Shown here: one piece after another, positions 1 through 64,000 of the stretch | Layout: every line of letters starts with the position of its first letter | How positions within the stretch are numbered: the stretch's first letter is position 1 | Assembly (NCBI GenBank): GCA_947589105.1 | Contig: CANQBL010000001.1 | Location: 131,973 to 195,972 of the forward strand | From: an uncultured Bacilli bacterium | GTDB taxonomy: Bacteria > Bacillota_I > Bacilli_A > RF39 > UBA660 | Direction of reading: 5' to 3' | Length of the DNA: 64,000 nucleotides | Notes under the pieces: generated by a model | The model's database searches: none | Told to the model about the DNA's origin: nothing | Seen by the model: only the letters and a program-made list of their open reading frames with translations | Made by a program: the position numbers and the translations under genes

Positions 1-705
1 CCGGATTCTATAATAAAAAAATCTTTATCATCCGGAATTGATAAGCTAATTATAAATGGATATGATTTAAAAAGTAGTATGGAAGCTGTTTATCTTGCAC
101 AAAAATATGAAAATATTTATGCTGCAGTAGGTATTGGACCAGAAAATATAGATAATCTTGATAGTGATGTTTATGAAAAGTTAGATAAATTAGCAACTTC
201 AAGCAAGGTTGTTGCAATAGGGGAAATAGGGTTGGATTATTATTGGACAAAGGAAAATAAAAAAATTCAATTAGATGTTTTTAAAAATATGCTAAACATT
301 GCTAAAAAACATAAATTACCTGTTATAGTTCACTCAAGAAAAGCATTTTTAGATTCATATAATATATTAAAAGAATATAATATTAATGGGATATTACATT
401 GCTACTCCGGCAGTGTTGAAATGGCTAAAAAATTTATTAAATTAGGTTTTCTACTAGGGATAGGAGGTGTGGTTACTTTTAAAAATGCAAAAGAACTAAT
501 AAACGTAGTAAAAGAAATAGATTTAAATTATTTATCTTTGGAAACAGATAGTCCTTATCTATCTCCAGAGCCTTATAGAGGAAAACCAAATAAGCCTGAA
601 AATATTATCCTAGTAGCTCAAAAAATTGCAAAAATAAAAGGTATTTCAGTAGAAGAAGTTATTAGTACAACAGGCAATTCTGTTTGTGCCAAATTTGACT
701 TATAG
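1..705 (+). CDS. tatD: TatD-family metal-dependent hydrolase/DNase, 5'-partial (frame is open to the window start)
   Basis: The frame continues upstream of the annotated ATG at 79. It shows a TatD-like TIM-barrel and sits upstream of a 3D-domain protein and ksgA, as B. subtilis yabD does. Confidence 0.75.
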   Translation, partial: PDSIIKKSLSSGIDKLIINGYDLKSSMEAVYLAQKYENIYAAVGIGPENIDNLDSDVYEKLDKLATSSKVVAIGEIGLDYYWTKENKKIQLDVFKNMLNIAKKHKLPVIVHSRKAFLDSYNILKEYNINGILHCYSGSVEMAKKFIKLGFLLGIGGVVTFKNAKELINVVKEIDLNYLSLETDSPYLSPEPYRGKPNKPENIILVAQKIAKIKGISVEEVISTTGNSVCAKFDL

Positions 706-760
706 TGGTATTTATGATATTCTTAATAAGACCCATGTAATTGGGTTATGAGGTGAAAGT

Positions 761-1357
761 GTGAAACATTTAAATAGAAAAATTAAGGGTGCATTATTAA
801 TCCTTGCGGTTTGTTTAATAGCATTTGTTGGTTTTTCAAAAGCTGGAATATTGTTTTCAGCTGGTGGTGGTGATGTAATTACAGTCTCAACTACAAAAAA
901 AACGTTTGAGCCTAATAATTATATTGCATCGGTTTCTTCTATTTCTACACCAACTAAACAAGAAACATCAGTCGAAGAATCTACGACTACAAAAATAGTA
1001 ACCACTACAGTAGCTACAACAACTAATCTTAAAAGTAATTGGGCAGGTGTAGTTCTTTCAAAATCTAAAGGTGCTATTATTGGGCCTTCAGGTAAAGAAA
1101 CATATTATAATTTAAATATGACAAACGTAATAAAAATTATGAGACGAGCAGGCTACTCCGAAGAAGAATATCCTTATTGGATTCGAGAAGATGGTGTTAA
1201 AATGCTTGGAAATTATGTTATGGTAGCGGCTAATTTTGAAATACGTCCGCGTGGAACTATAATTGAAAGTTCATTAGGATACGCAATAGTTTGTGATACG
1301 GGAGGATTTGCGAAGTCAAACCCAACTCAAATTGATGTTGCAGTTTCTTGGCGGTAA
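761..1357 (+). CDS. Secreted 3D-domain protein (YabE/YocH-like cell-wall-binding protein)
   Basis: N-terminal signal peptide/TM and a Thr-rich linker. The C-terminus carries a 3D-domain signature (GYAIVCDTGGF...IDVAVSW). It lies between tatD and ksgA, as yabE does. Confidence 0.55.
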   Translation: MKHLNRKIKGALLILAVCLIAFVGFSKAGILFSAGGGDVITVSTTKKTFEPNNYIASVSSISTPTKQETSVEESTTTKIVTTTVATTTNLKSNWAGVVLSKSKGAIIGPSGKETYYNLNMTNVIKIMRRAGYSEEEYPYWIREDGVKMLGNYVMVAANFEIRPRGTIIESSLGYAIVCDTGGFAKSNPTQIDVAVSWR

Positions 1358-1423
1358 TTTTAAATTTGTGTTAAAATAAAAACAAATAAATTAATTTATT
1401 TGTTTTTTTGTACAGGAGCAATT

Positions 1424-2248
1424 ATGGATATAAAAAAGATTCTAAAAGAAAATGAATTTGTTTTTAAAAAAAAGTATGGTCAAAACTTTTTGCTAGATCA
1501 AAACATATTAAATAATATTGTTAATTTAGGTAATATAACAAAAGATACCCTTGTAATAGAAATAGGGGTAGGAGCTGCGGCATTAACAAAAAAAATAAGC
1601 GAAAAAGCAAAGCAAGTATTAGGTTATGAAATAGATTTAAATTTAAAAAAACCATTAGATAAAATTCTTGAAGAATATAAAAACGTTGATGTTATTTATG
1701 ATGATTTTTTAAATCGTAACATAAAGGAAGATATAAAAAAATATCAGTATAAAAATATTATGGTTGTAGCAAACCTCCCATATTATATTACAACACCAAT
1801 TATAACAAAGTTTATTGATGAAAAAATAAATGTAGAAAAAATCATTGTAATGGTTCAAAAAGAAGTAGCTGATAGATTTTCCGCTATGCCAGGTACGAAA
1901 AACTATAACTCATTAACCATCTTTTTAAATTATTATTTTGATGTAAAAAAAGCATTTTTTGTTTCTAGAAATGTTTTTTATCCAAAACCAAACGTTGATT
2001 CTGCCGTGGTCGTTTTTAATAAAAAACAAGAAAAATTAAAGCTAAATAATGAAACGCATTTTTTTAAACTTGTTAAGACGGCTTTTACCCAAAAAAGAAA
2101 AACGTTAAAAAACAACTTAATAGACTATGATTTAAATAAGGTTAATAATATATTAAAAACTTTTAATAAAGATATAAATCAAAGAGCAGAAAATATTACG
2201 ATAGAGGAATTTGTTAAAATTTCAAACGAGTTAAGTAAAGAAAAATAA
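1424..2248 (+). CDS. rsmA: 16S rRNA (adenine1518/1519-N6)-dimethyltransferase RsmA/KsgA
   Basis: Motif FKKKYGQNFLLD and a SAM-methyltransferase fold. Start moved to the ATG at 1424, which has AGGAG at 1414-1418; the track's TTG at 1400 has no RBS. Confidence 0.9.
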   Translation: MDIKKILKENEFVFKKKYGQNFLLDQNILNNIVNLGNITKDTLVIEIGVGAAALTKKISEKAKQVLGYEIDLNLKKPLDKILEEYKNVDVIYDDFLNRNIKEDIKKYQYKNIMVVANLPYYITTPIITKFIDEKINVEKIIVMVQKEVADRFSAMPGTKNYNSLTIFLNYYFDVKKAFFVSRNVFYPKPNVDSAVVVFNKKQEKLKLNNETHFFKLVKTAFTQKRKTLKNNLIDYDLNKVNNILKTFNKDINQRAENITIEEFVKISNELSKEK

Positions 2249-2298
2249 AAATAAGATATATTTTATAGATGATTTTTTAAAAGGGATGTAAGATTATT

Positions 2299-2733
2299 AT
2301 GATAGGAATTAGCTTTGAAGTACCAAATAAATATGATGTTTTTCTTTCAAAAATACTTAAAAATGTAGATTTTGAAGAAGGTGTTTGGAAGGTGGTTAAT
2401 GATGAAGTTCTTAGTGAAAGAGGAACTAATTTCTTTAATAAAGAAATTTATTTAAACGACGAATTTAAAGAACTGATAAAAACTACTCATTATCCGATTT
2501 TTTTAACACTTCAGCTATATAATAAAAGTGATAGATTTAATGAAATTAAAAGTTACGATGATTATTTTAATAGTGATTGTAAGTTATTACTTATTATAGT
2601 AGATAATACTTTTATTGATGTATATTCAAAAGATAAAACAATTTTAAAACAGATAAAAGTTAATGCTAAAGAAAATAGTTTTATAAATATTAAAGATATA
2701 GAAAACAAAGAAGACTTTTCTCTTTATTATTAA
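2299..2733 (+). CDS. Hypothetical protein (144 aa), no recognised domain
   Basis: Clean ORF between ksgA and yabG with RBS-like GGGATG upstream. No motif recognised. Confidence 0.4.
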   Translation: MIGISFEVPNKYDVFLSKILKNVDFEEGVWKVVNDEVLSERGTNFFNKEIYLNDEFKELIKTTHYPIFLTLQLYNKSDRFNEIKSYDDYFNSDCKLLLIIVDNTFIDVYSKDKTILKQIKVNAKENSFINIKDIENKEDFSLYY

Positions 2734-2750
2734 TTTAAACATAAATTAAA

Positions 2751-3554
2751 ATGCTAAACGATAGAATGTTTAGTTTTTTTTTGCATATATTTAATTGGGT
2801 GATAATATTGTTTAAAGTAGGAGATTTAGTTACAAGAATATCGCATGATAATGACGTAGTTTTTAAAATAGAAAAAATAGAATCCGAAGTGGCTTTTTTA
2901 AAGGGAGTTAATGTTCGATTGTGTGCCGATAGTAATATAAGTGATTTAATCTTAGTAGAAACAAAAAATACTGATGAGGATCGGATATTTTATGAGAAAT
3001 TAGAAAAAATAAGAAATTTTGAAAGAAGCGATTATTTTTATATTCCAGGAAAAATTCTTCATGTTGATGGAGATAGAGAATACCTAAACAGATGTTTAGA
3101 TTTTTATAAAAAAGCTAATGTACTGGCATTTGGAGTTTATTCCCCAGAGAATGAAATGGCTCAAAACATCGAAAAGTATTTAGATGATATAAATCCGGAT
3201 ATTGTTGTTATAACTGGTCATGATTCTGAAATAAAGAAAAATTCAAAATATTTTTCCGAAGCTGTAAAAGCGTGTCGTAAGTATCAAAAAGATTATGACA
3301 AATTGATAATAATTGCTGGAGCTTGTCAATCAGATTACGAACGTCTTATAAAAGCGGGTGCAAATTTTGCATCCAGTCCTAAGAAAATAAATATACATGC
3401 ACTTGATCCAGCAATTATTGCCTTATCTCTTAGTTTATCTGATAAAAATAAAAACGTTGATTTACTATCTCTTCTTGAAAAAACAAGTAATGGTAAAGAC
3501 GGTATTGGTGGGGTTAATACAAGAGGCGTTATGACAACTGGTTATCCTAGGTAA
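2751..3554 (+). CDS. yabG: Sporulation-specific protease YabG
   Basis: 267 aa. Conserved ITGHDS...IIAGACQSDYE segment typical of the YabG peptidase (U57). Synteny ksgA-yabG-veg. Confidence 0.8.
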   Translation: MLNDRMFSFFLHIFNWVIILFKVGDLVTRISHDNDVVFKIEKIESEVAFLKGVNVRLCADSNISDLILVETKNTDEDRIFYEKLEKIRNFERSDYFYIPGKILHVDGDREYLNRCLDFYKKANVLAFGVYSPENEMAQNIEKYLDDINPDIVVITGHDSEIKKNSKYFSEAVKACRKYQKDYDKLIIIAGACQSDYERLIKAGANFASSPKKINIHALDPAIIALSLSLSDKNKNVDLLSLLEKTSNGKDGIGGVNTRGVMTTGYPR

Positions 3555-3564
3555 AGGAGAATAA

Positions 3565-3771
3565 ATGATAAACGAAATAAAAAGAAAAATGAAATATCTT
3601 AAAGGAAAAAAAATAAAAATTTACGTAGATGTAGGAAGAAATAAAAGTGAGGTTTATGAGGGTTTTGTTTTAAATACATACAAAAATATTTGGACATTTA
3701 AAACTGATACAGATGTAAAAAGTTTTGGTTATTCAGATATTTTAATTAATACTGTTATTATAAGTTCATAA
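3565..3771 (+). CDS. veg: Veg protein (biofilm/sporulation-associated small protein, DUF1021)
   Basis: 68 aa. SFGYSDILINTVII resembles B. subtilis Veg SYSYADILTETVEL. It follows yabG. Confidence 0.7.
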   Translation: MINEIKRKMKYLKGKKIKIYVDVGRNKSEVYEGFVLNTYKNIWTFKTDTDVKSFGYSDILINTVIISS

Positions 3772-3788
3772 GATATGAACTTTTTTTT
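3764..3788 (+). terminator. Rho-independent terminator after veg
   Basis: GTTCATA-aga-TATGAAC stem overlapping the veg stop, followed by T8. Confidence 0.6.
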
Positions 3789-3859
3789 GTTGTTTGTTGA
3801 TTTTTCTTCTTATTTGTGGTTAAATTAAAGTGTATATACTAAGATGGAGGATTGACGCA

Positions 3860-6800
3860 ATGAACTCGAGAATGGAAAAGTTTAAAATAAGTTTTAAAGA
3901 TTGGTTAGCTATACAAAAAATAAGAATAAAAAATTTTGTTGAAGAGCATAAATATATATCTTCGTTTATTGGTGTATTTTTGATATCTTCTTTAGTTGCT
4001 TTAATAGTATACGCTGCTGATACAGATAAATATGCTGGTCAAGTTTCGGCTACTGCGTCGGTAACTCAAAAAAGCTCACAATCAACAGAAGAAATAACAA
4101 CTGCTAAAAGTTTTAGTACCATAGTGTACGATGTTGATTATTTGTTATCGATAAGTGATTTGCCTATGGATGAAACAGTTGTAAGGGACGAGGTTGTAGT
4201 CCAAGCCTCTTTTAATGATAAAATCGATGCTGAATGGGTTACATATAATGATATAACCTCAAATTATGAGTTATCAGATGATGGTAGAACTTTAACCGTA
4301 AAACTATATGGAGGTACCAAAGTTGGAACTTCAAACAGTTTGCAATTATATTTAAACACAAGAAACATACCTAATGGTACCGAGTTAAAAACAAACTTTA
4401 AAATCAAAGAATCAACCTCATCAAATTTTACTGAACTTGGAGAAAAAAAGATAACAATAGAAAGTGAAAAAGTTGATTTAGAAACAAAAGTGGTTTCTGG
4501 AACCGCTTATAAATCAAATGATTATAGCGAAGGAAGGTATGCTCCTTTTGGAATATTAGTAGGTTTTGATAAAAGTAAATTGAAAAACCAAAATAGTTTA
4601 GAAGGTTTATATTTTGATTCAAACGTAAGTGTTATTTTAGAAGCAATTCAATCAGTTAATAATGTTAACACTCAAATAGAACTTGAAACTGAAAAACAAC
4701 AATATTTTGGCTTATATGATAAATCAACAGGTTTACTAGGTTCAATGCCTCATTATCAAAGGGATGTTTCTGATTTTTCAGTTTATAACTCAGGAACAGT
4801 TAAAAACCTTACAAAATCAAATAGTGGAGTATCAGGAGAAGTAACTGAAAATACAAATCCAGATTTATATTTAATTGGTGATAAAACAATAAACTTAGAG
4901 CAAGGAGAAGAATACACTGAATATGGTGTATCAGCAACAGATCATGGCTATGATATATGTAAAGAAAGAAATAATTTATGTAAGAAAACGATAACCAAAA
5001 AAGGTAATGGTGAAACTTCAGTTGAAGAAAAAAATATAACTAAAGAAGTTGGAGATTATGTTGTTAGTTATGAGTATACCTCGAAAACAGGTGTTACAAC
5101 GGTTAAAAGAAACGTCAAAGTAACCTCAAAAACAACCGTTAGTGTAGGAGAGGATTCTTATTCATTAAATGGTAATAAAGAAATCACTTTGGTAAAAGGT
5201 GAAAAATATGAAGAAAAAGGTATTAGTAAAAACGGTGTTAATGCTTCGGAATACGAGATATCTATTAAAAAGAATGGTTCGGAAGACCCAATAGAATCGG
5301 TTAATACTAATGAAGTTGGTACTTATACCATTACTTACACGATTAAATCTCAGCCAGAGTTCCAACAACAATCAGCAACTTTAACAAGAACGGTTAAGGT
5401 TGTTGAAAGTTTGACTTATACAAAAGCTCCAACTCTTACTGCAAGCACTATTTACGCACCGTCTGATGGTTCTGTTCTTGATAATCCTTATATAAAAATA
5501 GATTCTCAAGATAAAGAATGTAATTCTGAAAATAAATGTTCGGTAAAATATTATGATCTAGCCTCAAATGAGGAAGTACACTTTGATAAAACAAAGGTAG
5601 GTACTTATAAAGCAGTTTATACGGTAACTGATGAAAATGGTTTTGAAATACAAGCTGAAAATACCATTAACATACAAACTAAATATGATTTTAACATTGA
5701 AGGAATAAAATCAGATGGAAAAATAGATTTGTATGGTGATAATTTTGTTTCACTTGGTTCATATTTTGTAAATGCAAAATCAATTCGTAATGAAGGAGTA
5801 ACAACAGACATTTTAGTAAATTTAACTGCAAGTATTAAAAAAGCAGATGGCGGATTTAACTCTAGTACATCAGATAAAGCTGCTGTTAATAAAAATTATT
5901 CTGCAGGAACGAAAAATAATACACTTTCTTTTAATACTGATGAATCTGGAGATTTACAACGATTATCTAGTAATGATTATTTAGCTTACGGTGAAGAAGT
6001 AATACTAAGATCTAGGTTTACTTATTCAAATGATGGTGATGAGGCGATTAATAAGTTAACAACTACTATTCCAATTTTACCGTTTACAATGGTTGAATAT
6101 ACTTCTAGAATTGAAGATAAAGAACCATACTATATTAATGAAGAATATAATGATAAGGTAAATGTTAAGTATTATGCATGTGAAGTTGATGATTCAAAAA
6201 CAGCTTGTAGTGATTCTGAAGTATCTGAATATGATTCATTTGCTTCATTAAATGATGCTTTAAACTCAAACGAAAATCTTAAATTGTCTTATTTAACTTA
6301 TACATTAGAAAATGTTGCACCAGGATCAATAATTGATTTTAGAGTTAGATTAGTTACTAGTGTTAATAACCAAAAAGATATAATAACTTTAACAACTAAA
6401 TCAGAATATGATGAAAAAGGAGAAAGTAGTTTATCAAATCCTACGGCAATAACTGGTAACGCTTCTATAAATATAACCCCTTTTAAAGCAAGAACAAGAG
6501 TGTATATTGATGAAATGGAGCAAGATGTCATAATAAATGGTGCTAATACTTCTAGCTCTACATGGTCAATATATCCTTCTGTTAGTTTACCGATAGAAGA
6601 GATAAATACTAACGCGGCTGGAATAAATGCGCTAAAAACAGTTACAATTACAGTTGAATTGCCAGAAGGTATTAATTATGTATATGACGAAAGATACAAT
6701 ATACCAAAAGTAAGTGGCAGAACTTTAACATATGTTTTAGAAGGTAAAAAAGTTAATGAATGGATAGATCCTATTTACTTTGTTACAAATTATAATATTG

Positions 6801-8323
6801 ATATTCCTTCTGGAACTGAAAAAGAAGTAAAAGTATTAATTGATGCCGAAACTCCTGATGGTATAAAGGATTCTTCTACTAAAGATTTAAGAACGACGAT
6901 AAGGAAAATAACTTATCAAAATAATGAGAAAATAGCACGTTCACAGTATACAACCACTCCAACAATATCAAAGGAGACCCCTTTTAATATAAGTACAAAA
7001 ATTTATAATAATGATAGTGCTAAAGTTTCACACTCAAATTTGGATATTATAACTTTGCTTCCTTATAATGATATAAGTAATGAAAATAAGACTTATACTG
7101 GAACGTACACAATTTCAAATCTACCTCAAAATACTTTATGTACGGCAGGTCTTCCAAGTTTGATAAAAGACTCTAACTTGCTTTCAGAAGGTGAAATTAT
7201 ATGGGAAGATTGTACTAAATATAAAATAGAAAATAATAGTTACTCTGGGGTTACTGCAATTAAGATTCCATCTATATCTTTACAATCAGATCAAACCTAT
7301 GAACATTCTATAACAATTACTCCTTTTGGAAATAAATCTGATGATAAATATACATTAAAATCTTACTTAGTAATGAATGAAGATAACAGAGTAAGACAAT
7401 TTAATGATGTAACAGTAGAGGTTTTTAGTAAAAAAATAACTGGTATTGTATGGGAAGATTTTGATGATAATGGAATCATGGATAATGAAGAAAAAAGAAT
7501 TTCTGATGTAACTTTAAAATTGTATGATTCTAATACCAATGAGTTTATAACATCAACTCTTTCTGATAAAACTGGAAATTATACTTTATCTGATTTAAAT
7601 CCTGGCACATACTACGTTGTTGCTGAGTACAATACTGCTAAATATGGTTTAACTCAGCCAAATGCATCTTATAATAGGTCAGTTTCTTCTTCGTTTAGCT
7701 CTGTTGATACTGGTATTTCATCTAAAGGTGACGAAATAATAAGTAAAGAAGATAAAAAATTAGAAGATTCACCAACTACTGCAGTAATTAAAACTGATAA
7801 CATTACAATAACTAATGATACTAAAATTGTTAGTGATATTAACTTAGGATTATCACTTAAAAAATCTTATGCGGTAAAATTAACGAAATATGTAAGTAAA
7901 GTTATAACAACAAATAATCTTGGTATTTCAACCATAAAGGACTATGGTAATGTTTCATTGGCTAAGTTAGATGTAAAGGATATAAATAATCTTAGTATAA
8001 AAGTAATTTATACCATAGAATTAGAAAATGTTGGATATTATCCTGGTTATATTTATGCCATAAGAGATTATATTCCTGATGGAATGAAATTTAATGAATC
8101 TTACGAAGAAAATAAGGGCTGGGTAGTAACAAAAGATGATTATTTGGAAAATGATACTTTATCAAATGAATTAGTATATGAAGGAGATAAAAAATATCTT
8201 ACTATAGCTTTTGATATAACTCGTAAAGAGGCCGGATCATTTATTAATTTTGCTTCTGTAGAGGATGATGATTTGCAAATCTTAAGTGTAGCAGCAAATC
8301 AAGGAGGTAATGATAATGAATAA
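3860..8323 (+). CDS. Giant cell-surface protein (about 1487 aa): N-terminal signal-anchor TM, three tandem Ig-like DUF5011-type domains, a CnaB/SdrD-B-type domain, C-terminal DUF11 repeat domain
   Basis: Start set at the ATG at 3860 (GGAGGA plus 8 nt). TM segment FIGVFLISSLVALIVYAA. Three repeats of about 95 aa share the pattern G(D/E)xxYxLxxGxxYxExGxSAxD. CnaB-like segment GIVWEDFDDNGIMDNEE...LKLYDSNT...TGNYTLSDLNPGTYYV. DUF11-like segment LSIKVIYTIELENVGYYPGYIYAIRDYIPDGMKF. No LPXTG. Confidence 0.7.
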   Translation: MNSRMEKFKISFKDWLAIQKIRIKNFVEEHKYISSFIGVFLISSLVALIVYAADTDKYAGQVSATASVTQKSSQSTEEITTAKSFSTIVYDVDYLLSISDLPMDETVVRDEVVVQASFNDKIDAEWVTYNDITSNYELSDDGRTLTVKLYGGTKVGTSNSLQLYLNTRNIPNGTELKTNFKIKESTSSNFTELGEKKITIESEKVDLETKVVSGTAYKSNDYSEGRYAPFGILVGFDKSKLKNQNSLEGLYFDSNVSVILEAIQSVNNVNTQIELETEKQQYFGLYDKSTGLLGSMPHYQRDVSDFSVYNSGTVKNLTKSNSGVSGEVTENTNPDLYLIGDKTINLEQGEEYTEYGVSATDHGYDICKERNNLCKKTITKKGNGETSVEEKNITKEVGDYVVSYEYTSKTGVTTVKRNVKVTSKTTVSVGEDSYSLNGNKEITLVKGEKYEEKGISKNGVNASEYEISIKKNGSEDPIESVNTNEVGTYTITYTIKSQPEFQQQSATLTRTVKVVESLTYTKAPTLTASTIYAPSDGSVLDNPYIKIDSQDKECNSENKCSVKYYDLASNEEVHFDKTKVGTYKAVYTVTDENGFEIQAENTINIQTKYDFNIEGIKSDGKIDLYGDNFVSLGSYFVNAKSIRNEGVTTDILVNLTASIKKADGGFNSSTSDKAAVNKNYSAGTKNNTLSFNTDESGDLQRLSSNDYLAYGEEVILRSRFTYSNDGDEAINKLTTTIPILPFTMVEYTSRIEDKEPYYINEEYNDKVNVKYYACEVDDSKTACSDSEVSEYDSFASLNDALNSNENLKLSYLTYTLENVAPGSIIDFRVRLVTSVNNQKDIITLTTKSEYDEKGESSLSNPTAITGNASINITPFKARTRVYIDEMEQDVIINGANTSSSTWSIYPSVSLPIEEINTNAAGINALKTVTITVELPEGINYVYDERYNIPKVSGRTLTYVLEGKKVNEWIDPIYFVTNYNIDIPSGTEKEVKVLIDAETPDGIKDSSTKDLRTTIRKITYQNNEKIARSQYTTTPTISKETPFNISTKIYNNDSAKVSHSNLDIITLLPYNDISNENKTYTGTYTISNLPQNTLCTAGLPSLIKDSNLLSEGEIIWEDCTKYKIENNSYSGVTAIKIPSISLQSDQTYEHSITITPFGNKSDDKYTLKSYLVMNEDNRVRQFNDVTVEVFSKKITGIVWEDFDDNGIMDNEEKRISDVTLKLYDSNTNEFITSTLSDKTGNYTLSDLNPGTYYVVAEYNTAKYGLTQPNASYNRSVSSSFSSVDTGISSKGDEIISKEDKKLEDSPTTAVIKTDNITITNDTKIVSDINLGLSLKKSYAVKLTKYVSKVITTNNLGISTIKDYGNVSLAKLDVKDINNLSIKVIYTIELENVGYYPGYIYAIRDYIPDGMKFNESYEENKGWVVTKDDYLENDTLSNELVYEGDKKYLTIAFDITRKEAGSFINFASVEDDDLQILSVAANQGGNDNE

Positions 8324-10415
8324 TAAATTAAAAAAAATATTATCTTTATTTGTATTAATAATAGTAACCTTCTTTATTTTTAATGATTCTTTAATTGCAG
8401 CTACCGCTCAAATACGATATGTAAAACCAACCTCAGCCAAAAATTTTCCAAATTTATCATATACTTTAAAAAGTGGTAGTAAAACAATATCAACTAAAAA
8501 TATTCAGCAATTTGCATTTATGTACAAAGATACTGCTTCTCAACAAGTTTATTGCGTAGAGCCAGATGCCCAATTAATAAATAGTGGCACTCATAATACT
8601 GGTTCTTTAGCAGATTATAATGGGAAATATATAAATACTGCCGATAAAAAAACTTTACTACAATACGTTTTAACCTTCGCACCGAAGTTAGCAAACGTAA
8701 CAACTAAAGTATCATTAGCAGATACTTCTAAAGTACTCGCAGCTCAAGCTTTAATTTGGCAAATTGGAGTAGGAGAAGTTAAATTTAATACTAATAAAAC
8801 AAAATTATCGCTTTCTGGAGATTTTTATAATAAAATAAAGAGTAATACAAATAGTGATGTTAAGAAAATTTATAGTGAGTATAACACAATTGTAACGTCG
8901 GTTAACGAAACATTTTTAAGTGCTCCAACAGGTTTTGGTACGGCATCTAAATGTGATACGGTAGCATTATCTTATGATTCAAAAACAGGTAGTTTTACTA
9001 AAACAATAAACTCAACAAAGTTTCAGTATTATGATGTATCTACTTCTCAAAATGGATTAACCATATCTAAAACTAAAAATTCAATAACTATTTCTAGTAA
9101 AGCTCCAATTAATCAAACAAATGCTAAGAGTGTTAAAATAAGTGTTCATAATAAAAATAAAGGAACTGCTCAAGCTTTTTACCATACATCACAACAGGAC
9201 GTTGTTTCAATAGTTGGTACAACTTTGGATAGATATATAAAAGTATATACACCAAAGTATCAATTAAAAATTACTAAAACTGCATCACTTGATGGCAAAA
9301 AACTAAGTGGGGTTAAGTTTAATGTCTATAATGATAATAAGTGCACAACTTTATTAGGTACCATTACAACAGATAAAAATGGAGAAGCTACATATCAAAA
9401 TATACCAGCTCCCGGCACATATTGTTTAAAAGAAGTAAAATCATCAACACCAGCTGGTTACGAAGAAAACTCAGAATCAATTTCAATAAAGGTAAACGAT
9501 TCAGATATTGCTGGTTCAAAAAGTTATGCTGCTAAAACTATAACTAATAAAAATAAAGAATTTAATTTAACTAAAAAAACAATAGATGAAAATGGTAAAG
9601 TTGTTACTCTTAACGATGGATGTGGAACAAATAATTATACCGGACCAGAGTTTGAGATTAAAGAAGGTACAAATAATTTGTATTTTAAGGAAATAAAACC
9701 TGGATATTATGACATTTCTAGTAAAGATACCGAAGGTGCGACAACAAAGCTTAAAACTTGTAATGGAGAGTTTAAAGTATATACGTTACCTAATTGTAAT
9801 TACACAATATCAGAAACTAAAGCACCAGAAGGGCTTACTTTACCATCGGAGCCAACAAAATCTGTAAATGTTTGTGGAGCAGATAAAAACGTATCTTTCA
9901 CAAATGGTTTCGCGGGATTAGAGTTTCAAAAAAAAGATGAAGATGGTAATTTTGTAGAAGGTGGTAAATTTTCTCTTCAGAAAAATATAAATAATATTTA
10001 TCGTGATATTCTATTAAAGCAAGTAAAAGAAGGATATTATATATATGATGCTAATTTAAAGGAATCTGATAAAGATGCAACATATTTAATTCTTACCGAC
10101 CAAGGAATGGCTCATATTACAAAGTTGCCTCCTGGAGAGTATAGAATTGTTGAAAAGGAAGCTCCAGAAGGTTTTGAACTTATTCAAGATAAGGATTCAA
10201 AAGCTATAGTAACTATAAAAGACAGTGATAAAAATGGTTATTATATAGTAGAAATGATTGACCAAAAAGTTAAGAAAAATGGAAGTGATTCTTCTGCAGA
10301 ACTAGTAGTAACAATTACTACAGGAAGAAAAGTTCCTAATTATATATTTATAATATCTGCTTTATTAGTTACGTTAATAGTAGTTATAATTTTAAGAAAA
10401 AGGGTAAAAAAATAG
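8316..10415 (+). CDS. Secreted surface protein (about 699 aa) with a candidate thioester-like N-terminal domain, two CnaB/SpaA prealbumin-fold domains, and a C-terminal TM plus basic tail
   Basis: Translationally coupled to the upstream gene by a 14-nt overlap. Start set at the ATG at 8316 (GGAGG plus 8 nt). Signal peptide present. Candidate thioester residues YCVEP and AAQALIW. SpaA/CnaB-like segments KFNVYNDNK...DKNGEATYQNIPAPGTYCLKEV and KFSLQKN...LPPGEYRIVEKEAPEGF. C-terminus IFIISALLVTLIVVIILRKRVKK without LPXTG. Confidence 0.65.
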   Translation: MNNKLKKILSLFVLIIVTFFIFNDSLIAATAQIRYVKPTSAKNFPNLSYTLKSGSKTISTKNIQQFAFMYKDTASQQVYCVEPDAQLINSGTHNTGSLADYNGKYINTADKKTLLQYVLTFAPKLANVTTKVSLADTSKVLAAQALIWQIGVGEVKFNTNKTKLSLSGDFYNKIKSNTNSDVKKIYSEYNTIVTSVNETFLSAPTGFGTASKCDTVALSYDSKTGSFTKTINSTKFQYYDVSTSQNGLTISKTKNSITISSKAPINQTNAKSVKISVHNKNKGTAQAFYHTSQQDVVSIVGTTLDRYIKVYTPKYQLKITKTASLDGKKLSGVKFNVYNDNKCTTLLGTITTDKNGEATYQNIPAPGTYCLKEVKSSTPAGYEENSESISIKVNDSDIAGSKSYAAKTITNKNKEFNLTKKTIDENGKVVTLNDGCGTNNYTGPEFEIKEGTNNLYFKEIKPGYYDISSKDTEGATTKLKTCNGEFKVYTLPNCNYTISETKAPEGLTLPSEPTKSVNVCGADKNVSFTNGFAGLEFQKKDEDGNFVEGGKFSLQKNINNIYRDILLKQVKEGYYIYDANLKESDKDATYLILTDQGMAHITKLPPGEYRIVEKEAPEGFELIQDKDSKAIVTIKDSDKNGYYIVEMIDQKVKKNGSDSSAELVVTITTGRKVPNYIFIISALLVTLIVVIILRKRVKK

Positions 10416-10436
10416 CAAATTATTGCTATTTTTTTG
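10406..10436 (+). terminator. Rho-independent terminator after the surface-protein operon
   Basis: A-tract, then TAGCAA-atta-TTGCTA stem including the stop codon, then T7. Confidence 0.55.
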
Positions 10437-10487
10437 TATTATATGGTAAAATTAAGTTGTTAAATAATAACTAAAAGGAGAGTTTAT

Positions 10488-10745
10488 ATGGAAATAACTA
10501 GTGTATCAGTTCAAAAAGAAACTAAAGAAAATTCCAGAATGATAGGTTATGCAGAGATAATTTTTGATGATTGTTTAAAGGTAAATGGTATTAGAATAAT
10601 AAAAGGAAATACAAAAATTTTTGCAGCAATGCCAAATAAAAAGTTACAAGATGGAAAATATAAAGACTACGTTCATCCAATTAATTCAGAATTAAGGAAA
10701 AAAATAGATGAAGCTATAGAAGAAGCTTATAATAAAGCGGAATAA
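10488..10745 (+). CDS. spoVG: Septation/sporulation regulator SpoVG
   Basis: 85 aa. IRIIKGNTKIFAAMPNKK...YKDYVHPINSELRKKIDEAI closely matches the SpoVG family. Confidence 0.9.
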   Translation: MEITSVSVQKETKENSRMIGYAEIIFDDCLKVNGIRIIKGNTKIFAAMPNKKLQDGKYKDYVHPINSELRKKIDEAIEEAYNKAE

Positions 10746-10772
10746 TATGGTAGTATATTATTCTTTTTTTTT
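10740..10772 (+). terminator. Rho-independent terminator after spoVG
   Basis: Perfect 9-bp stem GAATAATAT-ggtagt-ATATTATTC followed by T9. Confidence 0.6.
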
Positions 10773-10796
10773 AATATAATTTATCAGGAGGTCTTT

Positions 10797-11087
10797 ATGG
10801 ATAAAGATACTGATAAAGAGGAATTAATGAATCATAATATAGTGATTACGCAAAGACAAAATGTAACAATTAGTGGTATAACAAAAATAGAAAGTTTTGA
10901 TAGTGAAGAGTTTATTCTTGAAACGAATAGTGGACCATTAGGCATTAAAGGAAGAGAACTTGAGATAGTAAAATTAGATACCTATGATGGTACTATTGTT
11001 ATAAAAGGTATTATAGATGGTTTTTCTTATTTAGATGTTGGTAAGAGTAGAAAAGAAGATTCTATGATATCGAGGTTATTTAAATAA
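10797..11087 (+). CDS. yabP: Sporulation protein YabP
   Basis: KIESFDSEEFILET matches B. subtilis YabP HVDSFDSEEFLLET. 96 aa. Followed by yabQ and divIC. Confidence 0.85.
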   Translation: MDKDTDKEELMNHNIVITQRQNVTISGITKIESFDSEEFILETNSGPLGIKGRELEIVKLDTYDGTIVIKGIIDGFSYLDVGKSRKEDSMISRLFK

Positions 11088-11359
11088 TGAATTTAGAAAG
11101 TCAATTTAAAGTAATTTTTTATTCATTTATATATGGAATGTTTTTTGTGGCAACTTTTAAAGTGTTTAAAATGATAAAGATTAAAAAAATCTTCTTAAAA
11201 GTATTATTTGAACTATTATTTTGTTTTTTTCATGTAATTGTCTTTTATTCATTATTATATAGGATTGATTATGGAATCCTTAACTATTATATTGTGTTTT
11301 TTTTAATAGTTGGAGGGTCTTTTTGTCAATTATTTTACTTTAAAGACAAAAATACCTAG
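11087..11359 (+). CDS. yabQ: Spore cortex biosynthesis membrane protein YabQ
   Basis: 90-aa polytopic membrane protein immediately after yabP with overlapping stop/start. Conserved yabP-yabQ-divIC synteny. Confidence 0.65.
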   Translation: MNLESQFKVIFYSFIYGMFFVATFKVFKMIKIKKIFLKVLFELLFCFFHVIVFYSLLYRIDYGILNYYIVFFLIVGGSFCQLFYFKDKNT

Positions 11360-11409
11360 AAAATTTCTTTTTTTAATTATATAATGGATTATATAATGGA
11401 GATGGTATA

Positions 11410-11700
11410 ATGAATAACAAATTAAAAGAACGTAAACGAAGAAGAGTAGTATTAACTTCAATATTTTGTTTTTTTATAATATCGTTATCTGTTATTTTTT
11501 CAATTGGAAATGCCTTTAAAATAAGAGAAAAAACTAAAGAAAAAAAGCAATTAATTACAGAATTAGAAAATCTTCAGGAAGAAGAAAAAATTCTTTCTGA
11601 TGATGTAGAAAAATTAAAAAATCCAGAATATGCTGCAAGATATGCTAGGGAAAAATATTTATACTCTAAAAACGGAGAAAAAATACTAAAAATAGATTAA
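11410..11700 (+). CDS. divIC: Cell division protein DivIC/FtsB (septum formation initiator)
   Basis: One N-terminal TM followed by a coiled coil (ELENLQEEEKILSDDVEKLKNPEYAARYAREKY). Synteny. Confidence 0.75.
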   Translation: MNNKLKERKRRRVVLTSIFCFFIISLSVIFSIGNAFKIREKTKEKKQLITELENLQEEEKILSDDVEKLKNPEYAARYAREKYLYSKNGEKILKID

Positions 11701-11720
11701 CAAGGTTTTCCTTGTTTTTT
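11701..11720 (+). terminator. Rho-independent terminator after divIC
   Basis: CAAGG-tttt-CCTTG then T6. Confidence 0.5.
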
Positions 11721-11744
11721 GCGTTTTAATGTGATTTAATACTT

Positions 11745-12143
11745 ATGGATGTGAAGAAAGTGAATATAAGTGAAATAAACATAGGGGTTTTAGCATATTT
11801 AGGTGATACGATATATGAAAATTATGTAAGACGCTTTTTAATAAATCAAAACGTTAGTAAGGTTAATGATTTGCAGAAAGCGGCAGTTAAATATGTTAGT
11901 GCTGTTAGTCAAGCTAAATTTTTAAACAATATGTTAGATAGCAACTTTTTTACTGAAGAAGAAATTAATGTTATCAAAAGATCTAGAAATTATAAGAGCA
12001 AGTCTCATCCTAAAAATTGTGACATAATAACTTATAAATATGCAACTGCATTAGAGGCATTAATTGGCTATTTGTCATTATCAGATAGGGAAGAAAGAAT
12101 TAAAGAAATTATGGGGAATATTTTTTATGAACAAGTTTGTTAA
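11745..12143 (+). CDS. mrnC: Mini-ribonuclease 3 (Mini-III, 23S rRNA maturation)
   Basis: LAYLGDTIYENYVRRF motif (Mini-III LAYLGDAVYE). 132 aa. Position upstream of rlmB-sigH matches B. subtilis yazC. Confidence 0.8.
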   Translation: MDVKKVNISEINIGVLAYLGDTIYENYVRRFLINQNVSKVNDLQKAAVKYVSAVSQAKFLNNMLDSNFFTEEEINVIKRSRNYKSKSHPKNCDIITYKYATALEALIGYLSLSDREERIKEIMGNIFYEQVC

Positions 12144-12819
12144 ATATTTTTTAATTACGTTTATAATTATTATTTTGTTATTTGTAATTGTAAGTATTAT
12201 TTATTACTTTGTTCCTAAAAAAGTATATTCAGCTAGTGATTTTGAAATAGAAGTTCTTAAATCTAGTTATGATTATGATAATGATGGTATCGATGATTAT
12301 ACTGATATTATGTTAGGAGCAAGAAAGGATGCTAAAAAACATCCCAGGTACGATAGTAGTTATGTTGCAGGAGGTTATCCAAAAGATGACGTTGGGGTAT
12401 GTGCTGATACTGTATGGAGAGCCTTTAAAAACGCGGGTTATTCGTTAAAAGATATGATTGACTTAGATACGTTAAACAACCCTAGTGATTATTTTTCTAA
12501 AGGAGAAAAAAGGGATACTAATATTGATTTTAGAAGAGTTAGAAATCTTAAGGTATTCTTTGATAAATATGCCTATTCTCTAACTTTAAATCCTAAAGAA
12601 ATAGAAGCTTGGCAACCAGGAGATATTGTTATTTTTGGAAATAATTATAGTCATGTTGGAATTTTATCTGATAAGCGTAACAAATATGGTGTGCCCTATT
12701 TAATCCATAACGCAGGACAGCCAAAAAGAGAAGAAGATGCTTTAATTATGTGGGCCAATAATAAAACGATAACCGGACATTATCGTTGGGACGGAGGATA
12801 TTATGATAGTATATGGTAA
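12127..12819 (+). CDS. Membrane-anchored DUF1287-family protein
   Basis: Start set at the ATG at 12127 (MNKFVKYF); the track's upstream extension overlaps mrnC. N-terminal TM, then GVCADTVWRAFKNAGY and IVIFGNNYSHVGILSD motifs typical of DUF1287. Confidence 0.55.
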   Translation: MNKFVKYFLITFIIIILLFVIVSIIYYFVPKKVYSASDFEIEVLKSSYDYDNDGIDDYTDIMLGARKDAKKHPRYDSSYVAGGYPKDDVGVCADTVWRAFKNAGYSLKDMIDLDTLNNPSDYFSKGEKRDTNIDFRRVRNLKVFFDKYAYSLTLNPKEIEAWQPGDIVIFGNNYSHVGILSDKRNKYGVPYLIHNAGQPKREEDALIMWANNKTITGHYRWDGGYYDSIW

Positions 12820-13507
12820 AAACGTAGCTAAAGAAGTTTTAAAAAGTGGAAAAAATGTTGAAAAGATAATTTTAAAGGATAGTTTTGATGATAAAGAAGT
12901 GTTTTCACTAATGAAAAATAGAAATTTACCAGTAGAAAAATTAACTAAAAAGGAATTTTCCAAATTTGATAAATATCCTCATCAGGGTATAATTTTGTAC
13001 GTTGAAGATTTTAAATACACCGATTTATTGAGCCTAATAGAAAATGAATCTTCTTTGTTAATAATATTAGATCATTTAGAGGATCCTCATAATTTAGGAG
13101 CTATTATAAGGACATGCGAGGCTGCAGGGGTAGACGGTATAATTATTCCTAAGGATAGAAGTGTTGAGGTAAATTCTACGGTTATGAAAACTAGTGCTGG
13201 TGCTATAGAAAACGTTAGGATTGCTCAAGTGGTTAATTTAGGCCAAACTATAAAAAAATTAAAAGAAAATGGTTATTGGATTGTGGGTACTGATATGGAA
13301 AATAGTACTGATTATTGTAAAATAGATTATAGTGGCAAAATAGCTTTAGTAATAGGAAGTGAAGGTTTTGGAATGAGTAGTTTAGTTAAAAAAAACTGTG
13401 ATTTTATAGCTCGAATTCCAATGTATGGAAAAATAAATAGTTTAAATGCTTCAGTTGCAGCAGGAATAATGATATATGAAGTAGTAAGACAAAGAAATAA
13501 TAAGTAG
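12803..13507 (+). CDS. rlmB: 23S rRNA (guanosine-2'-O)-methyltransferase RlmB (SpoU/TrmH family)
   Basis: SpoU motifs DHLEDPHNLGAIIRTCEAAG and IALVIGSEGFGM. Position before sigH, as B. subtilis yacO. Confidence 0.85.
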   Translation: MIVYGKNVAKEVLKSGKNVEKIILKDSFDDKEVFSLMKNRNLPVEKLTKKEFSKFDKYPHQGIILYVEDFKYTDLLSLIENESSLLIILDHLEDPHNLGAIIRTCEAAGVDGIIIPKDRSVEVNSTVMKTSAGAIENVRIAQVVNLGQTIKKLKENGYWIVGTDMENSTDYCKIDYSGKIALVIGSEGFGMSSLVKKNCDFIARIPMYGKINSLNASVAAGIMIYEVVRQRNNK

Positions 13508-13517
13508 GGGGGATTTA

Positions 13518-14135
13518 ATGAAAAAACAATACGAGGACGACTTTGAGTTATTATATATGATTTCTGATAGTAATGAGCAAGCAACAGAAATTTTATTTAA
13601 AAAATACGAAGCCGTAATTGATTACTATGCCAAAAGGTATGCTCCGCTTATCGAAGGTAAAGGAATAGATTATAACGATCTATATCAGGAAGGTTTAATT
13701 GGACTTGATTCAGCAATAAAAGGATATAAAGATCAAAAAGATATAAAATTTTCTACTTTTGCCTTTGTATGTATTAAAAGAAAAATAATAACGGCGGTAA
13801 AGCAAGCAAACCGTAAAAAACACAGCATATTAAATGAATCTTATTCTATAGATTATCATAATGATGATGATGACAGGAATGGTTTTGAAAACGTAGTTTA
13901 TACTAATGATGGAGGAATAGAAGATCTTTTAGTAAGTAAGGAAAATACCGAAAACTTTAACAAAAGACTTAAAGAGGAACTAACACCTTTTGAAAAACAG
14001 GTGTACGAATTAAGATTGTATGGTTTTAATTATGATGAAATATCTAGAAATTTAAGAAAGACAACAAAATCAATAGAAAGTGCTTTATTTAGGATAAGAA
14101 TAAAGTTAAAAAAAATATTAAACGAAATAAATTGA
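13518..14135 (+). CDS. sigH: RNA polymerase sporulation sigma factor SigH
   Basis: Sigma-70 region 2 (YNDLYQEGLIGLDSAIKGY) and region 4. Located between rlmB and secE-nusG, as in Bacillus. Confidence 0.85.
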   Translation: MKKQYEDDFELLYMISDSNEQATEILFKKYEAVIDYYAKRYAPLIEGKGIDYNDLYQEGLIGLDSAIKGYKDQKDIKFSTFAFVCIKRKIITAVKQANRKKHSILNESYSIDYHNDDDDRNGFENVVYTNDGGIEDLLVSKENTENFNKRLKEELTPFEKQVYELRLYGFNYDEISRNLRKTTKSIESALFRIRIKLKKILNEIN

Positions 14136-14215
14136 CTATTTTAAAAGTTTGTGCTACTATCTAATTAGTAAGCACGAAAAGTGTTTTTTATTTTGAAATA
14201 ATAGGAGATAGTTAC

Positions 14216-14434
14216 ATGGTAAAGAAAAACAAAAAGAAAAACCTGTTTATATTTTTATCTGATTTTTTCAAAGATGTAAAAAAAGAATCCGCAAAGGTTA
14301 TGTGGACTTCTAAAAACAATTTGTTAAAATATTCGATAGCAACATTGGCATTTATGATTTTTATATGCATATTCTTTGTTGGAACAGATTTAATTATTGC
14401 ATTATTAACATATGTAAAGGAGTTAATTAGTTAA
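14216..14434 (+). CDS. secE: Preprotein translocase subunit SecE
   Basis: 72 aa, single C-terminal TM, KVMWTSKNNLLKYSIA motif, immediately upstream of nusG. Confidence 0.85.
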   Translation: MVKKNKKKNLFIFLSDFFKDVKKESAKVMWTSKNNLLKYSIATLAFMIFICIFFVGTDLIIALLTYVKELIS

Positions 14435-14435
14435 G

Positions 14436-14972
14436 ATGGAAGAAAAAAAATGGTACGTTGTTAATACTTACTCAGGACATGAGTCTAAGGTAAAAGAAAA
14501 ATTAGATATGAGAATTAATTCTATGGAAATGCAAGAAAACATATTTAGGGTAATTGTTCCTGAAAGAAAAGAAGTAGAAATAAAAGACGGTAAGAAAAAA
14601 GAAAAAATAAAAAAATTGTTTCCAGGATATGTTTTGGTAGAAATGATTATGTCAGATGAATCTTGGTATATTGTTCGTAACACCCCTGGTGTTACAGGCT
14701 TTTTAGGATCATCTGGTAAAGGAGCTAAACCAGTTCCTTTATATGATGAGGAAGTAGAAAGAATATTTAAAGAAATTGGTTATACCGGTGACAACGTAGT
14801 TGTAAATTATGAAATAGGTGATAACGTTAAGATAACTGATGGGCCATTTAAGATGCTTGCTGGTAAGATTACTGAAATCAATACTGATAAAGGTACGGCA
14901 AACGTTATAATCGACTTATTTGGACAAGAAACTAACGTTGAGTTAGAACTTACTCAATTTACAAAAGAATAA
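14436..14972 (+). CDS. nusG: Transcription termination/antitermination factor NusG
   Basis: NGN domain (WYVVNTYSGHE) and C-terminal KOW. Synteny secE-nusG-rplK. Confidence 0.95.
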   Translation: MEEKKWYVVNTYSGHESKVKEKLDMRINSMEMQENIFRVIVPERKEVEIKDGKKKEKIKKLFPGYVLVEMIMSDESWYIVRNTPGVTGFLGSSGKGAKPVPLYDEEVERIFKEIGYTGDNVVVNYEIGDNVKITDGPFKMLAGKITEINTDKGTANVIIDLFGQETNVELELTQFTKE

Positions 14973-14985
14973 AAGTAAAAAACTC

Positions 14986-15015
14986 TTGCTTTTATCATAT
15001 ATGCTGTGATAAAAT
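14986..15015 (+). promoter_or_regulatory. Candidate sigma-A promoter for rplK-rplA
   Basis: TTGCTT, then an 18-nt spacer, then TGaTAAAAT (extended -10). Confidence 0.35.
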
Positions 15016-15130
15016 TAATGCGCAGCTATATTTTATATAGATGATGAAAGAAAATTAGTGGAAGGCGCGGATTTAAAAATAAAAGCTATTTGACCACTCG
15101 CGAAAAAATAATATATAGGAGGTGTTTTTC

Positions 15131-15556
15131 GTGGCAAAGGAATTAGTAAGAAAATTAAAGTTACAATTACCAGCAGGTAAGGCTACACCTGCTCCACCAG
15201 TAGGTACTGCTCTTGGACCATTAGGAGTTAATTCTGGTGAATTTTGTGTTAAATATAATGAAGCAACTAAAGATAAGATGGGAGATATAGTTCCAGTTGA
15301 AATCTCAGTTTATGATGATAGAAGTTTTGAACTTAGATTCTTAACTCCACCAACTGCTTTCTTAATTAAGAAGATAGCTAAGATAAAAAAAGGTTCTACA
15401 AAGGGATCTTCAGAAATTGTTGGATCTATTACTACCGCACAATTAAAAGAGATTGCTGAAATTAAATTACCTGATTTAAATGCGTATACAATAGAAGAAG
15501 CTATGAAAATAGTTGCTGGTACTGCTAAAAATATGGGTATTGAAATAAAAGATTAA
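15131..15556 (+). CDS. rplK: 50S ribosomal protein L11
   Basis: Start set at the GTG at 15131 (AGGAGG at 15117-15122 plus 8 nt). Sequence [30 protein letters not shown]. Confidence 0.95.
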
Positions 15557-15642
15557 TAAAAAAGAAAAAAATTTAAATTAAATTTCATATAGATTTATCT
15601 ATGTGGGAGGAAAATCCGCTTATACCACAAGGAGGTAAGAAA

Positions 15643-16341
15643 ATGAAAAAGAAAAGTAAAAAGTATACAGAAGCTTTAAGTAAATTCGAAAAAGGTAAAC
15701 CTTATTCTCTTGAAGAAGCTGTAAAATTAGTAAAAGAAACTTCCATATCTAAGTTTGATGGAACCGTTGAAATTGCTGTTAGATTAAACTTGGATACAAA
15801 GAAAAATGATCAACAATTAAGAGGAGCTATAGTGCTACCTCATGGAACAGGTAAAGCTAAGAAAGTATTAGTTTTAGCTAAAGGAGAAGCCGCAAAGGCT
15901 GCTGAAACTGCTGGAGCTGACTTTGTTGGAGATGTTGACATGATTACTAAGATTGAAAAAGAAAATTGGTTTGATTTTGATGTAATTATAGCAACACCTG
16001 AAATGATGCCACTTTTAGGTAAGTTAGGTAAAGTTTTAGGACCTAAAGGATTAATGCCTAATCCAAAAACAGGAACCGTAACAATGGATACTAAAAAAGC
16101 AGTTGAAGACGTTAAAAAGGGTCGTGTTGAATATCGTACAGATTCTTACGCAAACGTTCATGCTATTGTTGGAAAGGTTTCATTTACTGATGAGCAATTG
16201 ATGGATAACGTTAATGCGTTTATGGATGTAATTATTAAGTCAAAACCACAAGCTGCTAAAGGTATATATTTAAAGAATGTTTCTTTAGCTTCAACTATGG
16301 GTCCAGGGATCAAGGTTGATTTAACTTCATTTGACAAATAA
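15643..16341 (+). CDS. rplA: 50S ribosomal protein L1
   Basis: Start set at the ATG at 15643 (GGAGGT plus 6 nt). Sequence [12 protein letters not shown]... with typical L1 sequence. Confidence 0.95.
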
Positions 16342-16540
16342 TAATAAAAGTTTTAAAATATGAATTGTTATCGCCGATATGGCATAATTATATAGTACCA
16401 AAGACAGTAGGAGCGAAATTTCGCGTAACTATATTCCTACCGAGGACAAAAAATCATAATTGGGATTTTAAGGTCTTTCATGTCTTTGATGTGAAGGCCT
16501 TTTAATTTAGGTACTTATTACTAAAGAAGGAGGGAAAAAC
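16342..16540 (+). promoter_or_regulatory. rplJ (L10) leader with attenuator-like hairpin
   Basis: 199-nt structured leader between rplA and rplJ. Hairpin AAGGTCTTTCA...TGAAGGCCTT followed by TTTTAA at about 16470-16506. The L10(L12)4 autoregulatory leader occupies this position in Firmicutes. Confidence 0.45.
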
Positions 16541-17035
16541 ATGGCAAACCAAGCGATTATAGCTAAGAAAGAAGAAATCGTTAATGAAATAGCAGAACGT
16601 GTTAAAAATTCTAATAGCGTTGTTTTGTTTGATTATCGTGGTTTAACTGATGCTGAAATAGTTGAGCTTCGTCGTAAATTACGAGATCAAGAATCTTCTT
16701 ATAAAGTATATAAAAATACTTTGACAAAAAGGGCTTTTGATAAGTTATCTATCAAATTAGATGATTGCTTAGAAGGACCTTCTGCATTAGCAACATCAGA
16801 TGATGCTATCGCTCCAATAAAAGTTTTATCTGATTTTGCTAAAGATCATCCAGCTTTGGAATTAAAAGGTGGGTACGTAGATGGAAAAGAAACAACTCTT
16901 GACGAGTTAAAAGAATTAGCAAAAGTACCATCAAGAGATGGGTTACTTACAATGTTTGCTGCTGGCTTAATGGAACATGTTAAAAATGTTGCAATATGCC
17001 TTGACTTACATAGTCAAAATCTTGAAGAAAAATAA
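16541..17035 (+). CDS. rplJ: 50S ribosomal protein L10
   Basis: 164 aa, typical L10 sequence, synteny. Confidence 0.95.
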   Translation: MANQAIIAKKEEIVNEIAERVKNSNSVVLFDYRGLTDAEIVELRRKLRDQESSYKVYKNTLTKRAFDKLSIKLDDCLEGPSALATSDDAIAPIKVLSDFAKDHPALELKGGYVDGKETTLDELKELAKVPSRDGLLTMFAAGLMEHVKNVAICLDLHSQNLEEK

Positions 17036-17058
17036 TAAAAATAGGGAGGAAATTAAAA

Positions 17059-17427
17059 ATGGCAAAATTAAGTACACAAGAAATAATTGATGCAATTAAA
17101 GAAATGAAAATTTTAGAAGTAAAAGAATTAGTAGACAAAATGAAGGAAGAATTTGGAGTAGATCCAAATGCTGTAGCTGTAGCTGCTGCACCAGTTGCTG
17201 GGGCTGTAGCTGAAGAAAAAACTTCTGCAACAGTAGTATTAAAAGATGCAGGAGCAACTAAAATCCAAGTAATTAAGGTAATTAGAGATATTACTGGTTT
17301 AGGATTAATGGAAGCTAAAAAATTAGCTGATGAAGGTGGAAACGTTAAAGAAAACGCTCCTATGGATGAAGCTAACGATATTAAAGCTAAGCTTGAAGAA
17401 GCTGGAGCTACTGTTGAACTTGCATAG
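17059..17427 (+). CDS. rplL: 50S ribosomal protein L7/L12
   Basis: Ala-rich hinge and conserved C-terminal domain (GLGLMEAKKLADEGG...KAKLEEAGATVEL). Confidence 0.97.
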   Translation: MAKLSTQEIIDAIKEMKILEVKELVDKMKEEFGVDPNAVAVAAAPVAGAVAEEKTSATVVLKDAGATKIQVIKVIRDITGLGLMEAKKLADEGGNVKENAPMDEANDIKAKLEEAGATVELA

Positions 17428-17446
17428 TTTAGTAAATAAGTACTTA

Positions 17447-17479
17447 AAGAATACGGATTATTTCGTATTCTTTTTATTT
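17447..17479 (+). terminator. Rho-independent terminator after rplL
   Basis: AAGAATACG-gattattt-CGTATTCTT followed by TTTTATTT. Confidence 0.65.
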
Positions 17480-17506
17480 ATGTTATAATATTTTTGTGGA
17501 GGAGTT

Positions 17507-18097
17507 ATGTCACATTATTTTACAAATAACGAAAATTTAAAACATAATATTAATAAGGTAAGCGTTTCTATAAATGATGTAAGTTATTATTTTTATACTG
17601 ATAATGGTGTTTTTTCAAAAGGTGAGTTGGATTTTGGGACAGAACTACTTTTAAATGCGTTTAGATATGATTCGAAAAAAGAAAAAAAAGTTTTAGATTT
17701 AGGATGTGGATGTGGGCCAATAGGAATATATTTATCAAAAATAGGTTTTGATGTAGATATGATAGATGTTAATGAAAGAGCAATGGGTTTGGCAAGTAAA
17801 GCTTTAAAAGAGCAAATTCTAACTGCAAATGTATTTGAGTCCGACGCTTATAAGAATATAAATAAAAATTATGATTACATTATATCTAATCCCCCAATTA
17901 GGGTTGGGAAAGATAAATTATATGAAATGATAATGAATGCAAATAGGTATTTAAAGGAAAAAGGACAGTTATGGATTGTTGTTAGGAAAAAACAAGGTGC
18001 TGATTCATTAACACGTGATATGCAACAAGTTTATAAAACTGTTAAAATCATAACAAAGAAAAAAGGTTATTATGTAATAATGGCAAAAAATGACTAA
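17507..18097 (+). CDS. ybxB: Class I SAM-dependent rRNA methyltransferase (YbxB/RsmC small-domain type)
   Basis: VLDLGCGCGPIG SAM motif I and NPP(I/F) motif IV. Position between rplL and rpoB matches B. subtilis ybxB. Confidence 0.8.
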   Translation: MSHYFTNNENLKHNINKVSVSINDVSYYFYTDNGVFSKGELDFGTELLLNAFRYDSKKEKKVLDLGCGCGPIGIYLSKIGFDVDMIDVNERAMGLASKALKEQILTANVFESDAYKNINKNYDYIISNPPIRVGKDKLYEMIMNANRYLKEKGQLWIVVRKKQGADSLTRDMQQVYKTVKIITKKKGYYVIMAKND

Positions 18098-18251
18098 TTT
18101 GAAAACAAATATTAAAATATTTGTTTTTTTATGAAATAATTTATAAAATCTATTGACAAGCCTAGCTTTTTCTTGTAATATTTTAAATTGGTACTGTGTC
18201 TTTAATTTTAGACATGTTCTTTAAAAATTTATAGTTTAGGGGTGGAATTGC

Positions 18252-21200
18252 GTGGCTTATAAGATAAAAAAAGTAAACGAATACCGTGAAAGAAGAGACT
18301 TTTCAAGAGTTGAGAATTCATTAGAATTATCAGATTTACTTGAAATACAAACAAAGTCTTATAATTGGTTTATTCAAGATGGAATCAAAGAAGTGTTAGA
18401 GGAAATAAGCCCAGTAGAAAATTTCTCTGGAACATTATCGTTAGAATTTGGTGAATATTCATTTGATGAACCAAGGCATACTATAAAAGAATGTAAGGAG
18501 AAAAAAACTACTTATGCTGCTCCATTAAAGGTTCAAACACGACTTTTCAACAATGAAACAGGGGAAGTTAAAGAGCAAGAAATCTTTTTAGGTGATATGC
18601 CTCTTATGACAGATTCTGGGTCATTTATATTTAATGGTTCTGAACGTGTTATTGTATCACAGTTAGTACGTTCTTCAAGTGTGTATTATGGAAGAGAAAT
18701 AGATAAGAATGGGCGTTCTATAATATCTTCTCAAATTATACCAACAAAAGGTACTTGGCTAGAGTATAAACTAAATAGTAAGGATATCGTTGACGTTAGA
18801 ATTGATCGTAATAGGAAGGTTGTTATTACTGCTTTCTTAAGAGCTTTTGGATTATCTTCAGATGATGATATACTAAAGTTATTTGGACAAGATGAGTATT
18901 TAATTAATACTTTAAGTAAGGATTCTACTAAGAATACAGACGAGGCTTTGCTTGAAATATATGAAAAATTAAAACCAGGAGAACCAGCTACTTTAGATAG
19001 TGCTAAGAACCAATTAATAACCCGATTTTTTGATAATTTCAGGTATGATTTAGCTAAAGTTGGTCGTTACAAATTTAATAAAAAATTAAATGTTTGTGAC
19101 CGTTTATTAAATCAAACGTTAGCAGAAGACATAAAAGTTGATGGTAAAGTTGTAATTAAAAGTGGAACTAAGGTTACTAATGAAGTAATGGAAACCTTAA
19201 AACCTATTTTAGCTGATGGTTATGGAATGATTGATGCTACTATGGATAAAGAACTTAATAGCAATACTATGGTACAAGTAATTAATATATATTCTCCAGT
19301 TGAACCAGATAAAATTATAAAGGTAGTAGGAAATGATCAAAGCATAAATGTTAAAACTCTTACTATATCAGATATATATGCATCAGTTTCTTATTATTTA
19401 AACCTTTTACATAATGTTGGTTCAATAGATGAAATAGATCATTTATCTAACCGTCGTTTAAGACAAGTTGGTGAATTATTACAAAATCAATTTAGAATTG
19501 GTGTTGCAAGAATGGAAAGGGTTATTCGTGAAAGAATGACAACTTTAGATATTGAAACTGCAACTCCTAAAACATTAATAAATATAAGGCCGATAACAGC
19601 TGTTATTAAAGAATTTTTCGGATCAAGTCCATTATCACAATTTATGGATCAAATAAATCCTTTATCGGAATTAAATAATAAACGTCGTTTGTCAGCTTTA
19701 GGTCCTGGCGGATTATCTCGTGATAGAGCTGCTATGGAAGTACGTGACGTTAACGTATCTCACTATGGTAGAATTTGCCCTATCGAGTCACCAGAAGGAG
19801 CTAATATTGGTCTTATTACTTCTCTTGCAAATTATGCAAAAATAAATGATTATGGATTCATTATGACACCTTATAGAAGGGTTAAAGATGGTAAATTACA
19901 AGATCAAATTGATTATTTAACTGCGGATGAAGAAAATGGACATATAATAGCTCAAGCTAAAGTTGAAATGGATGGAAATACCATTGTTCAAGAGCATGTT
20001 CCTGCTCGTTCTGGTGGTGAAAATATTATGGCTTCACCAAAAGAAATAGATTATATAGATGTTGCTCCGCAACAAATAGTATCTGTTACTACAAGTTGTA
20101 TACCTTTCCTAGATCATGATGATGCTCACCGTGCTTTAATGGGTTCAAATATGCAGCGTCAAGCGTTACCTTTACTAAAGGCAGAAGCTCCACTTGTTGC
20201 AACTGGAGTAGAAGCTCAAGCTGCTAAAGATAGCGGAGTTACAGTTATTTCTAAATCAGATGGAGTAGTAGAATACGTAGATGGTAAAAAGATAGTAGTA
20301 AAAACAACAAAAGCAAAAGATATATATATACTTAAGAACTTTGAGGGTTCTAATGCTGGTACTTGTTATCACCAAAGACCAATTGTAAGAGTTGGTGATA
20401 AAGTAAAACGTGGACAAATAATTGCTGATGGTCCTTCTACTGATAAAGGGGAAGTAGCATTAGGTAAAAACTTAGTAGTTGCTTTTATGACTTATAATGG
20501 ATACAACTACGAGGATGCTGTTATCCTTAATGAAAGAATGGTAAAAGATGATGTATTAACTTCAATTTACATAGAAGATTATGAAATACAATGTCGTGAT
20601 ACTAAGTTAGGACCAGAAGAAATTACTCGTGATATTCCAAATGTTAGTGAGGAAGCTCGACGTAACCTTGATGCTAATGGTATTATAAGAATTGGTACCG
20701 AAGTAAAAGAAGGCGATATTTTAGTTGGTAAAGTTACACCAAAAGGAATGGTTGAGCTTACTTCAGAAGAAAAATTATTACACGCAATATTTGGAGAAAA
20801 AACCCGTGAAGTAAGAGACACTTCTCTTCGTGTTCCACATGGAGGAGCGGGTATTGTTCATGACATAAAGATTTATACGAAAAAAGATTCAGATGAACTT
20901 CCAAGTGGAGTTAGTAAAGAAATTCGTGTATATATTGTTCAAAAACGTAAAATTCAAGTTGGTGACAAAATGGCTGGTCGTCACGGAAACAAAGGTGTTA
21001 TTTCACTTGTTGCACCACAAGAGGATATGCCATATTTACCAGATGGTACCCCAGTGGATATCTTACTTAACCCATTAGGAGTTCCTTCTCGTATGAATCC
21101 TGGTCAAATACTTGAAATGCATTTAGGTATGGCTGCTAAGAAATTAGGAGTCCATACTTCTACCCCAGTATTTGATGGTGCAACTTGGGAAGATATTCAA

Positions 21201-21887
21201 GAAATGATGAAAGAAGCTGGAATGGATCCAGATGGAAAAACAGTTTTATATAATGGTAAAACAGGAGAACCATTTGATAACCGTGTAGCAGTTGGTGTTA
21301 TGTATATGATAAAACTAGATCACATGGTTGATGATAAACTTCATGCTCGTGCAACAGGTCCATACTCATTAGTTACACAACAACCTCTTGGTGGTAAGGC
21401 TCAATTTGGTGGACAAAGATTTGGAGAAATGGAAGTTTGGGCACTATATGCTTATGGAGCTGCTCATGTACTTCAAGAAATTCTTACGGTAAAATCTGAT
21501 GATGTTGTAGGTCGTGTAAAAGTTTACGAATCAATTGTTAAAGGAAAACCAATTAATCAGGCTGGAGTTCCAGAAAGTTTCCGTGTTCTTGTTAAAGAAT
21601 TCCAGGCATTAGGTTTGAATATTGCTATGATTACTGAAAACGGAGAAGTTGATGTTAAAACCCTTGAAGAAGAGGAAGATAAAGAGGTTTCTCCATTATC
21701 AATAGAGGAAATAGATAATGTTTCAATGGTTAATTCAAAACAAAATATAGATGTTATATCTGAAGAAGAAGCAGTTTTGGAATCAGAAGAAATAGCTAGT
21801 GAAGAAGAGCTAGATGATTATGAGGCTGAAATGGAAGATGAGTTAGATGACATGAATGATTCTTTAATGGAAGGGGATGAAGAATAA
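18252..21887 (+). CDS. rpoB: DNA-directed RNA polymerase beta subunit, with an acidic C-terminal extension of about 70 aa
   Basis: Full-length RpoB motifs throughout. GTG start. C-terminus [14 protein letters not shown]...[28 protein letters not shown]. Confidence 0.97.
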
Positions 21888-24800
21888 TGTTAGATGCAAA
21901 TAAATTTGAAGGAATAAAAATATCTATCGCTTCACCCGAACAAATTAGAGAATGGTCTTATGGAGAAGTAAAAAAACCTGAAACGATTAATTATCGTACT
22001 TTAAAACCAGAAAGAGATGGTTTGTTTTGCGAAAAAATCTTTGGTCCAACTAAGGATTATGAGTGCTCTTGTGGTAAGTACAAAAGATTAAGATATAAAG
22101 ACATTATTTGTGATAGATGTGGTGTTGAAGTTACTAAGGCTAAGGTTCGTCGTGAACGTATGGGTCATATAGAACTTGCAACGCCAGTTTCTCACATTTG
22201 GTTTTTTAAAGGAGTTCCATCTAGAATGGGATTAGTTCTTGATATGTCCCCTAGGGATTTAGAAGAAGTTTTATACTTTGTATCTTATGTGGTTATTAAT
22301 CCTGGTTCAGCTCCTCTTGAAAAAAAACAAACATTATCTGATAAAGAATATCGTGCTTACTATGAAAAGTATGGAAATACGTTCGAAGTAGGTATGGGAG
22401 CGGAAGCTATCTTAAAACTTCTTAAAGAAATAAATGTAAAAGAAGAAATTAAAAAAATAGAAGAAGAGTTAGAAGGGGCTCAAGAACAAAAAAGAACAAG
22501 ATTACTTAAGAGATTAGACATCTTAGATTCATTTGATAAATCAGGAAATAAACCAGAGTGGATGATTTTAACGGCTTTACCTGTTATACCTCCTGAGTTA
22601 AGACCAATGATACAACTTGATGGTGGTCGTTTTGCAACTAGTGATTTAAATGATTTATATAGACGTGTTATTAATCGTAATAATCGTTTAAAAAAATTAC
22701 TTGAGTTAAATGCTCCTTCAATTATTGTTCAAAATGAAAAAAGAATGTTACAAGAAGCAGTGGATGCATTATTTGATAACGGAAGACGTGGAAGAAACGT
22801 AACGGGTCCATCTAATAGACCATTAAAGTCAATTTCTTCTATGTTAAAGGGAAAACAAGGACGTTTCCGTCAAAATTTGCTTGGTAAACGTGTTGACTAC
22901 TCAGGTCGTAGTGTTATTGCCGTTGGACCAACACTTAAGATGTATCAATGTGGTATACCTAAAGAAATGGCTCTTGAATTATTTAAACCTCATGTTATTC
23001 ATGGCTTAGTAGAAAGAGATATCGTACATAATATTAAATCTGCTAAGAAGTTAATAGAAAATCAGGATGAAAGAGTATGGGATGTTGTTGAAGATGTTAT
23101 TAAAGAACATCCGGTAATGTTAAACCGTGCTCCAACTCTTCATAGATTAGGTATTCAAGCTTTTGAACCAAAGCTTGTTAGTGGTAAGGCAATTAGACTA
23201 CATCCTCTAGTTTGTACTGCATTTAACGCTGACTTTGATGGTGACCAAATGGCAGTTCACGTACCTCTTTCAGAGGCTGCACAAGCTGAGGCAAGAATAC
23301 TAATGCTTGGTGCTAATAACATTCTTTCACCAAAAGATGGAAAACCAATTGTTACCCCTTCTCAGGATATGGTATTAGGTAACTATTACTTAACGATGGA
23401 AAAAAGTGGGCTTGAAGGTGAAGGAAGGGTATTTAAAAATGCAAACGAGGCTATTGAAGCTTATGAAAGAAGAGAATTAACTCTTCATGCTAGAATTGCA
23501 TTACCGGCAAAATCATTAAAATATAAAATGTTTACTGATGAACAAAAAGAAATGTACTTGGTAACAACTGTTGGTAAACTTATATTTAATGAGGTATTAC
23601 CAGATGGTTTCCAATACATAAATGAACCAACTGATGAAAATTTTGAAAACTTAACTCCAATGAAATTCTTCTTAAAAAGAGGAACCAACATACCAGAAGC
23701 TATAAAAGAAATGCCTTTGGTAAAACCTTTTCCACAAGGAGCATTAAAAAGCATTATTGCTCAAATATTTAAACGTTACAAAACTACTGAAACTTCAATA
23801 ATGCTAGATAGATTAAAAGATTTAGGATTTAAGTATTCAACTCTTGCAGGTATATCAATTTCAATAGCAGATGTTGAAACTAGTGAAAAGAAACATGAAA
23901 TAGTTGAAAAATCTCAAAAAATAGTTGATACAATTAACAAACAATATAGACGTGGTTTGATAACAGATAGAGAGCGTTATGAAAAGGTTTGCGAAGTATG
24001 GAACAACGCAACAAGTGAAGTAGAAAAAGAATTAAAAGCAAAAGTTGAAGCACCTTCTGATAATCCTATCATGATGATGATGAATTCTAAAGCTCGTGGT
24101 AACTTATCACAATTTAGACAATTAGCAGGTATGCGTGGACTTCTTGCAAAACCAAATGGAGAAGCAGTTGAAATTCCAGTTACATCTTCATTCTTAGATG
24201 GTTTATCAGTTTCAGAATTCTTTATTTCTACTCACGGAGCTCGTAAAGGTAATGCAGATACGGCTTTAAAAACTGCAGACTCTGGTTATTTAACAAGACG
24301 TTTAGTTGATGTGGTTCAAGACGTTATTGTAAGAGAAGATGATTGCGGAACTATTCAAGGCGTTTTAGTTTCTTCTTTCATTGATGAAAATGCTGGAACC
24401 GTAATTGAAAGTTTACATGAACGTATTGTGGGACGTTATACAAATAAAAAGGTTATTAATCCAGAGACAAAAGAATTAATAGTTGATAAAAATGAGTTGA
24501 TAACTGAACCTATTGCGGATAAGATTGATAAGGCGGGTATTAAAGCTGTAGAAATACGAACTGCTTTAACATGTAAAACTGAAAACGGAGTATGTAAGCA
24601 TTGTTATGGTACAAACTTAGCTACTGGTAACGTGGTTGAAATAGGAGAGGCTGTTGGTATTATGGCTGCTCAATCAATAGGAGAACCAGGTACGCAGCTT
24701 ACAATGAGAACATTCCATACCGGTGGTGTTGCAACTGGAGAAGATATAACTCAAGGTTTACCTCGTGTACAAGAGTTGTTTGAAGCAAGAATACCAAAAG

Positions 24801-25519
24801 CTAAATCTACAATTGCTGAGATAGATGGTAAAGTTACTAAGATAGATGATCTTAATGGTAAATATAAGATTGAAATTACTAATGATGTAGAATCAAGGGA
24901 ACACACAACTAACTATGGTGTAAAACTTTGTGTTGAAGTAGGTTCAGAGGTTAAAGCAGGAGATAAACTTAATATAGGTTCTATTAACCCTAAGGAATTA
25001 CTTGCTATAACTGATCCTATTACTGCTCAAAACTATATTTTAGCAGAAGTTCAAAAAGTTTATAAATCTCAAGGTGTTGATGTTTCTGATAAACATATCG
25101 AAATACTTGCTCGTCGTATGATTGCAAGAATTAAGATTGTAGATGGTGGTGACACTTCATTAGTATCAGGTAAATTAGTATCAATGCAAGAATTTACTAA
25201 GATTAATAAGGAAGCTATTATTCAAGGTAAAAAACCTGCAACTGGAAGACCTATAATGCTTGGTATTACTAAAGCATCTCTTGAAACTGATTCATTCTTA
25301 TCAGCAGCATCATTCCAAGAAACAACAAGAATTTTAACTGATGCTGCAATTAAGGGTAAAGTAGACCATTTAACTGGATTAAAAGAAAATGTTATTATTG
25401 GTAAATTAATTCCAGCTGGAACTGGATCTAAAAATTATTCTAATGTAAAGTATAAATTGGAAAGTGAATTAGTTGAAAATGATGCCTTAGATGTATTAGA
25501 AGAGCAACTAACAGATTAA
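21887..25519 (+). CDS. rpoC: DNA-directed RNA polymerase beta' subunit
   Basis: Zn-finger CSCGKYK...[20 protein letters not shown] catalytic motif, 1210 aa. Start overlaps the rpoB stop. Confidence 0.97.
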
Positions 25520-25546
25520 GAAAGTAAATAATACTTTCTTTTTTTG
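25520..25546 (+). terminator. Rho-independent terminator after rpoC
   Basis: GAAAGTA-aataa-TACTTTC followed by T7. Confidence 0.65.
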
Positions 25547-25575
25547 TTGACAATTTCAAAAAATTTATATATTAT
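25547..25575 (+). promoter_or_regulatory. Consensus-like sigma-A promoter
   Basis: TTGACA, 17-nt spacer, TATTAT, about 25 nt upstream of the 25601 ORF. Confidence 0.5.
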
Positions 25576-25600
25576 ATATGCCGTTTGTTGGAGGTAAATT

Positions 25601-25984
25601 ATGTATAAGAAAAGAAAAAATATTACTACATTAGCCGTAGATGAAAAATTAGCAAAAATATCAGAGGATTTATTAACGGTTAATCCAGATATTATACTTG
25701 GAATATCAAAAAAATTTATATTAAATAAAGAAAATGGTTTAGATAAAGAAATAAAGGGAAATTCAGTTATATTATCAAATACAAAAATTGAGGATATAAT
25801 AATTCCATCTCCTTATAGATTAATTGGAAAAAATAATATAGGGTACTGGTTTGATGAGGATATTTTAGCTACAATTATATATATGAATATGACTTTTCAT
25901 GATGGCAAAAAAATAAAGAATTTATATTTAGATTTAGATGAAAAAGAGTTGGCAAAATGTAAAGATTATAAAAATAATGGATAA
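25601..25984 (+). CDS. Hypothetical protein (127 aa)
   Basis: ORF with GGAGGT RBS, own promoter and a downstream hairpin. No recognised motif. Confidence 0.45.
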   Translation: MYKKRKNITTLAVDEKLAKISEDLLTVNPDIILGISKKFILNKENGLDKEIKGNSVILSNTKIEDIIIPSPYRLIGKNNIGYWFDEDILATIIYMNMTFHDGKKIKNLYLDLDEKELAKCKDYKNNG

Positions 25985-26065
25985 CTTTATAAGGTTTAAA
26001 AAAAACATCCATATTTGTATGGTGTTTTTTTTCTTTTATGTTACAATATACGTTAAGGTGATTTT

Positions 26066-27409
26066 ATGGTTTTAGTTAATAAATTTTTAAAAACTTTAAA
26101 TATAAATAAAAGTGATGTGTTAATAGTTGCGGTTTCATATGGGCCAGATTCAATGGCTTTATTAGATATTATTGGTAAAAGTTATCCTAATAATAAGATA
26201 GTATGTGCTCATGTTCATCATAATCATAGAAAAGAAAGTGATGATGAAAGTAAAAAGTTAAAGGAATTTTGTGAAAAAAGAAACTTTATTTTTGAATTTA
26301 TGAAAATAAAGTCCTATAAAAATAATAAATTTACAGAAGAGGAAGCTCGTTATAAGAGGTATGAATTTTTTGAAACTCTTATTAATAAATATAATTCTAA
26401 GTTTTTATTTACCGCACATCATGGTGATGATTTAATAGAAACAATATTGATGCGAATAACAAGAGGATCAACACTTAGGGGTTATTGTGGAATAACTTTA
26501 ATAAGTAATCGGGAAAATTATAATTTAATAAGACCACTTCTTTTTGTAACAAAAGATGATTTATTAAAATATTGCAAGGAAAACGGCATTGATTATGCTG
26601 TGGATAAATCTAATGATGATGATAAATATACAAGAAATAGATTTAGAAAATATATTCTACCATATTTTAAACAGGAAAATCCGTCTGTACATAGACAATT
26701 TTTAAAGTTTTCCACAGAGTTAAGTGAATATAATAATTATTTTAATAAATTAGTAGATGATTTATATCCTACTATAGTAAGTAAAAATGTAATTAACATT
26801 GATGAACTTATGAAACAGGATACTTTGATTATAAAAAGAATTATTATGAAATTTTTATATGAAAATTATAAAGATGAAATTTCAAAAGTAGGTTATGAGA
26901 ACATTGATTCAATTATTACACTGATTAATAATGGAAAACCAAATGTTGAAATTATGCTACCTTGCAAAAAAAAGTTAATAAGATCTTATAATAAGATATA
27001 TTTCGCAAAAGAAGAAAAGTATAATTATTACTGTTTTGTGTTTAATGAATACAGGTTATTACCTAATGGTTTCGTAATTGAACAAATAAATACTTTAGAA
27101 AATACAACTAATTTTATTACGGCTTTCAACCTTGATGATTTATGTTTACCACTTTATGTTAGAAATGTTACTAAAGGTGATAAAATTGAAGTGTTAGGTC
27201 TTAATGGTTCAAAAAAAATACATGATATTTTTATTAATGAAAAGTTGCCAAAATCCTCTAGGGAGAATTATCCTGTATTATGCGATAGTAGCGGGAAAAT
27301 AATTTGGCTTCCTGGACTTAAAAAATCTAAATATGATAAATCAAAAGTTGGGAAATATGATATAATATTAAAGTATTACAAGGAGGAAAAAAATGACAGG
27401 ACAAAATAG
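26066..27409 (+). CDS. tilS: tRNA(Ile)-lysidine synthetase TilS
   Basis: PP-loop variant VAVSYGPDSMAL, 447 aa, immediately upstream of and overlapping ftsH, as in Firmicutes. Confidence 0.85.
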   Translation: MVLVNKFLKTLNINKSDVLIVAVSYGPDSMALLDIIGKSYPNNKIVCAHVHHNHRKESDDESKKLKEFCEKRNFIFEFMKIKSYKNNKFTEEEARYKRYEFFETLINKYNSKFLFTAHHGDDLIETILMRITRGSTLRGYCGITLISNRENYNLIRPLLFVTKDDLLKYCKENGIDYAVDKSNDDDKYTRNRFRKYILPYFKQENPSVHRQFLKFSTELSEYNNYFNKLVDDLYPTIVSKNVINIDELMKQDTLIIKRIIMKFLYENYKDEISKVGYENIDSIITLINNGKPNVEIMLPCKKKLIRSYNKIYFAKEEKYNYYCFVFNEYRLLPNGFVIEQINTLENTTNFITAFNLDDLCLPLYVRNVTKGDKIEVLGLNGSKKIHDIFINEKLPKSSRENYPVLCDSSGKIIWLPGLKKSKYDKSKVGKYDIILKYYKEEKNDRTK

Positions 27410-29381
27410 TCAAAATATGAAAAAGGGTATGTTTCCATATTTTTTACTATTAGTTATTGGATTATCAATATTATTTTTTTATAACATGACTAGTGGTACT
27501 AATAAGGAATTAACTTATAATGAGTTTAATAAAGCTCTAACTAAAAATAATATAAAAGAGGTTATAATTACACCATCAACAGCAGCTTATACGTATCAAA
27601 TAACTGGTAAGTTAAAAGATGCTAAGGAAGGGGAAACGTTTAGTGTTAAAACACCACTTTCAGATACGGTAATTAATAAAATTGTAGAAGCAAGTGAGAA
27701 AAAGGATTTTAAAATAGTATCTAAATCTGATCCATCATCTAATGCTTGGATAACGTTTTTGCTTAATATAGCGCCAACTTTATTGTTAATTGGTTTAGCT
27801 TTTTGGTTTTTTACAAGACAACTTAATAGTCAAAAAGGATCAATGGATTTTGGAAGGAGTAAGGCTAGGTTAAATGCAGATAAAGGTAGAGTTACCTTTA
27901 AAGATGTAGCAGGACTTCCAGAGGAAAAAGAAGAGTTACAAGAGTTAATTGATTTCTTAAAAAATCCAAAAAAATTTACTAAATTAGGAGCTAGAATTCC
28001 TAAAGGGGTACTTTTAGTAGGGCCTCCAGGAACTGGTAAAACGCTTCTTGCTAAAGCTGTAGCAGGTGAAGCAAACGCACCATTTTATTTTATATCAGGT
28101 TCTGATTTCGTAGAATTATACGTTGGTGTTGGTGCATCAAGGGTAAGGGATATGTTTAAACAAGCAAAACAAAATGCTCCTTGTTTAATATTTATTGATG
28201 AAATTGATGCTGTAGGACGCCAAAGAGGTACAGGTATTGGTGGTGGCCATGATGAAAGAGAGCAAACCCTTAACCAATTACTAACAGAAATGGATGGTTT
28301 TGGTGCTAACGAGGGTATTATAATTATTGCTGCAACAAACAGGCCTGACGTACTTGATCCAGCTTTACTTAGACCAGGACGTTTTGATAGGCAAGTAACG
28401 GTTGCTTTACCAGAACAAAAAGCAAGGGAAGAAATATTAAAAGTTCACGCAAGAAATAAGGTTTTATCAAAGAATGTACACTTAGATAACATTGCAAAAA
28501 GAACGGTTGGTTTTTCAGGTGCTGACTTAGAGAATTTATTGAATGAAGCTGCTCTTCTTGCGGTTAGAAGAGAAAAACAGGCTATTACTATGTCAGAAAT
28601 TGATGAGGCAATAGACAGAGTTATTATGGGTCCTGCTAAGGTAACTAAAAAATATACTTTAAAAGAAAAGAAACTTGTTGCATATCACGAAGCTGGACAC
28701 GCAGTACTTGGTATTAAGCTTGATGATGCTAATGATGTTCAAAAGGTAACAATAATACCTAGAGGCCAAGCTGGTGGTTATAATTTAATGCTTCCAAAGG
28801 AAGAAAAATATACTGCTACTAAAACTGAGTTATTAGAGCAAATAATGGGATTACTTGGAGGACGTGTCTCAGAAGAAGTTGTGTTTGGTGAAGTTACAAC
28901 AGGTGCTCATAATGATTTTGAAAAGGCAACTAAAATTGCTAGAAGCATGGTAACAGAGTATGGTATGTCTTCTTTAGGACCAATTCAATTAGAAACACCA
29001 GAGGGAAGTTCTTTTTTAGGAAGAGATTACAATAAAAATCGTAATTTTTCTGATCAAGTTGCACTTGAAATAGATAATGAAGTAAGAAAAATTATCAATG
29101 ATTGTTATAATAAAGCTAAAAAAATCATTGAGAAAAATAGAGATTTACTTGATTTAATTGCGAATTCATTAATTGAGTATGAAACTTTAACTAAAGAACA
29201 AATTGATTATTTGGCAGAAAACGGAAAAATGCCTACAGATGATATGCTAGATGATGTTTCTTTAACGAAGCTAAAAGAAATGGCAAAGGAAAAGAAAATT
29301 AAAGGATTTAGTTCAATGAATAAAGATGAACTAAAAAAAGCTTTAACAGAAGAATTAACTGATAATAACAAAAACGACTAA
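27393..29381 (+). CDS. ftsH: ATP-dependent zinc metalloprotease FtsH
   Basis: Walker A GPPGTGKT, second region of homology, HEAGHA zinc motif, two N-terminal TMs. Confidence 0.97.
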
Positions 29382-29417
29382 AATTATGATGTCTACCTTT
29401 TTGGGTTCACATCATTA

Positions 29418-31367
29418 TTAGCCGTTTTTTTTGGTAGTTTTACCTTTGTAACCTGGTTCAGTACCTTTTATATAATATAAAATTTTTTTAAGTTTTGAAT
29501 CATTAGTTGCAATTTTACCCGTTTGAACATCAGTTAATACCCCAACAACGTTGTCTGGTTTTTCATACCAACTTTGTTTTTTATCTCTTAGATAGCTTTC
29601 TATTGTATCCACCCATATATTTTTTGAATATTTATATTCCTTGCTTGATAATTTTCTATTATCATCATAACCTGTCCATACTCCAATAACAATATCTGGA
29701 TTATAACCAACGGTCCATAAATCATAATCTGTAGTACCACTTTTTACCGCGTATTTTTTGGTTATTTTAGGTGCTATTGAAGCACAAGTGGGTGCGGTAT
29801 AACTAGTAAGAGAAATATCGTACGTATTTGATAATAACTCACTTAAAATATAAGTGTATGACTCATTTAATATTTTTTCTTTTTTGTTTTTATATTCATA
29901 TATTATATCTCCGTTTCCATCTTCTACCTTTCTTATTAAATGTCCTTTAACACTGTAACCTGTGTTTGATACGGCGGCATAGGATGTTACAAACTCTGTT
30001 ATAGATAGTTCGTTTGTTCCAAGAGGAAGAGAGGCATTAGCTTCTAACTTGCTTGTAATTCCCATTTTTTTAGCATATTTAACAAGCATATCTTCTCCTA
30101 AAAACAAATGTGTTTTAATAGCATATATGTTATCCGAATAACTAATTGCTAAAGCCATTGTAATGTTTGAGTTTGGATATATATTACCGTAATTGCTAGG
30201 AGAATATGAATGTCCATTATCTAACGTGAAAGTTGTTGGTTTACTAAGAAAAGTAGTAGCGGCTGTAAGACCGTTTTCAAGCGCGGCATAATAAAGTAGT
30301 GGTTTCATTGTTGAACCTACTTGTCTTTTTGATTGGATTGCTCTATTATATTGTGATTTAGAATAATCCCTTCCTCCTGCTAAAGCTATTATTTCTCCAT
30401 TATTAGGATCCATCATAACCGCAGAAACCTGCATCTCGTTTTTTCCTTCTAAATTAGTTTTAATACTTTCTTCTAATTTAGTTTGCGCTTCTATATCAAG
30501 GGTAGTGTATATTTTTAAACCTTCCTGTCTAATTGTATTATCACTTACTATTTTAAGAGATTCTAGTTCGCGAATAACCGCGTCTTGATAATACATAATT
30601 GTAGATAGATTAAGATTTTCCTTTTTTCCATAATACGTAAGTTTTATATCTAAAGTTTCTTCCATTGTTTTTTTGGAAATTATTTTATTATTTACCATTG
30701 CCTGTAATATTTGTTTTTGTCTTTTTTTAGCGGCCTTTTCATCATTTAATGGTGAATAGTTATTAGGGGATTTTGGAATTCCTGCTAATATGGTACTTTC
30801 TGCTAAATTAAGGTCTTTAGAAGATTTATTAAAATAATATAATGCCGCGTTTTCTATTCCTAAAATACCATTACCATAATTAATTGTGTTTAAATAACCT
30901 TCTAATATTTCATCTTTAGAATATTGTGTTTCAAGCTTAAAAGCGTACCATGCCTCTTTTATTTTTCTTTCCCAGGTTTTATCAAATGTTAAAAATAAAT
31001 TACGGGCATATTGCTGTGTAATAGTTGATGCTCCTTCTTTTAAATCTTTTGACCTAATATTAACAATGGTTGATTTTATTATTCTTGGAATATCAAATCC
31101 AGGATGATTATAAAAGTTTTTATCTTCAGAATATATTGTTGCATTTATTAAATCCTTTGATATATCTTTTAATTTTATCCATTTTTTAGTACCGTTATTA
31201 CCCTCATAAAAGCTAATATTTTGTTTATCGTACATATATATACTATTTGAGTTTTTAATATCTATTTTACTGCCATATTTAGCACATAAGAATAAAATAG
31301 AGTATGAAAAGCAAAAAATAAGCATTAAAGCGATTACTATTTTAATGGTAATTTTTAATTGCCTCAT
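29418..31367 (-). CDS. Class A penicillin-binding protein (bifunctional transglycosylase/transpeptidase, PBP1A-like)
   Basis: GT51 motifs (EDKNFYNHPGFD, GASTITQQ), transpeptidase SxxK (STMKP) and KSGT. N-terminal TM. Confidence 0.85.
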   Translation of the reverse strand: MRQLKITIKIVIALMLIFCFSYSILFLCAKYGSKIDIKNSNSIYMYDKQNISFYEGNNGTKKWIKLKDISKDLINATIYSEDKNFYNHPGFDIPRIIKSTIVNIRSKDLKEGASTITQQYARNLFLTFDKTWERKIKEAWYAFKLETQYSKDEILEGYLNTINYGNGILGIENAALYYFNKSSKDLNLAESTILAGIPKSPNNYSPLNDEKAAKKRQKQILQAMVNNKIISKKTMEETLDIKLTYYGKKENLNLSTIMYYQDAVIRELESLKIVSDNTIRQEGLKIYTTLDIEAQTKLEESIKTNLEGKNEMQVSAVMMDPNNGEIIALAGGRDYSKSQYNRAIQSKRQVGSTMKPLLYYAALENGLTAATTFLSKPTTFTLDNGHSYSPSNYGNIYPNSNITMALAISYSDNIYAIKTHLFLGEDMLVKYAKKMGITSKLEANASLPLGTNELSITEFVTSYAAVSNTGYSVKGHLIRKVEDGNGDIIYEYKNKKEKILNESYTYILSELLSNTYDISLTSYTAPTCASIAPKITKKYAVKSGTTDYDLWTVGYNPDIVIGVWTGYDDNRKLSSKEYKYSKNIWVDTIESYLRDKKQSWYEKPDNVVGVLTDVQTGKIATNDSKLKKILYYIKGTEPGYKGKTTKKNG

Positions 31368-31484
31368 TTCGTCGCCTTCTTCCTAGTTTTATTATTGGTA
31401 AAAAAACATAAAATATAAGTATTTTATTGACCTTTTTTATTTTCTATGCTATATTGACACTAGAATTTTTTTTAAGGGTGTTTT

Positions 31485-31859
31485 ATGTCTAAAATAATAA
31501 TTAAATCTAAAATATCTAGTAGTAATTTTAATATGACCACAACTAATTGTTTTGGAATAAAAAAAGATGATAAAATTACGTATAAAGATAAAGATTGCAT
31601 GGTAAATATAACATTAACCAAAAACTCTATTTTTATTAATCGTGAAAATGAAGAAAAGAAAATAAAATTAAAGTTTGAAGCTGGTAATAAATGCGCAGGT
31701 AATTATATTATAAAAGACCTTAATATAAAAATAGATGTTTTTACCATAACTAAAGATATAAAAATAGGTAAAAATAAACTTTTTATAGAATATGAATTGT
31801 ACGTAAAAGATGAATTTAGCGATGTTTTTATTTACACTATAGAATGGAGTGATTTATAA
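31485..31859 (+). CDS. DUF1934-family protein (YwiB-like)
   Basis: 124-aa beta-rich protein immediately upstream of and overlapping argS, which is the position of ywiB in B. subtilis. Confidence 0.5.
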   Translation: MSKIIIKSKISSSNFNMTTTNCFGIKKDDKITYKDKDCMVNITLTKNSIFINRENEEKKIKLKFEAGNKCAGNYIIKDLNIKIDVFTITKDIKIGKNKLFIEYELYVKDEFSDVFIYTIEWSDL

Positions 31860-33487
31860 TGAATCTTAAATTAAACATAAAAGAAATGATAAGCAAAGTA
31901 CTTGATGAATTAAACTTTTTTTATGATGAAAAAGATGTTGTTATAGAAGTTCCTAAATTAAAACAAAACGGAGATTTTTCTTGCGGTATTGCAATGAAAA
32001 TATCAAAAAAATTAAAACGTAATCCAAGGGAAGTAGCACAGGATATTAAAGAAAAACTATTATCTAGTGATAATATTTCAAAAATAGATGTAGCAGGGCC
32101 TGGTTTTATTAATATTTTTCTAAAAAATAAATATGTTTTTAGTGAAATATCAAATGTTATCAAAAAAGAAGATGATTATGGACGAATAAATATTGGTAAT
32201 GGAAAAAAAGTAAACGTTGAGTTTGTAAGTGCTAATCCTACCGGAATTTTACATCTTGGTACTGCAAGAGGAGCGGCTTACGGAATGAATTTATCAAATA
32301 TTTTATCTTTCGCGGGATTTGATGTTACTAAAGAATATTATATAAATGATGCAGGAAATCAAATAAATAATCTTGGTATTTCCATTATGGAAAGATATAA
32401 AGGTTTATGTGGTCTTAAAGAGCAACTGCCAGCGGATGGCTATTATGGTGAAGAAATAATTGACATTGCAAAAATAATTAAAGAAAAGTATGGTGATACA
32501 AAACTTGCTTCTGATTTAGAATTTTTTAAAGAGTTTGGTGTAAATTATCTTCTTAATATAATAAAAAAAGACCTAAGCGACTTTGGAGTGACATTTGATG
32601 TTTGGACTAGCGAAAAAACGATTCGTTCAAAAGGAAGAATAGAACAATCATTAAAAATTTTAAATGAAAAAGGACTTATTTTCAAACAAGATAATGCTAC
32701 ATTTTTAAAAACAACCGTTTATAAAGATGATAAAGATAGGGTGCTTATAAAACAGGATGGTAGTTATACTTATCTTGTCCCTGATATAGCATATCATTTG
32801 GATAAGTTTGATAGGGGCTTTGATGAGTTGGTTGACGTGTTTGGCGCTGACCATCATAGTTATGTTTCAAGGCTAAAAGCTAGTATTGAAGCTTTAGGAT
32901 ATGATAAAGATAAATTAGAGGTTAGACTTCTTCAAATGGTTAGATTACTTCGAAAAGGAGAAGTAGTCAAAATGAGTAAACGTACTGGAGGAAATATTAC
33001 CATAAAAGAATTGGTTGAAGAAATTGGTAAAGATGCTGCTAGATATTTTTTTGCAACTAGATCTTTAGATACTCAGATGGATTTTGATATAGATTTAGCT
33101 CTTAAAAAAACCAATGATAATCCACTTTATTATGTTGGATATGCTCATGCTAGAATATGTTCAATATTAAATGAAGCTGAAAAAAAAGATATTCCATTTA
33201 GTAAAGATATAACAATAATAGATGATGAAGAATCAAAAGACTTAATTATTAAGGTATATGAATTTTTAGATGTTATAACGAATGCCGCAATAAAAAAAGA
33301 ACCTCATTTGATTACTAATTACGTGTATGAATTAGCAGGAATGTTCCATAATTATTATGGTAAACATAGAATATTAACTGATGATATAAAAGAATCATCA
33401 GAAAGGTTAAGTATAATAAAAACCGTTCAAATTACAATAAAAAATGCTTTAAGACTTATTGGTGTTGAAGCTATAGATAAAATGTAG
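31859..33487 (+). CDS. argS: Arginine--tRNA ligase
   Basis: HIGH-like motif ANPTGILHLGTARGA, KMSK-like MSKRTGG, DALR anticodon-binding C-terminus. Confidence 0.95.
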   Translation: MNLKLNIKEMISKVLDELNFFYDEKDVVIEVPKLKQNGDFSCGIAMKISKKLKRNPREVAQDIKEKLLSSDNISKIDVAGPGFINIFLKNKYVFSEISNVIKKEDDYGRINIGNGKKVNVEFVSANPTGILHLGTARGAAYGMNLSNILSFAGFDVTKEYYINDAGNQINNLGISIMERYKGLCGLKEQLPADGYYGEEIIDIAKIIKEKYGDTKLASDLEFFKEFGVNYLLNIIKKDLSDFGVTFDVWTSEKTIRSKGRIEQSLKILNEKGLIFKQDNATFLKTTVYKDDKDRVLIKQDGSYTYLVPDIAYHLDKFDRGFDELVDVFGADHHSYVSRLKASIEALGYDKDKLEVRLLQMVRLLRKGEVVKMSKRTGGNITIKELVEEIGKDAARYFFATRSLDTQMDFDIDLALKKTNDNPLYYVGYAHARICSILNEAEKKDIPFSKDITIIDDEESKDLIIKVYEFLDVITNAAIKKEPHLITNYVYELAGMFHNYYGKHRILTDDIKESSERLSIIKTVQITIKNALRLIGVEAIDKM

Positions 33488-33499
33488 GAGGAAATAATT

Positions 33500-33934
33500 A
33501 TGAACGTAAGAAAAATGTCTTTAGAGGAATTAGAGCTATTATCTTATACTGATATAGCTTATGAACTTCTTAAACTAGATAAAAAGCCAAAAACAACTCC
33601 TGTTCTATTTGCAGAAGTATGTAAATTATTAGAAATAAACGAATATACAATGTTTGATTTAATTGGTGATTTTTATACTAATTTAACCACTGATAAAAGA
33701 TTTGTTTTACTAGATAATGCGGAATGGGACTTAAAAGAGTTTCATGCGGTAAAAGCAATTGTTGTTGAAGAAGAAGATGAGGATGAATCTGAAGAAACAG
33801 AAGATGAAGAAGAACAAGAGGACGAATTAGCAGATGATGTTTTAATAACGGATGAAGATGATTTTGATGATACAGACGAAATGGACGATTTAGAGGATTT
33901 AGCAATTGTAAGTGAAGAAGAATTAGAGGAATAA
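33500..33934 (+). CDS. rpoE: RNA polymerase delta subunit RpoE
   Basis: N-terminal HARE-HTH-like domain ([10 protein letters not shown]...[21 protein letters not shown]) followed by a poly-acidic tail. Confidence 0.85.
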
Positions 33935-33935
33935 C

Positions 33936-34991
33936 ATGTTTGATAGATTAGAAGATATAAGAAAAAGAAATGATTTTATAACAGAAGAATTAACTAAACC
34001 TGAAGTTATAAGTGATGTTGCTAAAACTACCCTTCTTTCTAAAGAGCAATCTGATTTGTCCGAAATAATTGAATGTTATAATGCTTATTTAAAGGCAAAA
34101 AGCGATTATGAAGAAGCAAAGGCTCTTTCTAATGATCCAGAATTTGCTGAGTTTGCAAAGGAAGAGGAAGAAAGACAAGAGCAAAAACAAAAAGAGTTAA
34201 AAAAAGAATTGGAAATATTATTATTACCAAAAGATCCAAATGATGGAAAAAACATAATTATTGAAATAAGAGGAGCTGCAGGAGGAGATGAAGCCAATCT
34301 TTTTGCAGGAGATCTTTATGATATGTATGTTAAATATGCTGAATCCCAAGGTTTTAAGATTGAAAACTTAGAAAGTACACCAGGAACAAGTGGGGGATTT
34401 TCTGAAATATCATTTATGGTAAAAGGAAATAACGTTTATTCTAAATTAAAATACGAATCAGGTGCTCACCGCGTACAAAGAGTTCCTGCAACTGAATCTC
34501 AAGGAAGAGTTCATACATCTACCGCAACAGTATTGGTTATGCCAGAAGTAGATGACGTTGATTGTAAACTTGATATGAATGATATAAGAATAGATATTAC
34601 CAGAAGTAGTGGTTGTGGTGGACAAGGTGTAAATACTACAGATAGTGCTGTTAGATTAACCCATATTCCTACTGGAATTGTTGTTTATTCCCAAACTGAA
34701 CGTTCTCAAATAAAAAATAAAGAAAAAGGAATGAAAATATTACAGTCAAGGGTTTATGACTTAATGATGAGAAAGCAAGAAGAAGAACTTGGGGCTGAAC
34801 GTAAAAATAAAATAGGAACTGGTGATAGATCAGAAAAAATAAGAACATATAATTATCCACAAAACAGGGTAACTGATCATCGTATAGGCTATACAACTAA
34901 TTCATTAGATCGGGTAATGAACGGAAAGTTAGATGATATAATTGAGGCTTTAATAACAGAAGATCAAAGAAGAAAATTAGCTGGAGAGTAA
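33936..34991 (+). CDS. prfA: Peptide chain release factor 1
   Basis: GGQ motif ([23 protein letters not shown]) and RF1-type PxT region. Followed by prmC. Confidence 0.95.
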
Positions 34992-35097
34992 TTCTTCGGT
35001 TTTTTTTATTTTCTTTGATAAAATTAAATGCTATAATTAGGTGGGTGATAAAATGTATTTTTTCAAAAATTATAAAGGAGAGGACTTAACTAACTAA

Positions 35098-35352
35098 GTT
35101 CTTAGATCCCCTCAAATAGAACAAATTTTAAGTGATGCGGAATTTTTAAATTATATTTTAAAACGCGAAAATCACTATTGTTTCGTGTGGTTGCTTGCAG
35201 AATTTCAAAAAAATACAAAATTATCTAATATATTTTTAACTAATGAATTTTTAGATAGAATCGTAGATGATGAACGAGCAAATGATAATGAAATAAACTA
35301 TCAAAGGTATGCTAGTGAAAGTTTAAATGAAAATTATTTTGGTAGAAAAATA
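35098..35352 (+). pseudogene. Possible gene remnant: about 84-codon open frame with no canonical in-frame start
   Basis: Open frame (VLRSPQIEQILSDAEFLNYILKRENHYCFVWLLAEFQKNTKL...NYFGRKI) in the 390-nt prfA-prmC spacer. No ATG in frame, only internal GTG/TTG. Confidence 0.2.
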
Positions 35353-35380
35353 TAAAATATTATTTTAAGGATGAAGTTAT

Positions 35381-36097
35381 ATGAAAAAAGAGCTTGAGTA
35401 TTTAAAAAAATATTATCATGGAAACATGAATTATGCTTTAAAAAGATTAGCCTCTGGTGAGGCTGTACAGTATATAGTTGGTAATGTTGATTTTTATGGA
35501 TATATAATAGATGTTGACAAAAGGGTTTTAATTCCAAGAAGGGAAACTGAAGAATTAGTAGAATTTGTAATAGAAAAATCTAAAAGTTTTACAAATCCAT
35601 GCATAATTGATGTAGGAACTGGAAGTGGTGCTATTGCAATTAGTTTAGCAAAGGAACTTAACCTTCATGTTTATGCTTCTGATATAAGTTTAGATGCCTT
35701 AGAAGTTGCTAAAAATAATACTGTTAAAAATAATGCAAATATAACTTTTTTTCAAGGTGATATGTTAAAACCATACATAAAAAAAAATATGAAAGTAGAT
35801 ATTATAGTAAGTAATCCTCCGTATATAAAGTATGAAGAAAAAATTGATGATGTTGTAAAAAATAATGAACCTAATTTAGCTCTTTATGCTAAAAATAATG
35901 GTTTAGAATTTTATGAGAAAATTCTAAAAGATGCAAAAAAAATAGTGAAAGATAAGTTTTTAATTGCGTTTGAAATAGGTGTTGGACAAGCAAAAGATAT
36001 AAAGTGGTTAGCTAAAAAATACTTAATTGATGTTAATGTCGAAGTGAAAAAAGATTTGTCGGGTAAAAATAGATTTGTTTTTGTATATAATTATTAA
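35381..36097 (+). CDS. prmC: Release factor glutamine methyltransferase PrmC/HemK
   Basis: NPPY motif, IIDVGTGSGAIA SAM motif. Adjacent to prfA. Confidence 0.9.
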   Translation: MKKELEYLKKYYHGNMNYALKRLASGEAVQYIVGNVDFYGYIIDVDKRVLIPRRETEELVEFVIEKSKSFTNPCIIDVGTGSGAIAISLAKELNLHVYASDISLDALEVAKNNTVKNNANITFFQGDMLKPYIKKNMKVDIIVSNPPYIKYEEKIDDVVKNNEPNLALYAKNNGLEFYEKILKDAKKIVKDKFLIAFEIGVGQAKDIKWLAKKYLIDVNVEVKKDLSGKNRFVFVYNY

Positions 36098-36130
36098 AAA
36101 TCACTCACTAGTTAATAGAGGTGATTTTTT

Positions 36131-36658
36131 ATGAAAAAAATTATATTAGTTATACTTGCTAGTTTATCTTTAATTTTAGTTTCAAATAAAAACAATGATA
36201 AACCGGTTAAAATTCCTAATTCTGCTATAAGATTTAGAGTATTAGCAAATAGTAATTCACCAAGGGATCAAAAAATAAAACAGGATGTTAGAGATAAAAT
36301 GCAGCAAGAACTATATGATTTGCTTAAATATACTAATAGTATTAATGATGCTAGAACAACAATTATGGATAACATGGATAATTTTAAATTAATATTAGAT
36401 GATGAAATGAAAAATATTGATTATTCTTATACGATTGATTATGGAATGCATGAGTTTCCAAGTAAGATTTATAAAGGAATAACTTATAAGGCTGGTGAGT
36501 ATGAATCATTACTAGTTACTCTAGGAGAAGGAAAAGGTGATAATTGGTGGTGCGTGTTATTTCCACCGTTATGTTTATTAGAAGCGGAAGAAACAACGAA
36601 TACTAATGATGTGGAGTATAAATCTTTTATAAAAGAAATAATAGAAAAATATTTTTAG
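36131..36658 (+). CDS. spoIIR: Stage II sporulation protein R (SpoIIR)
   Basis: Signal peptide, about 175 aa. The prfA-prmC-spoIIR arrangement matches B. subtilis. C-terminal WWCVLFPPLC region. Confidence 0.6.
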   Translation: MKKIILVILASLSLILVSNKNNDKPVKIPNSAIRFRVLANSNSPRDQKIKQDVRDKMQQELYDLLKYTNSINDARTTIMDNMDNFKLILDDEMKNIDYSYTIDYGMHEFPSKIYKGITYKAGEYESLLVTLGEGKGDNWWCVLFPPLCLLEAEETTNTNDVEYKSFIKEIIEKYF

Positions 36659-36686
36659 TATTAATGTAATAATATAATGTAGGAAG

Positions 36687-37223
36687 GTGATTTTCATCGC
36701 AAGCATTATATTAATAGCAATAAGTCTTAGTATGGACGCATTTGCACTTGCAATATCTTATGGTATAAAAAATGTTAGTATAAAAAATGTTATAATAACG
36801 GCAATAACCGTCGGGATATTTCACTTTTTTATGCCATTATTAGGAAGTTTTATAGGAACACCATTATTTGAATACACAATAATTAAACCAAGGTTAGTTT
36901 TATTTTTAGTTTTTTTAATCCTTTCTTTAGATATGTTTATTCAATTTTTTGAAGAAAAACCAAAAATACGAGAATTAAATGTTATTGGGACTCTTTTTTT
37001 TGCTGTATCAGTAAGTTTTGATAGTCTTTCAGTAGGATTAGGACTTAAGTATATTTACGATAATATTTTAATAGCAATATTTACTTTTTGTATTATAAGT
37101 GCATTTTTTACTACTATGGGTTTTATTCTTGGTAAAAAACTATCAGAAAAAATAGGGAAGTATTCGTTTTTGGTAGGAAGTATCACTTTATTTTTTTATT
37201 CTATATGGATATTGACAAAATGA
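36687..37223 (+). CDS. mntP: Manganese efflux pump MntP (DUF204)
   Basis: Six-TM protein with an SMDAFA-type motif (ISLSMDAFALAISYG) repeated in the second half (SVSFDSLSVGLG). Confidence 0.75.
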   Translation: MIFIASIILIAISLSMDAFALAISYGIKNVSIKNVIITAITVGIFHFFMPLLGSFIGTPLFEYTIIKPRLVLFLVFLILSLDMFIQFFEEKPKIRELNVIGTLFFAVSVSFDSLSVGLGLKYIYDNILIAIFTFCIISAFFTTMGFILGKKLSEKIGKYSFLVGSITLFFYSIWILTK

Positions 37224-37272
37224 AGAAATAGTGATAATATATACGGCATTCAAACAAAAGGGGGAGATTTGA

Positions 37273-38601
37273 ATGAAAAATATACCTAATAAAAGAAAAA
37301 AAGATGTTACTGCAGCTTTTATGTCTTTATTTTTATCAGGTGCCTTATTAGTAGGTGGAACTTTTGTTGGAAAAATTTTTAAAAAATCAAAAGCTCCTGT
37401 AAATTCAAAACCAGAAACAACTATGGTTACACCAGAATTAAGTGAATTGGTTTTAAGTGAAGGTTTTGATATAAATGATCCAAAAGCGGTAGATAAAAGG
37501 GCGAAAGATATATATAATTTATCCGAAAAGGAATATACGGTATTGGACATAAAAAACATGATTTATTTACTAAATGAAATGTATGATAATATCGCTTTTC
37601 CAAAAAATGTAAAAACAAACGATCAAAAATACATGTACTTTTACGATGTATTATCATTAACGCTAGGACGAGTTTTAAGTGATTACGTAGCAGATTATGA
37701 GGTTTCATTACATCAAATTCTTGATGATGAAAATCTTACATTTGTAGGTAATACTGGTTCTGTTCCTTGTGCTTACATGTTTATGCCTAGTGATAGTGAG
37801 ACTAAAAAACTTGCTATAGATATTGCTAAGATTTATTATGAACAACGTACTAACATAAGAAACGGAAAAAAAGCTTCAATGAGTGTTACTGCTAATGATT
37901 ATTATAAATTACTTGAAAAGACAAAAAAATCAAATTTAAAGACTGGTGATAAATTATTAATATTTGAGCAGTTTGGTGCTACAAAATCGCTTTTTACTCC
38001 ATTTTTAAGTGAAAAGTATGCTGAAGAACTTGATGCTGTTTCAAGATCTATGGCAACTAGCATGAACAAATTATTTGAAACTGCTGCTGAAAACTTAGAT
38101 GTACCAGCTGAATTATTTGATGGAACTTGTGATGAGAAGATTGAAAAACTAACTGAAGAGTATAGAAGTAAAGACTTGCAAGATGCTAAAGAAAGAGTTA
38201 CAAATGCTTCTATTGCTAGTGAAACAAGTGTAGTAAATCAAGGTGGAAGTAAGGTTAGTGGTTCTAAAGGAAAACAAGAAGTAATTCAAGGTGAGGTAAC
38301 TACAAGAGTTACTACTAGTGAATTTGTTGTTGAAATACCTAATGAAGGTACTTATACACAATACATTCCAGGAGGAGAGGTTGTGGAAGAAAACACAACT
38401 AAATCATCAGCAAAACCTTCTACAACAACTTATGTTGATGATGAGAATATTCCTGTAATGGATGATAAAGAATTTTTTGCTCAAGCAAGTTATGATGATA
38501 TTAAAGATTATAAAAAGAAAACTTCTTCAATTGGATATGGTTTGATGGCAACAGGAACATTAGGACCAGTTCTATTTAAAAAGAAGAAAAGAAGTAAATA
38601 A
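37273..38601 (+). CDS. Hypothetical membrane-anchored protein (442 aa) with N-terminal TM and a C-terminal hydrophobic segment plus KKKKRSK tail
   Basis: N-terminal FMSLFLSGALLVGGTFVG. C-terminus SIGYGLMATGTLGPVLFKKKKRSK. No LPXTG and no known domain recognised. Confidence 0.45.
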   Translation: MKNIPNKRKKDVTAAFMSLFLSGALLVGGTFVGKIFKKSKAPVNSKPETTMVTPELSELVLSEGFDINDPKAVDKRAKDIYNLSEKEYTVLDIKNMIYLLNEMYDNIAFPKNVKTNDQKYMYFYDVLSLTLGRVLSDYVADYEVSLHQILDDENLTFVGNTGSVPCAYMFMPSDSETKKLAIDIAKIYYEQRTNIRNGKKASMSVTANDYYKLLEKTKKSNLKTGDKLLIFEQFGATKSLFTPFLSEKYAEELDAVSRSMATSMNKLFETAAENLDVPAELFDGTCDEKIEKLTEEYRSKDLQDAKERVTNASIASETSVVNQGGSKVSGSKGKQEVIQGEVTTRVTTSEFVVEIPNEGTYTQYIPGGEVVEENTTKSSAKPSTTTYVDDENIPVMDDKEFFAQASYDDIKDYKKKTSSIGYGLMATGTLGPVLFKKKKRSK

Positions 38602-38684
38602 TGTATACACTAGAATGTAAATTCTAGTGTTTTTCTTTGACTAAAAATGTAAAATATAATAAAATCATTTTAGAGGATGATAAC

Positions 38685-39530
38685 ATGTTGGTAAATAGTA
38701 AGAAACTTTTTGATTCTGCTTTGAGGGAAGGTTATGCTATACCTTCTTATAACATAAATAATTTAGAATGGGTAAGGTATATTTTAGAAGCTTGTAATGA
38801 GGATAAAAGTCCAGTTATTTTAGCGGTAACCCCATCTTCAATTAAGTATTTTGGTGGATACAAAATAGTAACAAATATAGTTAAATGTATGATTGAAGAA
38901 TTAAATATAAAAATTCCAGTCGTTTTACATCTTGATCATTCAAAGAATTTTATATCTTGTAAAAAAGCTATAGATGCTGGTTTTACTTCTGTGATGATAG
39001 ATGCCTCTGATAAGTCTTTTGAGGAAAATATATCAATTACTAGTCAAGTGGTAAATTATGCAAAGAATAAAGAAGTTAGTGTTGAAGCAGAACTTGGAAA
39101 TTTTGATTTTTCCAGTGCTGGTTCTTCTTATGTGTATTCTGATTTAGAACAAAGTAAGGATTTTGTATATAGAACTGGTATAGATTCTTACGCTCCAGTT
39201 ATAGGTAATATTCATGGTTTATATGATGGTGATGAAAAATTAAATTTTGAACTTTTAGGAGCTATTTGTAAAGAAGTTAAGGTTCCATTGGTATTGCATG
39301 GGGCATCAGGCTTAGATGAGAATAAACTTAGAACTGCTATTTTTTGTGGGGTTACAAAAGTTAATATCAACACTGAATTAATGTGTGCTTGGTCTTCTAA
39401 AGTAAAGGAATATATAAATAATAATAAAGAGATTTACGATCCAAGAAAAATAATTTCATCTGGGGAGGATGCTTTAAAGGAAGTTATTCATTGTAAAAAT
39501 AATATAATTGGTAGTAAAAATAAATTATAG
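38685..39530 (+). CDS. fba: Class II fructose-1,6-bisphosphate aldolase
   Basis: Start set at the ATG at 38685 (GAGGATGA RBS). Conserved class II FBA segments (PVILAVTPSS, HLDHS, HGASG). Confidence 0.9.
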   Translation: MLVNSKKLFDSALREGYAIPSYNINNLEWVRYILEACNEDKSPVILAVTPSSIKYFGGYKIVTNIVKCMIEELNIKIPVVLHLDHSKNFISCKKAIDAGFTSVMIDASDKSFEENISITSQVVNYAKNKEVSVEAELGNFDFSSAGSSYVYSDLEQSKDFVYRTGIDSYAPVIGNIHGLYDGDEKLNFELLGAICKEVKVPLVLHGASGLDENKLRTAIFCGVTKVNINTELMCAWSSKVKEYINNNKEIYDPRKIISSGEDALKEVIHCKNNIIGSKNKL

Positions 39531-39596
39531 CAGGGCAGATTAATCACCCTTTTTAAGGAAAATAATAAAATAAAGTAGTAGATATGGAGGAGTAAT

Positions 39597-40856
39597 ATGC
39601 ACAGGATGATAATTGAAGGCGGTAGAGAATTAAGTGGAGAAGTACGAATTAGTGGTTCAAAAAATAGTGCTGTAGCCCTTGTGCCTGCCGCTGTTTTATG
39701 TGATGAAGAAGTAACGATTGCTAACGTACCAAATATTTCTGATATTAAAGCTTTGGAAGAAATTTTAAATTATTTAGGAGCAAAAGTTGAAAAACAAAAA
39801 GATATAATAAAGATAGACTCTTCAAAAATAGAAAATAAACTTATCCCAGAAAAAATTTCAAAAAAATTAAGAGCGTCATATTATTTTATGGGTGCCCTTT
39901 TAAGTAGGTTTAAAAAAGTAGAAATGTATTTTCCAGGAGGTTGCTCTATTGGTGCAAGACCAATAAATCTTCATTTAAAGGGTTTTGAGGCTATGGGTGC
40001 AAAGGTAACAGAAAATGATAATTTATTTACAATTACCGCCGATAATTTAAAGGGTGCAAAAATAAACTTAGATTTTGCTTCAGTAGGGGCTACTATTAAT
40101 ATTATGTTGGCGGCTGTAAAAGCAAATGGGACTACCGTTATTTCTAATGCTGCAAAAGAACCGCATATTGTTAATGTAGCTACGTTTTTAAATAATATGG
40201 GTGCAAAAATAAGTGGTGCAGGAACTAGCGAAATTAAAATTATAGGAGTAAAACACTTACATTCTTGTTTTCATGAGGTAGTTCCAGATTATATAGAAAC
40301 GGGTACTTACATGATTTTGGCAAGCGCTATTGGAAAAGATATGACAATAACTAACATTATTCCTGATCACGTTGAATCTTTAATATCAAAGCTAGAGGAA
40401 ATGGGTGTACCAATGCAAATAGGAATAGATTTTATAAGAATAAGCGCTCCTCAAAAATTAAAACAAACTAATATTAAAACACAGGTATATCCTGGTTTTC
40501 CAACAGATTTACAACAACCAATAGCGGCGCTTTTAACGCAAGCTTCTGGCAAATCAATTATAAATGAAACAATTTGGGAAAACAGATTTTTAAATTTGTT
40601 AGAATTAAATAAAATGGGAGCTACAACTGAAACTCTAACTAATTCAAAAGCGGTAATAATTGGGCCTTCAAAGTTAAAAGGTAAAAAGGTAAAGGCAACG
40701 GATTTAAGAGCAGGGGCATCACTTGTTATTGCGGGATTAATTGCAGAAGGTAAAACAATTATTGAAAATGCTGATTACATATTAAGAGGGTATGAAAATA
40801 TAATTGAAAAACTTACTAATGTAGGTGCTAAAATAAGCCTTGAAGAAATAGAATAG
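39597..40856 (+). CDS. murA: UDP-N-acetylglucosamine 1-carboxyvinyltransferase MurA
   Basis: 419 aa. ISGSKNSAVALVPAAVL N-terminus and catalytic Cys region (FPGGCSIGARPI). Confidence 0.92.
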   Translation: MHRMIIEGGRELSGEVRISGSKNSAVALVPAAVLCDEEVTIANVPNISDIKALEEILNYLGAKVEKQKDIIKIDSSKIENKLIPEKISKKLRASYYFMGALLSRFKKVEMYFPGGCSIGARPINLHLKGFEAMGAKVTENDNLFTITADNLKGAKINLDFASVGATINIMLAAVKANGTTVISNAAKEPHIVNVATFLNNMGAKISGAGTSEIKIIGVKHLHSCFHEVVPDYIETGTYMILASAIGKDMTITNIIPDHVESLISKLEEMGVPMQIGIDFIRISAPQKLKQTNIKTQVYPGFPTDLQQPIAALLTQASGKSIINETIWENRFLNLLELNKMGATTETLTNSKAVIIGPSKLKGKKVKATDLRAGASLVIAGLIAEGKTIIENADYILRGYENIIEKLTNVGAKISLEEIE

Positions 40857-40885
40857 TATTGTTATAAATACTATTTTATTTTGGG

Positions 40886-41656
40886 GTGAAATATTTGAAA
40901 AGAAGATATAAACTTTTAATAGGTTTTATAATTAGTGGTATTATTTTAATTACAATTTTTTTAATAACTAAGGATAGGAAAGTATATTATTTATCTTTAG
41001 GGGATTCTCTTGCACAGGGACAAACTCCTTATAATACGATAGAACAAAGTTATGGAGATTATATTGCAGATTACTTAAAAGATAAAGAAGTATTGGAATT
41101 CTATACAAAAAAGTTTTCTAAAAGTGGCTATAGAAGTATAGATTTACTAAATGATTTAAATAAAAATAAACAAATAAAAGTAGATGGTAAAAAAATAACT
41201 TTAAAAAATGCTCTTATAAAGGCGGATTTAGTTACTGTAAGTATTGGAGCTAATGATTTATTTTATAAACTTAACGTTGGAAATGAATTTGACTTAAATG
41301 AGTTTGATGATATATATACTTATGTTGACGAAACAATTTTAGATGTCGATAAGCTTCTTTATGAACTTAGAAAATCTTGCAAAGAACAAATTATGGTTTT
41401 TGGATTTTATAATCCATTTACTAATTTTTCATCTTCACTTTCATCTATGGTAGAACCAATTATTATTTATGCTAATACTAAGATGCAAACTCTTGTAAAA
41501 AAATATGACATGACGTATGTTGATATTCATGATTCTTTTTTGGCAAATGATAATTATCTTCCTAGTACTCTTGAAATACATCCTACAAAAGCGGGATATC
41601 AGGCAATGGCAAAAAGTGCAATAAAACTGATTGATGAAAAAATGCTTGCAAAATAA
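40886..41656 (+). CDS. SGNH/GDSL-family hydrolase (lipase/esterase-like), membrane-anchored
   Basis: N-terminal TM. GDSLAQG block I, GANDL block III, C-terminal DxxH-like region. Start uncertain: GTG at 40886 or TTG at 40895. Confidence 0.7.
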   Translation: MKYLKRRYKLLIGFIISGIILITIFLITKDRKVYYLSLGDSLAQGQTPYNTIEQSYGDYIADYLKDKEVLEFYTKKFSKSGYRSIDLLNDLNKNKQIKVDGKKITLKNALIKADLVTVSIGANDLFYKLNVGNEFDLNEFDDIYTYVDETILDVDKLLYELRKSCKEQIMVFGFYNPFTNFSSSLSSMVEPIIIYANTKMQTLVKKYDMTYVDIHDSFLANDNYLPSTLEIHPTKAGYQAMAKSAIKLIDEKMLAK

Positions 41657-41730
41657 TTCAACTATTGTTATAATATAATGGATTTTATATCTATGACTTA
41701 TTTTAAGTCATGGCGAAAGGAGCTAAAAGT

Positions 41731-41955
41731 ATGCCAAAAAAAGAAAGTATTTATAAAACTTCAACTGTTACATGTACTTGTGGTGCTACGTTTGAAACAA
41801 AATCAATTAACGATAAAATTCACGTAGAAGTTTGTTCAAAATGTCATCCATTCTATACTGGTCAAGCTACTATGCAATCTAAGACTGGTAGAGCAGAGAA
41901 GTTTAATAAAAAATATGGTTTAAAAAACAATACTGACGCACAAACTGCTGCATAG
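41731..41955 (+). CDS. rpmE: 50S ribosomal protein L31
   Basis: Start set at the ATG at 41731 (AAGGAG plus 8 nt). Cys-x-Cys...Cys-x-x-Cys zinc ribbon (TCTCG...CSKCHPFYTG). C-terminal RFNKKYGLK. Confidence 0.9.
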   Translation: MPKKESIYKTSTVTCTCGATFETKSINDKIHVEVCSKCHPFYTGQATMQSKTGRAEKFNKKYGLKNNTDAQTAA

Positions 41956-41984
41956 TATTTTTCTTTGAAATTAAATCAAATATA

Positions 41985-42014
41985 TTGACAGTAAACACAA
42001 AATAGTGTTATATT
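41985..42014 (+). promoter_or_regulatory. Candidate sigma-A promoter for the rpsL-rpsG-fusA-tuf operon
   Basis: TTGACA, about 18-nt spacer, TGtTATATT (extended -10). Confidence 0.45.
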
Positions 42015-42029
42015 ATTATAGCTGATTAA

Positions 42030-42057
42030 TTAAGTCTTGCTTTTTGGTAAGACTTAA
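42030..42057 (+). promoter_or_regulatory. Leader hairpin upstream of rpsL
   Basis: Perfect 9-bp stem TTAAGTCTT...AAGACTTAA with a 10-nt loop. Not followed by a U-tract, so probably not a terminator. Confidence 0.3.
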
Positions 42058-42110
42058 AAATATATCAAAAAAGAAACACCAGGTAGTGTGTTAAGAAAGG
42101 AGTAGAAATT

Positions 42111-42524
42111 ATGCCTACAATAAACCAAATTCTTCGTCACGGAAGAAAAGATAAGAAGCGTAAACCAAAAGCACCAGTTTTACTTGTTAGAACTAATACT
42201 CTAAAAAAGAAAAACGTGCCTGCTAATTCTCCACAAAAGCGTGGAGTATGTACTCGTGTTGGAACTATGACTCCAAAGAAACCAAACTCTGCATTACGTA
42301 AGTATGCACGTGTACGTTTAAGTAATGGTTACGAAGTAACTGCTTATATTCCAGGACAAGGACACAACTTACAAGAGCATAGCGTTGTTTTAATACGTGG
42401 TGGTCGTGTAAAAGACCTTATCGGTGTACGTTATCACATCATAAGAGGTACTTTGGATACTGCTGGAGTTGCTGATAGAAAGCAAGCAAGAAGTAAGTAC
42501 GGAGCAAAAAAACCAAAAAAATAA
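42111..42524 (+). CDS. rpsL: 30S ribosomal protein S12
   Basis: MPTINQILR...[10 protein letters not shown] signature. Confidence 0.98.
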
Positions 42525-42553
42525 AAAATAAAAAATAATAAAGGAGGACAAAT

Positions 42554-43021
42554 ATGCGTAAAAGACGTGCTGTAAAAAGAGACGTATTACCAGATCCAGT
42601 CTATAATTCTAAAGTAATTACAAAACTAATTAATCAAATTATGCTAGATGGTAAACGTGGAAAAGCAGAAACTATCGTTTATGATGCGTTCGATATGATT
42701 CATGAAAGAACCAAAGAAAACGCAAATGACGTATTTAAAAAAGCCATGGAAAACGTAACTCCTGCACTAGAAGTTAGAGCTCGCCGTGTTGGTGGTGCTA
42801 ACTATCAAGTTCCAGTGGAAGTTAAACCAGCTAGAGCACAAGCATTAGCTCTTCGTTGGATAGTTAATTCATCTCGTTCTCGTGGTGGTAAAACAATGGC
42901 TGAAAAATTAGCTAATGAAATTATTGATGCTTCAAATGCAACAGGAGCAGCAGTAAAGAAAAAAGATGATACTCACAGAATGGCAGAAGCTAATAAAGCA
43001 TTTGCTCATTATCGTTGGTAG
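42554..43021 (+). CDS. rpsG: 30S ribosomal protein S7
   Basis: Typical S7 sequence, synteny. Confidence 0.98.
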
Positions 43022-43036
43022 GAAAGGATTTAGTAT

Positions 43037-45109
43037 ATGGCTCGTGAATATTCATTAGAAAATACTCGTAACATTGGTATTATGGCTCACGTAGATGCTG
43101 GTAAGACCACATGTACCGAGCGTATTTTGTTCCATACTCATAAGATTCATAAAATTGGTGAAACTCATGATGGTGAATCTCAAATGGATTGGATGGAACA
43201 AGAAAAAGAACGTGGTATTACCATTACTTCAGCTGCAACAACTGCATATTGGAAGGGTACCCGTCTTAATATAATTGATACCCCTGGACACGTAGACTTT
43301 ACTATTGAAGTTACAAGATCGTTAAGGGTATTAGATGGTGCTGTAACTGTTCTTGATTCTCAAAATGGTGTTGAACCTCAAACTGAAAATGTTTGGCGTC
43401 AAGCAACGGATATGCATGTTCCAAGACTTGTTTTCTCAAATAAGATGGATAAAATGGGAGCTGATTTTGCTGCAAGTGTTGAATCTATTAAGTCAAGACT
43501 TGGTGTAAAAGCAACGGCTATCCAATGGCCAATTGGTGCTGAATCTGATTTCAATGGAATAATTGATTTAGTTACTATGAAAGCTTATCAATATGATGGA
43601 AAACCGGAAGAAAATGCGGTTGAAATCGAAATTCCAGCTGATTTAAAAGCTATAGCAGAAGAAAAAAGAATTGCTATGATTGAGGATGCTGCTGAATTTG
43701 ATGAAGAATTAATGGAAAAATATTTAGAGGGTGCTGAAATAAGTGTTGATCTAATTAAAAGAGCAATTAGAAAAGGTGTTCTTGCTGTTGAAATGTTCCC
43801 AGTTATGTGCGGTACTGCATTAGGAAACATTGGTGTTAAATTAGTTCTAGATGCAGTAGTTGATTACTTACCAGCTCCAACTGATATACCTGCAATTAAA
43901 GGTCATGATCAAAACAATAATGAGATTGAAAAACATGCTTCAGATAGTGAACCATTTGCTGCTTTGGCATTTAAAATCATGACTGACCCTTTTGTTGGTA
44001 GATTATCATTTTTCCGTGTATATTCTGGAACGTTAAGTAGTGGATCTTACGTGCTTAACGCAAATAAAAATGTTAAGGAAAGAGTTGGCCGTATCTTACA
44101 AATGCATGCTAATAATCGTACTGAAATTTCTGAAGTATACGCAGGGGATATAGCAGCTGCTGTAGGACTTAAAAATACAACAACTGGAGACACACTTTGT
44201 GATGAAAAACATCCAGTAATATTAGAAAAAATGGTTATCCCTGAACCAGTTATTTCTATAGCAATAGAACCAAAAAGTAAGGGTGACCAAGAAAAAATGT
44301 CTACTGCTTTACAAAAACTAGCTGAAGAAGACCCAACTTTTAGGGCTGAAACTGATCAAGAATCAGGCCAAACAGTTATTTCTGGTATGGGAGAACTTCA
44401 CTTGGATGTATTAGTAGATAGAATGAAAAGAGAATTTGGAGTAGAAGCAAATATTGGTAAACCACAAGTTGCTTACCGTGAAACTTTAACTTGTGCTGGA
44501 GATTGCGAAGGTAAATATATTAAACAATCTGGTGGTCGTGGTCAATATGGTCATGTATGGGTTAAGTTTGAACCTAATAAAGATCAAGGATATGAATTTG
44601 TTGATGCTATAGTTGGTGGTGTTGTTCCTCGTGAATATATACCAGTAGTAGATAAAGGATTACAAGAGGCAATGAAAACAGGTGTTCTTGCTGGATATCC
44701 TATGATAGATGTTAAAGCAACTTTATTTGATGGTTCATACCATGATGTTGACTCTAATGAAATGGCATTTAAAGTTGCTGCTTCATTAGCTCTTAAAGAA
44801 GCTAAGAAAAACTGTAAACCAGTTTTACTTGAACCAATAATGAAAGTTGATATAACTGTACCAGATGAATATATGGGTAACGTAATGGGAGATATTACAT
44901 CTCGTCGTGGTCGACCAATGGGACAAGAATCTGTTGGTAACGCACTTAAGATTAGTGCATACGTACCATTATCAGAAATGTTTGGTTATGCAACATCTTT
45001 AAGATCTAATACACAAGGTCGTGGAACATTTATTATGTTCTTTGATCACTATGAAGAAGTACCTAAGAGTATTTCTGAAGACATCATTAAGAAAAATGGT
45101 GCTCAATAA
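43037..45109 (+). CDS. fusA: Elongation factor G
   Basis: GTPase motifs [21 protein letters not shown]. 690 aa. Confidence 0.98.
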
Positions 45110-45194
45110 TAAATAATCCTAAGGGAAAAAGCTTGATATTTTCCCTTAGATTAGATAAAATATATATGTAATTTATATAGGGAGGAAATTAAAA

Positions 45195-46379
45195 ATGGCA
45201 AAAGAAAAATTTGATCGTTCTAAACCACATGTTAATATTGGTACTATTGGACACGTTGACCATGGTAAAACAACTTTAACTGCTGCGATCACAAAAAGAT
45301 TATCTCAAAAAGGTCAAGCTAAATTCGAAGATTATGCAGATATCGATAAGGCACCTGAAGAAAGAGAACGTGGTATAACAATTAATACTGCACACGTTGA
45401 GTATGAAACTGATAAACGTCACTATGCTCACGTTGACTGCCCAGGACATGCTGATTATGTTAAAAACATGATTACTGGTGCTGCTCAAATGGATGGTGCA
45501 ATTCTTGTTCTAGCTGCAACAGATGGACCAATGGCACAAACTCGTGAACACATCTTACTTGCTCGTCAAGTTGGAGTACCAAGAATGGTTGTATTCATGA
45601 ATAAGTGTGACATGGTTGATGATCCAGAAATGTTAGATTTAGTTGAAATGGACGTTCGTGAGTTATTAAACAAGTACGGTTTTGAAGGAGATGATACTCC
45701 AGTTATTCGTGGTTCAGCTTTAAAAGCTCTAGAGGGTGATCCTGAATATGAAAAGAATATTGATGAATTAATGGATGCTGTTGATGAATGGATTCCAACT
45801 CCTGAAAGAGACAACTCAAAACCATTCTTAATGTCAATCGAGGACGTATTTACTATTACAGGTCGTGGAACTGTTGTTACAGGACGTGTTGAACGTGGAC
45901 AATTAAAATTAAATGATGAAGTTGAAATTGTTGGTTTAAAAGACACTCAAAAAACAGTTGTTACTGGTATTGAAATGTTCCGTAAGCAACTAGACTATGC
46001 TGAGGCAGGAGATAATGCTGGAGTATTATTACGTGGTATTGCTCGTGAACAAGTACAACGTGGTCAAGTTCTTGCTAAACCAGGAACTGTTACTCCTCAT
46101 ACTAAATTTGAAGGTCAAGTTTATGTATTGAGTAAAGAAGAAGGTGGAAGACACACTCCATTCTTCTCAAATTACAGACCACAATTCTATTTCAGAACTA
46201 CAGACGTAACAGGTGTTGTTACTTTACCTGAAGGAACTGAAATGGTTATGCCTGGTGATAATGTTACAATGTCAGTTGAATTAATAGCTCCAATCGCACT
46301 TGAAAATGGTACTAAATTCTCTATCCGTGAAGGTGGACGTACTGTTGGTGCTGGTGTTGTTACTAAGATTGATGCTTAA
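45195..46379 (+). CDS. tuf: Elongation factor Tu
   Basis: [21 protein letters not shown]. 394 aa. Confidence 0.98.
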
Positions 46380-46386
46380 TAAAATA

Positions 46387-46416
46387 AAAGACATTCACAT
46401 GAATGTCTTTTTTTTG
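46387..46416. terminator. Bidirectional rho-independent terminator between tuf (+) and the HAD gene (-)
   Basis: AAAGACATTCA-ca-TGAATGTCTTT flanked by an A-tract and a T-tract. Confidence 0.7.
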
Positions 46417-46456
46417 TTAATTAATATTACAAAATTAAAATACATAGTTTATTTAT

Positions 46457-47083
46457 TTAATATTTTGTATTAACAGTTTTTATTTTTTTTAGCAAATCTT
46501 TTAAAGAATGCTCTTTATCTACTATATAATAGTCGATACCAGCTTTTTTTGCACCTTTTGCATCACTTATTAAATCATCACCTATCATTATACATTTGTC
46601 TTTACTTGTATCTCCTACAGCAAGTTCAAATGCTTTTAAGGTAGGCTTTAAAGCATCTTCGCCTGAAATAATTTTATCTATATATTTGTATAATCCAGCT
46701 TTTTTTAATCGATGTATTTGAGTTTTTCTAAACCAATTAGTTAAAATAGTTATATTTTTATTATTATTCTTTAAATATTTAAATAATTCTAATGCACCAT
46801 CTATAGTTGTATCAATTATTTCACGTTCATCAAAATCTATCCAATTTTTAAGTAAATCAACACTAATATCAAATCCGTAACTTTTAAAATGCCTACTTAG
46901 TAATTGTAAATCATATTTAGGAGATTTGTTTTCAAATTCATTTATAATTTGTTGCTTTTTATTTAAAAAGCTCTCTAATTGTTCTGGCTTTATCACTTTT
47001 TTAAAATAATCGTTTTCGAAGGACCAATCTGGAATTAAAATTGTATAATCAATATCAAATATGTATTTATCATAATCTTTCAT
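46457..47083 (-). CDS. HAD-superfamily hydrolase
   Basis: Motif I FDIDYTIL (DxD), C-terminal GDDLISDAKGAKKAGID (motif IV). Confidence 0.7.
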   Translation of the reverse strand: MKDYDKYIFDIDYTILIPDWSFENDYFKKVIKPEQLESFLNKKQQIINEFENKSPKYDLQLLSRHFKSYGFDISVDLLKNWIDFDEREIIDTTIDGALELFKYLKNNNKNITILTNWFRKTQIHRLKKAGLYKYIDKIISGEDALKPTLKAFELAVGDTSKDKCIMIGDDLISDAKGAKKAGIDYYIVDKEHSLKDLLKKIKTVNTKY

Positions 47084-47121
47084 TACGTTAATCCTTTTTA
47101 ATTGTTTTAAATAGTAGTATA

Positions 47122-48381
47122 CTAAATTGGAGTGTTAAGCCAGTTAATAATTGGATTTAGTTTACTACCTGTATAATAAGCCTTTTTATTGATTACTAAA
47201 TCGAATTCGCCAACATATTCAACAATTTTATTGGATAATTCTCTTTTTAATTGATTATCATATTCTGTATTATTAAATTCTCCAGTCATGCCATTAAAAT
47301 CAATAATTTCATAGCCTTGTTTTGCAAATTCTTGAATTAATTGCCATCTAAGCAAGTATTCAGGATTTTGCTCTTTAAAATTATTATTTACCCCACTTGC
47401 TATTATTGTTACGGTTTTTCCATATTTTAAAACTGCAACACCAGCTATTACTAAGCCACTTGGATATTGTTGAAATAAATTTATAGCTTTTAACATGTTC
47501 GTTTTATATTTTGATACTAGTTCATCAGATTTTAATTTTTCATTGATAATCATTTCTTTATTTGGATTATTCCAATCTTGCATTTGAGCGTTTAATTCGC
47601 TATTTCTTTGTTCTTCTTTTTCATATAGAGTTTTACTTGAATTTACGTATGATACTGGCTCTAACTTTGTAAAATAAACTTCGAAGCCACCATTTTTACC
47701 AAAAAACTCATAATAATCTAAATAATACTCTAATGGAGGAACTGGTTTATTTATCAATGTAAATAATAAATTAATATCATTTGTGGTTCCTTTGTATACT
47801 TTGTTACCCTTTTTAGTAGATTCTTTTATTTTTTCCCTAGCTTCTTTTGATATGGAATTGTATAAGGTTATAATGTTTTTATTTAAGGTAACGAGCGAAT
47901 TCCACCTTGGTTTACTAGCTTCCATTTTATTATTATATCCCATGTGGATGTATCCTAGTTTTTGTAGTTTTTGAACAAATGACGTGTTATTTTGTACATC
48001 TATTTTTTCACTGCCATCAAAATTATGTTCTTTATATACAATTAAAGGATCTACTTTAAGATATGTAAAACCTCTTTTAGATAAAAAATCTTTTAAACTA
48101 TTTGTAAATTCGGTTACTAAATCTTCGTTATTCCAATCAATTAAAAAACCTCTAGGTGCATATCCCATTTTCCTTTTATTGTTTTTTTCATTTTTTACTA
48201 TCATTAAAGTTGCGGCTTTTATATTGTTTACCTCGTCAACTAAACCTAGATAATATGAATTATAACCATGTTTATTCATAAATTTACCATAATTACTAGT
48301 TTGATAAAAGTTTTGGTTAGGATGTGATATAGCAAATTGATCAAATTTTATCTCATCAAGAAGCACTATTTGCATAAACAT
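47122..48381 (-). CDS. FemAB-family peptidoglycan interpeptide-bridge aminoacyltransferase
   Basis: 419 aa. N-terminal FemAB-like segment (FYQTSNYGKFMNKHGYNSYYLGL...MGYAPRGFLIDW...YLKVDP) and coiled-coil insert typical of the FemA/FemX family. Confidence 0.7.
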   Translation of the reverse strand: MFMQIVLLDEIKFDQFAISHPNQNFYQTSNYGKFMNKHGYNSYYLGLVDEVNNIKAATLMIVKNEKNNKRKMGYAPRGFLIDWNNEDLVTEFTNSLKDFLSKRGFTYLKVDPLIVYKEHNFDGSEKIDVQNNTSFVQKLQKLGYIHMGYNNKMEASKPRWNSLVTLNKNIITLYNSISKEAREKIKESTKKGNKVYKGTTNDINLLFTLINKPVPPLEYYLDYYEFFGKNGGFEVYFTKLEPVSYVNSSKTLYEKEEQRNSELNAQMQDWNNPNKEMIINEKLKSDELVSKYKTNMLKAINLFQQYPSGLVIAGVAVLKYGKTVTIIASGVNNNFKEQNPEYLLRWQLIQEFAKQGYEIIDFNGMTGEFNNTEYDNQLKRELSNKIVEYVGEFDLVINKKAYYTGSKLNPIINWLNTPI

Positions 48382-48495
48382 CCCTCCCTTTATTCTTACA
48401 CCTTATTATAACCCATAACAACTTATAAAGTCAATTTACAAGTATAAAATAAACACTTAAATTTTATTATTTTAAATGTTATAATAATTATATAA

Positions 48496-49743
<1,248 letters not shown>

Positions 49744-49806
49744 TTATATTTGTTTGCTATTTATCCTATAATATGTTAAAATAACAAATAGTTAAGGAGG
49801 GCTATT

Positions 49807-50016
49807 ATGCTTACCGTATTAATGATTATATCTATTTTGCTTATAATTATTGTACTTCTTCAAAGTGGTAAAGCTGAAAGTGGGAGTATAATAACTGGTG
49901 GCAATGCTGATTTATTTATGAATAGAAAAGAACGAGGCGGGGAGTTATTTATTACTAGATTAACTTATGCTTTAGGTATTGCTTTCTTTATTATATGTAT
50001 AATAATGGACATGTAA
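49807..50016 (+). CDS. secG: Preprotein translocase subunit SecG
   Basis: 69 aa, two TMs with a central LLQSGKA(E)SGS motif. The eno-secG-rnr-smpB-ssrA order matches Bacillus. Confidence 0.85.
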   Translation: MLTVLMIISILLIIIVLLQSGKAESGSIITGGNADLFMNRKERGGELFITRLTYALGIAFFIICIIMDM

Positions 50017-50019
50017 GAA

Positions 50020-50047
50020 AAAAAGACTTGGTTAAGAGTCTTTTTTT
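50020..50047 (+). terminator. Rho-independent terminator after secG
   Basis: AAAAAGACT-tggttaag-AGTCTTTTT followed by TT. Confidence 0.6.
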
Positions 50048-50083
50048 GTTTTATAATATATATAGAAAGATAGGAGAAAGCAT

Positions 50084-52225
50084 ATGAAAGATAGAATATT
50101 AAACGTTTTAAAAAGTCAAGATAAGGCTTTTACTGCTTTTGAACTAAAGAATGTATTAGGATTAGATACTACTGAGGAAGTAAAAGAAATGTTTTCTATT
50201 TTAAATGAGCTTGAAGGAAATTTATCTATTTATCATACAAATAAGGATAAATACATGGCCTTTGAATATAGTCATTTAAAAAAAGGAAAAATAAATGTTT
50301 CTGAAAAGGGATTTGGTTTTGTTTTAATGGATAATGAAGAAGATATTCACGTTGATAATAAATATTTAAATGGCGCTATAACTGGAGATGTGGTTATTGT
50401 AGAGATAATAAATAAAAGTAAAGGCGTTAAAAGAGAGGGACGAGTACTTAGAATACAGTCTAGAAATTATGGGTTATTAGTTGGAGAATATTTTTATAAC
50501 GAAGGTAAACCAACCATTAAAATTAACGATAAAAAGTTTCAACAGGAAGTTATTTTAACTAAAGAAAGTATAACTAACGCAGTAGACGGTCATATCGTAG
50601 TAGCAAAGGTTATAAAAGAATTAGATAGAAATACTATTTTGGCAGAAATAACAAATATAATTGGTCATAAAAACGATGTTGGTGTAGATATCGAATCTAT
50701 TGTTTATAAACATATGTTTTCACCTAAATTCCCTGATGAAGTTATAGAAGAATTAAAAGATATTCCAGATGAGGTAAGAAAAGAAGATAAAGTAGGAAGA
50801 AAGGATTTGACTAGTGAAATTATTTTTACCATTGATGGAGATGATACTAAGGATATAGATGATGCTATATCAATAAAAAAACTAAACAATGGCAATTATG
50901 AATTAGGAGTACACATCGCAGATGTTTCTTATTACGTTAAACCAGGGACCAAACTTTATGATGAGGCATACGAAAGAGGAACAAGTGTATATTTAGTAGA
51001 TAGAGTTATTCCTATGCTTCCTCATAAGTTATCTAATGGTATATGTTCGCTTAATCCGAATGTAGAACGTTTAGCACAAAGTTGTATAATGCAAATTGAT
51101 TCTAAAGGTAATGTAGTTGAACATGAAATTTTTGAAAGTGTAATTAAATCTAGAATTCAAATGACTTATAAAAAAGTTAATAAATGGTTAGAAGAGGGTA
51201 TCGTAGAAAATGGATATCAAGAGTTTACTCAAAATTTAACACTAATGAAAGAAGTAGCAGATTTATTAAGAAAAAATAGGGAAAAACGCGGAGCAATAGA
51301 TTTTGAAACAGACGAAGCTAAAATAATTTCTGATGAAACTGGTAAACCTATAGATGTTATTTTAAGAGAACGTGGTGCGGGAGAAAAAATGATAGAAGAT
51401 TTTATGATTGCTGCTAACGAAACAGTTGCATCACATGTATATTATATGTCACTTCCTTTTATATACCGTGTTCATGGAACACCAAAAGAAGAAAAAATAA
51501 ACGATTTTTTAAATTTCGTAAGTTTATTAGGATATAAAATAACTGGTAAAGTAAATATTAAATATCCTTCTTCAATTCAAAACATTTTAGAACAGTTAAA
51601 GGACAAAAAAGAGTATAAAATTCTATCTTCTTTAATGTTAAGAGCCATGCAAAAAGCAGTGTATCAAATGGATAACATTGGTCACTTTGGAATAGCAAGT
51701 AAAATATATACACATTTTACTTCACCAATTAGAAGATTTCCTGATACAACCGTTCATAGACTTCTTAGAACTTATTTATATGAAAATGATCAAAGTAAAA
51801 GAACTATTGATTATTTTAAAGAGTATTTACCTGTTTTAGCAGAGCATGCTTCAATAAAAGAAAGAGATGCTATTGAGTGTGAAAGGGAAGTTGAAGATAT
51901 GAAAATGGCTGAATACATGATGTTTCACATTGGCGAAGAATTTACCGGTATGATAAGTGGAGTAACATCATTTGGTTTATTTGTTCAACTTCCGAATATG
52001 ATAGAAGGATTAGTTCATATAAACGATATAAAAGGTGATTATTATAATTATGATGAAAAAAGTATGTCTTTAGTAGGACAAAAAACAAAAACAAGATATA
52101 AAATTGGGGATGAAATAACGGTAGTATGTAAAAGAGCTTCTAAAGATGAATCATTTATTGATTTTGAGATAAAAAAAGAAAGTAGTGTAGTAGATGAAGA
52201 AAAGGAAATTAAAAAAGTGGGTTAA
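50084..52225 (+). CDS. rnr: Ribonuclease R
   Basis: Cold-shock domains, RNB catalytic domain (DGDDTKDIDDAISI), C-terminal S1 domain. 713 aa. Confidence 0.93.
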   Translation: MKDRILNVLKSQDKAFTAFELKNVLGLDTTEEVKEMFSILNELEGNLSIYHTNKDKYMAFEYSHLKKGKINVSEKGFGFVLMDNEEDIHVDNKYLNGAITGDVVIVEIINKSKGVKREGRVLRIQSRNYGLLVGEYFYNEGKPTIKINDKKFQQEVILTKESITNAVDGHIVVAKVIKELDRNTILAEITNIIGHKNDVGVDIESIVYKHMFSPKFPDEVIEELKDIPDEVRKEDKVGRKDLTSEIIFTIDGDDTKDIDDAISIKKLNNGNYELGVHIADVSYYVKPGTKLYDEAYERGTSVYLVDRVIPMLPHKLSNGICSLNPNVERLAQSCIMQIDSKGNVVEHEIFESVIKSRIQMTYKKVNKWLEEGIVENGYQEFTQNLTLMKEVADLLRKNREKRGAIDFETDEAKIISDETGKPIDVILRERGAGEKMIEDFMIAANETVASHVYYMSLPFIYRVHGTPKEEKINDFLNFVSLLGYKITGKVNIKYPSSIQNILEQLKDKKEYKILSSLMLRAMQKAVYQMDNIGHFGIASKIYTHFTSPIRRFPDTTVHRLLRTYLYENDQSKRTIDYFKEYLPVLAEHASIKERDAIECEREVEDMKMAEYMMFHIGEEFTGMISGVTSFGLFVQLPNMIEGLVHINDIKGDYYNYDEKSMSLVGQKTKTRYKIGDEITVVCKRASKDESFIDFEIKKESSVVDEEKEIKKVG

Positions 52226-53351
52226 AATATTTTTAACATTAATTTTGTTATCAGTGTTTATCATTGCACTAATTAGTTATAAAAAAGATTACAAGAAAAA
52301 CTTAAGTGATGATAAATCTAATTCTAAAAAAAGCGGCGTAGTAACTACCACTAAGAAGCCAGATTCAAATGAACTTAGTGTTGTAATGGTTGGGGATTGT
52401 TTAATTCACCGCTTTGTATATACTGATGCTTTAAACAGTGATGGAACGTACTCTTTTGATAAAATGTTTACCGAAGTAAAAGATTTAATACAAGGGCATG
52501 ATTTGGCGTTTTATAATCAAGAAAGCATTATAGGAGGTAAAGAATTGGGTTTATCTGCTTATCCTAGGTTTAATTCTCCAGAAGAAATTGGTGATGCCAT
52601 GACTAACTTAGGATTTAATCTTGTTAGTTTAGCAAATAACCATACCATGGATAAAGGAGAAAAAGGTGTAATAAACTCGGTTAATTATTGGAAAACTAAG
52701 CCAGGCGTTTATTATACTGGACAAGCGTTATCTTTTGATGATAGAGAAAGTAATATTAAGATTTTACAGAAAAATGGTATTAAGTATGCGTTTTTTGCGT
52801 ACACTACGGTTACAAATGGTCTATTACCTCCATCTGGTAAAGAGTATTTAACTAATATTTATTCAAAAGAAAAAGCAGAAAAAGACATTGCAAAAGTAAA
52901 AGATAAAGTAGATTTAATAATAGTTTCAATGCATTGGGGAGAAGAATATACAACTTATCCTAGTAGTAATCAAAAACAGGTTGCAAAAGAACTTTCTAAC
53001 ATGGGAGTTGATCTTATTATAGGTAATCATGCTCATAGTTTACAACCGGTAGAAAAGATCAATGACACTTTAGTTTTTTATGCATTAGGCAATTTTATCT
53101 CAGCTCAAGATACAATAGATAAACAAACGGGAGCTATTGCTTATTTAAATATTAAAAAAACAAATGATGGTAGTATAGAGTTTAGTGATGTTAAAGCTGA
53201 TCTTATATATACTTATTTTAAATCAGGTCGTAATTTTAAAGTATATCCTTATACAAAATTGGATAATAGTATTTTAAATAACTATGAAACATATTATAAT
53301 AAATATAAATCAGTTTTAAATAGGTATGAAGATATAATTGAGGTGAAATAG
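52194..53351 (+). CDS. CapA/PGA_cap-family metallophosphatase-like protein, membrane-anchored
   Basis: N-terminal TM. VGDCLIH...NNHTMD...[11 protein letters not shown] motifs typical of the CapA (YwtB-like) calcineurin-like family. Confidence 0.65.
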
Positions 53352-53794
53352 TGATAGAAATAACAAATAAAAAAGCAAACTTTGATTATTTTATAGAAGA
53401 TACTTATGAGTGTGGTATTGTTTTAACAGGAACTGAAATAAAATCCATACGTAAGGGTAGCTGTAATTTAAAAGATTGTTATGCTAGAATAAAAAATAAT
53501 GAGGTATTTTTAATTAATATGTTTATCTCTATTTATGAAGAGGGTAATCGTTTTAATCATGATGAAAGAAGACAAAGGAAGCTCTTATTACATAAAAAAG
53601 AAATTTATAAAATAAGGGATAAAGTAGAAAAAGATGGTTACTCTTTAGTACCGGTAAAACTTTATTTAAAAGAAGGAAAGGCTAAAATATTACTAGGTAT
53701 TGCAAAAGGAAAAAAACAGTACGATAAAAGGAAAAGCTTAAAAGAAAAGGATATAAAAAGGGATATAGAAAAAACCCTTAGTAAATATAAATAA
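53351..53794 (+). CDS. smpB: SsrA-binding protein SmpB
   Basis: GTG start. [32 protein letters not shown]. C-terminal basic tail. Confidence 0.93.
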
Positions 53795-53821
53795 AAGATT
53801 CCAAAACGGAATCTTTATTTT
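53794..53821. terminator. Bidirectional terminator between smpB (+) and the convergent glycosidase gene (-)
   Basis: AAAGATTCC-aaaac-GGAATCTTT followed by TATTTTGTT. Confidence 0.6.
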
Positions 53822-55143
53822 GTTACTATTACAGTTGTTGGTATACCTCTTGTTTTATGCCTTAAGGCAGAATCAACAGGATCATTTATATAACAATAAT
53901 TATCAGTACAATCACTTTTATATTTTAATGCTTCCTCTTTAGGAAGAACCATAACGGTAGATGTTCCGCCATCTAAGTTTGCAGCGTTAATAGCACCATA
54001 ATTACTCATTATTTCGGTTAAATCACCCATATCAGCACCTTTTGTTCTAGTAGAATTACTATTAACTACTAATAGTAAAATTATACCATCACTTCTTTGA
54101 CCAATTGCGGTTCTTGCAGCGTATCCCCATCCGCCATTACCTTTAATGAATGATTTTTTACCGTTAACTATTAAAAATGGTCCCCATGATACCCCATCAC
54201 GTACGTTCATACTTTTTGCTTTATAAGCAGTAGCATTTTTAATTAGAACTAACTTATTATCATAAGTCATGCCTATTAAACCACCAGATTGAGCATCAGC
54301 TGAGTAAGTATTATCAGTTATTACCTTACCATTTGATATGGTAACTCCAGTTGGTCTACCACCAGTTTGATTATCAGGAGCATTACTAAATCCGCCACCA
54401 TTTACTGCTAATAAAGCTTGGTTATTTTCTGCTATTTTAGTTGCGTACTGGCCATATCTTCCAACACCATTAGACACTGCAACTTTTACTTTGCTTGGGT
54501 CATATACGGCTGCTAAATAAGCTTTTTGACCATTAACTTCTAATTCAATTATTTTATATGCAGCATCTTTATCTCTTTTTAGTATTTGCTTTTCATACTC
54601 GTTAGCATAAGTTTCTTCTTCTTGCATATCAATTAAATCAGTATCAGTATCTTCTTCTATTTCTTTAGTATAATTACCCTTAATTACTTTATTTATTTCT
54701 TTATCACTATAAAACCATTTACATATGTATTGATGACTCATCGTATTCATAGACGTAGAAATAAACCAAGTTCTAAATTTATCATTTGGACCATATAACA
54801 AAAATATTAAAGATGCACATCCAATTATATAAGCAGTTATAAACAAAGTAAACAAAATCTTTTTAATTTTTTTCTTTTTAGATTTTTTACTATCATCTTT
54901 TTTAATAATGAAAAAACTTAGTAATAATAAATAAAATAATAAAGATAAAATAATGTAAATAATATAATTAACTGGTATTGGAATTAATCTATTAGAATGA
55001 GTTGAAATAATCGTTAAACATATTAAAATTGGTATAAATAATAATGGTAATGTTCGTAATAAAAAACGTTTCTTATTTTTTTTATGATGATTAACTTTTA
55101 TATCATTAAAGTCCAATATTTCAGTATAATTATTATCTTTCAT
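53815..55143 (-). CDS. Membrane-anchored phosphodiester glycosidase-family protein (NAGPA/DUF2233-like)
   Basis: Three N-terminal TMs. C-terminal domain with ALLAVNGGGF...GPFLIVNGKK...NLDGGTST pattern typical of the phosphodiester glycosidase family. Confidence 0.5.
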   Translation of the reverse strand: MKDNNYTEILDFNDIKVNHHKKNKKRFLLRTLPLLFIPILICLTIISTHSNRLIPIPVNYIIYIILSLLFYLLLLSFFIIKKDDSKKSKKKKIKKILFTLFITAYIIGCASLIFLLYGPNDKFRTWFISTSMNTMSHQYICKWFYSDKEINKVIKGNYTKEIEEDTDTDLIDMQEEETYANEYEKQILKRDKDAAYKIIELEVNGQKAYLAAVYDPSKVKVAVSNGVGRYGQYATKIAENNQALLAVNGGGFSNAPDNQTGGRPTGVTISNGKVITDNTYSADAQSGGLIGMTYDNKLVLIKNATAYKAKSMNVRDGVSWGPFLIVNGKKSFIKGNGGWGYAARTAIGQRSDGIILLLVVNSNSTRTKGADMGDLTEIMSNYGAINAANLDGGTSTVMVLPKEEALKYKSDCTDNYCYINDPVDSALRHKTRGIPTTVIVTK

Positions 55144-55205
55144 AGTATCACCAACTTAATTATACGAAATACTACAAAATTTAACAATATTTTTTTTGAA
55201 TTTTG

Positions 55206-55214
55206 TGCTATAAT
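55206..55214 (+). promoter_or_regulatory. Extended -10 promoter (TGcTATAAT) for ssrA
   Basis: TGCTATAAT ends 18 nt upstream of the tmRNA 5' GGGG. No good -35 element. Confidence 0.5.
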
Positions 55215-55232
55215 ATCATTTGTTATTTATAT

Positions 55233-55595
55233 GGGGCTGTTATTGGGTTCGACGGAAAGTAGGAATCTAAAGTTGCAAGTGGAAGGCACACCTTACGTGC
55301 AAACAAAAATAAATAACAAAACAAATAATTATGCTTTTGCAGCTTGCGCTGCCTAGTCTTTAATAGAAAAAGCGCTTCTTTTTAAGTTTTACTCACGGAC
55401 TTTTTAAGAGGCTCATTTAAGTGAGTTATATTATTCTTTTTGTTTAGGAAAGAATAACGAATTTTACTAAACTCGTTATTTGGTGGGTATGTTAGTTACC
55501 TTTATCATTTAATTAAATTTAATTACTAACTAAACTTGTAGAGACTATAGCGGAATACTTTTCGGACACGGGTTCAAATCCCGTCAGCTCCACCA
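55233..55595 (+). ncRNA. ssrA: tmRNA (SsrA), about 363 nt with encoded CCA
   Basis: 5' GGGGCUGUUAUUGGGUUCGACGG and 3' GGACACGGGUUCAAAUCCCGUCAGCUCCACCA form a 7-bp acceptor stem with G3-U. Internal tag ORF ends ...NNYAFAACAA-TAG at 55354-55356. Immediately downstream of smpB. Confidence 0.92.
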
Positions 55596-55606
55596 TTGGG
55601 AAATCT

Positions 55607-55624
55607 GTTCGAACTATTCGAACT
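55607..55624. repeat. Palindromic/direct TTCGAAC repeat (tGTTCGAACtaTTCGAAC) 12 nt after the tmRNA 3' end
   Basis: GTTCGAAC is self-complementary and TTCGAAC is repeated after a 2-nt spacer. Candidate recombinase crossover site. Confidence 0.3.
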
Positions 55625-55690
55625 TTTGATATAGGAATCAATCGAAAGATTGGTTTTTTCTTTTGTTAGAAAAAATCATAGTCGGAAAGG

Positions 55691-55975
55691 TTGGTGTCTA
55701 TGGTAAATGTAATCAAAAAAGAAATTGATATGGAAGAATCTTTAAAGAAAAGAATTGAGATTATTTGTGATTTTTGTAATACTACTCCAACATTTATCAA
55801 TGGTAGTATTCGTAAAATTGATAAGACAAACTTATCTTATATCGAACCTCATAGAATAATCATTAATAACAATATATTTCTTGCCTTTAATTATTCTAAT
55901 GAAATCTATATCAATAACTTAAGTAAAAAGATTAAAATATCAGAACTTGAAAACTATATTAAGACTATGAACTAA
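55691..55975 (+). CDS. Hypothetical protein (94 aa), first gene of the island
   Basis: ORF with GGAAAGG RBS. Contains CDFCNTTP. No recognised domain. Confidence 0.4.
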   Translation: MVSMVNVIKKEIDMEESLKKRIEIICDFCNTTPTFINGSIRKIDKTNLSYIEPHRIIINNNIFLAFNYSNEIYINNLSKKIKISELENYIKTMN

Positions 55976-56119
55976 TACTTTATACCACGAATAAGACATA
56001 GACAAAATGAAAATTTTGTTGTATTATGTAAATGATTTAAAAAGACTTACCGAGAAGTAAAAGTATTAGTTAGTAGTACCTTTACTTCTCTTTTTTTGAA
56101 AATAAGAAAAAGGAGATGA

Positions 56120-58081
<1,962 letters not shown>

Positions 58082-58180
58082 TAATTTCTTCTACATTTTA
58101 TGTAATTTTGTTTTATTACGAAGTTTTAAAACAATATGGAATAAAGTAGAACGGATTCTAAGGTGTCCTTAGCCCACGAG

Positions 58181-58242
58181 GGTATTTTGATGCCTGTGTC
58201 AAAATACCTAGGGGGTTACATATTTTGACGATGCCAAAATAT
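58181..58242 (+). promoter_or_regulatory. Candidate oriT: two adjacent hairpins upstream of the relaxase gene
   Basis: GGTATTTTGA-tgcctgtg-TCAAAATACC is a 10-bp perfect inverted repeat whose loop contains GTGTG. It is followed by ATATTTTG-acgatgc-CAAAATAT. Confidence 0.45.
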
Positions 58243-58271
58243 AGTCTAAAGAAAGGAGCGTGATTTATAAT

Positions 58272-59651
58272 ATGGAACTTGCCTATTCACTACATTTAGG
58301 TAGTGACAAAAATAAGAAAAATGTATCAAGAGCAACAGCAAAAGCTAATGCTAGTGGAACAACATCTCTATCAAATAATGCAATACAAAATGCTCAAGGA
58401 TTATCAAGAGTTGATAAACACAATTATAGAAAATATGATAACAATCAAGAAAATATTGAAATTATAAGAGGTACTTCTTCTTTATTTGATGATGTTAAAA
58501 GATTATATAAAGATGAATTTGAAGAAGCAAGACTTGAATATAATGCTAGACAAACAAGAGATAATAGAAAAATAAATGATTATTTCACTCATATAAGCAA
58601 TAGTTCAAAAAGTGATCTTGCTTGTGAAATAATCATTGAACTTGGAAAAAAGAAATATTGGGATACTAAAGATATGGAATTTAAAAAACGAATGACAAAT
58701 GTTTTTAAAGAACAAGTTAACGATTTAGCAATACTCGTTCCAAATTTTAAAATAGCAAGTGCAATTATTCATTATGATGAAACTAGTCCACATCTTCATA
58801 TTGTTGGTGTACCTGTTAAAATTGGTGGTAAAAATGGTATGAAAAAACAAGTTGGAAAAACTGAAGTGTTTACAAAAGAATCACTTCGCAAATTGCAAGA
58901 TAAAATGAGAATTTTATGTATTGAAGAATTTAATAAAGAATATGGATTAAATGATAAATTAAAAATGAAAAAGAAAGGTAGAAATAAAGATTATTATATA
59001 TCTGAAATGGATAATTATGAACAAATGCAAGAACAACTAGAAAAAAATCAAGAAAAGTTAGAAATAGCAAGTAAAAAAGCCATAGAACTTGATAATTCTT
59101 CTAAAGAAGTAAAAGATATTATAAATGATTTAAAAACTACTATAACATCTAAAGAAAAGTATGTGTTAAAACAAGAAGATAAAGATAAATTAGTATCTTA
59201 TATTAATTCAGTTAGTAAAACAAATGAAGAATTTAAACAAACTCAAACTTTATCAGTTACATTAAGTAATGTTGATGAGGAATTAAAAGAAAATCGTGAA
59301 AAGATTAAATTACTAACTGAAAACAATGAAGCACTTACTTTAAGAGTTGAAACACTTACTAAAAATGTGAAAACTAAAGATAAAGAGATAGATAAATTAA
59401 AAGAGGAAAACTGTTCTTTAAAATCTAGTCTTGAACATTTGATAAATAAATTTACTAATTTAATTAAACTTATTAAAAATAAGATATTCTCTAAACAGGA
59501 TACAAGAGAAAAATATATGGAGTTTTCAAGAGATTTATATACTCATGGTATCATTGATGATAAAGAGATAACTGATATTAAAGAGGATTATGATTATTGT
59601 AAAAATCGTGATAATGACAAAGACAAAGATGATTTTGAGATAGAAATATAG
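58272..59651 (+). CDS. mob: MobM/Mob_Pre-family plasmid recombination relaxase
   Basis: HxDE(x)TPHxH metal-binding motif (IIHYDETSPHLHIVGVPV). N-terminal HNYRKYD region. Long C-terminal coiled coil. Start set at the ATG at 58272; an upstream GTG at 58260 abuts the RBS. Confidence 0.8.
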   Translation: MELAYSLHLGSDKNKKNVSRATAKANASGTTSLSNNAIQNAQGLSRVDKHNYRKYDNNQENIEIIRGTSSLFDDVKRLYKDEFEEARLEYNARQTRDNRKINDYFTHISNSSKSDLACEIIIELGKKKYWDTKDMEFKKRMTNVFKEQVNDLAILVPNFKIASAIIHYDETSPHLHIVGVPVKIGGKNGMKKQVGKTEVFTKESLRKLQDKMRILCIEEFNKEYGLNDKLKMKKKGRNKDYYISEMDNYEQMQEQLEKNQEKLEIASKKAIELDNSSKEVKDIINDLKTTITSKEKYVLKQEDKDKLVSYINSVSKTNEEFKQTQTLSVTLSNVDEELKENREKIKLLTENNEALTLRVETLTKNVKTKDKEIDKLKEENCSLKSSLEHLINKFTNLIKLIKNKIFSKQDTREKYMEFSRDLYTHGIIDDKEITDIKEDYDYCKNRDNDKDKDDFEIEI

Positions 59652-59719
59652 TAATAAATATCAAAAAGAGTTAAAAAAGTTAAAAAATATGTTATAATGT
59701 AAATGCAAGGGAGGTTTAT

Positions 59720-60646
59720 ATGATTATATTTCTAGGAATTGTTGGGGAACTTGCTACTGTTATAGGTAGTGTTGTTATAACTCTTAATGCTGGACTTGAT
59801 TCAATATTAGAGATTTCAAAAAATGGTTACAAAATTGAAAAAAGTGTGTTAGATGAATTTCAAAAGAAACAAGCTGAAGAAAAAAAACAAAAATCTAATT
59901 TAGCTAATAAAATTTTGGGAACTGTTTTATTACTTGTACCTGGTATTAATTTGATAAATGCCAGTGTAAAAGGTGCTAAAGTTAAAAAATCAGTAATGAA
60001 TGATCCACAAATTAAAGAAGCCATTGTTCCTATGACTGAAGAAGAAAAAGAACAATATGCTAAAATGGAAGGTAAATTACAAAAATTAACATTTACTGCT
60101 TTTACTGCATCAAAAGAAAGCGAAGAAGAATTTTTCGGATTTATTGGGAAAAGACCTATTATTGTAGATCACGGATTAACTTCTTTATATTATGAACCAT
60201 TAATGTCATTGGATTATACATTAGATGAAGTAAAAAGATTAAATGAGGCAACTACTTATTCATATAGAATTGGTAAAATTGGTGATAAAAATGTTGCAAT
60301 TATTGGTATTCCAAATCCAGATAGTCCTGTTAGTAGAATTCAATTAAAATCAGAGGATTATAAAATAACACACACTTACGAAAAAATGACTGAAGAAGAA
60401 GCACAAGACAAGACATTTACAGTATATCCATTTATGTCAGAAACAAATGAAAAGGTACAAGAAGTTGTTGAAGAAATTAAACAATCACGAATTGATTTAG
60501 CTACTAAAGCTAATCTAGAAGCCTTACAAACACACTCTATATTTGAACCAGAAGTTATTCCAATAGAAACTGAACAAGTTTTATCAGATGAACAACAAGG
60601 GCCAAGATTAGTAAAAACAATACGCCCACAAAACGAGAAAAAGTAA
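59720..60646 (+). CDS. Hypothetical protein (308 aa), two N-terminal hydrophobic segments plus an acidic soluble domain
   Basis: GGGAGG RBS. Hydrophobic segments IIFLGIVGELATVIGSVVITL and ILGTVLLLVPGINLI. No recognised domain. Confidence 0.45.
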   Translation: MIIFLGIVGELATVIGSVVITLNAGLDSILEISKNGYKIEKSVLDEFQKKQAEEKKQKSNLANKILGTVLLLVPGINLINASVKGAKVKKSVMNDPQIKEAIVPMTEEEKEQYAKMEGKLQKLTFTAFTASKESEEEFFGFIGKRPIIVDHGLTSLYYEPLMSLDYTLDEVKRLNEATTYSYRIGKIGDKNVAIIGIPNPDSPVSRIQLKSEDYKITHTYEKMTEEEAQDKTFTVYPFMSETNEKVQEVVEEIKQSRIDLATKANLEALQTHSIFEPEVIPIETEQVLSDEQQGPRLVKTIRPQNEKK

Positions 60647-60867
60647 AAAATGAATTGCTACTTTTTCTTTTTTTTGATAAACTATAATTAGTGATTGATT
60701 CTTAAACCAGTTACCTTTGGAAAAAGTTGTAGATAACTTTCTCAACCGCACCAGATTGATACCAAACTCTAACTATTATAGTTCGGGTTTTATAATGTTT
60801 TAATGTATGTTATAATTTTTATATATTGAATTAATATATTTTCTACTTTAGAAAATAAAATAGCTTA

Positions 60868-61776
60868 TTGACCAATCAATATATAAAAGAAGAGGTGCTG
60901 TTTATGCTTGTAAAAAATTGTATTAATTTTATTATAATTGGAATAACCTTGCTTTCAATACCAATACTTATTTATTCTATAAAGAACAAAAATAAAAGTA
61001 TTTTAATTTTAGATACAATGTATATAGTATATTTATTTTTAAGTATAGCTATTTTGCCTAATATTTTAGGCTTAGATCGTGGATTAGAAGTTTTATTTAC
61101 ATATCTCATGTCTTTTATAGCAGGAATAATCTATATAGTATCTATTGTAGTGTGCAAAAAAAAGATTAAGAAAAATAATGATAAAAGTATGAAATCCAAT
61201 AAAATAAATTTTGTAACTAGTGTATTAATAATTTTACCAATTTTATTATTTTCCTTTAGTTTTTTAAGAGAATGTTACTTAATAAAGAAAAGTGATTTAA
61301 TAATTGAATCTAACTATCAAGACGGAATTATTATTTCCGAAACATCTTGGTATGCAATTTCAGAAAATTTTTGTAAAGAAATTACTATTAATTTACCAAT
61401 TCTCAACCCAAATAATAAAAATATAAAATATTATACATACTATGTTTATTTTAAAAACGATTCTTACGAAATAGAAAGTTATATTGATTCTGAATTGAAG
61501 CATATTGATGAACAAATGATAAAAAAAATTTTGTTGGATGCGAAAAATAATCATAGTAATTTAAATAAAAAATATTCGAATTTTGATTATATAATTAATA
61601 ATGCTACTATAACTTATTTTGAAAATAGTGGATATTATCATGTATCAATAGGATATACTAGAAATGGTAACGGAGGTATGTCAGTTGTAAATGAATTGAT
61701 ATATAAAAATGATAAATATATTGGTGAATTATTAATACAAGGGGATATTAAATCAGTAACTTATATAGAAAAATAA
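60868..61776 (+). CDS. Hypothetical polytopic membrane protein (302 aa) with a C-terminal extracytoplasmic domain
   Basis: About four TM segments in the first 150 aa, then a Tyr/Asn-rich soluble domain. Island cargo. Confidence 0.45.
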   Translation: MTNQYIKEEVLFMLVKNCINFIIIGITLLSIPILIYSIKNKNKSILILDTMYIVYLFLSIAILPNILGLDRGLEVLFTYLMSFIAGIIYIVSIVVCKKKIKKNNDKSMKSNKINFVTSVLIILPILLFSFSFLRECYLIKKSDLIIESNYQDGIIISETSWYAISENFCKEITINLPILNPNNKNIKYYTYYVYFKNDSYEIESYIDSELKHIDEQMIKKILLDAKNNHSNLNKKYSNFDYIINNATITYFENSGYYHVSIGYTRNGNGGMSVVNELIYKNDKYIGELLIQGDIKSVTYIEK

Positions 61777-61855
61777 AAAAGATTACTTTTTAAATCTAAA
61801 TTACGAGATAAAAATAAAACTACTTATCAAAATTAATTTGAAAGTAGTTTTATTT

Positions 61856-62278
61856 TTACCATCTTGTATTATCAATTATTAAATCTTTAGGTAAAGCTAA
61901 TAATTCATTATGTTTAACATTAACTATTTTGTTTGCTATATTAAAAATAGTAAAAATAGATAGTTCATCAAAGTTATTCATTTTTTCCATCATTAACTCC
62001 CAAATTTCATCACTTCTTATTAAATCTAGTGTCTTATATCCTTTTTCAGTCAAACATTTAATTTTATGTTCTTTAAATACATCATTATCATCATAGCTAG
62101 TTTTATCAAGCACAGTTAAATAATGTTCTTTATTAAACAAAGTTACTATAGTTAATACATCTTCAATAGAAAAATCTGATATTTTTTCCTGAAGCTGTGC
62201 AACAGTTAGAGTTTCGCCATAAGGAATTTTTTCAACTTCTAATAAAATTTTTCTAGCACAATTATTATTTATTTTCAT
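61856..62278 (-). CDS. Hypothetical small protein (140 aa), possible winged-helix/YjcQ-like fold
   Basis: Opposite strand to the rest of the island. N-terminus MKINNNCARKILLEVEK... resembles small wHTH phage/island proteins. Weak call. Confidence 0.35.
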   Translation of the reverse strand: MKINNNCARKILLEVEKIPYGETLTVAQLQEKISDFSIEDVLTIVTLFNKEHYLTVLDKTSYDDNDVFKEHKIKCLTEKGYKTLDLIRSDEIWELMMEKMNNFDELSIFTIFNIANKIVNVKHNELLALPKDLIIDNTRW

Positions 62279-62412
62279 AAAATCATTTTCTCCTTCAAAA
62301 TAATTATAACATAATTAGCTTAAAAGTTTTAATAATTTTAAAATATATGATATTATTGTTAACAGATGATTAATATTTTTTTTTACAGAAAAATCTAGAA
62401 GTAGGTAGTTTT

Positions 62413-63573
62413 ATGAGACAAAATTTTTTGACAGAATATTTTTATAAAAAAGAATATAAGTATATGTATTTAAGTATATTTTTATATAACTTTGCAAATG
62501 CATTAAGTGAAACTTTTGGAACGGTAATGTTATATAAAGCTGGATTACCTATACATATAATATTGTTAATATATGGTATTAGATTTTTGATTATGGGTTT
62601 AATAACTCCTTTATTTATTACTATATCTAATAAAGTTGGTGTTGCAAAATGTGTGCTAGTTTCAAATATATTTAATATCATTTATGCATACTTTTTATTA
62701 ATTAACAAAAATTTAACATCAAATATAATCATATTTGTAATAGCTATGGGCTTAAATGGGTTATCTAACCCATCTTCAGATTCATTATCTAGTAAATATG
62801 TAGACACTAATCATAGAGGAAAGTTTAATAGTTTATATAGTATTAGTAAAATATTAGGTACAGTATTAGCAAGCTGTTTGGTTGCTTGGGGAGTTATAAA
62901 TAATAATACATTTATATTATTTATTATACTTTCAATTTTCTTTTTTCTTCAATATTTAGCAATATTAAAAATAGACTACAAACCTAAGAAAAAAACAAGT
63001 ATATTTAAAGCTAGTATAAAATATTTAATTAATAGTAAGAGTAAATATAAAATTATATATGCTTTAAGAACTAACCATATAATAGAAAGACAGTTTGTTC
63101 CATTATATTTATATTTAATACTAAAGGATTTTAAAGCTTTTTCTTTAGTTACTATAGTATCACTTTTATTTCAAACTATAACTATTATTTTAATAGGAAA
63201 ATATACAGATAAAAATATTAAAAAATCAAATGATTTAGTTACTATTATTAAAGGAAGTATTACATTAGTATATTTATTTATAAAAAATAAATTTATTATT
63301 TCAATAAATAAAACTGTTAGTGATAATGTATCAAAAGTATATGAAACATCAATACAAACTTCAATTCAAAATATTATTAAAGAATCAAAAGAAGATAATG
63401 ATTTATTATCTTCTGTAGGACAAATGAGTTTGTGCTTTACTGAAGTTATTATATTTTTAATATTATCAATATTAACAAAATTCATAGGGCAGAAAGTATT
63501 CTATGTAATATTTATATTATCTATAATTTCAACGGTTCTTATAAATATTAACATTAAAAAGGAGTTTATTTGA
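62413..63573 (+). CDS. Polytopic membrane protein, MFS-transporter-like (about 12 TM)
   Basis: 386 aa, highly hydrophobic. The loop after TM2-3 contains D...RGKF, which resembles MFS motif A. Island cargo. Confidence 0.45.
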   Translation: MRQNFLTEYFYKKEYKYMYLSIFLYNFANALSETFGTVMLYKAGLPIHIILLIYGIRFLIMGLITPLFITISNKVGVAKCVLVSNIFNIIYAYFLLINKNLTSNIIIFVIAMGLNGLSNPSSDSLSSKYVDTNHRGKFNSLYSISKILGTVLASCLVAWGVINNNTFILFIILSIFFFLQYLAILKIDYKPKKKTSIFKASIKYLINSKSKYKIIYALRTNHIIERQFVPLYLYLILKDFKAFSLVTIVSLLFQTITIILIGKYTDKNIKKSNDLVTIIKGSITLVYLFIKNKFIISINKTVSDNVSKVYETSIQTSIQNIIKESKEDNDLLSSVGQMSLCFTEVIIFLILSILTKFIGQKVFYVIFILSIISTVLININIKKEFI

Positions 63574-64000
63574 TAAAATATAGTACTCTATTTATAGAAT
63601 TGAATTGTTTAATTATTTGTTTATTGTTAACTTTTACATTACTTTAACTATCGCTTCTTTACTGTCTTAAAAGAGATTACTGTTAAATCTATAATCTTTA
63701 TTACATCAATTGGTTTCATTTTAGAAATCTTAATAATTGGTAATAAGCTTGATATAATTGTTACAATAAATTCTATTAAATAAATCAATATAATTTTCTT
63801 ATTCTTAGTATGAAAGGAGTTAAAATTATATTTATTTCCGACACAAAAAAGCGTTAAGAAGTATGCAAAATATAAATGTTACTTGAAATTACATGCGTTG
63901 ATAAAGTACTTTTTTTATGATATATTAAGCAAGTAATATGCTTTGTATAAAAAATATCTGATTTTAAAAAATTAGCTACTATTTATAAAATTTAAATTAG

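Follow-up and report, generated by a model that had tools for sequence, protein, structure and literature searches.

The window analysed here, a 64-kb stretch of chromosome, belongs to an uncultured, low-G+C lineage, most of whose MAG records bear the label 'Bacilli'. Between veg and spoVG it carries two intact ORFs, G1 (3860-8323, 1487 aa) and G2 (8316-10415, 699 aa), which, like the terminators, promoter, and protein domains described below, lie on the forward strand. The same two lengths come from gene calls made independently on public contigs. The upstream neighbour is Veg (PF06257, E 2e-12) and the downstream neighbour is SpoVG (PF04026, E 1.4e-26), so that the coordinates, lengths, and flanks agree with those of the original prediction, which had described a two-gene adhesin locus at this site. 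Both genes have strong ribosome-binding sites: G1 starts at ATG 3860, with GGAGG 9 nt upstream (3846-3850), and G2 starts at ATG 8316, with GGAGG (8303-8307) placed 8 nt upstream within the end of G1. The genes share 8 nt, the G1 stop codon (8321-8323) falling inside the start of G2, and because of this overlap G2 is probably translationally coupled to G1. In at least 15 of the 18 orthologous loci the genes either overlap or directly adjoin each other.

Two hairpins delimit the operon. An intrinsic terminator (3762-3788; stem 3762-3782 and T run; -7.1 kcal/mol, z -3.2 vs shuffles) divides veg from the operon, and a second one, the predicted terminator, closes it (10408-10440; stem 10408-10433 and T run; -8.8 kcal/mol, z -3.8 vs shuffles). 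A simple terminator scan calls neither because their stems are A+T-rich; both are kept in most of the 18 loci. A sigma-A-type promoter at 3797-3825 comprises a -35 element TTGATT (3797-3802), a 17-nt spacer, and an extended -10 element TGgTTAAAT (3817-3825), and the pattern TTG..(17)..TG.TTAAAT is kept in 18/18 orthologous intergenic regions. Judged by this consensus, the promoter would be functional and the operon expressed, probably from its own housekeeping-type promoter. The 3′ arm of the operon terminator also provides the -35 element (TTGCTA) for spoVG, whose promoter-like site, carrying a TG extension, spans 10423-10452.

G1 is an all-beta fibre protein with 34 homologues and no C-terminal anchor. 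An AF2 model of aa 1-1200 (pLDDT 83.7) is all-beta past the N-terminal helix and reveals no enzyme-like domain. The N-terminus (aa 1-53, 3860-4018) consists of a conserved basic region, KDWFxIQxIRxxNFxKEHKY, a hydrophobic helix of 19-20 aa, and a [V/A]-x-A site at A52 that is kept in 18/18 orthologues; H30, K31, F40, and A52 are invariant, and the model places helices at 2-29 and 31-53. Judging from the orthologous N-termini and the model, this segment may be either the signal-anchor proposed earlier or a cleavable long signal peptide. The beta-rich region that follows (aa 56-336, 4025-4867) has strands throughout in the model and no Pfam or NCBIfam match, even at E 10, and is a candidate ligand-binding end.

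Three tandem Ig-like repeats of PF16403, formerly DUF5011, occupy aa 337-606 (4868-5677; three stretches, E 6.5e-21), as had been anticipated. These repeats are hypervariable within the species. Residues 359-568 hold 19 of the 27 amino-acid differences between two strains, and the Ig-like segment shows a dS of 0.059 and a dN of 0.034, compared with a dS of 0.009-0.016 and a dN of at most 0.004 elsewhere. The repeats are largely absent from two shorter orthologues (L016 and L017, 1185-1201 aa), whose tblastn matches skip roughly query aa 330-565 and 330-705, respectively. The next region (aa 607-1190, 5678-7429) is modelled as a string of beta-sandwich domains interrupted by one short helix (794-803). 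It has no Pfam match, and a Foldseek search with the G1 model returns only generic multi-Ig strings with a TM of about 0.1.

The C-terminal module of G1 pairs two isopeptide-type folds. The CnaB domain of the original prediction is confirmed as an SdrD B-like domain (aa 1192-1294, 7433-7741; PF17210, SdrD_B, E 1.5e-15) that matches S. aureus SdrD in the PDB (E 2.4e-9). The DUF11/CLIPPER-like domain (aa 1320-1471, 7817-8272) is less clear-cut: the DUF11 profile stays below its cut-off (21.0 vs 24.6 bits, E 4.5e-4), but the assignment gains support from a protein with clear DUF11 repeats, to which G1 is 30% identical over 287 aa. This is the best-conserved part of G1, with 61-81% identity per 30-aa block across the 18 orthologues. 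In fibrillar adhesins, DUF11/CLIPPER domains are isopeptide domains of the CnaA type (PMC12617251). The SdrD_B and DUF11 module is homologous to that of three other proteins, P0100, P0101, and P0186. In these an anchoring tail follows the module directly, whereas G1 stops there, ending in a short acidic stretch (8273-8320) with no membrane helix.

G2 is, by its model and sequence, a class II thioester (TIE-type) adhesin with predicted internal bonds. Its AF2 model (pLDDT 86.9) has as its best PDB fold match 6fwv, the B. anthracis adhesin BaTIE (E 1.8e-26, 673 columns), and the family profile, run against PDB sequences, recovers 6fwv (E 2.2e-17) and SaTIE-TED 6fx6 (E 4e-4). Like BaTIE, G2 is composed of a thioester domain and three CnaB domains. 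A Sec-type signal peptide (aa 1-28, 8316-8399) contains KLKK, a hydrophobic core, and an LIA-A junction; cleavage would occur after LIA, and A28 is nearly invariant among homologues.

The thioester domain (aa 30-312, 8403-9251) is recognized by Cys80 (8553-8555, motif YCVE), Gln144 and Trp148 (both in AAQALIW), and Gln294 (9195-9197, motif QDVV). All four residues are invariant in 45/45 homologues, which are 35-67% identical overall, and C80 and Q294 align to 'AYC' and 'VQN' of BaTIE. The motifs fit the published class definitions, [YFL]C-phi-zeta, phi-Q-zeta-phi-phi, and TQxx-phi-W (PMC6194298), and the Pfam TED score lies just below its cut-off (21.9 vs 22 bits). No other part of G2 varies as much as this domain, which shows 22-48% identity per block. 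The predicted CnaB/SpaA isopeptide-type domains are borne out as three stretches in aa 316-651 (9261-10268; SpaA, E 6e-29). Their Lys-Asn triads, which the original prediction had singled out for checking, are K321/E373/N411, K420/E500/N530, and K539/E613/D649; across the 45 homologues Lys and Glu are invariant, with either N or D in third place. Taken together, the all-beta G1 model and the thioester and CnaB domains of G2 agree with the expectation of adhesin-type folds and nothing enzyme-like. The thioester domain, which takes up the N-terminal 280 aa, and an unusual C-terminal anchoring signal had both gone unnoticed in the original prediction.

This signal begins with a juxtamembrane motif (aa 656-676, 10281-10343), G-S-x-S-S-A-E-L-V-V-T-I-x-T-G-R-x-x-x-N-Y, which is present in all 57 members of the G2 family. 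G656, A661, E662, I667, T669, G670, R671, N675, and Y676 are invariant in 45/45 homologues, and residues 654-673 are predicted to be disordered (pLDDT below 50). The membrane helix IFIISALLVTLIVVIIL and the basic tail RKRVKK follow (aa 677-699, 10344-10412; model helix 675-697). G2 had been described as secreted, but with this helix and basic tail it is anchored and not simply secreted. Helix and tail weakly match the TIGR01167 LPXTG_anchor model (13.3 bits vs a cut-off of 15.9), and the T-G of the G2 motif aligns with that of the model; the tail motif AELVVTIxTGR contains neither LPXTG nor Leu-Pro. The arrangement of motif, helix, and basic tail thus looks like a sortase signal minus LPXTG. 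Searching 1.84 billion proteins with a profile of the tail yields 153 cluster representatives, all of which carry it at their very C-terminal end. The eight that were domain-scanned (P0121, P0138, P0143, P0147, P0152, P0154, P0168, and P0186) include thioester plus SpaA, SpaA-only, and SdrD_B plus DUF11 proteins.

The claim that no sortase lies nearby holds over about 84 kb: the TLxTC motif is absent from every ORF of at least 90 aa in the window, and no called gene in the 10 kb on either side of the window belongs to a sortase Pfam family. TLxTC is likewise missing from ORFs of at least 120 aa in the retrieved loci, including 17 related ones. Because no sortase is found within about 84 kb, the G2 tail may be nothing beyond a conserved membrane anchor. 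The same searches weigh against the idea of a pilus-like fibre, in which a transpeptidase would cut G2 between T669 and G670 and join it to a lysine of the G1 CLIPPER module, with the thioester domain at the tip. Such a fibre would suit the conservation pattern, which peaks in the C-terminal module of G1 and the C-terminal region of G2 with its tail, as well as the end of G1 where P0100, P0101, and P0186 run on into such a tail; the gene overlap across the lineage also suggests coupled translation. A parallel exists in streptococci, where, according to work cited in PMC8092201, sortases join thioester tip adhesins to pilus shafts. G1 has no recognisable pilin motif, however, and proteins for which no G1-like partner is evident carry the tail too, which therefore need not be a joint specific to G1. 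The fibre is accordingly quite unlikely.

In 17/17 related genomes (species representatives found through SpoVG), veg and spoVG enclose intact copies of G1 and G2 in unchanged order; together with the present locus these make up the 18 loci. Among 5.8 billion proteins, G2 has 57 matches, almost all over its full length, and G1 has 34, of which 28 are near-full-length and 6 cover about 58%; beyond these, matches are to domains only. Both families are confined to the lineage, as the original prediction had surmised. The description of the locus as accessory and inserted does not survive. Such an island, variably present in relatives, would agree with this restricted distribution, with the much faster evolution of G1 and G2 (30-68% identity across relatives, against mostly 59-96% for flanking genes), and with the B. 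subtilis veg-spoVG interval, which holds other genes. Against it stand the synteny in every relative, a G+C content (0.27-0.31) that matches the window mean of 0.287, the lack of integrase, transposase, other mobility genes, or repeat boundaries flanking the operon, and the retention of the promoter in all loci and of the terminator in most. The neighbours that do vary among relatives are instead DUF2691 (2299-2733) and DUF1287 (12127-12819). The island is already largely refuted and very unlikely. Universal conservation is seen in presence and position among detectable relatives but not in sequence. Since all of these relatives hold it at the same spot, the operon is a fast-evolving lineage fixture and not an accessory insert.

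The preferred reading, to which we assign a probability of about 0.7, is that of a chromosomal two-gene operon, fixed in the lineage, with a predicted function in encoding cell-surface adhesion proteins. G2 would be the reactive head, exported by Sec. A target amine would attack the predicted internal Cys80-Gln294 thioester of its N-terminal class II thioester domain to leave a permanent amide link, a 'chemical harpoon' mechanism reportedly shown for streptococcal SfbI. The three CnaB-type domains, each putatively locked by a Lys-Asn/Asp isopeptide, would form a rigid stalk, and the membrane helix and basic tail would hold the protein on the cell. AELVVTIxTGR, at the LPXTG position of sortase substrates, is most likely a processing or sorting signal. 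G1 would be a long companion fibre in which about a dozen beta-sandwich domains, including a hypervariable Ig-like segment, are strung together; it ends in the highly conserved SdrD_B plus CLIPPER module and lacks a separate anchor. The thioester and isopeptide bonds are predicted from sequence, and the processing route of the tail and any physical connection of G1 to G2 are likewise putative. The ligand may be host, mucus, food particle, or another microbe; a gut habitat is read solely from titles of related MAG records (human gut, Hadza, rabbit).

Binding to other bacterial cells in aggregation, mating, or biofilms, rather than to a host, is suggested by TIE-pLS20, a class II thioester adhesin whose tested function is bacterial mating and not host binding (PMC8092201). 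TIE-pLS20 is required for mating in liquid and resembles G2 in layout: three predicted Cna-type stalk domains follow its class II thioester domain, and it has no LPXTG (PMC8092201). The Pfam name of the upstream Veg family also refers to biofilm stimulation. The present locus, however, is chromosomal, syntenic, and outside any conjugation operon, and G2 has a membrane-helix tail that TIE-pLS20 lacks, which makes a cell-cell role unlikely.

Adhesins are not usually conserved so universally at a core position, and this could hint instead at a role in envelope structure, with the thioester tethering the protein to an amine of the cell's own wall, or at a spore-surface component. The sporulation-related genes around the operon (yabG, spoVG, yabP, and yabQ) and the apparent lack of a sortase, which would call for another covalent wall link, agree with this. 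We nevertheless consider it the least probable reading: no precedent is known for a membrane-to-wall thioester tether, and the promoter matches the sigma-A extended -10 type and not a sporulation-sigma consensus. The variability of the thioester domain is also easier to reconcile with an external ligand that changes than with a wall component that is invariant.

By every sequence and fold test for class II thioester (TIE) adhesins run here, the predicted protein G2, the 699-aa product of the second gene in the operon between veg and spoVG, is a class II thioester adhesin. The assignment is made because its thioester residues and isopeptide triads are invariant and agree with the motifs that PMC6194298 defines for the two domain types, namely (i) [Y/F/L]-C-hydrophobic-hydrophilic with the bond-forming Cys, (ii) hydrophobic-Q-hydrophilic-hydrophobic-hydrophobic with the bond-forming Gln, in the class II β-sandwich insert, (iii) TQxx-hydrophobic-W on the helix beside the bond, and (iv) the triad of a first-strand Lys, a last-strand Asn or Asp, and a catalytic Glu. 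Among 45 homologues that are otherwise 35-67% identical, Cys80 (Y-C-V-E) is invariant, is preceded by Y or F in 45/45, and aligns with the 'AYC' of the class II member BaTIE. Gln294 (Q-D-V-V), also invariant in 45/45, lies in a β-strand region of the model (residues 215-311) and aligns with the BaTIE 'VQN'. Gln144 and Trp148 (AAQALIW) are equally invariant (45/45), with the Thr of the TQxx-hydrophobic-W motif changed to Ala. The triads K321/E373/N(D)411, K420/E500/N530, and K539/E613/D(N)649 are each kept in all 45 sequences. A Cys80-Gln294 thioester and isopeptide bonds are predicted for G2 from these residues.

The AlphaFold model of G2, built from the 45 homologues, has a pLDDT of 86.9 and matches the fold and domain order of solved class II TIE proteins; its top Foldseek match in the PDB is full-length BaTIE (6fwv), with an E of 1.8e-26 over 673 columns. 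BaTIE is also the best match of the G2 family profile by sequence alone (E 2.2e-17), and the thioester domain of SaTIE is found at E 4e-4. Pfam identifies three SpaA (CnaB-type) domains in G2, and its TED match is borderline at 21.9 bits versus a cut-off of 22. The original prediction of a secreted CnaB/SpaA protein was right about these domains; the thioester domain had been missed, and the protein is not simply secreted, as it ends in a C-terminal membrane anchor.

Thioester adhesins are common in Gram-positive bacteria. To our knowledge, they are the only bacterial adhesins that bind their targets covalently, and almost all that we know to have been studied come from pathogens. G2 shares the order of its parts, i.e., signal peptide, thioester domain, and three CnaB-type domains, with BaTIE (B. 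anthracis BA5258, 6fwv), SaTIE, and EfmTIE86, as well as their ending of an unstructured linker, a hydrophobic helix, and a basic tail. For BaTIE, the class II thioester domain and three CnaB domains are described in PMC6194298. G2 is only about 16% identical to BaTIE in sequence, yet the Cys and Gln motifs are kept. In place of the LPATG through which a sortase anchors BaTIE (PMC6194298), G2 has an invariant TI(T/I)TGR; unlike the class II TIEs, it comes in every case with an overlapping giant gene upstream and lies at a fixed core locus. For TIE-pLS20 (gene 34 of the B. subtilis plasmid pLS20), also a class II thioester adhesin, function has been tested: it serves bacterial mating and was shown to work independently of sortases (PMC8092201). 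It resembles G2 in having a thioester domain of class II, a stalk predicted to consist of three Cna-type domains, and no canonical LPXTG, but it is plasmid-borne in a conjugation operon, while G2 is chromosomal, and it has a 250-aa C-terminal region instead of the membrane helix and basic tail of G2.

The upstream partner, G1, is an all-β fibre protein of 1487 aa encoded from an ATG at 3860 to 8323, with the start codon 9 nt past a GGAGG; an alternative GTG start at 3830 is possible. G2 runs from an ATG at 8316, 8 nt past another GGAGG, to 10415 and overlaps the end of G1, stop codon included, by 8 nt, so that the two are probably co-translated. Gene calls on public contigs yield the identical two products. 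A putative housekeeping-type promoter with an extended -10 (TTGATT, 17 nt, TGgTTAAAT; 3797-3825) lies between G1 and the veg terminator (3762-3788, hairpin and T-run, z -3.2 versus shuffled controls), and a second hairpin and T-run follows G2 (10408-10440, z -3.8 versus shuffled controls). The operon that was first recognised by eye is thus real within these boundaries, i.e., two open reading frames with the veg terminator and a promoter on the 5′ side and a terminator on the 3′ side. Before spoVG lies a promoter-like site with the extended -10 TGgTAAAAT, whose -35 (TTGCTA) is at the same time the 3′ arm of the G2 terminator (10408-10452), and this sharing is kept in most relatives.

The gene order is tatD, a gene for a 198-aa protein, ksgA, DUF2691, yabG, veg, G1, G2, spoVG, yabP, yabQ, and divIC, continuing with mini-RNase III, DUF1287, rlmB, sigH, secE, nusG, rplK, and rplA. 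Compared to the order in B. subtilis, the region is compacted and rearranged. The genes yabP, yabQ, and divIC directly follow spoVG; ispE, purR, yabJ, glmU, and prs are not in the interval; and tatD is preceded by pth, mfd, and a spoVT-like gene (window 1-16000 with L025, 10 kb upstream).

Relatives were collected by scanning one genome per species for SpoVG, seeded with the window's own SpoVG peptides, which reaches relatives with SpoVG identities of about 65% or more. The scan yielded 17 loci, all from uncultured MAGs labelled mostly Bacilli and sometimes Mollicutes, whose record titles name human gut, Hadza, and rabbit samples among others. The name 'Comantemales' was considered for the lineage and dropped, as in the literature it belongs to order 4C28d-15 of Firmicutes_A. 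Intact homologues of G1 and G2 lie between veg and spoVG in the same orientation in 17/17. With the window included, the two genes overlap by 8-17 nt in 13 of the 18 loci and abut in two, and in the remaining three the reading frames overlap and the automatic start choice falls downstream. The operon had been taken for an accessory insert in a conserved core, a view that these loci largely refute: it occupies the same site in 18/18, its G+C of 0.27-0.31 is like the 0.287 of the window (28.7%), and it is bounded by a terminator and a promoter that the different species all share. The operon is therefore a fixture of the lineage within the range detectable by SpoVG. Conservation among the related loci extends to the promoter, the 5′ leader, and both terminators, and the proteins themselves diverge more than their neighbours, with identities to the window of 30-67% for G1 and 32-68% for G2 versus 59-96% for the flanking spoVG, yabG, nusG, ksgA, and sigH. 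None of the ten clusters looked up carries a name in public annotation. Two nearby genes vary among relatives in syntenic surroundings: DUF2691 (2299-2733) occurs only in this species and L011, and DUF1287 (12127-12819) only here, with a fragment in L011.

Sequence change is distributed unevenly over both proteins. Within G2, variability peaks in the thioester domain (22-48% identity per 20-aa block) and conservation in the third CnaB domain and the tail (68-81%), while in G1 the highest conservation (61-81%) falls on the C-terminal SdrD_B/CLIPPER-like module. The G1 orthologues of L016 (3997-7554) and L017 (3993-7598) are about 1190-1200 aa long, 290-300 aa shorter than that of the window, and tblastn finds no match in them for most of the Ig-like PF16403 region. 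The stalk length of G1 therefore differs between species, since these two apparently lack most of the Ig-like repeats. Between the window and L002, two strains of the same species, G1 differs at 27 amino acids, 19 of which lie in residues 359-568, and each flanking core gene has at most one amino-acid change. This pattern fits a surface-exposed, exchangeable segment. Positive selection on the Ig-like segment was considered, but the within-species dN/dS of 0.58 does not show it; dS (0.059) is raised in residues 359-568 along with dN (0.034), as would be expected if sequence had been imported or had recombined and selection were not the sole cause. A further cluster of 24 strain differences lies at 2000-2500.

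Pfam places three Ig-like PF16403 stretches at residues 337-606 of G1 and an SdrD_B domain at 1192-1294, and residues 56-336 and 607-1190 match no family in Pfam or NCBIfam. The C-terminal 170 aa score 21.0 bits against DUF11 (PF01345; E 4.5e-4), below the curated threshold of 24.6. The C-terminal module of G1 is nevertheless homologous to the end of P0100, a 1443-aa surface protein (30% identity over 287 aa, E 1e-25) with clear DUF11 repeats among its other domains (71 bits on TIGR01451), and the C-terminal domain is therefore treated as a divergent, "CLIPPER-like" relative. Under its recent new name, CLIPPER, DUF11 is established as a CnaA-type isopeptide domain found in fibrillar adhesins (PMC12617251). 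The AlphaFold model of residues 1-1200 (pLDDT 83.7) consists of an N-terminal helix followed by β-sandwich domains only, with no enzyme-like domain. Foldseek searches of the PDB with this model return just generic Ig-like chains (mastigoneme, alpha-2-macroglobulin, and integrin legs) at a TM of about 0.1, a result that is uninformative for the N-terminal region. The N-terminus is unusually conserved (KDWFxIQxIRxxNFxKEHKY), and after it come a hydrophobic stretch of 19-20 aa and a [V/A]-x-A site at A52 that is kept in 18/18 orthologues; the segment may be either a long cleavable signal peptide or a signal-anchor.

G1 resembles fibrillar adhesins in being a long β-sandwich chain of their stalk families (CLIPPER/DUF11, SdrD_B, and Ig-like) and in having a repeat content that differs between species (PMC12617251), but no adhesive head can be recognised in it and a C-terminal anchor is lacking; all members of the family close with a short acidic segment. 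Its SdrD_B and CLIPPER-like end is homologous to the anchor-proximal module of tail-carrying proteins, and G1 stops exactly where these homologues run on into the type of tail carried by G2.

That tail reads GSxSSAELVVTIxTGRxxxNY, followed by a hydrophobic helix (residues 677-693) and RKRVKK. The pre-helix element has nine invariant positions, is present in all 57 members of the G2 family, and falls in a segment (residues 654-673) predicted to be disordered (pLDDT <50). The motif before the helix is T-I-T-T-G rather than LPXTG, and TIGR01167 (LPXTG_anchor) scores 13.3 bits versus a cut-off of 15.9, aligning only from T-G onward. Among NCBIfam models, the tails of G2, P0100, and a second large surface protein, P0101, give only weak matches to LPXTG_anchor, GVDTG, and NPXTG, with no other C-terminal sorting model matched. 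The layout of the G2 tail, with T669-G670 placed 30 aa from the C-terminus and followed by a helix and basic residues, is that of sortase substrates, which have been defined with the motif 17-45 aa from the end (PMC4155245).

With a profile covering 45 tail positions, a search of 1.84 billion cluster representatives finds 153 proteins at E up to 0.001. The 47 with E <1e-10 are the G2 family; in the remainder, the match is the very C-terminal end of other proteins, which reach about 3000 aa in length. Of the 143 new matches, 135 have A-[E/D]-hydrophobic(3)-x-hydrophobic-x-T-G within their last 75 residues, mostly followed by R or Q. Eight tail-bearing proteins that were scanned are of the thioester plus SpaA, multi-SpaA, or SdrD_B plus DUF11 type. 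In other uncultured organisms, about 100 further large surface-protein clusters (P0100-P0244) carry the G2-type tail.

Two loci from other lineages, L024 (1339-18826) and L029 (387-15491), contain giant adhesin genes in tight tandem pairs with gaps of 18-21 nt, in which the first gene ends ...SIRTG or ...TIKTG and the second ...PPTG or ...EPTG. By BLAST, the second genes of these pairs have no similarity to G2, and the G1 C-terminal module alone is shared. The neighbouring giant genes end ...VIITPPTG and ...VTVTPPTG, and such PPTG-type tails bridge the G2 tail to the (S/P)PXTG signal that is cleaved by SrtB of C. difficile (PMC4155245). The G2 tail is like these and LPXTG sortase signals in its short T-G motif, hydrophobic helix, and at least two basic residues, but it lacks a Pro (or Leu-Pro) before T-G and contains a longer conserved element, A-E-φ-φ-φ-x-I-x-T-G-R/Q, that fits no curated NCBIfam model. 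In vitro, C. difficile SrtB left the non-proline motif NVQTG uncut (PMC4155245). We read the tail as a candidate sorting signal, i.e., a sortase-signal-like module that has lost the proline. Neither a search for the TLxTC motif in the 64-kb window and the 17 related loci (10-20 kb each) nor the Pfam labels across 10 kb past either window end revealed a sortase. Elsewhere in the window, a 442-aa protein (37273-38601) without a Pfam match has an N-terminal hydrophobic segment and ends ...GLMATGTLGPVLFKKKKRSK, i.e., T-G, a very short hydrophobic stretch, and a basic tail.

G1 and G2 invite comparison with sortase-assembled pili that have a thioester tip, such as Cpa of S. pyogenes, where a thioester gene likewise lies beside a long isopeptide, shaft-like gene. 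Such pili differ in that the present locus has no pilus sortase gene, no LPXTG on either protein, and no pilin motif, and just G1 and G2 lie between veg and spoVG in all 18 species. Polymerisation of G1 or G2 is not indicated. G1 and G2 are most aptly viewed as a TIE adhesin whose tail is not of the LPXTG type, paired with an anchor-less fibre protein, at a fixed core position in an uncultured gut lineage.

G1 and G2 are both exported proteins with adhesin folds, and G2 has a C-terminal membrane anchor with the conserved pre-helix motif. In the most likely scheme, the reactive thioester of G2 would bond covalently to an amine of the ligand, the mechanism demonstrated for SfbI (PMC4450167, summarised in PMC8092201), and the isopeptide-locked domains would form the stalk. 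Candidate ligands may belong to the host, mucus, a food particle, or another microbe, and G1 would stand beside G2 as a companion fibre. A physical or covalent joint between the two is an attractive if improbable idea, suggested by G1 stopping where its homologues continue into a G2-type tail and by the C-terminal module of G1 and the C-terminal region of G2 being conserved in a matching way. In its fullest form, A-E-hydrophobic(3)-x-I-x-T-G-(R/Q) with the helix and basic tail would be an undescribed sorting signal replacing LPXTG on thioester/isopeptide adhesins of uncultured gut Firmicutes. It would be read by a dedicated transpeptidase encoded elsewhere that joins Thr669 of G2 to the CLIPPER-like module of G1, giving a two-subunit, thioester-tipped fibre as a fixed surface feature. 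We give this proposal a probability of roughly one in eight. Alternatively, the G2 tail could donate a strand to an incomplete C-terminal domain of G1, in the manner of SpyTag/SpyCatcher. This was rejected as the main reading because the tail is also borne by proteins that have SpaA or DUF11 as their own final domain and for which no G1-like partner is apparent, and because the G1 residues past the Pfam match can supply the last strand.

A thioester adhesin that is a fixed, fast-evolving part of the genome provides a concrete candidate for how this uncultured lineage holds on in the gut, and G1 and G2 could serve as a marker gene pair for strain tracking. The non-LPXTG tail is common to about 150 clusters of large isopeptide-domain surface proteins; if it is a real sorting signal, LPXTG-based predictions of surface proteins miss a whole class in gut Firmicutes. 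The anchored thioester protein and anchor-less giant fibre also offer a testable case of two-subunit adhesin assembly without a locus-encoded sortase.

Several features elsewhere in the window merit mention. A tmRNA gene (55233-55595, 154.7 bits) heads a series of genes for a large serine recombinase (56126-58081; Resolvase and Recombinase), a Mob_Pre relaxase (58260-59651), two proteins of unknown function, and a DUF2513 protein, a stretch reaching at least 62278. It looks like an integrative mobilisable element inserted beside ssrA; no flanking direct repeats were found inside the window. Rfam models identify an L10 leader (16380-16514, 70.1 bits) and, just above threshold, an L31-Firmicutes leader (41691-41722, 34.9 bits). 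A spoIIR-like gene (36131-36658, recognised by eye from its translation only) and yabG (2751-3554; Peptidase_U57, E 5.6e-83) co-occur with spoVG, yabP, yabQ, and sigH, and bofA lies just upstream of the window. Given this gene set, the lineage may be spore-forming despite MAG labels such as 'Mollicutes'.

Follow-up and report, generated by a model that had tools for sequence, protein, structure and literature searches.

Thioester domains (TEDs) allow Gram-positive bacteria to bond covalently to their targets and, to our knowledge, have so far been studied almost exclusively in pathogens and on one conjugative plasmid. Does a 701-residue protein (ORF 8310-10415, + strand) encoded in a 64-kb window, i.e., the whole 64,000-nucleotide stretch of DNA analyzed here, from an uncultured gut lineage carry such a domain, and if so, which residues form the bond? 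Judging from sequence and predicted fold, we consider it likely that this gene encodes a Sec-exported surface adhesin of the thioester-isopeptide (TIE) type, with a class II TED at its tip and a predicted Cys82-Gln296 thioester. A ribosome-binding site, AAGGAGG (8301-8307), lies 8 nt 5' of an ATG at 8316 and orthologues begin at the equivalent Met, so that this ATG is likely the true start; residue numbers used here count from 8310 and would therefore run 2 above the real ones (Table 1). The signal peptide that the original prediction placed ahead of the Cys motif is borne out as a typical Sec type, with cleavage predicted after LIA30, between MIMNNKLKKILSLFVLIIVTFFIFNDSLIA and AT.

Table 1. 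Features of the TED gene and of its upstream partner in the window
Feature	Position	Strand	Residues	Details
Upstream partner gene	3830..8323	+	1,497 aa	Membrane anchor at the N terminus; Ig-like and SdrD-B domains; Pfam Bact_surface_Ig-like x3, SdrD_B
Sec signal peptide	8310..8399	+	1-30	K-rich n-region, hydrophobic core, LIA before AT
Class II TED	8400..9260	+	~31-317	Upper lobe (β-barrel and helices) with inserted β-sandwich
[YFL]CΦζ motif YCVE	8550..8561	+	Cys82 (codon 8553-8555)	Predicted thioester cysteine; conservation, SaTIE alignment
TQxxΦW helper motif AQALIW	8742..8759	+	Gln146, Trp150	Helix α2, not the bonding Gln; SaTIE alignment
Weak ΦQζΦΦ motif QQDVV	9192..9206	+	Gln296 (codon 9195-9197)	Predicted thioester glutamine; SaTIE alignment
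SpaA/CnaB-type stalk domain 1	9261..9563	+	318-418	Putative isopeptide Lys323-Asn413, catalytic Glu375; Pfam SpaA 61.9 bits
SpaA/CnaB-type stalk domain 2	9564..9914	+	419-535	Putative isopeptide Lys422-Asn532, Glu502; Pfam SpaA 28.6 bits
SpaA/CnaB-type stalk domain 3	9915..10274	+	536-655	Putative isopeptide Lys541-Asp651, Glu615; Pfam SpaA 38.1 bits
C-terminal anchor	10275..10415	+		Conserved SAELVVTITTGRK (TITTG 10311-10325), membrane helix (10341-10394), RKRVKK tail, stop

Identity and fold of the N-terminal domain

The N-terminal domain (residues 31-317; calculated mass, 31,474 Da) narrowly misses the Pfam TED (PF08341) gathering threshold of 22 bits, scoring 18.4 bits in the whole protein and 21.8 bits as an isolated domain, and TIGR03934 (TQXA_dom), the second profile proposed as a check, gives no match to the protein at E ≤ 1. 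A phmmer search with residues 30-317 against 1.84 billion representatives returns 24 relatives (best E = 5.8e-44), and seven of the ten that were scanned pass the Pfam cut-off at 28.5-44.7 bits, among them P0002, which shares 38% identity with the TED (E = 1.7e-26); the TED profile matches 16 of 18 domain sequences at E ≤ 0.01. The Pfam check thus goes against the protein's own sequence and in favor of its family. By sequence alone the protein comes close to lacking a TED profile hit, the outcome named in advance as counting against a TED, but homologues and fold overturn this, and we assign membership by transitive homology and fold because the protein's own Pfam score lies below threshold.

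A profile of the family finds the crystal structure of the TED of Staphylococcus aureus SaTIE (6FX6, chain 6fx6_A; Miller et al. 2018) with E = 4.2e-10 in two segments, although identity to that domain is only 12-14%. The predicted model has the three-dimensional fold of a TED and aligns with SaTIE-TED over 226 of 237 residues, vs. 139-148 for class I TEDs, i.e., only about half of the domain; these class I structures, SfbI-TED (5A0L), Cpa (2XI9) and CpTIE-TED (5A0G), lack the ≈75-residue β-sandwich insert and have an extra helix α0 (PMC6194298). Class II TEDs are distinguished by this β-sandwich, positioned between helix α3 and the Gln-bearing hairpin (Miller et al. 2018, PMC6194298). The model has both this insert, as about eight strands spanning 190-264, after the last helix (155-174) and before Gln269 (model numbering), and the long Cys-Gln spacing, 214 residues, of the class; a full-length model matches SaTIE-TED, one CnaB2 domain, and BaTIE. 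Profiles, conservation and fold agree that residues ≈31-317 are a real but very divergent class II TED, confirming the proposed thioester domain, but the range first assigned to it, 8316-8900, covers only its N-terminal 60% and misses the third conserved motif (QQDVV, 9192-9206).

What is new here is an unannotated member of a known family of thioester adhesins, a modest advance that introduces no new principle. The subfamily is missed by the curated thresholds of Pfam and NCBIfam, and none of the relatives' database entries that were checked carries a name; such adhesins are therefore under-counted in gut metagenomes.

Stalk, anchor and gene neighborhood

Where two CnaB domains had been expected to follow the TED, we find three SpaA/CnaB-type domains, each of which passes the Pfam SpaA cut-off (23.1 bits) when scanned alone. 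The putative isopeptide triad of the second (K422, E502, N532) is invariant, as are, in the alignment of eight syntenic orthologues, four cysteines of the same domain (438, 484, 496 and 522); in the third, K541, E615 and D651 are invariant in orthologues, and homologues further away have either D or N at position 651. The best PDB match of the whole-protein profile is BaTIE (6fwv, E = 3.2e-16), the full-length class II TIE protein BasC/BA5258 of Bacillus anthracis (6FWV), a likeness that resides mainly in the stalk; our protein differs from BaTIE in the four conserved cysteines of its second stalk domain and in having TITTG followed by RK where BaTIE has an LPATG sortase signal. The closest similarity of the stalk is to plasmid-encoded proteins of Bacillus and Enterococcus. 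With its signal peptide, its TED at the distal end and its stalk of CnaB/SpaA-type isopeptide domains, the protein has a TIE architecture, as had been anticipated. SaTIE is arranged differently, with an internal TED (from residue 254), ester domains and an LPXTG anchor, whereas the TED here stands directly behind the signal peptide of a protein with no LPXTG.

LPXTG is the canonical signal of most TIE proteins. The LPXTG_anchor profile TIGR01167 reaches 13.7 bits here vs. a cut-off of 15.9, its alignment matching T671-G672 (residues counted by hand) to the TG of the motif, and no sortase TLxTC signature occurs in the 64-kb window. The membrane helix follows TITTG and RK, and the family as a whole conserves the T-G-R motif. 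TITTG, the helix and the basic tail may retain the protein in the envelope, serving as a simple membrane anchor or as a non-canonical sorting signal.

The stop codon of the partner gene and the start of the TED gene overlap, from which we infer probable co-transcription and translational coupling of the pair. The pair is found in the same order between yabG and spoVG in seven loci of gut metagenome-assembled genomes (MAGs) labeled uncultured Bacilli, Mollicutes or Clostridium; yabP and yabQ are also among the neighbors, all four being sporulation-associated. The locus is chromosomal, with flanking housekeeping genes that are 60-95% identical across the syntenic loci, and among the syntenic orthologues identity is 36% in the TED vs. 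63-78% in the stalk. The machinery known from pathogens and a plasmid is present here, and predicted to be intact, as part of the core genome of an uncultured gut lineage of low GC, together with a giant partner protein. A tentative proposal, which we advance with low confidence, is that the TIE protein and its 1,497-residue partner make up a two-protein adhesion apparatus that is specific to an uncultured gut Bacilli clade and belongs to its core genome, with a rapidly diversifying thioester warhead on a conserved stalk, held not by LPXTG but by a new sorting signal, SAEL-V-TIxTG-RK, that could be read by a sortase of new specificity or anchor the protein independently of sortase.

The target might be not a host molecule but another bacterial cell or a bacterial surface polymer, as in aggregation or mating-pair contact, or a surface of the sporulation stage, a reading of the working adhesin that we regard as unlikely. 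A precedent is TIEpLS20 (p34), encoded on plasmid pLS20 of Bacillus subtilis (Gago-Cordoba et al. 2021), which likewise combines a class II TED (Cys68, Gln256) with a CnaB stalk, lacks LPXTG and functions independently of sortase. It is depicted with a transmembrane segment, has a role in contact between bacterial cells, lies in a conjugation operon and is needed for mating (PMC8092201). The similarity of the stalk to Bacillus and Enterococcus plasmid proteins points the same way, and the sporulation-associated neighbors favor the sporulation variant, but gene neighborhood alone is weak evidence for such a link. TIEpLS20 is plasmid-borne, whereas we are dealing with a chromosomal gene that keeps its place across species within conserved housekeeping flanks and is paired with a large surface protein; among the ORFs read in the flanks within the window and in the seven syntenic loci, with flanking ORFs named by eye, no conjugation-like one is seen. 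A related Bacillus plasmid protein compared in sequence (not p34 itself, which we liken by description) is a weak match. A fast-evolving TED on a conserved stalk fits diversifying ligand recognition and is silent as to which ligand.

The predicted bonded residues

The two motifs of the original prediction are present as described: Cys82 lies in QQVYCVEPDAQ and, 64 residues further on, Gln146 (codon 8745-8747) lies in LAAQALIWQIG. The window has 68 stop-to-stop frames that are 100 codons or longer (21,246 aa); they contain a single [TSA]Q..[LIVM]W and four matches to [YFL]C[VILMA][DEQ], with the combined pattern restricted to the TED gene. When the protein is shuffled 20,000 times, this pattern is never recovered, and the motif pair is not a chance occurrence. 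Lack of conservation of the Cys, which was to weigh against a thioester, is not observed: Cys82 is retained without exception in the 23 homologues with sequence at this position (the region is missing from P0007) and in the seven syntenic orthologues, and Gln296 is invariant in A2, A3 and A4 and in the orthologues. Across 18 domains, with identities down to 15%, only five positions are invariant, C82, Q146, W150, G155 and Q296, and all five are kept in the seven syntenic orthologues, where mean TED identity is 36%.

This pattern bears on whether a thioester forms at all. A TED fold that has no thioester or does not use it, serving in non-covalent binding or as a structural cap, would be in keeping with the sub-threshold Pfam score, with non-canonical residues in two motifs, and with the finding of Walden et al. 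that not all TEDs tested reacted with the ligand tried (PMC4450167). We find this improbable, as Cys82 and Gln296 remain invariant while the rest of the domain falls to 15-36% identity, a strict retention that is hard to explain without a bond; the bonding Cys and Gln are the only fully conserved residues in TEDs (Walden et al., PMC4450167).

The predicted thioester pair is Cys82-Gln296. Cys82, at the end of a strand in the model (51-55), aligns with SaTIE chain residue C47, i.e., Cys296, and Gln296, which follows the β-sandwich and adjoins a short strand, aligns exactly with chain residue Q218, i.e., Gln467; Cys296 and Gln467 are seen bonded in the SaTIE crystal (PMC6194298). In TEDs, the bonding Gln belongs to a motif of its own, the weak ΦQζΦΦ, on a β-strand toward the C terminus (Walden et al. 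2015, PMC4450167; Miller et al. 2018, PMC6194298), to which the match here is loose, since the residue before Gln296 is itself Gln (L, F, Y, S or K in relatives). Gln146 and Trp150, in a long helix (model residues 109-127), align with the helper segment IATQMLIWE of SaTIE-TED. The bond originally drawn from Cys82 to Gln146, which would make this a compact TED, is scarcely credible even though both residues are invariant across the family and the TQxxΦW Gln adjoins the thioester in solved TEDs (PMC6194298), since every characterized TED bonds the C-terminal strand Gln rather than the helix Gln, the bond can form without the Gln and Trp of the helix (PMC6194298, PMC4450167), the profile places Gln146 on the SaTIE helper and Gln296 on the bonded Gln467, and a second invariant Gln would be left without explanation. 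With Gln296 taken as the bonding residue, two caveats attached to the original prediction disappear: the short spacing was an artefact, as 214 residues is in the range of class II TEDs (SaTIE, 171; EfmTIE86, 204; TIEpLS20, 188; solved ones 171-204; PMC6194298), and the imperfect motif is not the bonding motif. The right choice of Gln matters for mutagenesis and protein engineering.

In the mechanism that we propose, the Cys82 thiol would attack the Gln296 side-chain amide during folding, releasing ammonia to give an internal thioester buried beside helix α2, with Gln146 and Trp150 packed on the bond. On ligand contact, a target nucleophile, typically a Lys ε-amine, would attack the thioester, yielding an intermolecular isopeptide to Gln296, freeing Cys82, and tethering the bacterium covalently and possibly reversibly to its target; the three stalk domains, each probably with a Lys-Asn or Lys-Asp isopeptide, would act as a rigid stalk that keeps the TED away from the cell. 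SfbI-TED forms such a Gln-Lys isopeptide with Lys100 of fibrinogen Aα, which is abolished by a Cys-to-Ala substitution (PMC4450167), and a preprint (10.64898/2026.02.05.703941) describes reversibility and pH dependence.

AQALIW is TQxxΦW, a motif conserved in most but not all TEDs, with Thr replaced by Ala (TQMLIW in SaTIE). The Thr is kept in three of eight syntenic orthologues and in all distant relatives (P0012-P0024) except P0017, which has Ser, and the Ala-for-Thr replacement might tune thioester reactivity.

Motif pair and membership in the thioester domain family

Homology, conserved residues, fold and architecture place the thioester domain (TED) protein (701 residues; TED, residues ~31-317) in the class II TED / TIE adhesin family, as a new and unannotated member that is unusually divergent, not as a new kind of system. 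Translation of the open reading frame confirms the original prediction of a motif pair, Cys82 and Gln146, behind a typical N-terminal Sec signal peptide; the range initially assigned to the domain, 8316-8900, ends well short of the domain end. The pair is not a chance occurrence: shuffling the protein 20,000 times never produced it, and among all the window's stop-to-stop frames of 100 codons or more (21,246 residues) the AQALIW-class motif occurs once and the combined Cys and AQALIW-class pattern only in the TED ORF. The Shine-Dalgarno sequence precedes ATG 8310 by 2 nt and ATG 8316 by 8 nt, and this placement, together with the N-termini of the orthologues, makes ATG 8316 the likelier true start; residues are numbered from 8310 throughout.

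Coordinates and sequence elements of the TED gene and other features of the window
Feature	Coordinates	Strand	Details
TED ORF	8310-10415	+	701 residues
Shine-Dalgarno sequence	8301-8307		AAGGAGG
Cys82 codon	8553-8555	+	QQVYCVEPDAQ
Gln146 codon	8745-8747	+	LAAQALIWQIG
Stalk domain 1			putative isopeptide residues K323 / E375 / N413
Stalk domain 2	9564-9914	+	putative isopeptide residues K422 / E502 / N532
Stalk domain 3			putative isopeptide residues K541 / E615 / D651
C-terminal anchor region	10275-10412	+	SAEL-V-TIxTG-RK, membrane helix, basic tail
Upstream ORF	3830-8323	+	1,497 residues
Class A penicillin-binding protein	29418-31367	-	
442-residue protein	37273-38601	+	ends in GYGLMATGTLGPVLFKKKKRSK
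FemAB-family protein	47122-48381	-	
Large serine recombinase	56234-58081	+	Resolvase, Recombinase and Zn-ribbon domains
Region after recombinase	60000-64000		GC down to 20-24%

Pfam TED (PF08341; gathering score, 22 bits) aligns with residues 80-189 at 18.4 bits in the whole protein and 21.8 bits in the isolated domain, and an NCBIfam scan of the protein returned no TQXA (TIGR03934) or TED match, its sole match being a weak one to the SpaH/EbpB pilin, on the stalk. Direct scans alone thus leave the protein almost without a TED profile match, the outcome that the original prediction had named as counting against a TED. An exhaustive phmmer search of 1.84 billion representative proteins recovers 24 relatives of residues 30-317 (best E=5.8e-44), and although the query itself falls below the Pfam threshold, seven of the ten relatives scanned pass it (28.5-44.7 bits), among them P0002 (38% identity with the query domain across about 270 residues). 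In an 18-sequence TED alignment whose members share as little as 15% identity with the query, 16 sequences match TED at E<=0.01 and just five positions never vary: Cys82, Gln146, Trp150, Gly155 and Gln296. The TED assignment is therefore borne out by homologues, by a profile match to SaTIE and by the fold, and Cys82 proves conserved, as the assignment had called for.

Other searches were silent on the domain. A word-indexed protein search with residues 30-317 gave nothing at E<=0.001, an exact-sequence look-up found the TED protein not on record, and a cluster look-up of six relatives yielded no name from any source. Single-sequence phmmer against the PDB returned no TED match, only stalk matches and one to carboxypeptidase Y inhibitor that we reject as chance; tblastn against plasmids matched the stalk (residues ~319-660) and never the TED. 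One Bacillus subtilis plasmid protein, L008 (NZ_CP061871.1, 75096-77249), is annotated only as 'SpaA isopeptide-forming pilin-related protein'; it carries three TED motifs in order, FAYCLQPG (C69), ATQMAVW and YQNIV, ends in LPNTS and adjoins a class D sortase gene. Judged by these motifs, L008 appears to contain a class II TED that has gone unannotated; its match to the TED protein is weakly significant (6.7 bits), and their common motif order serves as illustration only.

The probable bonded glutamine and the predicted fold

The thioester Cys of TEDs lies in [YFL]CΦζ and the Gln in a separate, weak ΦQζΦΦ motif on the C-terminal β-strand, with TQxxΦW an α-helical motif adjoining the bond whose Gln and Trp are not required for bond formation (PMC4450167; PMC6194298). 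The original pairing of Cys82 with Gln146, 64 residues on, merged ΦQζΦΦ with TQxxΦW, a merger that we reject in view of these two papers. The family profile matches the class II TED of SaTIE from S. aureus (PDB 6FX6), at E=4.2e-10 in two segments, with aYCiePg on AFCIEPN and iAaQaLvWE on IATQMLIWE in the first, and sslQdlv on GNAQKVG in the second. Since the crystallized construct runs from Gln254 to Gly502 in a chain of 253 residues, chain C47 and Q218 correspond to Cys296 and Gln467, the pair bonded in the crystal (PMC6194298). Because the profile places Cys82 and Gln296 on these residues, they constitute the predicted thioester pair; Gln146 falls on the helper motif and is the wrong glutamine.

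The supposedly short spacing disappears with this reassignment, as Cys82 and Gln296 are 214 residues apart, compared with 171 in SaTIE and 204 in EfmTIE86 (PMC6194298) and 188 in TIEpLS20 (PMC8092201) among solved or modelled class II TEDs. The helper motif AQALIW is TQxxΦW with Ala replacing Thr; three of the eight syntenic orthologues keep the Thr, as does every more distant relative but P0017, where it is Ser.

Computed without templates from the 18-sequence alignment, an AlphaFold2 model of residues 28-326 (mean pLDDT 91.6, pTM 0.88) places Cys82 at the end of a β-strand and Gln146 and Trp150 within a long helix, with a block of about eight strands after the last helix and Gln296 directly after the block. 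Miller et al. describe this same arrangement for class II TEDs (PMC6194298). Values listed with the fold, unlabelled, are 12.9 (CpTIE-TED), 12.6 (Cpa), 12.3 (SfbI-TED), 11.6 (BaTIE), 11.2 (FNE), 9.8 (PnTIE-TED) and 9.2 (EfmTIE86-TED).

Stalk and C-terminal anchor

The stalk was expected to contain two CnaB domains; we find three of the SpaA/CnaB type (PF17802), each above the Pfam threshold when scanned alone. In each, a Lys close to the first strand and a Glu are conserved, with an Asn or Asp close to the last strand; at two of these acceptor sites relatives carry either N or D, which is what isopeptide acceptors should show. From this sequence pattern we infer isopeptide bonds in all three domains. 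The second stalk domain also holds four cysteines, C438, C484, C496 and C522, invariant in the eight syntenic orthologues, with C438 absent from some of the remoter homologues; the four may pair as two disulfides, an arrangement that would be unusual in an isopeptide-type domain of the CnaB/SpaA kind.

The C-terminus reads SAELVVTITTGRKVPNY, followed by an 18-residue hydrophobic helix and RKRVKK. A conserved TIxTG-RK element here replaces LPXTG; its T-G-R core and flanking residues are conserved throughout the subfamily, and more distant relatives have SPKTG, NPRTG or VYTGD at this position. The LPXTG_anchor model scores 13.7 bits, under its 15.9 cut-off, with match coordinates that put the TG on T671-G672 in our residue count. 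No sortase TLxTC signature occurs in the 64-kb window, and TIEpLS20 is a class II TIE protein that lacks LPXTG and works sortase-independently (PMC8092201). The protein is presumably anchored, perhaps through a variant sorting signal or else by a plain membrane anchor. Given its class A penicillin-binding protein and its FemAB-family protein, the organism makes a peptidoglycan wall that has interpeptide bridges, although the label 'Mollicutes' is attached to some related MAGs. The 442-residue protein, which has an N-terminal hydrophobic segment and matches no Pfam family at E<=0.001, ends in what looks like another C-terminal anchor.

Genomic context and proposed mechanism

The stop of the upstream ORF (8321-8323) overlaps the TED gene start, and the position of ATG 8316, 8 nt inside that ORF, suggests translational coupling. 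A promoter and terminator scan of 3400-10800 found no more sites than in shuffles, and is thus uninformative on operon structure. The upstream protein combines an N-terminal membrane anchor with three Bact_surface_Ig-like domains and one SdrD-B domain; it lacks a C-terminal anchor, and most of its length matches no family.

With one genome per species scanned, seven syntenic loci were found in MAGs labelled uncultured Bacilli, Mollicutes or Clostridium, all in the order tatD, rsmA, yabG, large protein, TED protein, spoVG, yabP, yabQ, divIC (flanking genes named by eye from translations). Identity to the window's own genes is 60-95% for the flanking genes and 47-58% for the two surface proteins. 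Within the TED protein, the eight orthologues share on average 36% pairwise identity in the TED, compared with 63-78% in the three stalk domains and 70% in the anchor; the ligand-facing part thus changes quickly, with the bond residues constant. Of the flanking ORFs read, none resembles a conjugation gene, so the context does not suggest a pLS20-type mating role. This family member is mildly unusual in its sub-threshold sequence, its helper-motif Ala, its TIxTG-RK anchor and its conserved core-genome pairing with a giant partner.

We infer that a thioester forms and that a ligand is captured. In the mechanism we propose, the protein would be exported by Sec and its signal peptide cleaved; the Cys82-Gln296 thioester would form autocatalytically with loss of NH3, as would the three stalk isopeptides, and the stalk would display the TED. 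A target nucleophile, usually a Lys amine, would then attack the thioester to give a Gln296-target isopeptide and free Cys82; attack of this type has been demonstrated for SfbI and fibrinogen (PMC4450167). The resulting bond is possibly reversible and pH-dependent (preprint 10.64898/2026.02.05.703941).

Farther along the window, the large serine recombinase is followed by ORFs of no obvious identity in low-GC DNA, and a boundary of an integrated mobile element or a prophage may lie here.

Follow-up and report, generated by a model that had tools for sequence, protein, structure and literature searches.

A probable MOBV-type origin of transfer directly upstream of a Mob_Pre relaxase gene in a putative mobilizable element of an uncultured Bacilli bacterium

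The origin of transfer (oriT) of plasmid pMV158, with its relaxase MobM, is the MOBV1 prototype. The pMV158 nick, a G/T step, was mapped experimentally 8 nt 3' of the inverted repeat IR1, and IR1 plus these 8 nt constitutes the minimal oriT; the pMV158 oriT overlaps the mobM promoters and operator, and a model placing the nick in the loop of IR2 was unsupported by footprinting (PMC5863519). The relaxase MobSag cleaves GTGCG/TT (PMC5090054). The Bacillus plasmid pFR12 shows rep and/or mob similarity with pTX14-3, for which Mob- and oriT-dependent mobilisation is documented (PMC6199540), and no paper mapping the nick site of pTX14-3-type plasmids or of pTPELB2 was found in the literature. Tn4451 recombines at a 2-bp identical sequence common to its att sites (PMC5704250), and the Dehalococcoides ssrA islands insert in the T-loop, generate a 20-bp direct repeat and occur in tandem (PMC3146451). 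Serine-family integrases were not known to target tRNA genes according to the Islander database paper (PMC4383910), and the only precedent found for a serine recombinase at tRNA or tmRNA genes was the ssrA-specific Dehalococcoides case (PMC3146451). No description of an oriT of the MOBV clade reported here was found in the searchable literature.

In the window, the whole stretch of 64,000 nucleotides that was analysed, a sequence-only reading had called an oriT at 58150-58260. The call is upheld: the module at this place travels with the mob gene, its core recurs in plasmid mob flanks free of a recombinase gene, and it is not terminator-like. The probability that the region serves as oriT for the Mob_Pre relaxase of the adjoining downstream gene is, judged from sequence, roughly 0.85 to 0.9. 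That it is an oriT and, in addition, is nicked in TAGGGGG/TTA and not in the loop of IR-A is probable by analogy with pMV158. The features of the region are as follows.

58149-58253, + strand: whole oriT-like module (HP0, IR-A, nick motif and IR-C), the sole covariance-model match in the window, 92 bits
58153-58175, + strand: hairpin HP0, GGATT-CTAAGG (58158-58163)-tgt-CCTTAG (58167-58172)-CCC
58181-58208, + strand: hairpin IR-A, arms GGTATTTTGA (58181-58190) and TCAAAATACC (58199-58208), 10 bp perfect, 8-nt spacer TGCCTGTG
58198-58229, + strand: IR-B, possible alternative pairing of GTCAAAATA (58198-58206) with TATTTTGAC (58221-58229)
58209-58219, + strand: nick motif TAGGGGG/TTAC, predicted nick G58215/T58216 (7 nt past IR-A, 56 nt ahead of the mob ATG)
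58220-58242, + strand: hairpin IR-C, arms ATATTTTG (58220-58227) and CAAAATAT (58235-58242), 8 bp, 7-nt loop
58255-58258, + strand: GGAG, ribosome-binding site of mob, read directly, 13 nt before ATG 58272
58272-59651, + strand: mob, encoding a 459-aa MOBV (Mob_Pre) relaxase; Pfam PF01076, 46.4 bits (cut-off 25.5), E = 5.3e-12

Both inverted repeats of the sequence-only reading, IR-A and IR-C, were read directly in the window where it had placed them, and the core it had noticed in both hairpins was borne out, with TATTTTGA at 58183-58190 and again at 58221-58228. The second hairpin does follow the first, at a spacing of 11 nt (58209-58219, TAGGGGGTTAC) and not the 12 nt given earlier. The GTGTG said to lie in the first loop was absent from either strand of 58150-58260, where the actual text is CCTGTGTC, and GTGCG was absent from both strands as well; that neither form of the MOBV1 nick sequence (GTGTG/T, GTGCG/T) occurs speaks against membership of MOBV1 group A, not against a MOBV-type mechanism. 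The IR-A stem is extendable to 12 pairs via T58191.G58198 and G58192.T58197, the loop then being the 4 nt CCTG. By analogy, IR-A would be the relaxase-binding hairpin, the counterpart of pMV158 IR1.

HP0 and IR-B had been overlooked. The stem sequence of HP0 was invariant and its loop variable, the helix being 99.8% paired over 89 sequences whose loops measure 3-9 nt; of the two arms, only the right one was included in the scan pattern described below. HP0 may be a protein recognition site. IR-C was kept within the family, was missing from the Bacillus plasmids, and might act in transfer termination or in mob control. IR-B would join the IR-A right arm to the IR-C left arm and leave the nick motif within a loop of 14 nt, an arrangement resembling pMV158 IR2. 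It was rejected as a conserved pairing, being 85% paired mostly via sequence conservation, with 4 covarying pairs against 3.9 expected from shuffles, and might at most form as an alternative.

Perfect inverted repeats of at least 10 bp were not rare in the window, with about 15 distinct ones (27 with nested repeats) against about 3 (with nested) in Markov-1 simulations, and most of them looked like terminators; it is conservation and covariation in relatives, not the repeat itself, that make the region special. A 123-nt stretch folded better than its shuffles, with z = -3.8 on one strand and -3.6 on the other.

The start of mob was placed at ATG 58272 and not at GTG 58260, database homologues of 459 aa giving 100% query cover from this ATG. 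Motif I, HxxR (H50-N51-Y-R53), and motif III, H167-Y-D-E-T-S-P-H174-L-H176, were invariant in 8 diverse sequences including a MOBV1 member. The sole match in the PDB was the MobM relaxase domain 4LVI (phmmer single-sequence E = 8e-4, profile E = 3.3e-7). By its Pfam score, its HxxR and HxDExxPHxH motifs and its relatedness to the MobM relaxase domain, the product is predicted to be a Mob_Pre relaxase, in which about 30 aa are inserted ahead of HNYR. It falls outside the MOBV1 subfamily on two counts: BLASTP against a MOBV1 relaxase aligned only 52 residues around motif III, and the oriT arms are unrelated to those of pMV158.

Linkage of the module to mob was assessed in two sets of loci. Among the protein-selected relatives, 11 genome loci with an intact Mob N-terminus of 51-95% identity, the module lay 45-300 nt upstream of the Mob_Pre gene on the same strand in 10. 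One locus (L018), which has a Mob relative but lacks the module and so seemed to contradict the linkage, was rejected as a decayed copy in which the tRNA and the left end run into a stop-broken mob frame. A DNA-only motif scan with CCTTAGCCC N20-45 TAGGGGGTTA gave 126 loci, 16 of them unrelated chance matches; in about 106 of the 110 genuine loci a Mob_Pre gene began 45-300 nt downstream, and the others comprised one internally deleted mob (L033), one unclear case with 316 nt of sequence and two that were cut off. Three loci considered mob-less encode Mob: two (L064 and L089) reflected the choice of alignment segment, and the third (L105) had only 142 nt of downstream sequence. With CCTTAGCCC and TAGGGGGTTA fixed by the scan pattern, unbiased conservation is that of about 10 protein-selected loci and 6 plasmids. 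The recombinase gene was directly upstream of the oriT in most relatives, and one locus (L030) had module and mob with no recombinase upstream.

In blastn searches with the intergenic DNA, Bacillus plasmids (pDx14.2, pFR12 and others) and Terrisporobacter plasmids showed the shorter core ATTTTGA-loop-TCAAAATAcCTAtAGgGTTAc, lying 70-110 nt upstream of mob, and no recombinase gene adjoined mob in the annotated flanks of these plasmids. A Leptotrichia plasmid showed a hairpin and then TAGGGAG/TTAC upstream of mob, again with no recombinase adjoining mob. With 6 plasmids included, the module or its shorter core was found directly upstream of, on the same strand as and travelling with the Mob_Pre gene.

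Modules equivalent to 58149-58253 were found by the covariance model in 89 related places (50-114 bits); the module, of about 100 nt, has the invariant small hairpin CTAAGG/CCTTAG, then IR-A, the invariant TAGGGGGTTA and IR-C. With MAFFT, 87 oriT regions were aligned such that the IR-A left arm was out of phase from one subgroup to another, and this alignment was not used for pair counts; the covariance model was built from 20 in-register sequences and all sequences were then realigned. Since such realignment leans to the structure of the model, weight was put on slid and shuffled controls. Across relatives, 90% of cells were paired, against 30-52% in slid controls, and 11 pairs changed on both sides (6 of the 11 pairs in IR-A and 5 of the 8 in IR-C), counts that are inflated by kinship among the sequences. 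The covariation score was 0.192 against 0.071 in shuffles, none of 500 shuffles reaching 0.192. In well-paired columns, G.T pairs exceeded A.C pairs by 101 to 8, with 64 of the 101 coming from one column, and this excess assigns the fold to the + (mob-coding) strand. A hairpin 5' of the nick region has accordingly been kept in evolution, as the IR-A covariation and the + strand fold show.

The nick motif was invariant or one base off in 10 of 10 protein-selected relatives, and the variants in plasmid relatives were TATAGGG/TTAC, TATAGAG/TTAA and TAGGGAG/TTAC. The 46-nt pMV158 oriT sequence served as anchor; several plasmids contain it at 100% identity, and in pSA8589 it precedes mobV. With the mapped pMV158 nick as reference point, TAGGGGG/TTACAT of the window is matched by TAGTGTG/TTATAC of pMV158-type plasmids, and the distance to mob is 56 nt from the predicted nick in the window and 54 nt in pSA8589. 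A copy of the left-arm sequence TATTTTGA follows the predicted nick, as in pMV158. At the sequence level, the window has a conserved G/T(T) 7 nt 3' of a hairpin, within the 7-9 nt expected of a pMV158-type oriT. By this analogy the relaxase most likely cuts the conserved TAGGGGG/TTA just after IR-A, not the IR-A loop, and the odds lean towards the G58215/T58216 bond as the exact point of cleavage; since the relaxase is distant from MobM and has the insertion before HNYR, the position derived from pMV158 may be a few bases off.

The hairpins could instead work as RNA, as a leader or processing site controlling mob translation or the stability of a recombinase-mob transcript, which is unlikely. 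Covariation and the coding-strand excess of G.U-compatible pairs suit RNA as well as single-stranded DNA, and covariation alone does not separate a single-stranded DNA hairpin from an RNA hairpin of the recombinase-mob transcript. Co-transcription is plausible because no sigma-70-like site was found by a + strand promoter scan between recombinase and mob, and the GGAG ribosome-binding site stands 12 nt after the end of IR-C. Against this, no Rfam family matched, the strictly invariant TAGGGGGTTA and HP0 stem are typical of protein-recognised DNA, and the nick-motif homology, the hairpin spacing and the mob-start spacing all fit mapped MOBV1 origins. RNA and oriT roles are also compatible, as the overlap of the pMV158 oriT with the mobM promoters and operator illustrates (PMC5863519).

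The sequence-only reading had put the nick in the first hairpin's loop (58191-58198), at an exposed GTGTG/T, a position that now appears very improbable. The spacer TGCCTGTG with the next T does end in TGTGT, resembling GTGTG/T of pMV158, and either CCTG or the whole of TGCCTGTG is unpaired by DNA folding. Against it stand the absence of GTGTG and the IR-A apex, which is the least conserved part of the module and varies in length too (GAA, GTA, CTTG, GCA, TCT and 11-12-nt inserts; TAGTG, TAGCG or CTTG in the Bacillus and Terrisporobacter relatives). The pMV158 cut itself lies 3' of IR1, outside the loop, and the IR2-loop model found no support in footprinting (PMC5863519).

A transcription terminator of the upstream recombinase gene, an alternative raised by the sequence-only reading, was checked and is hardly credible, even though the hairpins lie 77-160 nt past the recombinase stop codon (58081) and the other perfect inverted repeats of the window are mostly terminator-like. 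Where an intrinsic terminator would have a G+C-rich stem and then a T run, TAGGGGG and AGTCTAAAG follow the hairpins; no T run was found after any of the three, and a terminator scan of 57900-58400 was empty. The core is kept upstream of mob in plasmids and at L030, where no recombinase gene stands upstream, and a separate 13-bp perfect inverted repeat across the recombinase stop codon (58060-58092) is a better terminator candidate. A recombination site (att/res) of the serine recombinase or a single-strand replication origin is scarcely tenable: the repeat-rich region adjoins the recombinase gene, and the original description of Mob_Pre proteins was as enzymes of site-specific recombination at RSA sites, which coincide with oriT, but the element junctions are elsewhere (55595/55596 and 60753/60754), plasmids with no serine recombinase in their annotated mob flanks have the module too, and informal inspection by eye, against the ssoA consensus, revealed no ssoA-type RSB or CS-6 motif.

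Under the preferred reading, an oriT nicked 3' of IR-A, the recombinase would excise the element as a circle, and the relaxase would recognise IR-A extruded on the + (mob-coding) strand plus the single-stranded stretch 3' of it, as pMV158 MobM does. The + strand would be cut inside the invariant TAGGGGG/TTA, between G58215 and T58216, with His50 of HNYR as the predicted nucleophile and the metal held by HYDETSPHLH. The nicked strand would then leave through the mating channel of a putative co-resident conjugative element. For HP0 and IR-C, as parts of the module, candidate roles are extra protein contacts, transfer termination and control of mob expression.

The host appears to be an integrative mobilizable element of about 5.2 kb (55596-60753), inserted immediately behind the CCA that ends the tmRNA gene, with the order small ORF, large serine recombinase gene, oriT, MOBV relaxase gene and one cargo ORF.

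55233-55595, + strand: tmRNA (ssrA) gene, Rfam RF00023, 154.7 bits; its CCA end is the left junction of the element
55596-55625, + strand: element left end, TTGGGAAATCTGTTCGAACTATTCGAAC..., where similarity to relatives begins sharply
55691-55975, + strand: small ORF of 94 aa, conserved, no Pfam match, inside the block common to relatives
56126-58081, + strand: large serine recombinase, Pfam Resolvase and Recombinase domains, weak Zn_ribbon_recom match
59720-60646, + strand: cargo ORF of 308 aa, variable between relatives
60654-60753, + strand: element right end, ending in ...GTTGTAGATAACTTTCTCAACCGCACCA, an end of about 100 nt common to many loci

The sequence left of the element had been considered a truncated tRNA, for which a search for a second copy or tRNA direct repeats found none; Rfam assigned it, as the 3' end, to an intact tmRNA gene that ARAGORN did not report. 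The same left end follows the CCA of different tRNA genes at other loci. Similarity to the closest relatives ended at about 59692-59698 and resumed at 60654, and a position matrix of 13 right ends scored 22.6 bits at 60654-60753 against 6.3 for the next best site of the window. CACCA is present at both junctions (55595/55596 and 60753/60754). The recombinase is the putative integrase and excisionase of the element; the excised circle is predicted to have the junction ...CTCAACCGCACCA-TTGGGAAATCTG... and the empty site to read ...GTCAGCTCCACCA-GATTGATACC... The element thus seems to have its own recombinase, relaxase and oriT, five ORFs with no mating-pore genes among them, and defined ends at a specific target.

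A MOBV oriT upstream of a Mob_Pre gene is expected biology and the finding itself is ordinary; it supplies a concrete predicted nick site (G58215/T58216) and a consensus of about 100 nt for a MOBV clade. The Mob search returned more than 7,800 homologues at E <= 1e-5, the top matches listed being mostly from ENA and Logan assemblies, so the oriT model could aid the annotation of mobilizable islands in uncultured gut Bacilli. Taken jointly, the data allow a tentative reading, held at slightly under even odds, of a very abundant, apparently undescribed 5-9-kb mobilizable family in uncultured gut Bacilli, whose serine recombinase inserts after the CCA of tRNA and tmRNA genes and whose oriT is a distinct MOBV sub-type. 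The targets appear to be the tRNA genes for Leu, Arg, Thr, Met and Gly plus tmRNA, insertion appears to leave only a CACCA or CTCCA core common to the junctions, the elements appear to stack in tandem, and the oriT sub-type would be marked by G5 in the nick motif and by an accessory hairpin on each flank. With this host element, tRNA and tmRNA genes may count as targets of serine integrases too, which bears on the island definition used by genomic-island finders.

Compared with known systems, the locus shares with the pMV158 oriT/MobM and oriT-Sag/MobSag (IMESag-rpsI) pairs an oriT directly upstream of the relaxase gene on the coding strand, a hairpin followed 7-8 nt on by a G/T nick (predicted in the window) within TAGxGxG/TTA, a left-arm copy after the nick permitting an IR2-like alternative pairing, a nick about 55 nt before the start codon, and a relaxase with HxxR and HxDExxPHxH motifs. 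It differs in its unrelated arms, in GGGGG instead of GTGTG, in the lack of an IR3-type outer extension and in the addition of HP0 (invariant, upstream) and IR-C (downstream); its relaxase is remotely similar to MobM with the N-terminal insertion of about 30 aa, and its host element is chromosomally integrated, not a rolling-circle plasmid. The sole detectable DNA-level relatives among deposited plasmids are small Bacillus cereus-group plasmids of the pTX14-3 type (pFR12, pDx14.2) and Terrisporobacter pTPELB2, which share ATTTTGA-loop-TCAAAATAcCTAtAGgGTTAc...TTGAC with the window and have it 70-110 nt upstream of a Mob_Pre gene. These plasmids, which are not integrated elements, have TATAGGG/TTAC where the window has TAGGGGG/TTAC, a different GC-rich upstream hairpin, no IR-C and a Mob identity of only about 30%.

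The clostridial mobilizable transposons Tn4451/Tn4453 and Tn6215, likened here by description only, are of the same class as the putative host element: they are small, integrating and mobilizable, combine a large serine recombinase with a MobV relaxase whose gene is preceded by an oriT (RSA), and lack mating-pore genes (PMC5704250); in contrast to Tn4451, members of the window family stand exactly behind the CCA that ends tRNA or tmRNA genes. The Dehalococcoides ssrA islands, with the serine recombinase DsiB, are likewise serine-recombinase islands at the 3' part of the tmRNA gene (PMC3146451), but they target ssrA only and no relaxase or oriT has been described in them, whereas the window family also uses many tRNA genes and has only CACCA or CTCCA common to both junctions.

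Both inverted repeats described in the sequence-only reading were present in the window. They lie in a module of about 100 nt (58149-58253) between two genes of a putative mobilizable element, and the relevant features are as follows.

Features of the module and its surroundings
55233-55595: intact tmRNA (ssrA) gene (Rfam RF00023, 154.7 bits), its 3' (CCA) end adjoining the element start
56126-58081: large serine recombinase gene, upstream of the hairpins
58158-58172: HP0, small hairpin CTAAGG-tgt-CCTTAG, overlooked in the sequence-only reading
58181-58190 and 58199-58208: IR-A, first hairpin, left arm GGTATTTTGA, right arm TCAAAATACC, spacer TGCCTGTG
58198-58206 with 58221-58229: IR-B, alternative pairing of the IR-A right arm with the IR-C left arm, also overlooked
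58220-58227 and 58235-58242: IR-C, second hairpin, left arm ATATTTTG, right arm CAAAATAT, 7-nt loop
58272-59651, + strand: mob, Mob_Pre (MOBV) relaxase gene, downstream of the hairpins (46.4 bits, cut-off 25.5)

The core shared by the two hairpins was confirmed as the octamer TATTTTGA, which opens both IR-A and IR-C. The gap between them is 11 nt (TAGGGGGTTAC) rather than the 12 nt reported, and the GTGTG reported for the region is absent from both strands, the actual text being CCTGTGTC. With two G.T pairs counted, the IR-A stem reaches 12 pairs and closes on a CCTG tetraloop. Folding of a 123-nt stretch surpassed that of shuffled sequences on the two strands (z = -3.8 and -3.6). A 10-bp perfect repeat is by itself not special in the window, which contains about 15 distinct perfect repeats of at least 10 bp (27 with nested ones, compared to about 3 by the latter count in simulations), the majority of them terminator-like, and the case therefore stands on comparison with relatives. 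Separate from the module, a perfect 13-bp inverted repeat (AGAAGAAATTATT / AATAATTTCTTCT, 58060-58092) straddles the recombinase stop codon (58081) and is possibly a weak terminator or regulatory site.

Linkage of the module to mob was analyzed in two samples. The protein-first sample comprised 16 genome loci with a gene for a Mob relative; every one came from uncultured gut "Bacilli" or Tenericutes-like MAGs, e.g., Clostridium sp. CAG:433. Among the 11 loci including the Mob N-terminus, 10 carried the same plan (GGATTCTAAGG - loop - CCTTAGCCC, a hairpin, (C)CTAGGGGGTTA, and a second hairpin) upstream of mob, on the same strand and 45-300 nt away; only L018, a decayed copy, did not. At 5770-7340 of that locus, tRNA-Leu and the left end are fused to a stop-broken mob frame, with recombinase and origin of transfer (oriT) absent. 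For the motif-first sample, metagenome and viral contigs were scanned for CCTTAGCCC N20-45 TAGGGGGTTA, yielding 126 loci, 16 of them unrelated, mostly G+C-rich chance matches. A Mob relative starts 45-300 nt downstream of the motif in about 106 of the 110 genuine loci; the others have mob internally deleted (one), are unclear with only 316 nt (one), or are cut off (two). Locus L033 (minus strand) kept the oriT, the N-terminal residues of its internally deleted mob being joined to the C-terminal ...DHDDFDLEI. In L006, L027, L091, and L120, mob starts about 260-300 nt past the module, compared to the usual 45-100 nt; the extra stretch in L006 includes a ribosome-binding-site-like sequence, hinting at a small additional ORF between oriT and mob for a possible accessory protein.

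The recombinase gene is directly upstream in most motif-first loci, so this sample alone cannot separate an oriT from the alternative, a transcription terminator of the recombinase gene. Against a terminator, no T run follows any hairpin, a terminator scan was empty, and L030 carries the module and mob with no recombinase upstream. The core also occurs in plasmids: when the intergenic DNA was used as a blastn query, window positions 58183-58229 matched small MOBV plasmids from Terrisporobacter and from the Bacillus cereus group (among them pDx14.2 and pFR12), always 70-110 nt 5' of mob, with no recombinase gene next to mob in their annotated flanks. A Leptotrichia plasmid shares the plan but has different arms. 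An Rfam search of the region gave no match. The module accompanies mob, also where the recombinase is missing, and the region is very probably the oriT of the downstream relaxase.

A covariance model was built from 20 in-register sequences and 89 sites were aligned to it. In this alignment, which is fitted to the structure and consists of mutually related sequences, 90% of cells were paired (83% in shuffles, 30-52% in slid-3'-partner controls) and 11 pairs were changed on both sides, a count reached by 1 of 500 shuffles. The covariation score was 0.192 compared to 0.071 in shuffles, none of the 500 reaching it. Covariation affected 6 of 11 pairs in IR-A (for example, T-A to C-G in 17 sequences, and T-A, A-T, or G-C at another position) and 5 of 8 in IR-C. 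IR-B, 85% paired mostly via sequence conservation, is a possible pairing only. HP0 showed zero covariation; its stem is invariant and its loop differs in both sequence and length, a pattern suggestive of recognition by a sequence-specific protein. In GGATT-CTAAGG-loop-CCTTAG-CCC (58153-58175), the stem was unchanged down to about 43% relaxase identity, with loops of 3-9 nt, whereas the plasmid relatives have another, G+C-rich hairpin at this position. Well-paired columns contained 101 G.T compared to 8 A.C, an excess showing that the hairpins are tuned for the mob-coding strand; this bias is consistent with a role in the transferred strand, as single-stranded DNA, or in RNA, and inconsistent with a double-stranded palindrome.

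The nick cannot be assigned to a GTGTG in the IR-A loop, as previously supposed. Nothing in the module is less conserved than the apex (GAA, GTA, CTTG, GCA, TCT, or 11-12-nt inserts among relatives), and GTGT is missing from it in the Bacillus and Terrisporobacter versions. What stays invariant is TAGGGGGTTA, directly 3' of the IR-A hairpin. In pMV158, the MOBV1 prototype plasmid, the nick G3595/T3596 is located in TGTG/TTATAC, 8 nt 3' of IR1; IR1 and 8 nt make up the minimal oriT, AAGtaTAGTGTG is contacted by the relaxase MobM, the left-arm sequence recurs 3' of the nick, and the predicted IR2 loop was unseen by footprinting (PMC5863519). MobSag cleaves GTGCG/TT (PMC5090054).

Nick regions of the window and of plasmids, anchored by eye on G/TTA
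pMV158-type (pSA8589): ATAAAGTA TAGTGTG/TTATAC TTTA
Window: CAAAATACC TAGGGGG/TTACAT ATTTTGA
Bacillus plasmids: CAAAATACCTA TAGGG/TTACGT
Terrisporobacter plasmid: TAGAG/TTAAAT
Leptotrichia plasmid: TAGGGAG/TTACCC

The pMV158-type sequence was 100% identical in several plasmids and is upstream of mobV in pSA8589. Homology places the predicted nick of the window at G58215/T58216 of the + strand (probability roughly 0.6), 7 nt 3' of IR-A and 56 nt 5' of the mob ATG (54 nt for the pSA8589 equivalent).

The mob start was set at ATG 58272, from which database homologues of 459 aa gave full query coverage; GGAG is located 13 nt 5' of it. H50-N-Y-R53 and H167-Y-D-E-T-S-P-H174-L-H176 were invariant in an alignment including one MOBV1 relaxase and plasmid relatives of Bacillus, Terrisporobacter, Leptotrichia, and Fusobacterium. 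Among solved structures, only the MobM relaxase domain (4LVI) was matched (E = 8e-4 with the sequence alone and 3.3e-7 when a profile was used). Since BLASTP against a MOBV1 relaxase aligned 52 residues and no more, the protein is classified by its sequence as MOBV but not MOBV1. In the proposed mechanism, the recombinase would excise the element as a circle and the relaxase would bind the hairpin of IR-A together with the single strand 3' of it. His50 would then attack the G58215-T58216 bond, with the metal bound by the HxDE...PHxH motif, and a helper conjugative element would export the strand. HP0 and IR-C are both within the conserved module.

DNA similarity to relatives begins sharply at about 55570-55596, is lost about 45 nt past mob, and returns over the last ~100 nt, a conserved right end. 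The right-end position matrix selected 60726-60753 (...CTCAACCGCACCA, 22.6 bits; next best in the window, 6.3), and with the left onset at the tmRNA end this delimits a putative element of about 5.2 kb (~55596-60753). It contains orf94, the recombinase gene, oriT, mob, and orf308 (59720-60646), with CACCA at both junctions and no mating-pore genes. The conserved 94-aa orf94 (55691-55975) at the left end, upstream of the recombinase gene, had no Pfam match and could be a regulator or directionality factor. The tmRNA at 55233-55595 was not reported by ARAGORN; a listed 90-aa ORF (55084-55356) overlapping its 5' part and ending in ...NNYAFAACAA looks like the tag-peptide frame rather than a protein gene.

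Directly after the element, from 60754, the sequence GATTGATACCAAACTCTAACTATTATAGTTCGGG follows, which in many other loci also follows a tRNA/tmRNA CCA or the right end of another element. It resembles the left terminus of a different element, second in a tandem, whose right end lies beyond the window; the genes of that element within 60754-64000 include one for a DUF2513 protein (61856-62278, minus strand). In L064, L089, L008, and L086, two family members or element ends occur in tandem (right end, CACCA, left end), which fits accretion at a single target or circular junctions captured in the assemblies.

Left ends were found directly after a tRNA CCA in L005-L010, L016, L033, L040, L051-L053, L058, L097, L098, L107, and L121, the tRNAs concerned being Leu-CAA, Leu-CAG, Arg-CCT, Thr-CGT, Thr-TGT, Met-CAT, Gly-TCC, and Gly-GCC; in L013 and L120 the element follows a tmRNA gene. 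In the loci checked, no second copy of the tRNA 3' end was present further along the fetched stretch. Elements beside tRNAs ending in ...GCTCCA tend to show ...GCTCCA at their right ends, and those beside tRNAs ending in ...GCACCA show ...GCACCA. Serine integrases were not known to target tRNA genes (Islander paper, PMC4383910), and the precedent found for serine-recombinase targeting is ssrA-specific (PMC3146451). The position of this family after tRNA/tmRNA CCA despite its serine recombinase is a more unusual point than the oriT itself.

Compared to known systems, the oriT of the window would work like that of pMV158. It falls outside the MOBV1 group: it lacks GTGTG, its arms show no relation to those of pMV158, and its relaxase is only distantly similar. 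At the DNA level it is closest to the sequences preceding mob in pTX14-3-type Bacillus plasmids; no mapped nick was found for these in the literature. The oriT is another case of an already known kind and of modest significance, and the element is laid out like the canonical integrative mobilizable elements that combine a MobV relaxase and a serine recombinase, such as Tn4451 and Tn6215 (PMC5704250).
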